A stretch of DNA of 38,873 bases from Chlorokybus atmophyticus (GCA_009103225.1 RHPI01000671.1:510152-549024); one strand, 5' to 3'; positions 1 to 38,873 are shown, counted from the stretch's first letter. Numbers and translations: made by a program. Notes: generated by a model from the letters alone, not told the origin.

Positions 1-119
1 GAGAGCTCTGAGGCATATCACTCACCCGTGCGTTTGCGTAGTGGGTGGATGAGTGTGGGTGTATATGTGCATGTGTGGAAAAGAGGGAGGGGGGGTGTAC
101 TAAGGTGTACTCGGTGTAC

Positions 120-638
120 CCAGGTACGGTGAACCAGCGCCCTGTACCACTTTGGGTTGAAGCCCCAGTTCTTTGACACCTTTGACGGTGAGGGGGGACA
201 GAAGAATTGTGTGTGTATTTGAGTGTGTGCATTGATTCAAGTGTGACAAAGAGACCTAGTATGCAAACGCACTTGCAACGGTAAGCCGATGGGGTTGAGG
301 TCGCTGTCGCTCAGAGTGGAGAAATTCCTCGGGATCAAGAACACGATCCCCGTTTTGACCAAGGCCAGCCTATGGGTGGGTGTACATGTGTGGGTATATG
401 TGTGAGAAAGTGTACGTGAGTGAGTGCGCATGCGGGCGTGAGAGTGCGCACAGTTCAGTGTATCACCTCGCCATTCTGGGTCGCCTGTATGGATTGCGCA
501 TGCGGACGGCCACGCACTCGATCCGCCGCCACCGCTCGTCATCAAGGTCCCCCTGACAGTTTGGACTGGAGTAAGGGGGTTTGTTTGAGGGAGTTTGTTT
601 GAGATGGCCAGAGGCCACTTGATAAACGTGCAGCACGA

Positions 639-707
<69 letters not shown>

Positions 708-1194
708 NAAATTGTTGTAAGGCACCGGAAGAACCTGTTCCACATATTGCTGAGTTGTGCTTGTGTAGACACATGCACGCACGCACGCATATTTCTCCCC
801 CCCCTCCCGCACTCCTGATTGGCAGTGACGATGAGGGCAGAGGAGAGGTCGGTTGCAAAGCCGCGCTCAATCGGGTTGAAAAAGCCAGCCAGTGTGACCG
901 ACTGCGTGGAAGACTGGGGCCAACTATTGCATAGAGAGGCACAGATTGAGTGTACGCAGAAACGACAACAACAACAATGACAACAACAGCAAGAACATCC
1001 ACACCGACATGCGCAACCCTCCCGTGGGGGTGTAGGAGACGGTGTCTGTGCCGATGAGGCTTGAGCCTCAGTTGCCGGCGATTACAAAGTCGGAGCCGAG
1101 CCCGTTGGCAGAGAGTTTTGATAACCAATATCTCAAAGCCCGAGTAACTGCATGATAATTTTATTAAGTGTGCTGTGTGTGTGCGTGGGCGGAG

Positions 1195-1242
<48 letters not shown>

Positions 1243-2095
1243 NNNNNNNNNNNNNNNNNNNNNNNNNNNNNNNNNNNNNNNNNNNNNNNNNNNNNNNNNN
1301 NNNNNNNNNNNNNNNNNNNNNNNNNNNNNNNNNNNNNNNNNNNNNNNNNNNNNNNNNNNNNNNNNNNNNNNNNNNNNNNNNNNNNNNNNNNNNNNNNNNN
1401 NNNNNNNNNNNNNNNNNNNNNNNNNNNNNNNNNNNNNNNNNNNNNNNNNNNNNNNNNNNNNNNNNNNNNNNNNNNNNNNNNNNNNNNNNNNNNNNNNNNN
1501 NNNNNNNNNNNNNNNNNNNNNNNNNNNNNNNNNNNNNNNNNNNNNNNNNNNNNNNNNNNNNNNNNNNNNNNNNNNNNNNNNNNNNNNNNNNNNNNNNNNN
1601 NNNNNNNNNNNNNNNNNNNNNNNNNNNNNNNNNNNNNNNNNNNNNNNNNNNNNNNNNNNNNNNNNNNNNNNNNNNNNNNNNNNNNNNNNNNNNNNNNNNN
1701 NNNNNNNNNNNNNNNNNNNNNNNNNNNNNNNNNNNNNNNNNNNNNNNNNNNNNNNNNNNNNNNNNNGGGGGGGGGGGGGGGGGGGGGGGGAAGGGGGTAG
1801 GTAGGTGGGGGAGTGTGTGTGGTGGATGGGTGGGGGGCGAGGGATAAGGTGCGTACGTGTTCATGTTGGTGATCTTCAGTGTGAAGGCCACGCGGTCTGG
1901 CCAGACGGAAGTTATAATGAGGCCTTTGATGTTCGGTACACCCGCTGCAGGCGCAAATGTTGTGATTACATGCGCACATGTGTACACATGCACACGTACT
2001 GGTCCATGTGAGGGAGTTGTAACGGCGCCTGTTGAACCACCGCCCGTGCTCAATGAGCTCCGCACTTTGCACAAAGCTGGCAACAAGAGACACTC

Positions 2096-2127
<32 letters not shown>

Positions 2128-3215
2128 ACGCACTTACTCTCCGCTCGTGCCGGCTGCGTGATACGTCTTCCCACCGGCCACGAAACCGAACAGAAACGTG
2201 GGTGTGCCAGGCAGGTTGCTGCCCTCTATCGTCTCATTGATCGTGTTGAGGACGTATGGCTCTACACACGCGCACATATATGTGTGGGAGGGTGCATGCT
2301 GGTCAGTGCGTTGGTGGGAGGAGAGGGGGGAAAGGACTGTGAAGGTGAGAGCGTATGGGAGTCGTCAATTATGCACACACCGATACACTCACGCAGCACG
2401 CAGTCACAACAACATACGCACACACACGCGTACACATACCTGAGTAGCGTGGTTGCAGCACTCCAGATGTATACAACCTGAGCGAGTTGTAGCTCCACTC
2501 GAACCCGAAATGACTCGTCTGCACTGCGAGCACCAAGTTGTTCCTGTCTCTCAATCCGTCCTTCCCGTACATGTACGCGTAGTCCACCGCGCTCCCAACG
2601 ATGTTGTCCGCCACATCGCCCGCGTACGCATCACCCTCCGCATTGGTGTTAGCATTTGTGGAGTTGTTGTTGTTGTATGTGGTGCGGATGGTGCCTGTCG
2701 CCTTGTCGGTATCGTGGGAGGGGATTGCGACCCGCTTGCGCACTGCGACAGCAATGATTAAATGCGTGTGCGTGCGTGCATGTGTATATGTGCATCTGAG
2801 CGCACGTGTTTTGAGTGGATGGGTGTGTGCGTGCATATGTGCATGCGTGCATGTGGACATGCACAGATGTCTTTCTGTCAGATGCATGAAATGACCATGC
2901 ACATGCAGGCTATCACTGCAACCCACGCATGCATGGGAGGCATATGCACGCGTGCCCACAAGTCGTAAAGTTGAAGTGTTGCAACTGCTACCATCCGTAC
3001 TTTGGTAGATAAGTGTCAATGCATGGGCAACACGAACTGCACTTCCGATCACGTGCCTTGCGCAACATTTGTGTGTGCGCGCACTCGCACACATGGATGC
3101 ACTCACTATGCCTGCACGTTCTCCAGGTTGAGCCTGATCTTACGCTCCTCCACCTCCACCTTGATCTCCTTCTCTTGCTCATTGCCGTCGGTGGCATTGG
3201 TGGCCTCCGCCCCAA
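120..3215 (-). CDS. Multi-exon uncharacterised protein, partial; crosses the assembly gap; start and end unresolved
   Basis: Exons 2742-2440, 2261-2138, 2076-2000 and 1944-1857 join in frame through GT-AG introns: ...VDYAYMYGKDGLRDRNNLVLAVQTSHFGFEWSYNSLRL...GKTYHAAGTSGDFVQSAELIEHGRWFNRRRYNSLTWTTGVPNIKGLIITSVWPDRVAFTLKI. Exon 369-273 joins an exon starting at 179 to give ...NPIGLPLQ|VSKNWG. Upstream exons near 3215-3110 are less certain. Confidence 0.7.
1243..1765. other. Assembly gap (N run) flanked by long poly-G tracts
   Basis: N run seen directly. Poly-G on both sides; a similar poly-C tract with an n lies at about 642-708. Confidence 0.98.
2094..2127. repeat. (CAA)n microsatellite inside a 61-bp intron
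   Basis: caacaacaa... run lying between exons 2261-2138 and 2076-2000. Confidence 0.95.
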
Positions 3216-3698
3216 CAAGGAGGAGGAGGAGGGCCACACCTACACAGACAAGCACACCAACCCAGCCGGCACCTCCGCATTGTGTATGTGTTGGAAAAGG
3301 AGGTTGTGCGTTGAGCGGGTGGATGATAATACAGTAATACAGTTCTCAACCTCCCACGCCACAACTGCCAAGGTTGTGCTCTACACCTACCACGACTACA
3401 ACAGCTGCAACAATAACAGCTGCAGCTTCTATGGGTTCACAGCAACATTGCTTTCATGTCAAAACACCCAACGCAAGGAACACATGCGCAGCTCTCGCTC
3501 TTTATCAACACACTCACAGGTCACGCCACAGCCATGCAACCGCCCAAGCAGGTACATCTCACCCTGCACACGCATATCACCAGCGTGATGAGAATACATA
3601 CGTGTCACATACTGCCAGCATGCACTAGTTAACATCCACTTTACCGACTATATCAACACTGTTCCAATACATGTTAGCGGTTGCAAAAACATATATAC

Positions 3699-5931
3699 TC
3701 ATTCCAGAGCATGCTCATTTCGCTGGATGTATTCCGCCACAGAAGCAATCCCCTCCTGTAACTCCTTGAGTACTGCAACCAGCTTCTGCATGTCGCCATT
3801 TGCAACCTCTCCCACTATAGCTTTAAATGCAACGGCAGGAGACCATACAACCTGTGGCGTGCTGATAGAAACAATACCCTTCTGTAACACCTTCAATACT
3901 GCAACCAACTTCTGCACACGCACATTTGCAACCTCTTCCACTGTAGCTTTGAAAGCAACGGCAGGAGACCAAACAACTTGTGGCGTCCTGATCACGCTGA
4001 GGGGATTGACAGCTTGCCGCAAGGGTCCATTCGGGCCCCCCAACAGCTGCAGCTGCACCTTGCTTTGCTTCAGCACTTGCTTGTTGACAGTATCCTCTGT
4101 GTCGGAGAGAGCTGTGGCCTGAGGGTATACGACAACCTGCGTTTCTTCATTGGCAGCTTCCATCTCCAACACCAACCAGCGCGTCAGGGTGTCTTTAGAG
4201 ACAAAGTGATACAAGTCCTTGATGGTGTTGAAGTTCCCCTGATCGTTAGTGGTACATAGACCAACATACCCCTCCATAACAACAGGCACCCTGCACAAGG
4301 CCATATGTTTGTGAGCAAGCAACGGACTGTCGATTGCTAGTTACGTATTTGCTTCATCGGGTAGCTTAACATCCCACTGCATTGCTGTGATCGGCTTGTC
4401 ATAGCTAACGCACAGCTAAACCCCACACCGCCTAGGACAACAGTCACATCATGATGTGGACATATATGCACACTCTCACGTTGACTACAAGATTGACGAG
4501 TCACACGCCTGAAGAGCAGACATACCTGATTCGGTAACGCGTTTGGCTAGTCATCTTCACATTGTGCAATTCAGCGTACTGGCCAGAACCGACTGTGGCG
4601 TTTATTGTCTCCTCTGTGCTGACGGTGGTGTGCGTCGCATCCATTGTCGCCTGCAGTCAGCTCAAATGCTTAGCAGAATGGCAATGCATACCGTTGCTTT
4701 CATGCAAATATTCCAGCAAAAGCACAATACAGCTGTTATGCAGCTAGAAGTTGGGGTAGGTATCATGTGTGTGTTGTCTCGCAGTGACTGCAATGGGGCC
4801 TATGGACATTGACTGATGGTCACCGTTGTGTGGCCGATGGATGCAGAAACCTTGAAGCCGAAACCCTTGGCTTCAAGACCGAACTCCATATCAGCCTTGA
4901 CCTCGTCTGTGACGGTCACTTCATGATCCGCTGTGCTCGATGAACCTGTGGTATATGTGTAGGACAGGGACCCACTGCCACGGCTGTTGTCGAACGTCTG
5001 CAGCACGTGCCAGTGTGGGACTTTCCGAAAACGAGGGTGTCATGTCAAATGCATGACTTGCCATGAGTAGGTAAACACAATCAGCATGTGTGTATGTACT
5101 GTAAACTGACTGTAGACTGACTACGTCCTGGTGAATGCACACGCAACTACCAGGCCATAGCAAACCAAAGCGTGAAACATGTGTCAAAGCTGACTAGGGC
5201 AGCGCGTACCTGGCCTCGAGTCACAGTGACGGTCGGTGGAGATTGTCCTATCACTTCAACAATCATGTTCTCTGTCTGAACGTCGAGATAAGTCCCGTAA
5301 TTGAGGCCATTGTCATGATATACCTGCAAAGCAGAACCCTTTGCTTTTAAGAGCTACACAAAGGCATGAAGCAACTGTACAGCGCTGAGTCCAGAAGACA
5401 ACGAAGGACCAACTTCAGATCTCGTATGGGCAAGGCATGAACTGTTAAAGTCCACACATACGTTCTCACTCAAGTCGACCAAGCATCCAAACAGCACGAA
5501 ATATATCGCACAAACCTGCGACAGATCACCCCAATAGTTCCAGTCGTTGTCCCTGTGAGTGCGCTGGACAGCTGTCATGTTGTTGATGCGGAAGGCACAG
5601 TCAGTGTTACCAATAGCCCACGCGTCGTTCAGGCCATCGGCCTTGCGGACTCTGTCGGTGGTGTTGAGCCAGTCTTGCAAGCTCATCACCTGTACAAACC
5701 GGTTCAGTCATCAGCTAAGGAAGGTGGCAAAACTTTGCAAGTGAATAGGTTATCTCCCACACGGGCAAACTCGGTATAAGCCAAACAACACAGCTCTAGT
5801 AATATGACGGTACAGTCAGCGCGACTCAAGTAGGGCAAGCAGACAGCAAGAGCACGACGCAATGAATTCATCCATTGGTTTTGCTGACTCACCGTCTCCA
5901 GGTCCTGTTGCGTCACTTTCTTGTGTGTCAT
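3699..5931 (-). CDS. Aerolysin/ETX-MTX2-like beta-pore-forming protein, about 405 aa, 6 exons
   Basis: Exons 5931-5893, 5689-5516, 5323-5210, 4997-4824, 4650-4526 and 4290-3699 all join in frame with GT-AG. The protein has QTFDNS, a Ser/Thr-rich strand, an amphipathic hairpin (EVKADMEFGLEAKGFGFKVSASIGHTT), then TTVSTEETINATVGSG and RYRIRVPVVMEG, the order typical of aerolysin-fold toxins. Gene model is strong; family call is by pattern recognition. Confidence 0.72.
3771..3992 (-). repeat. 126-bp (42-aa) internal coding duplication in the C-terminus of the toxin-like gene
   Basis: TPQVVWSPAVAFKA...VAN...QKLVAVLK occurs twice; nucleotide copies at about 3771-3867 and 3897-3992. Confidence 0.9.
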
Positions 5932-6164
5932 GTCTGCGGTAGCAAGTCACAACTAGGTGCTGGCCGAAGCAGTAAGACAAGCTTCCAAAACAGATGTATC
6001 GTCGCTAGTCACGTCACTGCAAAGACCTGCACACGAGCGGCATGCAGTGCTTGTCGGATGTGACCTATGCGATCATGAACCGGTAGAAAGGGGCATTGCT
6101 CTTATAATCACAATAACTTGTTACATTCTGAGGCTGCGTCGCTTTCAAGTGCTGCGTCACCGTG

Positions 6165-6470
6165 ACGCAGCCTGCGGGGGCTTAGCAAACGGCAAGTGCA
6201 TTGCCGGCTTCCTAGGAGATCACATGCAGCCTATCAAAGAAGCAGTCAGGAAGTACTGTAGTTGTAAGAAGGCTGCAGAACCCTCTGAAGGCGCCATTTC
6301 CCCCCTCCTGATGAGGCTGCTCGCTGTCATGTGCTGCGTCAGCCTGCAGGGACCTTACTAATGCCGCCTTGGCAAACGGCAAGTGCATTTGGGCGGCTAG
6401 AATTGGGGCGCCCTTTGAAGGCGCAGCCATTCCCCCCCTCCTGCAGACGGCTGCAGCCCATAGAGCCTCT
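6165..6470. repeat. Imperfect direct repeats upstream of the toxin-like gene
   Basis: cagcctgc...gcaaacggcaagtgcatt and gaaggcgc...ttccccc(c)ctcctg...ggctgc each occur twice. Confidence 0.7.
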
Positions 6471-6957
6471 CAGCCATATAGCTTCAATCAGAGTGAAAGG
6501 TGCATTCACGAAATAAGAATGTTTACACCTTTTCACTAACCCCTCTCACACAACCCCCCCCCTCTACATGTCGTTGAGAGCGCTACAGGCCATTAATGGA
6601 TGCTGATTATAGTGAACATCGAAAACTCCTCTATTTTATATTGTGTATAACCACTATCGCCACTATCGCAAAAAACAATGTGAGCAAGCAATCATAAGTT
6701 TGCCCCTTATGCAATAAAGGTGAGACTCTCTACTTCTTTGCTTAAGTAATTGCGCCACATTGTCGTGCTAGTAGCTGTCCTGTAGGCCAATGCTCGATAA
6801 CCATCTTTATGAGGAGTCACGATTGCTGTCTCACGAAAATCGAGATGACATTGGGCAATGCGTTGGGCTACACGCCCGTGGTCTTGTGCATGTGAGTCCA
6901 GCTATCCAGAATGGCGGCGACAACTCCATGGAGGACATACACATGGCCATGAAGAGG

Positions 6958-6983
6958 TGAAGTGGACACGCGTGTCCACTTCA
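6958..6983. repeat. Perfect 26-bp palindrome
   Basis: TGAAGTGGACACGCGTGTCCACTTCA equals its own reverse complement. Confidence 0.97.
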
Positions 6984-7244
6984 ACCCGTACAATGAGTGC
7001 GGGGCCTCCTTGCTTCGGATGAAGAGGAGGAGGTGACAGAGCCATGTTAGGGTGATACTGCCGTTGCGATTTGTTCACCCCCGCTTACTCGGGAATTAAC
7101 GGGCAACTAGCCTAGCCGCTAGGCCAAGCTGGTACTCTGCAGAGAATTGGGCTCCTGTCCGCCGTCATTGTCTGCTTGTGCCCATGCGTGCGTATACTCG
7201 TACGTGGGAGGAGAAGTCTGACAGGTACTCCCTGACACCCTTCT

Positions 7245-7770
7245 TGTAACAGCACCACCGTCGCCGGTGATGCCCCTTCAATCCTCTACCCCAACACCCA
7301 CACCGCCTATGACAAGCCTTTCAACGGCGTGGCCGCCACTGAGCAGAGAACTGAAAGTCCCCACATCAGATTGATGTGACCCTCTTATATCAAGAGTATA
7401 TCAACTATATACCTCTCGATAATTAACTCACAACTAGACATCGACCCTACAGATAGGGTAGTTAGGAAATCTAGCGTGAGCCAATCATAGCTCAGATAAG
7501 GTACCTATCGATAAGGTACCTATCCAAAGATACCTATCGTGAGGAACCTAACGAGATAGTGATCACATTATATCAAATGTGACACTAAAAAGGCTTGAAT
7601 AAGCGGTTCTACACCCATTGGGACTTATTAAGCTATGATAAAGCATCATAGCCTTTAATAAGCGAGGAACCGCAGAAAAGAGGTATAAATAAGCATATTT
7701 AAATACTTATTCATACAAAATGTGTTATTTAGGTAGCAATAATACCCCTATTATTATTGCTCCCGTTACA
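7245..7770 (-). repeat. 3' LTR of the Gypsy element
   Basis: Bounded by TGTAAC...GTTACA inverted ends, directly next to the PPT, AT-rich. No partner LTR to confirm the left end. Confidence 0.75.
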
Positions 7771-7896
7771 TTCCCCCCCACATAGGTTTTCAACGTCCTC
7801 GTTGAACTTAAGTTGATCAGGCTTGATTTCGAGTAATTGTAACCCGTGAGATAGCAGGAAATGACAGGGTGGTAATGAAACTGCACTGCCAGTCTG

Positions 7897-10800
7897 TCAT
7901 AAAACCAAGCCCACAGTTAATGGGACAGGACATGAATCCCAATAAGCTCGAAGCAACTCGCGGCAGTGCGTAAGATGCCTGTCGGGCTCCCAACTGTTAT
8001 GTTCCGGGCCATACCCTTTCCATTTCACCAAATAGCGAGTTGCGCGTCCTCGACTATTCAGCTTATGGTTGAATATAGCTTCCACCTCGTATTTGAGCTC
8101 GCTGTCCACCTGAACTAGCGGTGGTGGAGGCTGTGTTCTACCGTCTGAGCGGTAAGGTTTCAACAAGTTTACATGGAACACGTTGTGTATACGCACACTT
8201 GGGGGCAATTGCAGTCGATAAGCGTGCGTACCAATTCTATCAGTGATGGACCTAACCATTGGGGCAACAACTTACGAGCACCCGTACTTTTGGTTATGTT
8301 CTTTGCGTTAAGCAAAACGTGATTGCCGACATTGAAAGTGGCCATTTTTCAATGTGTATCAGCAAAAGCTTTTTGCCTGTCCTGTGCTTCTGACAGACAC
8401 AGCTTGGCTCGAGCCAAATTTTCTTGCATATCAGTGGCAAATTCCTTTGCCGCTGGTACAGTCAGGGCATTGCGAGGTACACGCAATGACGCTGGTGTGT
8501 TCGGGCGAATCCCATAATTTAAGAAAAATGGGGTTTCCTTTACACTTTCCTGCCACGCGTTGTTCACAGCGAACTCTGCCATTCGCAAGTACCTGTCCCA
8601 ATTAGCATGATTAGGAGCCACATAGTCGCGAAGCATTTCTTCCAGTATTTGATTTGCTCGTTCAGTTTAACCGTCCGTTTGCGGGTGGAAAGCAGTCGAC
8701 ATACTTTGTTTTACCCCCAACAATTCACAGACTTCTCGCCAAAACTTGGAGACAAACCGAGGATCACGATCTGTGACAAGTTCACGCGGTACACCGTGAA
8801 CGCGAAAGACCATGGACACAAATAAGTGTGCCGAGTCCCGTGCACTTACAGTTGTGCAACACGGGGCAAAATGCACCATTTTAGTCAAACGGTCGACAAA
8901 AACCACAATAGCAGTGTATTTAGCTGCTGTTTCAGGTAGGTCAGTAGTCAAATCCATACTGACACTATCCCACTTTTGTTCTGGAATTGCCAATGGTTTA
9001 AGCAATCCCGCTTGTTTTTGTCGTAGTGGCTTATTACGTTGACACACGTCACATGTGCGAACATATTGATCCACGTCAGCTAACATTAACGGCCACCAGT
9101 ATAACTGTTGCGCAGATTTGAGTGTTTTGTGTTTCCCCAAATGCCCAGCATACGGCGGGTCATGCACTGAATGTAAGCATTGCTTACGCAAGTCGCCCGA
9201 GTTGGGAATTGCCAACTGCTCCCCTTGATACCACAGATTGCTAACAGCAGTAAGCTGTTGCAAGTTGGTTTGACTGCTAAACCAATCATCTGAGTTATAA
9301 CCTGTGGACACTTCCTTTAAGAAAGGATCTTCAGGCTGTTGTACATTACGTGTACTTCGAGAGCGCGCAAGTGCAAAAAGAGCAGGGCTGCGACTTAGTG
9401 GATCCGCCACATTGGTGCGACCCGGACGGTTTTGCCAAGTGAGAGTGAAACGAGAAATGAATTCATTCCACCTAGCTTGCCGCCTCGACAGATTTTGTTG
9501 CGTATGAAAGAATGTGAGCGGGTTGTGATCAGTAAACACTGAAAACTCCACCCCTTCCAAGTAGCAACGCCATGTGCGCAACGCATGCACCACCCCGAGC
9601 AATTCTTGCTCAGTGGTTGTGTAATTACGTTCAGCAGGAATGAACTTTCTGCTTTCATATGCACATGGTCTGTCATCCTGTAGAAGGACTGCCCCACACC
9701 CAATGGTGGAAGCATCACTGATCACCACAAAAGGCTTGGTGTGGTCGGGGAAGGCTAACACAGGGGCTTGTGTTAATGCATCTTTAATGCGTATAAAAGC
9801 AACCTCGTGTGCCTCCATCCATACAAACTTAACATCTTTTCTTAGTAAAGATGTTAAAGGATTTGCCATGCCAGAATATGCTCGCATGAACTTGCGGAAA
9901 TAATTGGCTAGCCCCAAGAAAGCACGTAACTGATGTACATCCTTGGGTGGTGGCCAATCCTTTACCGCACACACCTTTTGAGGATCTGGTTTCAATCCTT
10001 CTTTACCAATCACATGCCCTAAATAGGGTAGTTCATCCTTTGCAAAGTTGCATTTGGACAGGTTGGCATAGAATTTGTGTTCGCGTAACTTAGCTAGAAC
10101 CAATCCAACATGCCTGTGGTGGTCCTCCCGGGTTTTGCTGAACAAAATAATGTCGTCTAGATATACCAGTACAAACTTGTACAATTCATCAGCAAATACC
10201 GCGTTCATTGCTATCTGAAATGTAGCCGGTGCATTTGTTAACCCAAATGGTAACACTTTATACTCAAAGTGTTTTAGTGGGGTGCGAAATGCAGTTTTTT
10301 GCATATCCGACGGGTGGATTTTGATTTGATGATGACCACTGGTCAAATCCAGCGTGCTGAACACTGTTGCACCTGACATCTTATCAAACAAATCATCAAT
10401 CCGAGGCAAAGGGTATCTGTTTTCCATAGTTACCTTGTTCAACGCACGGTAATCAATACACATGCGTAGCTTGCCATTCTTTTGGGGCACAAGCAAAATT
10501 GGTGCACCTAAAGGAGATATGCTCTTTGTTATTAAACCTTTGTCCAATAACTCTTTGAGCTGTTTTTCCATTTCCGCGTGTTCTAAGGGACTTGGCCTAT
10601 AGATAGGCCGCCAAGGTGGCTTTGCCCCCTCTTCCAACGGAATGGTATGATGTATGTTTCTATCAGGAGGCAACTCCGGGAGTTCATCCTGAAATACATC
10701 TGCATATTGTTCCGTAAGTGATTGCACCACAAGGTCAGCTACGGCCTGTTCAACAGGTGTCTCTACCTGTTGTAAGTGCATCAAATGTACTTCCTCACGT

Positions 10801-11606
10801 TTGCGCACGCAACATTTCAGTTGCATAGGAGAGAGGAGCGGAACATTGTCGCGAGCAACACGTGCGAGTACAGGTGCGATTAACGTCACCTTACGTTTAC
10901 CCTTACGAAGGGTGCACGTATTTGCTCGAGAGTCCAATTGCAAACCTGCTTCGGTGCGCCACTGCTCACCCAAAACAACATCCACCCCGGGGATACTTAT
11001 CTCCACCACGATGAAAGTTGGTCGAGTCTTGTGGGTATTAATAAATAAACGCTCCTTCACCTCCCCAATTGCATTAAGGGTGGAACCGGCAGCACGTACA
11101 TACGACGTGACTAATGTGAAAGGTATGTTATTACGTTTCACCCAAGCATGTTCAACAAAGTTATGGTTTGCACCAGTATCAATCAGTGCTGTACATGGTG
11201 TACCCATAAGTTGACTCTCAAATCTCCATTTGAGTGGCACTGAGTGACCATCAAATGTAGCTAATGTCGGAGTGCCGTGATTGGTAGCAGACTTGATAAA
11301 GATCACTTGCAACGGTGAAGCTCCTGTATCTTTGCGTGTGAGTTGCATGATTACTTCTTCCCCTTTCAACAATCGCGACCACGGGCCATGATATCGAGGG
11401 ATAACTACACATGCAGTGACAGCATGTTGTAATTGCAACTCGTGTAAGTGCTTAACAGCAGTTACTAATTTAGAGAATGGAACATTGATTGAAACACAAC
11501 CGTTTGCATTTGTCAACACAGGTGGTGTGCTCATATCAGTCCATACATCTGATACATCACAAAGAGAGGAAACTTTATTAAGAAGTACAGAGTTTTCAAA
11601 GTCCAC
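7897..11606 (-). pseudogene. pol: Gypsy pol (Dam-like remnant, aspartic protease, RT, RNase H, integrase, chromodomain), disrupted
   Basis: LIDTGA; LRMCIDYR, PFGLTNAP, VYLDDI; SDAS...ELLGVV...FTDH; HDPPYAGHLG...CDVCQ; VDRLTK, TDRDPRF; YEVEAI...YLVKWKGYGPEHNSWEP. In-frame TAA at 8667-8669 in HPQTDG*TER, TGA at 8349-8351, and a frameshift near 8245. Confidence 0.93.
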
Positions 11607-11649
11607 CGGTAATTATGAGACCCCCGAATTTTTGGAAAATCATGGCAAA

Positions 11650-12250
11650 CGCACTGAATATTCGTTGGATTTACCGTTTCAGCTTTTTATCGAGTGAATA
11701 TTCAAGTGTTTTCGTACATTTTGTGCAATCCCTGCCAAAACGAAATCGCGACATTCACCTATAAATCGCGTGAATATCCACACAATAAATCAATGCCACC
11801 TTTCAAAACCCATATACCTCGTATATTCAGTTGAAATCGATTGAATGTTCAAGGCATGCAATTGTGAATGGACACAGCATGTGCTCTGCTAAATATTCAG
11901 CTATACATTGCCTGAACATTCATGAAGGGGCATAAGCTTGTGGCTATATAACAGACAGCTTAAACTCACCAAGTCCCAACTGCCCGTGAATAATCAATTG
12001 ATCAGCTTGTCACACATGTATATTCATAACCTTCATCAGTTTCATGCCACAGATGTGAGTGAACATTCAACACCAATCTGAAACTACGCAATACGATTCA
12101 CACTAAGTCCTAGCTTTGAGTGAATTTTCAACACCATTCCAAAACCAAGCAATACGTTTTGCACTAACTCCTAGCTGTGAGTGAATATTCAACCCCACAC
12201 GAATAAACATATACTCTCATTTTGGCCAAGTCCCGAATGTGATTGAAAAC
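11650..12250. repeat. Subterminal repeat array of the palindromic motif TGAATATTCA, including about 62-bp tandem units
   Basis: Exact copies at 11695 and 12183. Variants at about 11655, 11770, 11842, 11913, 11988, 12060 and 12121. The last three are spaced 61-62 bp apart with shared flanks (gcaatacg...cactaa..cctagct). Confidence 0.85.
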
Positions 12251-12402
12251 CAAGTAGATTGCACTGCTAATTCTAATATACAGTCTAGTATATGTCAAAG
12301 CCAGAGTTGCTCAGCAATTCTACACAGCTGGTTTGAGTTGATGGTGGGGGACAGCTCTGATATGGACTACAGCATTGCTATGCTACACACCACCTGCTAC
12401 TA

Positions 12403-14277
12403 CTAGCTCAACTCATGTCTTTGCTGTGCTAACATACTGTCCATGAGTGTTCGCAATCGTCTTCTCAACCTGTCTGCCACTTGAGGATGAAACCAACTCC
12501 TTTGCATCTGCACACAACCACACAGCAATAACATGTGGTTACTAAGCACGTGTCGGCCTACACGACAGTGCCATTGAAGCACCTTCCACTTGTAAACATT
12601 GCAGTGCACATGCATGAACTGTACCTGTTGAAATATCCGTGCGTTTGGGTCAATTGGACCAGCTTGTACCCCATCTATAAACTTGTCAAGATAAAGCATG
12701 ACAAACAACCCGCACGCAACTCCATCCTTCTGCTGAGGGACCTGCACAAACATGTGTCAATGCTTGCAAACCAAATGCATGTGCATGCATCCAATCAGTG
12801 CTTGTGACAGAATGCATGCAAACTCATCACTAGTGCAATGCAACGTGTGCTACCTGTGGTACAAGAAGCTGTACGTTTTCGGGAGAGAAGCGTCGTTGTG
12901 AGTCACTTCCATGCTTTCTGCCCCACATGTAGTCAAGGTAAGCGCGCATAGGTCCATCAACGTTGCGATGCAGGCCAAGGGAGTCGAGATGGACGAGTAA
13001 AGGCGGCGTGTCACTTCCAAGTTGGCCTCCAGGATTGCACACAAGCAGCAGACTCCAGTGAGTCCTGTGAACAATCAAAATAATTCCAGCTTGCAAATAC
13101 AGCAGCAATTTAGCAAGATATTCTTGGCGCTTATTCTCACCGCGTGTCTGAGTTGACAATCACTCCCAGCAAGTCCTTGGCAAACGGATCACTCTCCCAC
13201 CTGTCTATCCTGTGATTGCTCGTGTGCCAGTCATTTTGTCTATGGCAGCGCACGATCTTGGTGTAGAAATGCGGGTGGAACAGCTTCACCTGAATGCCAT
13301 CTGCTCTGCCTAAGATTTCCTCTTCCTTGTATCTGCATGTGCATCCCACGTACATATGAGATACACGAATAACACAGACGCAACAAATCACATACCTGCA
13401 AAAGAAGTGGAGGATGGTGTCATTGAGCTCTTGTCTGCCATCCAGCAACCTCCTGTCCGTTTCAAGCACTGGCACCGCATCACGTGCACTTGCACTAGGG
13501 TAAATGAACAGTGGCTGCGGTGTTGACGGCTGCGGGTTGCTGACTGGATCGTCCAGCACCATGATATCATCATCGCTGCCCACGAGGTCCACAACTGCCG
13601 CAGACGTCGTGGGTTGCTGATTACAGCCCTCTTCGTCTTCATCGTCAACTTCCATCGTGACTGCCTCTGCAGCCATAAATGGTTCAATTGGGCAAGAACC
13701 ACAACGCAAATCAACAAGCTCAAGTGCACAGCAGCTTACCATTGTTACCCTCATCCCCACTCTCTTCAACGTGTTGAACCCCACTCTGCACAAGTTGTGA
13801 AACCCTACCGCAACTGCCCGGCAGAGAACGACGAGCAAGGCTCTCCCTTGGAGCTGCGCTGGAGCACCACCTTCTTCGTACGCAGCGCATCGCGAGCACG
13901 TAACCTCAACCATGCTACCCACAGCGTGCCGTCGACAGAGGCTGTTTGGACACGTCGCGCAGACTTGCAAAGCTGCTTCGTCGCAGTTCTTCACATGGCA
14001 CCTGTGTTTTGATTCAGTACAAGTGATGATGGTTCTAGGAGTGAAGTTCCTCACAACAAGATGCCAAGCATTTGCTGCAATGAAGTCCACTTACTCATGC
14101 CTTGGGCACTCCCAATATTCATCCTCCACAGGTGGCATAGAGACACAGTGCGCGTGGTAGCTTTTCCAGCAACCTTCCACATCGCAGCCAGATATGGTGC
14201 CCCCATCCTTGCAGACAAAGCAGTAGTCTTCATGTTCCCGATGTTCCAACGCATCCAGCTCCAGTCTCGGTCTCATC
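12403..14277 (-). CDS. NSD-like PHD-C5HCH zinc fingers fused to a Ulp1/SENP (peptidase C48) SUMO-protease domain, spliced
   Basis: HEDYCFVCKDGG..SGCDVEGCWKSYHAHC...WECPRH|ECHVKNC...VCATCPNSLCRRH. Then ELNDTILHFF, LFHPHFYTKI, FAKDLL..VNSDTR|THWSLLLVCNPG, HLDSL, and VPQQKDGVACGLF (His-Asp-Cys triad plus oxyanion Gln). The junctions I checked are in frame. Confidence 0.85.
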
Positions 14278-14333
14278 CTGTGAACAAAGGTTCAGTGGCC
14301 AGGTCTACAGTCTCACAGTAGGGATATGAGGCA

Positions 14334-17300
14334 TCACAATCGCAAACAGTACCTCTTGTACTCAAAATGCCAGTTGCGGCGTGTGGTCCATGACACCTCG
14401 CTCGAGGCGCTATTGGTTTCGCTTTGGGCACCCTGCACCAAGTACACAAGATGGTTGTATGTGATGCCAAAACCCAGGATACATGAGGACATCCAGCTTC
14501 TAATGGACAACGTTGTTAACTCTCCTCTTACCGGAGTGTCCCGGTGCATGCCTCGACGCATGAGACTGCGCCTGTCTTTAACAAGCGCTACTGTTACTTT
14601 GTTCTCATGGGGATCAATTCCCTCAAACCACTGGCCCTTGACCTGCCAGCAAGAAGGGATATTCATCAGCCATTTTCATACTACTATTTCAATTTACTAT
14701 CATCACACCAAGCACACGCCAAAACGATTGCAACACAGCCACTTACCAGGTTGCAATTAAGGTAGGTTTGTTCTGCAAAGCGGGGCTTGTCTTTTCTTAC
14801 GATTGCAAATCCTCCAATGTGCTGGACTTGGTTGCTCATGTACCACCTAGCCTGAGCAGCTGGTGCTCCCGACCAGCTATCACCACAACATCAAAAGATT
14901 GCACCCTGCCATACCAATGGATCTTCTTGGTTGGGTCATCTGAGTCACGCCCAACGGTAAACACGCCACAGTCCATGGTGCGGAGTTTCTTCTCCATTTC
15001 CTCTGCTCTGAACTGACCGATGTCCTTGTAGCGTGCTCTGAAGTATCGCTTGATGTACTTTGGAAAGATTGGACCGCTCAACAGCTCCGTCTCGTGCTTT
15101 GTAAGCTCCCTAACAGGTCCACGCCAGTGATGCAGCTCAGTCATATGCTCCATGTCCTTTGCCACGACATGTCCTTGTTTTTGAGCCCTTTCCCTTGCCA
15201 TCCTGCGTTTGTTCACCTCCCGACTGAACTCTCTGTGTAGCAGCAACCCTTAAATAAATCATACTGTCTGCGCGTTGGACATCACGTACAAAACAGCAAC
15301 TCCCAAAGCAACTTACTCTTTTAACAGCCTGTATTCATCGTCATTCTCAGCCAACCACCACTCGAGCTCCTGCCTTGTCTTACTATCTTTATCCCCAACC
15401 TCAATACGGTGTCTCCGTCCGCAGAGCACATAGTCGTCATCATCTCGTTGCTTGCCCGATCGCAAACTGATGTCGGAGAAAAGTCGCTTCAAGGTGTCCA
15501 TGTAAGTGTTCAGCATGAGCTGGATAGAGTATCTGCAGATGCAACTGGCACTTGAACAAGGCAAACAATGTGGAAAGTTTGCACGTAACTCTCAGTGGGC
15601 TCACACAAAACTTGCCTTTTGCAGATGCTTGCTTCCACATGCTGCCTTGCAAATATCATGCGCTTCACCCACTGCATAAAGCGTTCATGTGCCCACTCCC
15701 AGTGGTCACGCGTCGGACCAAGCCACATGCACTGCTCTGGTAGATGGCCAAGGAGGTGCAGCATCATTGTGAAAGAAGTTCGCGGGAAGAACAGCTCCAC
15801 TTCAGACTGTGCCTCATGCACCAGCACCTGCACTAAGTAATAAGCTATGCATGCCATAGGAGCTGGGCATGCAGAGTAAAGTGTTATTAAAGCCAACCTT
15901 CAATTCTTCGAGGTGTGACTGCTTTACTTCCAATGCAGTCAGCCGTTGGTAGATGTCGCATAGTTTGAAGATGGTTCTCTTCTGATCTTCTCCAATGTCG
16001 TGTGCAGAGCGCAGCACGTACTAAAAAACGACCGACCATAAGTTGTGCTTGTCGTGCGATTTCATCGAGCCTGCATGCTCCATGTCAAAAGTTCCATGCA
16101 TGGAGAATCATTGCTTTAGCGTAAACACAAAACATATAACGGCTATCTCACCTAAATGCTTTGTGAAAGACTGCAGTTTCGAGCCGAAAGTGCTTGAAAC
16201 CCTCACGCCGGAGAGCAATTGCTCAACCAGTCCTACATCTGTGATTGTCCATGGAGCCTGGGGTTTTACCTTGACTGCGACTTCCTTTCCATCCTTCATC
16301 TTCATCTCTGTCTGCAGCACATAGGTTCAAGTCCTTGGTTAAATCCAACTATGGCAGATGTCAACGAGGCCGACTACATACATACCTCTAGCCAGAGTTT
16401 AGGCATGCGGCCTTGCTGCTGCAGATCTTCTCGTGATTCGATGCTGTCGCGCAAGCCAGCTAGGAGATTTGCAAAGTTGGTTGCCAGGTTGGCAAAAATG
16501 TGCATAGGGCCAACCACATGACCTTTGACAGATTTTTGTAACGGTAGCCAATATGGAAGGTCGTGAAAACAGCTCAGTCCAAGGATGCCGGAGGTCTTTA
16601 AAGGATGTCTCTTGGAGTGCAGTGGACGCTTGCTGTTGCGAGATGTCATAGCATACCTGATCACATGGCATCCATTGCTGACATACCTATGTTCTGCAAC
16701 CGAATGCGCAATCAACTGAGATTGCTCACCTGTACACGCTCTCTGCAGTCCGCATGGGTGGTGGTGGTCTGTATTCTGGTTGCGGCCAACGCTCATCAAC
16801 TCTGTAAGGATGGTCATCCGGTAGGTACCGGCGGTGGCCTTGATAGATCACCTTTTTGAGAAGTTCCACATGTTCTCCACTGCACTCGCACTTTGAACAG
16901 CCAAAGATGGCTCCATGCGCCATCTGCAAGGCAGCTTTTGCCAGAGCTGCGCAACCATCATGATGTACTTCAGTAGCCACAACCATGGTTGTGAGGACAG
17001 TCCAATATACAGATATAGTCAGACACTGATAACAGTAAGTGCAAACACTGCTGCTGCTTGAGTACCTGGGTAATCATGGATTACAATCTCCAGAATAGAT
17101 CTGCAACGAAAAACTGCGCCGCGGNCACTGATAACAGTAAGTGCAAACACTGCTGCTGCTTGCGTACCTGGGTAATCATGGATTACAATCTCCAGAATAG
17201 ATCTGCAACGGAAAACTGCGTCGCGGTGGCTGTCATATATGTCTATACCTACAGTAAATGCCAGCAGATTACATGCCTCAGTCATGCGCATTTGTCAAGC

Positions 17301-19520
17301 ATGACTGCAGTAATGGAAGCTGCTTATCCTAGCTGTGTTGAAACCATACCTTCCCAGAGATCTCCCAACTGGTCAATAATTGGCTTGAGATAAGCCTGTA
17401 GATTCTCTGGCTGTTTGGGTCCAGGGATTACAGCAGCTAGAAATGTAGTGTCTGTCTTGTGCATCTTGGCAATGGGCAGGTTCAACACTGAGATTGTGAC
17501 AACCCAAAACTCATAGTTCCCTGCAACTCAACAAACCCTTTGCTGCCATTCGTACAGTTACACTGCAACGAGCATACAGGAAGAAAAATGCTCTTTTATA
17601 CCTTTGTGCGGATCTTTGAACGGCTCATCCCGTCGATGAACATCGCTAGGCGCACATTGCGTGGTTCTTTGGCAAACCGGCTGTAGCGTTGTTCAGTGTC
17701 CTTGAACATTGGCGAGTCTGACAGCAGCAAGTACACCAAGGGCTTACGACCAACTGCCCCAGCCCCACAACACATTCAAACATGCATACAATCGCAAGGC
17801 TGGATACTGAGGTCTTACATACCGCCCCAGCACCTCGCCGACACACAAACAAACACAGGCAAGGACACCGAGGTCTTACATGCCGCCTCAGCGCCACGCC
17901 GACACACAAACAAACACAGGCAAGGACACCGAGGTCTTACATGCCGCCTCAGCGCCACGCACACAAAAGCACAAGGCACGGACACTGAGGGCTTGCATTG
18001 GACTGCCCCAGCCGCTCACCAACACAATCATGCACACAGTCGTGCCTCATTTACCACTGAACTTGGCAATGTTACCGTGTATAGATCGCATAATCCCATC
18101 CTAACTTCGATTTGTGTGCGCCATCATCTCCGCAGCAAGACTAGGTTTTAGGTACAGAGCCCTCAGCGCAGCAGGCACGTCAAAGTAACGCCCATTCTTC
18201 CATGCAACTTGTCTACCTCCTATGTTGCGGTAGCGAGGGGCCTTGCAGACTGCATAAGCAAGTCGTATGCTGATGGGACATGCTAATCAAATCCCATTGT
18301 AGTGAACATTTGCAACAATTGCTCACCTTTGCAAAGTATCCTGTTGGCATGTCGGCCACAATACAACATGTGATCACAGCGACAGGCATCATATGTGTGG
18401 AAGCCCATGTTGAGGCCTTCAAGGCATTTCAATAGCTCGTGCATGCTGCCTGGCATCTTATTCTCCTTAGGCAAGAGGATGCCACGCAACAACCTGGCAC
18501 ACAGAAACACATCAGTTCTGAACAGGCTGATGTTTCAGCAGTCAGCAGTGTAATTTGCCCACCAACCTGAGCAGTTTATTCCTGAAATTGAAGGGTATTC
18601 GATGTAGCTGCGCCAGAACCAATAGCAGCATGGAAATGCTTAGAGGGGTTGTACGAGAGCCGAAAACAACAGGGTTGCTTGCATTATCCAGCAACGCAGC
18701 ATTCACCTTGTCAAGTAGCATGGCATCATCAACGCATTTAGCCTCGTCTGGCTGCGATTCCACATCGGTTTCATAGTCTTGGTCTTCGCCGGCAACATCA
18801 CCTTGCTCCGCATCACCTTGCTCCGCATCGACTTGCTCAGCAGTGGAGGTGCAGTGCACTGGCGTCTCAGGCTCTACTTGTCCATTTGTGGATTTGGTTC
18901 TGGCACCTTGATGCTCTTGCAATGTAGCATTCTCAATTCCACAAAATGCTGGGTGAGATCCGCGTTGTTCTCCATAAGCACATTGTCCTTCATGAGCACA
19001 CGGATTACAACCTGCCAGCTGCAATGAGTCTAGTGGCACATGAACAATGAGAGGCACAGCATCAGCAATGTCAACATGCCACGCAAGTCAGGTCGTACCT
19101 GCTGGTTGCAAGTTGGCTGCAACATTGAAAGGAGATTCAACACTCGGTTGCAACGGCGTGCCTGTGTCAACATGTTCAGTAGCGTCGTTCCCAACTAGCA
19201 ATCGTTCGGTATCATGGAGAGCTTCACCTGGGGCAAGCCAGATCAATGATCAGACAGCCTGTTGTATAGATTTACAGATGTAGAGAAGTTGCTCTTGTAC
19301 CTGACGACATGTGTAAGGATGCAGCAGCAACAGCAGCATCAGCTTCTTCAAGTTCATGGGGTTGTAGTCGATCACGGTATTCAGGAGCAACAGCTTCTGG
19401 AGTGCCACACCACATGTTTTTGCCAAAGTTTTCATGATATTCAGCCCTTCTAATGTGGTTGTGTGTGAACACTTTGCTCCCTTTGCAGTCGCGGCAAAAA
19501 CACCTGCGAAAGTAGCTCAT
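14334..19520 (-). pseudogene. CACTA/En-Spm transposase (Transpos_assoc, Tnp2/Transposase_21, DUF4218, DUF4216), many exons, damaged
   Basis: CFCRDC N-terminus; LPKENKMPGS..DACRCDHMLY; FAKEPRNVRLAMFIDG; VLNLP...VIPGPKQP.NL.AYLKP; HDYPA; GHRRYLPDDHPYR; LPYW..H..GPMH; MKSHD; FFPRTSF.MMLHL..HL...GP...W.W..ERF; WYGRV. In-frame TAG at 18101-18103 and 16021-16023, and an apparent 1-bp deletion near 17622 (DGM-PF motif). C-terminal end uncertain. Confidence 0.9.
17735..18020. repeat. Intronic tandem repeat of about 61 bp within the transposase
   Basis: gacacacaaacaaacacaggcaaggacaccgaggtcttacatgccgcctcagcgccacg at 17840 and 17901, with degenerate flanking copies. Confidence 0.9.
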
Positions 19521-19810
19521 GCTACAAACATCAAAAGCAGTCAGCCAACATACTGCAAGCAACTTCCAATCAACTTCCATACAGCCAAAGCAAAGACCTG
19601 CAGGCACGCTGCCGCCGCTGACACCGCCGCCGTCGCCACCGTCATGCCTGCCTACCGTAAATTAAGGGTTTAGGACACATCCAATCCCGATTCAAAACAA
19701 GCCAGAAAGTCAATCCGGATATGCTCCACAATTTGCGTACATGCTCCTTTTCTTCTTCCGTCCAGTGCATTAGCTTCTAGGGTTTGTGTGCCAGGTAGCG
19801 TGGCGCCAGC
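19521..19810. promoter_or_regulatory. Probable bidirectional promoter between the transposase (-) and the methyltransferase (+)
   Basis: ATGs at 19520 (-) and 19811 (+) diverge. Telo-box-like AGGGTTTAGG at 19665-19674 and TAGGGTTT at 19778-19785. Function is inferred. Confidence 0.55.
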
Positions 19811-21554
19811 ATGCGCGGCGTCAAAGTGTGTAGCTTCTGCAAAGCATACTTGGTTAGGAATGGCAACAACAGACGTCTGCAACAGCATGAAGAGAAGTGC
19901 AAGCTGTACAGTGAGCAGTATGGCTTCTATGAAGCCTGCTGGCACCACAAGGCAAGGGGGGACAATGTGAGGCAATGCAGACTGCTGGCACAATGCATGA
20001 GGCCAGATTTCTTTTGGGAGGAGTGCACTTGCCTGCAGTGCTCGCTTTCCAAGTTTGAGTGGGACGGCGAGCCCATGAATCACCTGCCTTGGGCACGGCC
20101 TGGAGCATATCGCGATGGGCAGATGTGCAATGTGGTTCGACGTCAGCTCGTGCGCAACGGTCGCGGCAAGTCCACTGTAATCGAAGACGATGTCAACAAC
20201 AGGGTGAGTTGAACTGTCCTTGCAAACAGCAAAACAGCGCTTGCACGCATGACCAACTTACTCTGAATGTCAAAGGGGAACGCGGTTGTCGACGATGTCG
20301 CGACACTGGCTGCTTGGCGGTTGTCGAGTTGAACTGTCCTTGCAAACAGCAAAACAGCGCTTGCATGCATGACCAACTTACTCTTGAATGCCAAAGGGGA
20401 ACGCGGTTGTCGACGATGTCGCGACACTGGCTGCTTGGCGGAAGGAGATTGTTGATGAGGGGCAGTCTTTGGTAGCATGCCGCGTTGTGGTGTACTGGCC
20501 AGGAATGAGCTCCTGGTATGCAGGCCACATCATCACTTTTGATGCCAACACAGGTATACTGCAGAGTATTTACATGCGCTCATGCAAGCACCGGCTCAGG
20601 CAAACATGTGGCTCAGGAAAACATACCATCAAGTACGACGATTTCGTTGAGGACCCACGGCTGCACCACATCTTGATAAAGAACTGGAACATGGCAGCTG
20701 TGCGTGAGGGTTACGACGTAATGGTTCGTGTTGGTGGTCAAAGCTGTCTGAAACTGCAAGACTTGCCTGGTCGAGAGCTCGATCGATGGCCCAAGCCCCC
20801 ACCCCTTCTGATCACACGCACACCAATAGACTCAAACGGAAGACGTTGCAGGCCGCGCGCACTGGATCTCTTTTGCGGCGCTGGTGGTGTAGCCATGGGT
20901 CTGTACAGGGCAGGGTTTGATGTTGAGGGCATCGACAACAAGCCACAACCGTCATACCCATTCAAGTTCTGCCAGATGGATGCAATGGACGCTGACCCGA
21001 CAGCATACGCTGCGGTGTGGGCAAGTCCTCCATGTCAAGCTCTAAGTGGGGCCATTCCCACTACACAGCGCTCCGCGTACGGCAATCGATGGGAGCACGT
21101 CAACCTGATTGACCCCATAAGAGCCAAGTTGCAGTTGAGCGGCAAGCCATGGGTGATAGAGAATGTCGCAGGCGCATCAGGACACATGACAACTCACCTG
21201 AAGCTGTGTGGCACCATGTTCAAGTTGGATGTGTATCGTCATCGCATCTTCGAGACAAACCCTCCACTGCACTCAGACTTGAAATGCAACCACACTGGTT
21301 GTGCACTTGGAGAGCTGGCCACCCACCCGGAGCAGCGCCGGCAGTTGCTACCTGGGGAGAGGCAAATTTACCCGGTGTACGGCCAAGCATCCTGCCGTGG
21401 CACGATTGCAGGGTGGCAGTCTGCCATGCAGGTGGAGTGGATGGATGCGGAATCGGAAGTCAAGAATGCCATTCCACCAACTTACTCTGAACATGTAGGC
21501 AGGCTGTTGCTGGAAGCAATAGGCTTCACTGTTGATTACCCTCCTTTTTACTGA
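19811..21554 (+). CDS. Cys/His-rich N-terminus + Tudor domain + C5 cytosine DNA methyltransferase (short phage/bacterial type)
   Basis: Exons 19811-20203, 20397-20553 and 20617-21554 are in frame. Tudor: LVACRVVVYWPGMSSWYAGHIITFDANTG|KHTIKYDD. MTase motifs: ALDLFCGAGG (I), WASPPCQ (IV), WVIENV (VI), LCGTMF..YRHRIFE (VIII), AMQVEWM..KNAIPPTYSEHVG (IX-X). No internal stops. Confidence 0.9.
20206..20441 (+). repeat. About 120-bp tandem duplication of the intron 1 3' part and exon 2 start of the methyltransferase gene
   Basis: gagttgaactgtcc...ctgcttggcgg at 20206 and 20326, with about 3 differences. Confidence 0.92.
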
Positions 21555-21742
21555 AAGGTAGAGGTAGCTCTTGATTGCTGGCCACTTTGTTAGCCTGAAC
21601 TCAAACCCAACAACAGAATGAGCGACCCAATAAAGTCAGCAAGAGGTCTTAATCACGAGGATGCCTCTGTTTGCCAGCACGGGAAAGACTGACCTGCTGG
21701 GCAGGGTCTCTTTCAGAGCACCTTCATGCCCTGTTGCGCCGT

Positions 21743-21950
21743 CCGCCCACCCGAGACTAGACCTCCTGCGGGTTCACTGCGAACGCAGGGTATGGTCCAA
21801 CCAAAGCTGACTCGCGAAAGTCATGAACCAGAGGCTCTAAGCATGTGCACAAAGTCTACAGTACGTGACTTGCGCGAGACGGCTCTGCAGGACCACATCC
21901 TGCGTTCGCAGTAAACCCGTAGGAGGTTTTGTGTCGGGTGGGTGGGCGGA
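21743..21950. repeat. About 200-bp imperfect foldback (inverted repeat)
   Basis: The reverse complement of 21743-21789 matches 21899-21945 (cctgcgttcgcagt.aacccg.aggaggt...tcgggtggg). Inner pairs tggtcc/ggacca and ctcgcgaaagtca/tgacttgcgcgag. Centre near gtgcac at about 21845. Confidence 0.8.
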
Positions 21951-23072
21951 GAAGGAGAACTTCTAAGTTGCTGTGCGCATGCCTTTGGTTGCGTGCAATC
22001 TTTGGACACATGCCCGTTTCAGCGGTTGCTGGGGCCAGTACGAGGGCGTGCCAGTACGAGGGCGGCATGTCAACAGCAGCAAGAGGTGTTCTCTCGGGTG
22101 GGTGGGGGGAGAAGGACTGCCAGCCTGAGTTGCCATATCACAAACAGCAACCCAACCCCAGCGGCAGGTACAACCGCCGTCCATCCAAAAGCCCTGGAGC
22201 AGATCGCGACCAACAAGTTCCATGCAGAGGCTGGAGGTGGTTGAGAAGGTGAAATGCAATCACAGTTAGTATATGCACGAGAGCGATGCATACCTCATGA
22301 CTTACTGCGGACTTCTGTTACCACCTCCACTCTACAAGTGCTGTCACACTTACCTGTGCGCCGTGACTGCATACAAACAGCAGCCAGCAAGGCTCCCAAG
22401 GCGGTGCGTTCGCAGTGAACCCGCGTGCAGTCGGGATGATCCTAAGCATACAAGGACAGGCAGATGTGGGTGATTGCATTTTGCTGCAATCCTTCAACAC
22501 ACACAGACAGGCAGCTAAAGCTAACACACTCTATCCTGTACAAAGACCACGAGATTGTCTTTCCTCTATCCTGTCATGTCAAGCTCCTGTCATGTCACCT
22601 GGAAGAACACCTCCACTTCCTGCTGGTTAGCAGCGAAAGCAGGTGGCACAGGCAAGAAGGGGGCAAGAAAGTGAGCAAGAAGGGGGCTTAATCACAGGGT
22701 GATGCCCCTACGCTCTGCATACAAAGACAGAATGAGCAAGCAGAGGGCTTATTCACGAGGATGCCTCTGCATTCAGCATGAGCTCAGACCCGAATCGGGA
22801 ATGAGAAAACAGAGGGCTAAATCTAGAAGATGCCTCTGTGTTCAGCTTGAATTAATATATACACTTACACATGAGGTTGGCCCTACGCTGCGAGAACGAT
22901 AGATTCTGCACAGGCATGGTGAGGTAGCAGAGGCTCCTGCAAACACAACAGCAGCAGATGTTAACGAGAGCAATACTTGCAACTTTTGCTATTGTACAAG
23001 CAGTGTCCATGCGTGTTCCAACCTGCAAAGCTGGTAGTCGTGAAGTGAACAACCTCGAGGTTGCTGTCACAG

Positions 23073-26000
23073 CTACCTCTGCTGCTGCGGCTGCTGTTGC
23101 TGCTGTGTTTCCTCATGCTCCCGCCGCTGCTTTCGCTGCTCCTTTCCCTGCTGAGCCATTCGCTTTATCTGTTGGCGCTTCTCCTCCTTCTTCCGCTTCA
23201 GCTGCTTACGCAGCTGCTCCTGCTGCTCAAGGGTCTCCTGTGCAGCTATCATCTCCTGCTCACGCTGATATGCAGCTTGATGTGCCAGCTTCTTGCCCTC
23301 CCGACGACTGCTGATTTGTTCCAGTCGTTCCAATTTCTGCAACCTGCTTGGCCTTGCTTTGCCGAACTCAAACTTTGAACGATCTAGGAGGTGTGCTTGC
23401 TGTTTAACAAGCAAGGTCCGTTCATAAGTCTTGGCAGCCGACACAAGCAAATCGAACTGATCAGCATTCCAATCTTGGTTGCAAGGACCCTTGGGCACGC
23501 CAATGCGCACTACTTTCCTGAGTCCCTGGAGAAACAGTTGTAGTTCAAGGGCCTTAGGCACCAGCTCAACGCAGGTGTTTGCCACCCCGCACAATTGTGC
23601 AAACTGCGCGTGATATTCGTCCACGGTGCGCTCCCCCTGTTGCACACGATGCAGCTTCTAGAAAGCACCGGAAGGCGTGTTGTCCCTTTGCAAAGCAGCT
23701 CGCTGTTGGCGGCGTGACGGGCGGCGTCTGCGTTTCTTGGGGTCACTGGTGTTACTGGTTGCTGCGGTGCTGATGTCAATTGACATATCACTGATAGCAT
23801 CAGCCTCCTCCTCAACAGCGACATCAACCTGCATAGCGCCAGCCTCCTGCTGGCTCCTGGCCTCAGCCTCCTGCCTTTGCTGGTCTTTAGCCTCGTTGGC
23901 CTTAGCCTCGGCCTCCTGCCTCTGCTTGGCCTCGGCCTCCTCCTGCTTGGCCTTAGCATTGGCCTCATCCTGCTTGGCCTTGGCCTCCTCCTGCTGCTGC
24001 TTGGCCTCGGCCTCCAGCCTCTGCTTGGCCTTGGCATTGGCCTCATCCTGCTTGGCCTTGGCCTCCGCCTCCTGCCTCTGCTTGGCCTCGGCCTCCTCCT
24101 GCCGCTGCTTGGCATTGTCCTCATCCAGCTTGGCCTTGGCCTCCGCCTCCTGCCGCTGCTTGGCCTCCTGCTTGGCCTCCTGCTTGGCCTGCTTGGCCTC
24201 GGCATCAGCTTGCTACTTGGGCTGGGGCTCGGCTTGCTGCTTGGGCTGGGGCTGGGGCTGCGGCTCGGGCTGGGGCTGGGCTTGCTGCTGGGGCTGGGGC
24301 TGGAGCTGGGGCTCGGCTTGCTGCTTGGGCTGGGGCTGGGGCTGCGGCTCGGGCTGGGGCTGGGCTTGCTGCTGGGGCTGGGGCTGGAGCTGGGGCTGGG
24401 CTTGCTGCTTGGGCTGGGGCTGGGGCTGCGGCTCGGGCTGGGGCTGGGCTTGCTGCTGGGGCTGGGGCTGGGGCTCGGCATCTGCAGGGTACATGCAGCG
24501 CAGGACTTCTGGTGGCATGTCGCTGCGCTGCCAAGAGAGTATACCATTTGCATCACCAACAGACATGTAATGCGCGCTGGGCTTGCTTGGATCCGTGTTG
24601 CCAATGATTATATGGCCAGCCACATCGATAACATCCTCGCCAATCACCACTACAGGTTTGACGGAATGCTTCTCTCCCTTGGCATCCACTGTGTAGTACC
24701 TCCCGTCATCGCCTTCGATGAGGCCGCCCTTGTGCTCTGCTTCCCAGCAGTACTGCTTCTCGTCGGCAACCTCAGTGAGCTGCACAGTACCGATGTGAAT
24801 GCCAAGAGCGTGCGCCATGATCGCCACTTGCAGTTGATCGGCATAAACGCTCTCTTCAGCGATCACTTTCTGCAGAGCCTCTACAGCGTTGTCTTCATCT
24901 TGCTTAGTCTTGAGTTGCTTTTTGTTAAGTGCCCTGGTTACGCCATATTTCCTGGCCATCTTTTTGTAATCCTAGCCCATGTCACCACAGGCCCCGTAGT
25001 TGCGATACTCCAGCAACCAATAAAGGTTGACCTGCTCAGCACAGATCTTCCGAAGCTTTTGCGCTTGCTCTCTTGTTGGCAGCTGTTTGCCATTGTCCAG
25101 CACAATGCTTCGCCAGAAAGACCCGTTGTCCGCTGCGTTCGCGCGTGTCAAGCACGCAGCGTTCACGCGAGGGCGCGACTGGGCAAGGCAGGCATAGAAG
25201 CAATTCCCATCTGCATAGGCATCGAAAAGCCGAAGCCGGTGTTTATCATGCAACAGCCCAACCAGCTCTAACTCGCCCTCCGTTTCTGCTGGAGGTAGAC
25301 CGTCTTCTGGTTCAACAGCAGAAGCAGAGGTACCGGCTTCAGGTCGAGGCCCTTCCTGCATTTGTGCAGTCTGGGACTTGCGTGGGGCCTCAGCTTTCTG
25401 CTGGGCCTCCGCGTCGGCTTGCTGCTTGGCCTCAGCATCCGCTTGCTGCTTGGCCTCCGCGTCAGCTTGCTGCTTGGCTTGGGCCTCCACTTGCTGCTTG
25501 GGCGCCTCTGTTTCGTAGTCAAGACCGTATTCCCCGATGTCGATGCCCATAGCAGCTGCCTCTGGATCACATAGCCTTAGCTCTTCCTCCACATACTGCC
25601 GTAGCTTGAGCCTCCATTCTCGATTGAGGGAAGCCAAGTCTGGTTTGCGCAGCGCTTTCTTGATAAAGACCACCAGCTCACCCCATGACATGAGGTTCTT
25701 GCTCTTCGCCTTCGCTTTCCTCCAGTCAGAGAATTTCTTTCCCCACTTTGTCTTCGTTTCTTCATGGATGTCATTATCGGTAACAACATCTTCAAGGCCA
25801 AAATGCCCGAGGTCCATACCCCTAGCAGCTGCCTCCGGATCACAAAGCCTGAGCTGGTCCTCCACGAACTTCCGTAGGCAGATCTGCAAGTTCTTGTCGA
25901 GCTCAAGCAAGCGAGGATCTTCATTCAGGTTCTTCTGCATTACTTCAACCACGACATCCCAACTGTATTCTGTGGACATCTTCGCCTTCCCAGCCTTCTC

Positions 26001-26353
26001 CTCCTCCCTTAGTTTCCGCCAATTATTGAACCCCTCCAGCAACTGAGCCTTTGTGGTGTCAAAAAGGTCTGCAATAGACAGTGTTATTGCAACAATGGTG
26101 GCAAACAACCGCAGTGAGCATGCGTTAGTATGGTCAGCTGGAACAGCGCTACATTACTTGATTTCTTGCAGGGTTTCTGCAGGACAGCTTCCTTCTTAGC
26201 AGGTTCCTTCTTGTGCGCTGGACCCTTGTGCTTCTTGTCTGTGTGCATGACCAGTGTTACCACATGTTAACAATAATCATGCTGAACAAGCATACATTAC
26301 TTATTACCTGCAGGCTTAAACTGGCCAAGGGGAACGAGCTTTCGCTTGGACAT
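23073..26353 (-). pseudogene. Large protein: duplicated unknown domain + OTU-like cysteine protease + PQ/AKQ repeats + Gag-like capsid segment; three in-frame TAGs
   Basis: Two short 5' exons (MSKRKLVPLGQFKPA|DKKHK...) splice to a single frame of about 3 kb, broken only by TAG at 24972, 24213 and 23658. OTU motifs: DAYADGNCFYACLAQ, YADQLQVAIMAHALGIHI, HYMSV. Gag-like: QQGERTVDEYHAQFAQL...LFLQGLR. Confidence 0.75.
23850..24480 (-). repeat. Coding repeats: 72-bp PQ-rich units (24213-24480) and AKQ/EAEAK coiled-coil units (23850-24210)
   Basis: QPQQQAQPQPEPQPQPQPKQQA repeated three times; EAKQRQEAEAKAKQDEANA-type repeats. Confidence 0.9.
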
Positions 26354-26500
26354 GATGAACGACCTGAGGAAAGCCTCACAGCCAAAAACAAGCACACATA
26401 GTTGAGCAACATGAGCATGCACACACACACACGGCTGCCTATTTGAGCATGCAGACAAGCCTGAGCATGCACACTTTAGCCTCAGCCACAATGAAAACTA

Positions 26501-28693
26501 TAAAACAGCTTGAAAACTGAGCAAGAGGTGGTCTTACGCACGAGGCCGCCCCTCTGGTTAGCATCAAGTGGTGGCTAACAAGAGTGCATGCTCAAATAAA
26601 ACAGCTTGAAAACTGAGCAAGAGGTGGTCTTACGCACGAGGCCGCCCCTCTGGTTAGCATCAAGTGGTGGCTAACAAGAGTGCATGCTCAAATAAAACAG
26701 CTTGAAAACTGAGCAAGAGGTGGTCTTACGCACGAGGCCGCCCCTCTGGTTAGCATCAAGTGGTGGCTAACAAGAGTGCATGCTCAAATAAAACAGCTTG
26801 AAAACTGAGCAAGAGGTGGTCTTACGCACGAGGCCGCCCCTCTGGTTAGCATCAAGTGGTGGCTAACAAGAGTGCATGCTCAAATAAAACAGCTTGAAAA
26901 CTGAGCAAGAGGTGGTCTTACGCACGAGGCCGCCCCTCTGGTTAGCATCAAGTGGTGGCTAACAAGAGTGCATGCTCAAATAAAACAGCTTGAAAACTGA
27001 GCAAGAGGTGGTCTTACGCACGAGGCCGCCCCTCTGGTTAGCATCAAGTGGTGGCTAACAAGAGTGCATGCTCAAATAAAACAGCTTGAAAACTGAGCAA
27101 GAGGTGGTCTTACGCACGAGGCCGCCCCTCTGGTTAGCATCAAGTGGTGGCTAACAAGAGTGCATGCTCAAATAAAACAGCTTGAAAACTGAGCAAGAGG
27201 TGGTCTTACGCACGAGGCCGCCCCTCTGGTTAGCATCAAGTGGTGGCTAACAAGAGTGCATGCTCAAATAAAACAGCTTGAAAACTGAGCAAGAGGTGGT
27301 CTTACGCACGAGGCCGCCCCTCTGGTTAGCATCAAGTGGTGGCTAACAAGAGTGCATGCTCAAATAAAACAGCTTGAAAACTGAGCAAGAGGTGGTCTTA
27401 CGCACGAGGCCGCCCCTCTGGTTAGCATCAAGTGGTGGCTAACAAGAGTGCATGCTCAAATAAAACAGCTTGAAAACTGAGCAAGAGGTGGTCTTACGCA
27501 CGAGGCCGCCCCTCTGGTTAGCATCAAGTGGTGGCTAACAAGAGTGCATGCTCAAATAAAACAGCTTGAAAACTGAGCAAGAGGTGGTCTTACGCACGAG
27601 GCCGCCCCTCTGGTTAGCATCAAGTGGTGGCTAACAAGAGTGCATGCTCAAATAAAACAGCTTGAAAACTGAGCAAGAGGTGGTCTTACGCACGAGGCCG
27701 CCCCTCTGGTTAGCATCAAGTGGTGGCTAACAAGAGTGCATGCTCAAATAAAACAGCTTGAAAACTGAGCAAGAGGTGGTCTTACGCACGAGGCCGCCCC
27801 TCTGGTTAGCATCAAGTGGTGGCTAACAAGAGTGCATGCTCAAATAAAACAGCTTGAAAACTGAGCAAGAGGTGGTCTTACGCACGAGGCCGCCCCTCTG
27901 GTTAGCATCAAGTGGTGGCTAACAAGAGTGCATGCTCAAATAAAACAGCTTGAAAACTGAGCAAGAGGTGGTCTTACGCACGAGGCCGCCCCTCTGGTTA
28001 GCATCAAGTGGTGGCTAACAAGAGTGCATGCTCAAATAAAACAGCTTGAAAACTGAGCAAGAGGTGGTCTTACGCACGAGGCCGCCCCTCTGGTTAGCAT
28101 CAAGTGGTGGCTAACAAGAGTGCATGCTCAAATAAAACAGCTTGAAAACTGAGCAAGAGGTGGTCTTACGCACGAGGCCGCCCCTCTGGTTAGCATCAAG
28201 TGGTGGCTAACAAGAGTGCATGCTCAAATAAAACAGCTTGAAAACTGAGCAAGAGGTGGTCTTACGCACGAGGCCGCCCCTCTGGTTAGCATCAAGTGGT
28301 GGCTAACAAGAGTGCATGCTCAAATAAAACAGCTTGAAAACTGAGCAAGAGGTGGTCTTACGCACGAGGCCGCCCCTCTGGTTAGCATCAAGTGGTGGCT
28401 AACAAGAGTGCATGCTCAAATAAAACAGCTTAAAAACTGAGCAAGAGGTGGTCTTACGCACGAGGCCGCCCCTCTGGTTAGTATCAAGTGGTGGCTAACA
28501 AGAGTGCATGCTCAAATAAAACAGCTTAAAAACTGAGCAAGAGGTGGTCTTACGCACGAGGCCGCCCCTCTGGTTAGCATCAAGTGGTGGCTAACAAGAG
28601 TGCATGCTCAAATAAAACAGCTTAAAAACTGAGCAAGAGGTGGTCTTACGCACGAGGCCGCCCCTCTGGTTAGCATTAAGTGGTGGCTAACAA
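26501..28693. repeat. 96-bp tandem satellite, about 22.8 copies, nearly homogeneous
   Basis: Unit taaaacagcttgaaaactgagcaagaggtggtcttacgcacgaggccgcccctctggttagcatcaagtggtggctaacaagagtgcatgctcaaa. The 480-bp (5-unit) line periodicity is visible. Variants occur only in the last three units. Confidence 0.98.
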
Positions 28694-29001
28694 CATAGAC
28701 AACATGCACTTTTGATAGTTAGCGAAATGATCAAACGGGCATGCATGCAAACAAAGACAAGCACGGCATGTGCTGCACCTTGTTGGAAGCAGTGCCAAAA
28801 CCCTCCAGCAAGCCCACCCGAAGCTGCAAGAAACCACCTCGCCAGGGTTCTCGGACCCAATGAAGTAACTACAACAACCAAGCGAAAACACAACACTTGC
28901 ACTTCAGCATTGAAGCCAACGCCGCCGCCGACCTCGCCAACAACGCCGCCCTTGCCGCCCAGCCTTGCCAGTTGCAAGTTGTCTGCTCGATCGCGACACC
29001 A

Positions 29002-29086
29002 AAACCCTAAGCAAATCAGTAATGGTCCATCAGTGATGGGCTATCACCTTTGACGCCATAGCCGGCATCCCTAACCCTAACCCTAA
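29002..29086. promoter_or_regulatory. Telo-box and short interstitial telomeric repeats
   Basis: AAACCCTAA at 29002-29010 and (CCCTAA)3 at 29069-29086. Another TAACCCTAACCCTAACC lies at 29710-29726. Confidence 0.6.
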
Positions 29087-29334
29087 TGTTTTTGTAAGTT
29101 GTTGTAGTTTGCAAGGTTGGTGGCGGGGAGGTTGTTGTGGTCGGCGGCGAGGTTGTCTTGGTCGGCCGCGGCAGCGTCTTTAGTTATAAAGGTTGTGGGC
29201 GGCGTGGTCGGTGGCGAGGTGCTTGAGGTTGGCGGCGACGGCGGCAGCCATCCTTGGTTGATGCAGAGCTACTTAGGCAGATACGTGCAAGCCTGCCTGC
29301 ATGCATGTTTTGTTTGTGCGCGTGCGTGTGTGTA

Positions 29335-29660
29335 TGTGTGCTGGTCATTCACTGGGGCGGCATGTAAGCCCTCAGTGTCCTGCCTTGTGGTTTCCGTTAT
29401 TTGCATGTGTTGGTGATTCACTGGGGCGGCATGTAAGCCCTCAGTGACCTGCCTTGTGGTTTTGTTTCTGTGATTCTGTTGGTGATTCACTAGGGCGGTC
29501 TGTAAGATCTCAGTGACCTGCCTTGTTTTTGTGTTTCTGTGCATGTGTGCTGGTGAGTCGCTGGGGCGGTCTGTAAGACCTCAGTGTCCTGCCTTGTGGT
29601 TTTTCTGTGAATGTGTTGGTGAGGAGCTGGGACGGTCTGTAAGACCTCAGACGGGCCCTG
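29335..29660. repeat. Five degenerate tandem units of 66-71 bp
   Basis: Core ctggggcgg..tgtaag.cctcagtg.cctgccttgt at about 29351, 29420, 29489, 29560 and 29626. Confidence 0.9.
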
Positions 29661-29896
29661 TGGTGTGGACTGGGTGAATGTTTTTGTGACTCTGTTTCGC
29701 CATATGTTATAACCCTAACCCTAACCGCCCGGACATGTTGTTGTAGGTTGTGGCCGGGAGGCGGCGAGGTTGCCGTGGTTGGCGGCGAAGTCTTTGAGGT
29801 CGGTGGCGACGGCGCCAGCGATCTTGAGTTCCTAGCAAGAAACTCAGGCAGATATGTCGCATGCAGATTTTAGTCAAGGTCGGCGGCGGCGGCGCC

Positions 29897-30320
29897 TGTT
29901 GAAGGACTAGCATGCACATGTAGTTGAGGCAAGCATGGATGCACAGAGACAGAGCTACCGCCACCAGAGCATACACAAGTCACATCACATTCATCTATTA
30001 CAAGTTGTCCGCTGGTTCTTATAGCAGCCAGTTACACACACGTCTACGTTTGCAAGCACTGCGTAAGCTATACTCAGCCTTTTGACGCGCTCTAAGCTGC
30101 GTTGTCTTCCTTACAACTAGAGCTTTCCAACAAAATCTTACACGCCCAATATGAGTAAGTATACGCGGAGATACGAAGCAATTAGTAAGGCTCCAGTCTG
30201 GAGTCCGGAGTCTGGTCCGACGATGCCATCTTGCTAAGTCCGGACCTAGTGCTCGTCCTTACGACCTTCTACTCCTGTGTGGAGGGTCGATGCTGATCGT
30301 ATGTAGGAATACTCTCAACA
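29897..30320 (-). repeat. Copia 3' LTR
   Basis: tgttgaagg...ctctcaaca, followed on the plus strand by the PPT complement ctccca. Confidence 0.97.
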
Positions 30321-30362
30321 CTCCCACGCGAGCAGCTTGACCTCCAACGCTTGCTCCTGTAG

Positions 30363-33300
30363 TCAAACACAGATGCCAAGTCCTGCACAACAAGTCTTGA
30401 ACTTGAGTGGTGACAATGGCTTTGTCATGAAGTCCGCCAGCATGCCCTCAGTGTTGCAGTACTGGAACTCCACCTCCTTCCTTGTGACTCTGTCACGCAC
30501 AAAATGATGCATGACATCAATGTGCTTCGTCCTTGCTGAGGCAATAGGGTGCTTCAACAACTTGATGGCTCCTTGGTTGTCACAGTTGATGACGATGCAC
30601 GCCATGGGGTGCTCCAAGTCTGCCATGAGCTTGCGAAGCCAGAGTGCCTCCTTCACTGCTGCTGCCGCTGCCATGTACTCAGCCTCTGATGTAGATGCTG
30701 CTGTTGTTGGCTGCAGCCTGCTGTTCCAGCTCACCACGCCTCCGTTCAGCTTGAAGACGTAGCCTGTAGTGGACCTCCTGCTGTTGAGGTCACCAGCAAA
30801 GTCCGAGTCGCAGTAGCCCTCCAACTCAGTGCTCCCGCTCCCAAACTTGATGCCAACTGTTGCGCTCCCAGCAACATAGCGTAGTACTCCCTTTGCTGCT
30901 CTCCAGTGCTCCATGCTCGGTGCAGACATGTAGCGAGCAAGTACTCCCACAGCATGTGCAACATCGGGACGTGTGCACACTGCCAGATAGAGCATGCTGC
31001 CTACCAGCTCACCATATGGATACTGAGCCTTGTCGAGTACCTCCTCATCCTTTGCCTTGATGAGGGCAGTGCCAAGTGCCAACGGTGTGGTCTTGGTCTT
31101 CGCTTCAGTGAGCCCAAACTTGGTGACGAGTCTTCTCACCATCTGCTCCTGACTGATCTTGATTGTGCGAGCCGCCCTGTCGCGCTCAATCACCATGCCA
31201 AGGAACCACTTGGCCTCTCCAAGATCACGAACTGAGAATGCTTGCTGTAGAGCAAGTTTCGTCTCCTGCAGGTGGTGCACCTGCCTGGCGGTGATGATGA
31301 TATCATCAACATACACGAGCAGCCAGACCTTGTTGTCTGCATGGATGAAGAGCCCAGGGTCTGCAGAGGATGCGGTGAAGCCAAGTGCCTCCAGCTCCTT
31401 GGTGAGCTTGATGTGCCACATACGCGGTGCCTGTCGCAGCCCGTACAGTGCCTTGATCAGCTTGCACGCTGTGCCTCTCTCCCCTTCTTCATATCCAGGT
31501 GGTTGCTCGATGAAGATCTCCTCCTCCAGCTCTCCGTAGAGGAAGGCAGTCTTCACATCCAGGTGATGCAGCTCTAGGTCTTCAGCAGCAACCATAGCTA
31601 GCAGTGCACGGAAGGTGGTATGCTTACTTGCAGGTGCAAACACTTCGTTGAAGTCCACACCTTCCTGCTGCAAGAAGCCCTTTGCCACCAGTCTTGCCTT
31701 GTAGCGCTCAATGTTGCCCTGACCATCACGCTTCACCTTGAAGACCCATTTCACTGGAATGGTCTTCACTCCTTGCGGTAACTGCTCCAGTGACCAAGTG
31801 TTGTTGGCATGGAGTGACGCAATCTCCTCGTCCATAGCACGCTGCCATTGCTCCGCATCTGGTGCTAACAATGCCTCCTCGTAGGTGCTTGGCTCCTCAT
31901 TCTGCACACTGGCGACGTGTGCCTTGTGTAGGAAGTCAGGTGCCTTTCTCTCCCTCACTGGGTATCTCCGAGCTGCGTGCTCCTGCTGCAGGTGCGACTG
32001 CTTGTCTGCTACAGTAGAGTCCTGCTCACCCTTATCGTCGATGATGGCCTTGCCTGTAGCCTCCACTGTTTCAGGATGCTCCGGCTGTGCTTCATCTTCA
32101 GGAAAGAAGCCTGCTTCTGGTTGTGATAATCCCTCGTGGAAAACCACCTCTCTGCTCACGATGATCTTCTGAGTGTCCTCGAGCAAGATCCTGTAAGCCT
32201 TGGAACCCGGTTCATAGCCAACGAAGATGCCCTTCTTGCTGACCGGCTCCAGCTTGTGCCTGAGCTGTTTAGGCACTAGTGCATATGCCGTGCATCCAAA
32301 CACACGCATACCACTCACATCTGGTGTGGCTCCATAGAAGTGCTCCCACGGAGTCTTCTGCTCTGAGCTCACCGGAGACCTGTTGCGGATGTAGTTGGCA
32401 GTGAGTACCGCCTCCTTCCACATACTGTCATCCATCTTTGTGTCGTTGAGCATGGCTCGAACACGCTCCAAGAGTGTCCTGTTGAGGCGTTCAGCTGCTC
32501 CATTCTGCTGCGGGGTGTAGGGTGCCGTTGTCTCGTGGCGTATGCCCTTGCTGGCGAAGAACTCCTTCAACTCCTTGTTGATGTACTCCCCTCCTCGATC
32601 ACTCCTCATTGCCTTCATCTTGTTGCCAGACTGGGTCTCCAACAAGGCCACGACTGTGCGCACAGCTCCAGCAACTTCTGACTTGAGCGTCAATGGAAAG
32701 ATGATGGACAGCTTGCTGTAGTCGTCGAGGAATGTAGCAAAGTACCTGGCCCCTCCCTTCGCCACAATGCGCATAGGGCCACAAACATCCATGTGCACAA
32801 GCTCGCAAGGATGCTGACTGCTAGAAGAGGATGATGGGAATGGCATAGCATGCTGCTTTGCAACCAGGCATGGTTCACAAAGTGCACCTGATGCATTCTT
32901 GAGTTCTTCTGTGCTGAGATGGATGCCCTTGACCATCTTCTCAGCGACAAGGCGAGTGAGGTTGACGTAGCTGAGATGCCCGAACCTTCGATGCCACAAT
33001 GTTGGCGACTCCTTGTCCTTCACCACCATGGCTTGAATGTCTCTGTCTTGAGGCTGCTCCACGTGGTAGAGCCCTCCCGGATCAGCGATTCCAACCATGT
33101 GCACGACCCCATCAAGGATGACTGAGCAGCCACCCTTCCGAAATAGGATCTCCGCGCCTAAGCGCTCCGCAACCCTCACAGAGAATAGACTCGCAATAGC
33201 CTTAGGAACATGCAGGACGTTGCGTAACAACACCTCGCGTAGTGTGTTACCAACCTTGCACTGGAGTCGTACGTTGCCAACTCCCTCAGCCACCAGTACT

Positions 33301-34250
33301 TCGCCACCGAAGCCCGCCACCTTGATTGTGGACGTCAGCTTCCTGTAGCCCTCCATCACCTCCTTGTTTGGTGTGAGATGACGATCGCAGCCAGAGTCCA
33401 CCACCCAGAAAGCTGTGCCCGCCCTCGAACTGGATGCAGTGAAGGCGACATGTTTCTCCTTGTGTTGGTGCTCGTTGCCGCTGTTGCTGGTGCTTGCTCT
33501 AGGTTGCCCCTGTTGTTTCTTCCTACAGTCCTTCACAATGTGCCCCTTCCAACCACACCAGTGGCATGTGAGGTCTTTGTGACGAGGATTGCCTGGCTTG
33601 TTGCCCTTGTACTTCTCTTCATGGTTGCTCTTCTTTGCGTGCTTGCCGGTGTAGAAGGCGACGGCATCCGCTTGCTCGTCCTTCTTCACAACCCTCTGCT
33701 CCACGGTGAGCAGCTTCGGTAGCACATCGTCCAACGTCAACTCCGATGATGACGTCTCCAGCAGGGTTGCGACGACCTCGTACTCTGCTGGTAGCCCTGC
33801 AACAATGGCCAGCACTACCTCCGTCTCCCCCATGTTGTGGCCGACGTTGATGAGGTCCGCCCACAGCTCTCTCGCGCGCGCAACATACTTTGTGATGGGT
33901 TCTGCTGCCTCCTTCCTGAGTGCGCTGAGCTGCTTGCGTAGATGCAACTTTCTGGCATTGTTCTTGGCTCTGAAAACGGCTGATAGCTTTTCCCAAGCTT
34001 GTCTACCATCTTCACATGCAGTGAGCATGGGAAAGTGATGCGGTTTGCTGTTCAACACAAGCAAAGAGTGTGCTTCTGCTGAATGCTCTGACCACACAGT
34101 GTTCGCTCCTGGTGTTGGTGGTGGTGCCTTCGGATCAACGTACTTCCACACCTTCTTGTGGATGAGCAAGGCCTTCATCTCCACGCACCATGTGTTGTAG
34201 TTGTCGGTGTCCAGCTTTGCAATCTGCCCCTTGTCGTAGGTCGCCTCCAT
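30363..34250 (-). CDS. gag-pol: Copia Gag-Pol polyprotein (gag, Zn knuckle, protease, integrase, RT, RNase H), intact
   Basis: NYNTW, CHWCGWKGHIVKDC, WVVDSGC, LWHRRFGH, VHMDVCGP, RSDRGGEY, PQQNGAAER, YKARLVAKG, LLVYVDD, YCDSDFAG, TKHIDV. The likely start is MEATYD at 34250; the ORF track extends it to 34334. Confidence 0.97.
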   Translation of the reverse strand: MEATYDKGQIAKLDTDNYNTWCVEMKALLIHKKVWKYVDPKAPPPTPGANTVWSEHSAEAHSLLVLNSKPHHFPMLTACEDGRQAWEKLSAVFRAKNNARKLHLRKQLSALRKEAAEPITKYVARARELWADLINVGHNMGETEVVLAIVAGLPAEYEVVATLLETSSSELTLDDVLPKLLTVEQRVVKKDEQADAVAFYTGKHAKKSNHEEKYKGNKPGNPRHKDLTCHWCGWKGHIVKDCRKKQQGQPRASTSNSGNEHQHKEKHVAFTASSSRAGTAFWVVDSGCDRHLTPNKEVMEGYRKLTSTIKVAGFGGEVLVAEGVGNVRLQCKVGNTLREVLLRNVLHVPKAIASLFSVRVAERLGAEILFRKGGCSVILDGVVHMVGIADPGGLYHVEQPQDRDIQAMVVKDKESPTLWHRRFGHLSYVNLTRLVAEKMVKGIHLSTEELKNASGALCEPCLVAKQHAMPFPSSSSSSQHPCELVHMDVCGPMRIVAKGGARYFATFLDDYSKLSIIFPLTLKSEVAGAVRTVVALLETQSGNKMKAMRSDRGGEYINKELKEFFASKGIRHETTAPYTPQQNGAAERLNRTLLERVRAMLNDTKMDDSMWKEAVLTANYIRNRSPVSSEQKTPWEHFYGATPDVSGMRVFGCTAYALVPKQLRHKLEPVSKKGIFVGYEPGSKAYRILLEDTQKIIVSREVVFHEGLSQPEAGFFPEDEAQPEHPETVEATGKAIIDDKGEQDSTVADKQSHLQQEHAARRYPVRERKAPDFLHKAHVASVQNEEPSTYEEALLAPDAEQWQRAMDEEIASLHANNTWSLEQLPQGVKTIPVKWVFKVKRDGQGNIERYKARLVAKGFLQQEGVDFNEVFAPASKHTTFRALLAMVAAEDLELHHLDVKTAFLYGELEEEIFIEQPPGYEEGERGTACKLIKALYGLRQAPRMWHIKLTKELEALGFTASSADPGLFIHADNKVWLLVYVDDIIITARQVHHLQETKLALQQAFSVRDLGEAKWFLGMVIERDRAARTIKISQEQMVRRLVTKFGLTEAKTKTTPLALGTALIKAKDEEVLDKAQYPYGELVGSMLYLAVCTRPDVAHAVGVLARYMSAPSMEHWRAAKGVLRYVAGSATVGIKFGSGSTELEGYCDSDFAGDLNSRRSTTGYVFKLNGGVVSWNSRLQPTTAASTSEAEYMAAAAAVKEALWLRKLMADLEHPMACIVINCDNQGAIKLLKHPIASARTKHIDVMHHFVRDRVTRKEVEFQYCNTEGMLADFMTKPLSPLKFKTCCAGLGICV

Positions 34251-34361
34251 TTCTGTCGAGCCTGCCTTTCTTGCAGTTGACACCCAAGGCTCTGCTACCA
34301 ACAAGCTACCGTAGTGTAGAACTACTATGCACACAAGCTAGTCTCACACTCCTCAAGCGTA

Positions 34362-34377
34362 GTGTGGGCCCATAACC
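34362..34377 (-). other. Copia primer-binding site GGTTATGGGCCC (internal tRNA-iMet type)
   Basis: Lies directly after the 5' LTR on the element strand and resembles the Ty5/copia-type GGTTATG(A/G)GCCC PBS. Confidence 0.75.
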
Positions 34378-34801
34378 TGTTGAAGGACTAGCATGCACAT
34401 GTAGTTGAGGCAAGCATGGATGCACAGAGACAGAGCTACCGCCACCAGAGCATACACAAGTCACATCACATTCATCTATTACAAGTTGTCCGCTGGTTCT
34501 TATAGCAGCCAGTTACACACACGTCTACGTTTGCAAGCACTGCGTAAGCTATACTCAGCCTTTTGACGCGCTCTAAGCTGCGTTGTCTTCCTTACAACCA
34601 GAGCTTTCCAACAAGCTCTTACACGCCCAATATGAGTAAGTATACGCGGAGATACGAAGCAGTTGGTAAGGCTCCAGTCTGGAGTCCGGAGTCTGGTCCG
34701 ACGACGCCATCTTGCTAAGTCCGGACCTAGTGCTTGTCCTTACGACCTTCTACTCCTGTGTGGAGGGTCGATGCTGATCGTATGTAGGATTACTCTCAAC
34801 A
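34378..34801 (-). repeat. Copia 5' LTR
   Basis: Matches 29897-30320 with 8 substitutions, counted by eye. Confidence 0.97.
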
Positions 34802-35887
34802 GCGCCGGCGCAGGCAAGGTCATCGTCGTCGTCGGCGGCGGCGGCGATGCTGGAGCGCTAGCGGCTACACAGCAGATACGTGCATGCCGTGCTTCCTTGC
34901 GCATTCCATGCATGTGTGTGTGTGTGTGCGTGCTGTGTTTGCTGCAAGCCGCTGGGGCAGCCTTGTGCATAACCCCTCAGTGGCCTTACCTGTGCTGCGG
35001 CACAAAAGGTGTTTGCTGCAAGCCGCTGGGGCAGCCTTGGGCATAACCCCTCAGTGGCCTTGCGGCAAAAGGGTGTTCTTTCTGTGTGTGCTTGCGCTAG
35101 CATTGTGTCTCTCAAAAGTTATTTCCCTGCTCTATTTCTGACTCTACTGTTGGTTAACTACGGTGTGTGATCCACAGGTAAACAGCTACCATTCAGCGAT
35201 GGCCAATCGCTTTAGGTCCAGTGTAGTTGATCTCGTCGAACATGAGGTAGGTATTTGGTCTTGACTCAGATGCTTGCATGCATTCAACAGAGGGTATGAT
35301 GATTCAGCTGGCTGCTTCGAAGACAGCAGGTAAACCAGAGCTCGCATGCCAGGCATGGTGTGTTTGTGGATGAGACTCAGGTCAGAGTATTTGGCTCTGT
35401 GTTTTGGGTGTCTTGGCATTCTTACAGCTGCTATCAACAGGTTGAGCATTGCCTGCAGCATGTTTGCAGGACACCGCCAGTCACGGTGCCCAAGATATTG
35501 GCAAGAGCTCCAGCGACGACAGGGACAGATAAATGCATCCTTGCATGCGTATCACATGAATGTGCATGTGTGTGTATGGTGTCCAGTCAGCTGGGGCAGT
35601 TGATTGTAAGCCCTCATGTGTGTGTATGCGCGCGTGTGTCGCAAAAGTCCGTGTTCACTTCTTCTGCTGCGCAAACATACCTTGTATTTGTGCATATGTG
35701 AGTGCAGTTGTGAGGGGTTTTTCCAACAGCATGTTTGGGCAATTCTACTGCTAGTGTTAGGCGCTTGCATGCCTGATTTGTGTCCAACAAATTTGAGCGC
35801 AACCCGCTTTGCCTTGCAGGCTGTGCTACGGCCATGAGGTAATACAAAGTACAAGGTCAGATCTTTGCGTCATCCTTGCACAAGGCC

Positions 35888-36000
35888 TATAGTTTGGTGG
35901 TAGTTTTGGTAGTTGTATAGTTGTTGTGTAGTTGTTGTTGTTGTGTAGTTGTATAGTTTGGTGGTAGTTTGGTAGTTGTTGTGTAGTATAGTTGTAATGT
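35888..36000. repeat. TAGTT/GTT low-complexity tract
   Basis: tagtttggtggtagttttggtagttgtatagttgttgtg... with internal duplications. Confidence 0.85.
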
Positions 36001-36243
36001 AACTAATCTGCTAGTCACTAGTTGTTGTGAACACAATTGTGGCGGTTGTGCCTGAGCTGATCTGCTGCTAGATCTCCAAGTTGCACAAAGGCACACACCC
36101 CACTGTTATCAGTAATTGCACATGCAACAGCCACACTTGGAGAATTACCAGCAGAGCAGCTCAGCGGTAACCATAGTGTAAAGGGCAAACAAAGTGTGTA
36201 GAGCAATGGTCATTGCGACGAGTCACTAGAGTCACTAGGTTCA

Positions 36244-37117
36244 CTAGGAGGGTCGCGAGTGGGGAAGATTATTACAAGTTGGTGTGAGATTGGTACCGGG
36301 CGTTGCACCAGGTGCAGGGACCTCGGAGCCAGTAAACACACTCCAGCGTGCAGCAATATTGTTGTCGCACTCGATCACAACGCGTAGGCCAGCAGCGCCA
36401 TAGGTGCCCGAGTCAATGATAGTGCGAGCAGGAAGAGGCGCATCAGGAGGCGAGGGAGTGTTCTCATGCACGGAGACTGCCACATACACACCGGTTTGTA
36501 CAGTAGCTGCAATCGCAATGGGTGCCTGATGAACAATTCCACGAGTTGAAAGCTCCCAATTGCATAATTGGACCTGACAAACAAGTTTACAGGTTAACTC
36601 GCATGTTGCATCGCATTCATTCATAAACGTGCGCCAGAAGTTGATGCAAATGCATAGGCAGCGCCTCTATTGTTATGGACATGAACTGGACACGCATTCA
36701 GGCAGTAGCATGGCATGACATGCACGGCATGTAACGCGCAAGGGTGTTGCATGGTAGCAATCAGAGCTGTGCATATATATAGGCGTTCCTAACATAGCAG
36801 GACAAACATATGCACACTACACAGGCAAACTCAACCCAAATCGCACACAAGGCATACGCATGTACAAACAATGCGCAACAGTATGGCACATGCATAGTGG
36901 CATGCATAGTCAGCAGCATGCAGAGTGACATAGCGCACGCAACTCACACCATGAATAGCGAGAAAGATACCTGATGATAGCGAGCATCGCCAGAGTCCAC
37001 ATAGCCGTTCCACGGTTGTGTCAAGACCTGACCTAGTCCCACTAATCGTCGCCCGACTGCGAGGAGCGCCTGCGTTAGAGCCTCATTCATGGTGCGCATG
37101 GGTACAGGGGAGTCCAT
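36244..37117 (-). CDS. Hypothetical protein, about 158 aa, 2 exons
   Basis: Exons 37117-36971 and 36573-36244 join at phase 0 via GT-AG (…RYHQ|VQLCNWEL…). No recognisable domain. Confidence 0.55.
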
Positions 37118-37645
37118 TGTTGCAGCACACAGCACTTCACATATCCTATACAACTACCAGCATGCAATGGATGTTTGGGTTAGGGTTGCTTATAGTTTGG
37201 GGTAAGCCACACAGACACCGTCCTCGGACCTAAACGATTTCATCGTAAATAGAGAATGTAATTTCGCTTGGTTTGTATGGACCAATAAACATAGAGTTCA
37301 TTTTGGCAATCAAAGTTCCGACAAAAGGCAATTTCCACGGCAATTGCTCGTGCGGCCTATTGCGGTCGGAGACGCGACTGGTGTCCGACCAGCACAATTG
37401 CTGATGTGGGTTTTCCAAACGATCACTGCATTCCATTGATTGCAGGGATTTCCGCACCGGGAATTGCACTGATTGTCCCACAGCACCGGCGTACTTGCTG
37501 GTTGTGTTGGCGGCGGCGGTGCTGTGGCGAGGTGAGCGAGCGTTGTCAGCTGTCTTGTCGCACTGCTTTTCTAGTGGTTGCATGCTGGGTCACTTCGTTG
37601 CAATTAGCAAATACAGCATGGTGCTGTGCCGCTAGCATTCTGGAC

Positions 37646-37929
37646 TGCCATTTGCCTGCTAGCTTGCTGTTAGGCTTACCTTTGTCGTGTTCAGCTGGCA
37701 AGAAGCTGAAGCAGCTTCTACTATACAAGGTACTGGGTGTTTGGCTTGCTGGGTGCCTGTTTGACAAGTTCACAAGCATATGTTTGTGCATGCACATGCC
37801 ATTTGCCTGCTAGCTTGCTGTTAGGCTTACCTTTCTCGTGTTCAGCTGGAAAGAAGCTGAAGAAGCTTCTACTCTACAAGGTACTGGGTGTTTGGTTTGC
37901 TGGGTGCCTGTTTGACAAGTTCACAAGCA
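37646..37929. repeat. 151-bp-period tandem duplication
   Basis: tgccatttgcctgctagc...gacaagttcacaagca at 37646 and 37797, with a few substitutions. Confidence 0.93.
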
Positions 37930-38122
37930 CGCCCTTTGTGCAAGCAGCTTAGACACTTCTTTTGCAAGGTACATGGTTTGCTTGCTGTGACAAGTCAACA
38001 AGCAAGTCCACATGGCTTACAACTTGCAGTCACTTGAGTCAACCACGACTTGAGGTTGATTAGGGTTGCGGTTGCAACTGACTTGTAAAGCAAGCTTGAT
38101 CTATCTACAGGAGGGCATCATC

Positions 38123-38873
38123 ATGTCAGGCACCACGTCGGGTGGGCGGTCCAGCAACTGCAGCGAAGGATGGGAGAATTTGGACGAAGAGATATGGGGG
38201 AAGAATGCTGGTGGTCCTTCTGATGAGCAGCTGCAGCATGAGTGGGAAACCAGTGAGGCGACTGTTCACCTGCGTGATCTTGAGACCACAGCAATGGTCT
38301 GCTTAAAAGTGAGCTTATGCATCAAGCATCCGCAATCAATGTCAGACCTTGCTGCCGAAGTCTGTTTCGTCCCATGTTGTACTAGTGCACCAATGTAAAC
38401 TATGCAGGCACTGAAGGTCCTACATTGGCGTGGGAAGCATCATGCCCGTGATCGTCGCAAGGTCACCAAGCTGGCCGACAAAGGCCGGATTTGCTACGAG
38501 TACTGTCGCATGATGCCGGGGAAGACTCAAACGAAGCAGGACCCATTCAAGTTCGCTCTTGCAACCAAATGCTGGCATCTGCTGAATCCAGAGCTCTCCT
38601 ATCAAATGGTTGGCAATTTCCCACAGTTACATGAGCCGTCATGCAATATGGCAGCATTGTCTGAGCTGGGAGGAGTTTGCTTTGCATGTGTTGGCCTTCA
38701 CAACTTCTTCATTGGTGGGTAGGCGCGTTTGAAGATTCAACAGTATCTGGGCAACAAAAAGGGATACAGCAACCCCAAGCACAAAGAGAAGCAGAAAGAA
38801 AAGAGTCGGAAGCGTTACAAGGAGATGATGGAGAAGGCTTTCGCGGGGGGCTTTGTACCAAGGCGCAGGGGAG
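38123..38873 (+). CDS. Hypothetical basic protein, 5' part only (runs off the window)
   Basis: Exons 38123-38296, 38408-38608 and 38723-end all join at phase 0 with GT-AG. Lys/Arg-rich. No recognisable domain. Confidence 0.6.

Follow-up and report, generated by a model that had tools for sequence, protein, structure and literature searches.

A probable CACTA-type transposon copy in Chlorokybus atmophyticus with a C5 DNA methyltransferase gene head-to-head with its transposase gene

A 38,873-nt stretch of Chlorokybus atmophyticus DNA (GCA_009103225.1 RHPI01000671.1:510152-549024; one strand, coordinates counted from its first letter; hereafter the window) carries a TNP2-type transposase gene arranged head-to-head with a gene for a C5 cytosine methyltransferase (MTase) whose motifs and fold are intact, and both genes have genomic paralogues. 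The locus probably represents a single, partly decayed copy, with no boundary on its right side, of a multi-copy family of CACTA/EnSpm-type DNA transposons that carries the MTase. The core of the element would be a multi-exon TNP2 transposase gene that continues into PHD(NSD-type)-C5HCH-Ulp1 exons, with a divergent upstream region of ~200 bp common to this gene and to the three-exon gene for a Cys-rich, Tudor-like C5 MTase.

An earlier note, made from the sequence alone, had listed a motif array, a PHD-C5HCH/Ulp1 gene, a CACTA transposase, a Tudor-C5-MTase gene, an OTU gene and shared repeats, and each of these components is present where it had been placed. Its wider claim of a giant CACTA element with cargo holds for the gene content, the TNP2 type and the head-to-head layout, but not for common termini, which were not found. 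Other repeats interrupt or flank the region, namely a Gypsy fragment, a satellite of 2.2 kb and a young Copia element. The features of the window are as follows.

8667..11606, minus strand: Ty3/Gypsy pol fragment (protease, RT, RNase H, integrase), in the flank
11655..12191, no strand: candidate subterminal array of the left end, with the palindrome TGAATATTCA in 11 copies
12403..14291, minus strand: PHD(NSD-type)-C5HCH-Ulp1 (SUMO-protease-like) exons, from Pfam and ORF reading, downstream of the transposase on the same strand
14687..19661, minus strand: multi-exon TNP2/CACTA-type transposase gene (Pfam Transposase_21, DUF4218)
17599-17775, 17327-17527, 17127-17294 and 16726-16986, minus strand: transposase exons matching Transposase_21
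18104-19661, minus strand: N-terminal Cys-rich and tnp2-N-like exons of the transposase
17768..18038, plus strand: array A, a 61-bp minisatellite with the GAGGTCTTAC hairpin motif, inside a transposase intron
19811..21554, plus strand: three-exon gene (19811-20203, 20397-20553, 20617-21554) whose product combines a Cys-rich N-terminus with a Tudor-like and a C5 DNA methyltransferase domain
21642..22838, plus strand: non-coding spacer with three hairpin motifs (21642, 22742, 22811) and a 211-bp palindrome (21739-21949)
23073..26353, minus strand: OTU-like gene, with a short first exon from an ATG at 26353 and then one long frame (26108-23073)
26500..28693, plus strand: 96-bp x 22.9 satellite, 99% identical, each unit with the hairpin-motif variant GTGGTCTTAC
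29327..29692, minus strand: 69-bp array B, an inverted relative of array A (68-74% identity)
29897..34801, minus strand: young Ty1/Copia element with an intact 1323-aa gag-pol ORF

The transposase and methyltransferase genes

Four colinear exons on the minus strand (17775-16726) together span positions 8-207 of the 213 in the Transposase_21 profile, with exon 17327-17527 reaching 41.1 bits against a cutoff of 28.6, and DUF4218 is matched at 15510-15896 (E = 1.3e-10). These matches identify a TNP2-type DDE transposase of the CACTA/EnSpm superfamily, in agreement with the original reading. Across one of the exon-intron junctions of the gene lies a 102-bp tandem duplication that contains one N (17024-17226). 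A representative-library search with a transposase exon returned only 13 weak, short matches, so that the gene model has no full-length reference, and a metagenome scan with one transposase exon found no relatives.

At 14094-14291 on the minus strand, PHD_NSD (29.1 bits, cutoff 23.9) and zf-HC5HC2H (30 bits, cutoff 29.1) both score above threshold, and directly downstream of PHD_NSD, at the N-terminus of 13137-14090, C5HCH scores 22.4 bits, under its cutoff of 26.3. The arrangement is that of a PHD(NSD)-C5HCH tandem module. Peptidase_C48 is matched by two sub-threshold pieces (12830-13159 and 12403-12753, E = 4.9e-3 and 3.7e-3; profile positions 86-136 and 161-188), and the ORFs show readable C48 triad residues, His (HWSL), Asp (LDSL) and Cys (DGVACG). 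Since PHD_NSD exceeds its threshold and the colinear C48 pieces share its strand, the proposal of a PHD-C5HCH/Ulp1 gene following the CACTA transposase is borne out.

The MTase gene stands head-to-head with the transposase gene, the two ATGs lying ~170-230 bp apart. Its introns are clean GT-AG introns, of which the first holds a 116-bp tandem duplication and the second is 63 nt long. A homology search returned 2658 homologues, phrog_363 is matched at E = 9e-27, and in an alignment of 34 sequences the protein keeps 26/26 invariant family positions, with the motifs FCGAGG (I), SPPC216 (IV), ENV258-260 (VI) and RHR284-286 (VIII) all in invariant columns. The match to Pfam PF00145 stays under the cutoff of 22, at 20.8 bits. 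An AF2 model built with the alignment reaches a pLDDT of ~90 in the domain, and Foldseek with this model retrieves M.HaeIII, DNMT3A/B, DNMT2 and M.HhaI at probability 1.0; by motifs and fold the protein is a C5 DNA cytosine methyltransferase. A single-sequence AF2 model of the ORF was set aside (pLDDT 31). An NCBIfam search with the MTase domain gave no match, and an exact-sequence look-up of the ORF found no record; read contigs carry 4 additional nt in intron 2, which would break the ORF used in this look-up.

The Tudor-like region is matched by three Tudor Pfam families, all below cutoff (E = 0.035-0.08). Its language-model score is 0.81, with nine of the ten best matches in one family or clan, mostly of Tudor type; the AF2 pLDDT is <50, and the domain is split by the 63-nt intron. 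Hence, for the Tudor-C5-MTase gene described as divergently paired with the transposase, the pairing and an apparently intact C5 MTase stand, but the Tudor matches are weak and remain below curated thresholds.

In the phylogeny the MTase falls in a clade with P0007 (support 98/89), a gene on a giant-virus contig that also encodes RNA polymerase Rpb1 and DNA polymerase B. The clade lies within a phage-type family, for other members of which phage contexts were found. The catalytic domain would descend from this phage-type orphan methyltransferase family via the clade that includes the giant-virus-contig gene. A metagenome scan with the MTase yielded no relatives, a scan of viral contigs yielded three matches, all distant (38-46% identity), and neither metagenome nor viral collections returned relatives of the transposase-MTase pair.

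The OTU-like gene, internal repeats and element ends

The long frame of the OTU-like gene encodes a duplicated N-terminal domain, a coiled-coil, an OTU-like domain (~24500-25240), PQ-rich repeats and a gag-like tail. Within the OTU-like domain, the OTU boxes DGNCFY and HY are readable, and the Atlas language model scores the domain at 0.90, with 81 of 100 matches in OTU clusters. Matches to nairovirus vOTU are weak (E = 0.12), Pfam found no match on the OTU-like pieces, and homology searches with both halves of the domain found no homologues. The OTU-like gene is located as claimed and carries these motifs, but three in-frame TAG stops (24972-24974, 24213-24215, 23658-23660) break the frame, splitting the OTU-like domain itself, and its identity rests below curated thresholds.

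A hairpin motif of the GAGGTCTTAC type occurs 33 times, compared with 1.6 expected, and is common to 17.8, 21.6, 22.7-22.8, 26.5-28.7 and 29.3-29.7 kb. It thereby links the regions from 17.8 to 29.7 kb, as had been proposed from shared internal repeats. Short CCCTAA runs flank array B at ~29070-29087 and ~29713-29728. Arrays A and B were considered as the two ends of the element and rejected, because array A sits in a transposase intron and one paralogous contig has only 77 nt there instead of 342.

On the left side, TGAATATTCA (at most one mismatch) has 11 matches in 11655-12191 and one elsewhere in the window, compared with ~1.0 expected; a count of 12 was reached in 0 of 100 shuffles. This count confirms the motif array as a candidate subterminal array, on one side only. 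The array includes a 61-bp x 2.4 tandem repeat (12054-12197), and the transposase/Ulp1 gene ends ~750 bp from the palindromic repeats at 11.65-12.19 kb. The sole candidate end inside the window is the CACTG at 11652, which may be a terminus. A brute-force comparison of all CACT[AG] and [CT]AGTG pairs in the window gave no convincing CACTA/CACTG-type terminal inverted repeat (TIR) pair or target site duplication (TSD). A sensitive search found no inverted partner of the left end (11600-12250, 650 bp) anywhere in the window, and the TGAATATTCA motif is absent from the right side of the window. The expectation of common termini is thus not borne out within the window, where neither a TIR pair, nor a TSD, nor a partner of the left array was found.

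Because neither an inverted repeat pair nor a TSD was found in the window, and the left array has no partner there, we infer rather than observe that these genes belong to one element. The transposase-MTase pair would transpose jointly as one unit, which probably also takes in the OTU-like gene and the repeats with the motif, as far as 29.7 kb or further. Its right terminus would then lie at or past the end of the window.

The Gypsy fragment on the left is recognized by Pfam (RVT_1, 2e-36; RT_RNaseH, 2e-33; Integrase_H2C2, 2e-20; rve); in the window it lacks gag, self-BLAST revealed no LTR pair for it there, and its open frame ends at ~11612, just ahead of the motif array. On the right, the Copia element has ~425-bp LTRs of 98% identity and a 5-bp TSD, GCGCC, and may either be nested in the transposon or mark sequence beyond it. 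The segment at 38.0-38.9 kb was considered as a transposase remnant for its LHNF-like motif, which we take to be a feature of Harbinger-type transposases, and was dismissed, with no Pfam or Atlas support. Rfam gave no match over the whole window.

Paralogous copies and alternative readings

Public read contigs from two studies contain diverged paralogues of transposase exons and of all MTase exons at 80-95% identity (threshold 80%; these contigs are too short to join transposase and MTase in another copy). Transposase position 18582 is spanned by as many as 6 different contigs, and variant contigs cover MTase exon 1 (20078-20203) and, for exon 3, the linker and MTase domain (20614-21125). One MTase paralogue, ~10% diverged, carries an 18-nt exon insertion that preserves the frame, and a non-triplet change of 16 nt in predicted intron 2. 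Over 21834-23400, downstream of the MTase and extending across the 3' end of the OTU-like gene, there was no paralogue at >=80% identity and only one contig per run. Since transposase and MTase exons both have diverged paralogues, the MTase is not a single-copy host gene, and the single-copy cargo that the earlier note had named as counter-evidence does not apply to it.

The locus could instead be a mosaic repeat island, in which only the transposase-PHD-Ulp1 gene is CACTA, and the MTase and OTU-like genes, like the satellite and the arrays, are separately derived neighbours (for example, endogenised viral genes) that the transposase does not mobilise. Such an origin would agree with the viral clade of the MTase, the lack of termini around the MTase/OTU block and of a >=80% paralogue over 21.8-23.4 kb, and the Gypsy, Copia and satellite sequences that mark the region as a repeat sink. 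We consider it unlikely, given that the MTase exons are multi-copy like the transposase exons and show frame-preserving change, that the divergent ATGs are separated by just ~170-230 bp, and that the same hairpin motif occurs in the transposase intron and on both sides of the MTase-OTU block. It is very improbable that the transposase-derived and chromatin-enzyme genes form an immobile, domesticated host locus whose paralogues are an ordinary gene family: at least 5-6 transposase-exon variants occur in one run, a subterminal-type motif array adjoins the 3' end of the gene, the OTU-like gene is decayed, and the setting is nested among other TEs. An apparently intact MTase with conserved catalytic residues, the reading frames kept in a paralogue and the missing termini would fit a host function.

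The MTase and OTU genes might also be true cargo and yet serve no function for the element, as neutral passengers like the captured fragments of Pack-type transposons, and the broken OTU-like gene of this copy is consistent with that. Retention of all 26 invariant MTase positions, clean GT-AG introns, and a catalytic domain fused to a reader-like domain rather than left as a raw captured fragment argue otherwise, as does the ~10% diverged paralogue, which keeps its exon frame while its predicted intron has a non-triplet change; we regard a passenger status as quite improbable.

For the MTase-carrying CACTA/EnSpm-type family that we favor, the Tudor-like reader would recruit the MTase to methyl-lysine chromatin, and the MTase may write 5mC on the DNA of its own element, which would adjust the element's expression and the access of the transposase. 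SUMO and ubiquitin might be stripped from silencing factors by the Ulp1 and OTU proteases. An anti-silencing or self-marking role of this kind is speculation. A more far-reaching version, possible though doubtful, is that selection maintains a full chromatin toolkit in several copies of a giant CACTA family in this early-diverging green-lineage alga, and that the element uses it to methylate itself and disarm SUMO- and ubiquitin-dependent silencing. The toolkit would then comprise a 5mC writer of giant-virus origin that a Tudor reader directs, a SUMO protease with a PHD-C5HCH reader attached, and an OTU deubiquitinase.

Relation to known elements and significance

CACTA (Spm) elements are the textbook example of transposon proteins that interact with the methylation of the element encoding them. 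In plants, a Ulp1 (C48) protease is encoded by CACTA and Mutator elements, and OTU proteases occur in various DNA transposons. The Ulp1-like protease in Chlorokybus resembles the plant cases in its place downstream of, or fused to, the transposase, but here an NSD-type PHD-C5HCH reader module precedes the protease and an MTase gene accompanies it.

Among giant DNA transposons of algae, Sola1-1_Ec32 of Ectocarpus and similar green and red algal cases have a DNA methyltransferase of prokaryote type as accessory gene, and this MTase has been proposed to bind and epigenetically mark its own element (PMC12477816). Sola1-1_Ec32 is likewise an algal DNA transposon of ~20 kb with the MTase gene on the strand opposite the transposase; the Sola1 cases, however, combine a ParB-like domain with an N4-cytosine or N6-adenine methyltransferase, whereas here a C5 MTase fused to Tudor-like and Cys-rich domains lies beside a CACTA/TNP2 transposase (PMC12477816). 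C5 cytosine MTases with intact motifs are shared with the DNMT-carrying retrotransposons SymbioLINE-Dnmt, SymbioDIRS-Dnmt3 and Klebsormidium LTR-Dnmt3, for which self-methylation has been proposed; there, the DNMT is mostly of Dnmt3 type and lies within the polyprotein or ORF1, in contrast to the separate, spliced phage/giant-virus-type gene beside a DNA transposase (PMC5890265). Fungal DNA transposons (EnSpm, Plavaka, Kyakuja-Dileera-Zisupton and others) carry TET/JBP dioxygenases and thus include EnSpm-related cut-and-paste elements with an accessory enzyme acting on cytosine methylation, but that enzyme is a 5mC eraser/oxidiser, and complete copies have 5'-CAC..GTG-3' termini and 3-bp TSDs, whereas the enzyme here is a writer and termini were not found (PMC12730594). 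Because algal DNA transposons with an MTase, DNMT retrotransposons and TET/JBP DNA transposons have already been published, novelty is less than had initially been stated (PMC12477816, PMC5890265, PMC12730594).

The putative join of a Royal-family histone reader to a compact C5 MTase with a small target-recognition region recalls DNMT3, a PWWP-ADD-methyltransferase, and the green algal ChloroDNMTs, which bear PWWP. The MTase does not belong to these by sequence, being of a phage-type family of ~220 aa with a Tudor-like rather than a PWWP domain, and multi-copy beside a transposase (PMC12344493).

Methylation enzymes on transposons show that epigenetic marks are contested from both sides, beyond their imposition by the host. 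The published kinds are C5 MTases in retrotransposons, N4/N6 MTases in algal DNA transposons and TET/JBP oxidases in fungal DNA transposons, which leaves one corner vacant; a C5 writer that bears a histone-reader domain and neighbours a CACTA transposase would occupy it. Such an MTase would offer a compact, testable and naturally targeted methyltransferase, and if the toolkit reading is true, the Chlorokybus element would be the first known cut-and-paste transposon with its own 5-methylcytosine writer.

Gene content of the putative element

The window is repeat-rich eukaryotic DNA with a GC content of ~50%.

Features of the window (coordinates, strand where assigned, description)
642-707, poly-C run of 66 nt
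1196-1242, poly-G run of 47 nt
1243-1766, assembly gap of 524 N, with poly-G and poly-C runs flanking
8667-11606, minus, Ty3/Gypsy pol fragment
11655-12191, TGAATATTCA palindrome array, 11 copies
12403-14291, minus, exons for an Ulp1-like protease, C5HCH and an NSD-type PHD finger
~14.7-19.66 kb, minus, multi-exon TNP2 transposase
15510-15896, minus, DUF4218, E 1.3e-10
16726-16986, minus, Transposase_21 profile 138-207, E 1.2e-6
17127-17294, minus, Transposase_21 profile 103-137, E 3.5e-3
17327-17527, minus, Transposase_21 profile 48-109, E 1.5e-10, 41 bits, over cutoff
17599-17775, minus, Transposase_21 profile 8-40, E 6.7e-5
19811-21554, plus, methyltransferase gene
19811-20203, plus, its exon 1, Cys-rich N-terminus of 131 aa
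20397-20553, plus, its exon 2, encoding a Tudor-like barrel together with the start of exon 3
20554-20616, its intron 2, 63 nt, splitting the Tudor-like barrel
to 21554, plus, its exon 3
between the methyltransferase and OTU-like genes, non-coding spacer of 1.5 kb
23073-26353, minus, OTU-like gene
26500-28693, 96-bp satellite of 23 units
29327-29692, 69-bp array (array B)
29897-34801, young Copia element

The poly-C run, poly-G run and 524-N gap at 642-1766 are probably assembly artefacts. Relative to the read contigs of both studies used for the copy comparison below, the window differs by small indels (17621 +G, 18530 -7, 20576 +CGCA and 22015 +G) and ~0.6% substitutions, so that the assembly is either that of another strain or error-bearing, and any single stop or frameshift in the window must therefore be read with caution. 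An open plus-strand frame of ~270 codons with two stops (38066-38873) continues past the window end, and was assigned to no family by Pfam or Atlas, a language-model protein comparison.

The catalytic core of the transposase looks complete in sequence, because four colinear exons matching Pfam Transposase_21 are followed by DUF4218; a search of a representative library with one transposase exon gave no more than 13 weak fragments. Further downstream, and on the transposase strand, a PHD exon exceeds the curated cutoffs of both PHD_NSD (29.1 versus 23.9 bits) and zf-HC5HC2H (30 versus 29.1 bits), C5HCH falls slightly under its own (22.4 versus 26.3 bits), and Peptidase_C48 matches in two colinear pieces, both sub-threshold, with the triad residues (His, Asp, Cys) readable in the Ulp1-like protease ORFs. 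The CACTA transposase adjoining a PHD-C5HCH/Ulp1 gene that the earlier note had described is thus recovered, its C5HCH and protease parts through sub-threshold matches.

Our reading of the sequence gives the methyltransferase gene three exons with GT-AG borders, ~170-230 bp upstream of the transposase and in divergent orientation. Read contigs carry four more bases than the window within intron 2, which fits its non-coding status. An exon-intron junction is tandemly duplicated in the methyltransferase gene and another in the transposase gene. In the former, the 116-bp repeat, located in intron 1, takes in the intron together with the beginning of exon 2 (20206-20441). In the latter, the repeat measures 102 bp and has one N at its centre (17024-17226), and may be an assembly artefact. 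The extra copy could be skipped by splicing. Downstream of the methyltransferase gene lies a 211-bp palindrome (21739-21949; 60-nt arms, 85% complementarity), possibly a structured terminator or an insert of MITE type; one stretch of the arms, GTTCACTGCGAACGCA, is found again at 22404-22423.

The catalytic domain has 2658 homologues, mostly ~220-aa proteins at ~44% identity, and matches phrog_363, a phage protein family annotated as "DNA methyltransferase", at E 9e-27. The window enzyme retains every one of the 26 positions that are invariant in an alignment of 34 sequences (FCGAGG, the catalytic PPC216, ENV, RHR), AlphaFold run with this alignment gives a pLDDT of ~90 across the domain, and at probability 1.0 Foldseek matches the model only to C5 DNA methyltransferases (M.HaeIII, DNMT3A/B, DNMT2, M.HhaI). 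The Tudor-like region reaches E 0.035-0.08 with three Tudor Pfam families and a language-model score of 0.81, nine of its ten best matches falling in one family or clan, mostly Tudor-type. Of the proposed divergently paired Tudor-C5 methyltransferase gene, the enzyme is therefore well supported and the gene looks intact, and the Tudor assignment is weak.

Two examined members of the methyltransferase family reside on phage-like contigs. A maximum-likelihood tree places the window enzyme in a four-member clade (support 98/89) with the homologues P0007, P0001 and P0002. The 245-kb contig of P0007 probably represents a giant virus, since it encodes RNA polymerase Rpb1 and DNA polymerase B. In P0001 and P0002, the closest relatives of the window enzyme, a methyl-CpG-binding domain is inserted in the variable region between catalytic motifs, joining writer and reader in one compact protein; a short, gene-dense contig carries the P0001 gene beside one for a 2OG-Fe(II) oxygenase.

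The OTU-like gene occupies a single continuous frame of ~1000 codons (26108 to 23073), interrupted without frameshift by three TAG stops (24972-24974, 24213-24215 and 23658-23660), one of them inside the OTU-like domain itself. A Cys box (DGNCFY) and a His box (HY) are present, and Atlas gives a score of 0.90 with OTU clusters accounting for 81 of 100 matches. A Pfam search and two homology searches returned no match for the OTU-like domain; nairovirus vOTU domains match it weakly (E 0.12), as does Retrotrans_gag its C-terminal part (E 0.0086). The OTU identity claimed for this gene is thus weakly backed, by its boxes and Atlas. Given the three stops, the copy in the window is most plausibly a pseudogene, provided that they do not stem from assembly errors. 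At one stop, the adjacent KQQA repeats predict Q instead of TAG, which would fit a C-to-T change, e.g. from CAG or CAA to a stop.

Repeats and termini

The palindrome TGAATATTCA occurs 12 times in the window against ~1 expected, a count reached in 0 of 100 shuffles, and its 11-copy array beside the PHD/Ulp1 gene is a candidate for the subterminal array proposed there. On the right side of the window we found no TGAATATTCA cluster. The 650 bp at the putative left end (11600-12250) have no inverted counterpart anywhere in the window, and none of the CACT[AG]...[CT]AGTG pairs in it shows extended complementarity or a TSD. The expected common termini with TSDs thus did not emerge: the window holds no TIR pair, and the left array is without a right partner.

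A hairpin-forming motif of the GAGGTCTTAC type matches 33 times against 1.6 expected. It lies within a transposase intron, at three sites of the spacer and in each satellite unit, and array B holds it in inverted form. These sites bear out the linkage by shared internal repeats, and the motif loosely ties the region together to 29.7 kb. The 23 units of the 96-bp satellite are 99-100% identical and have apparently grown from the hairpin motif of the transposase intron and spacer, which suggests a very recent expansion.

Short interstitial telomere-like CCCTAA (TTAGGG-type) runs at 29070-29087 and 29713-29728 each head a partly duplicated ~640-bp unit with GGCGGCGAGGTTG repeats, the first of which includes the 69-bp array. 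The Ty1/Copia element is inserted in a GGCGGCG-rich repeat and bounded by a clean TSD of 5 bp (GCGCC). Its gag-protease-integrase-RT ORF of 1323 aa is intact, its LTRs (~425 bp) are 98% identical, and it may still be active.

Copies elsewhere and the case for one mobile unit

If the cargo consisted of single-copy host genes, the methyltransferase should lack diverged copies. Read contigs from two studies, compared at ≥80% identity over 17500-23400, include near-identical contigs that represent the locus itself, and diverged variants too. Position 18582 of the transposase is covered by up to six distinct contigs, and a contig at ~83% identity over 17607-18503 has 77 nt where the window has the 342-nt array A, the 61-bp minisatellite of the transposase intron. 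Variant contigs also cover methyltransferase exon 1 (20078-20203); one variant at ~88% identity over 20614-21125 has an 18-nt insertion in the exon that keeps the frame, and in another, predicted intron 2 is altered by 16 nt. Judged by these contig sequences, transposase and methyltransferase genes are both multi-copy, and the frame is kept in at least one further methyltransferase copy. Over 21834-23400 each run yields a single contig at ≥80% identity, so neither the spacer nor the OTU-like gene's 3' end gives a repeat signal. The read contigs are too short to join transposase and methyltransferase physically in another copy. We lean, with some reserve, towards the transposase, PHD-Ulp1 and methyltransferase genes forming one family-level mobile unit, and regard the chances that the OTU-like gene belongs to it as even.

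Related carriers and a possible role

The closest known system to the transposase-methyltransferase pair is the 21.5-kb Sola1 family of Ectocarpus, which carries a single gene for ParB plus an N4/N6 DNA methyltransferase on the strand opposite the transposase (PMC12477816); green and red algal cases resembling it are cited in the same work, which also describes a Gypsy element with a Tudor domain as the first such TE on record. Retrotransposons with internal DNMTs (PMC5890265) and fungal DNA transposons (EnSpm, Plavaka and others) with TET/JBP genes (PMC12730594) have likewise been published. The novelty claimed for the element is weakened by these carriers. We found no published description of a CACTA element with a C5 methyltransferase in an incomplete coverage of the literature.

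An active epigenetic role is a tentative proposal that we consider less likely than not. Under it, the element-borne methyltransferase would be recruited via its Tudor-like domain and write 5mC into the element or its vicinity, tuning element expression and transposase access, while the Ulp1 and OTU proteases would oppose SUMO- and ubiquitin-dependent silencing.
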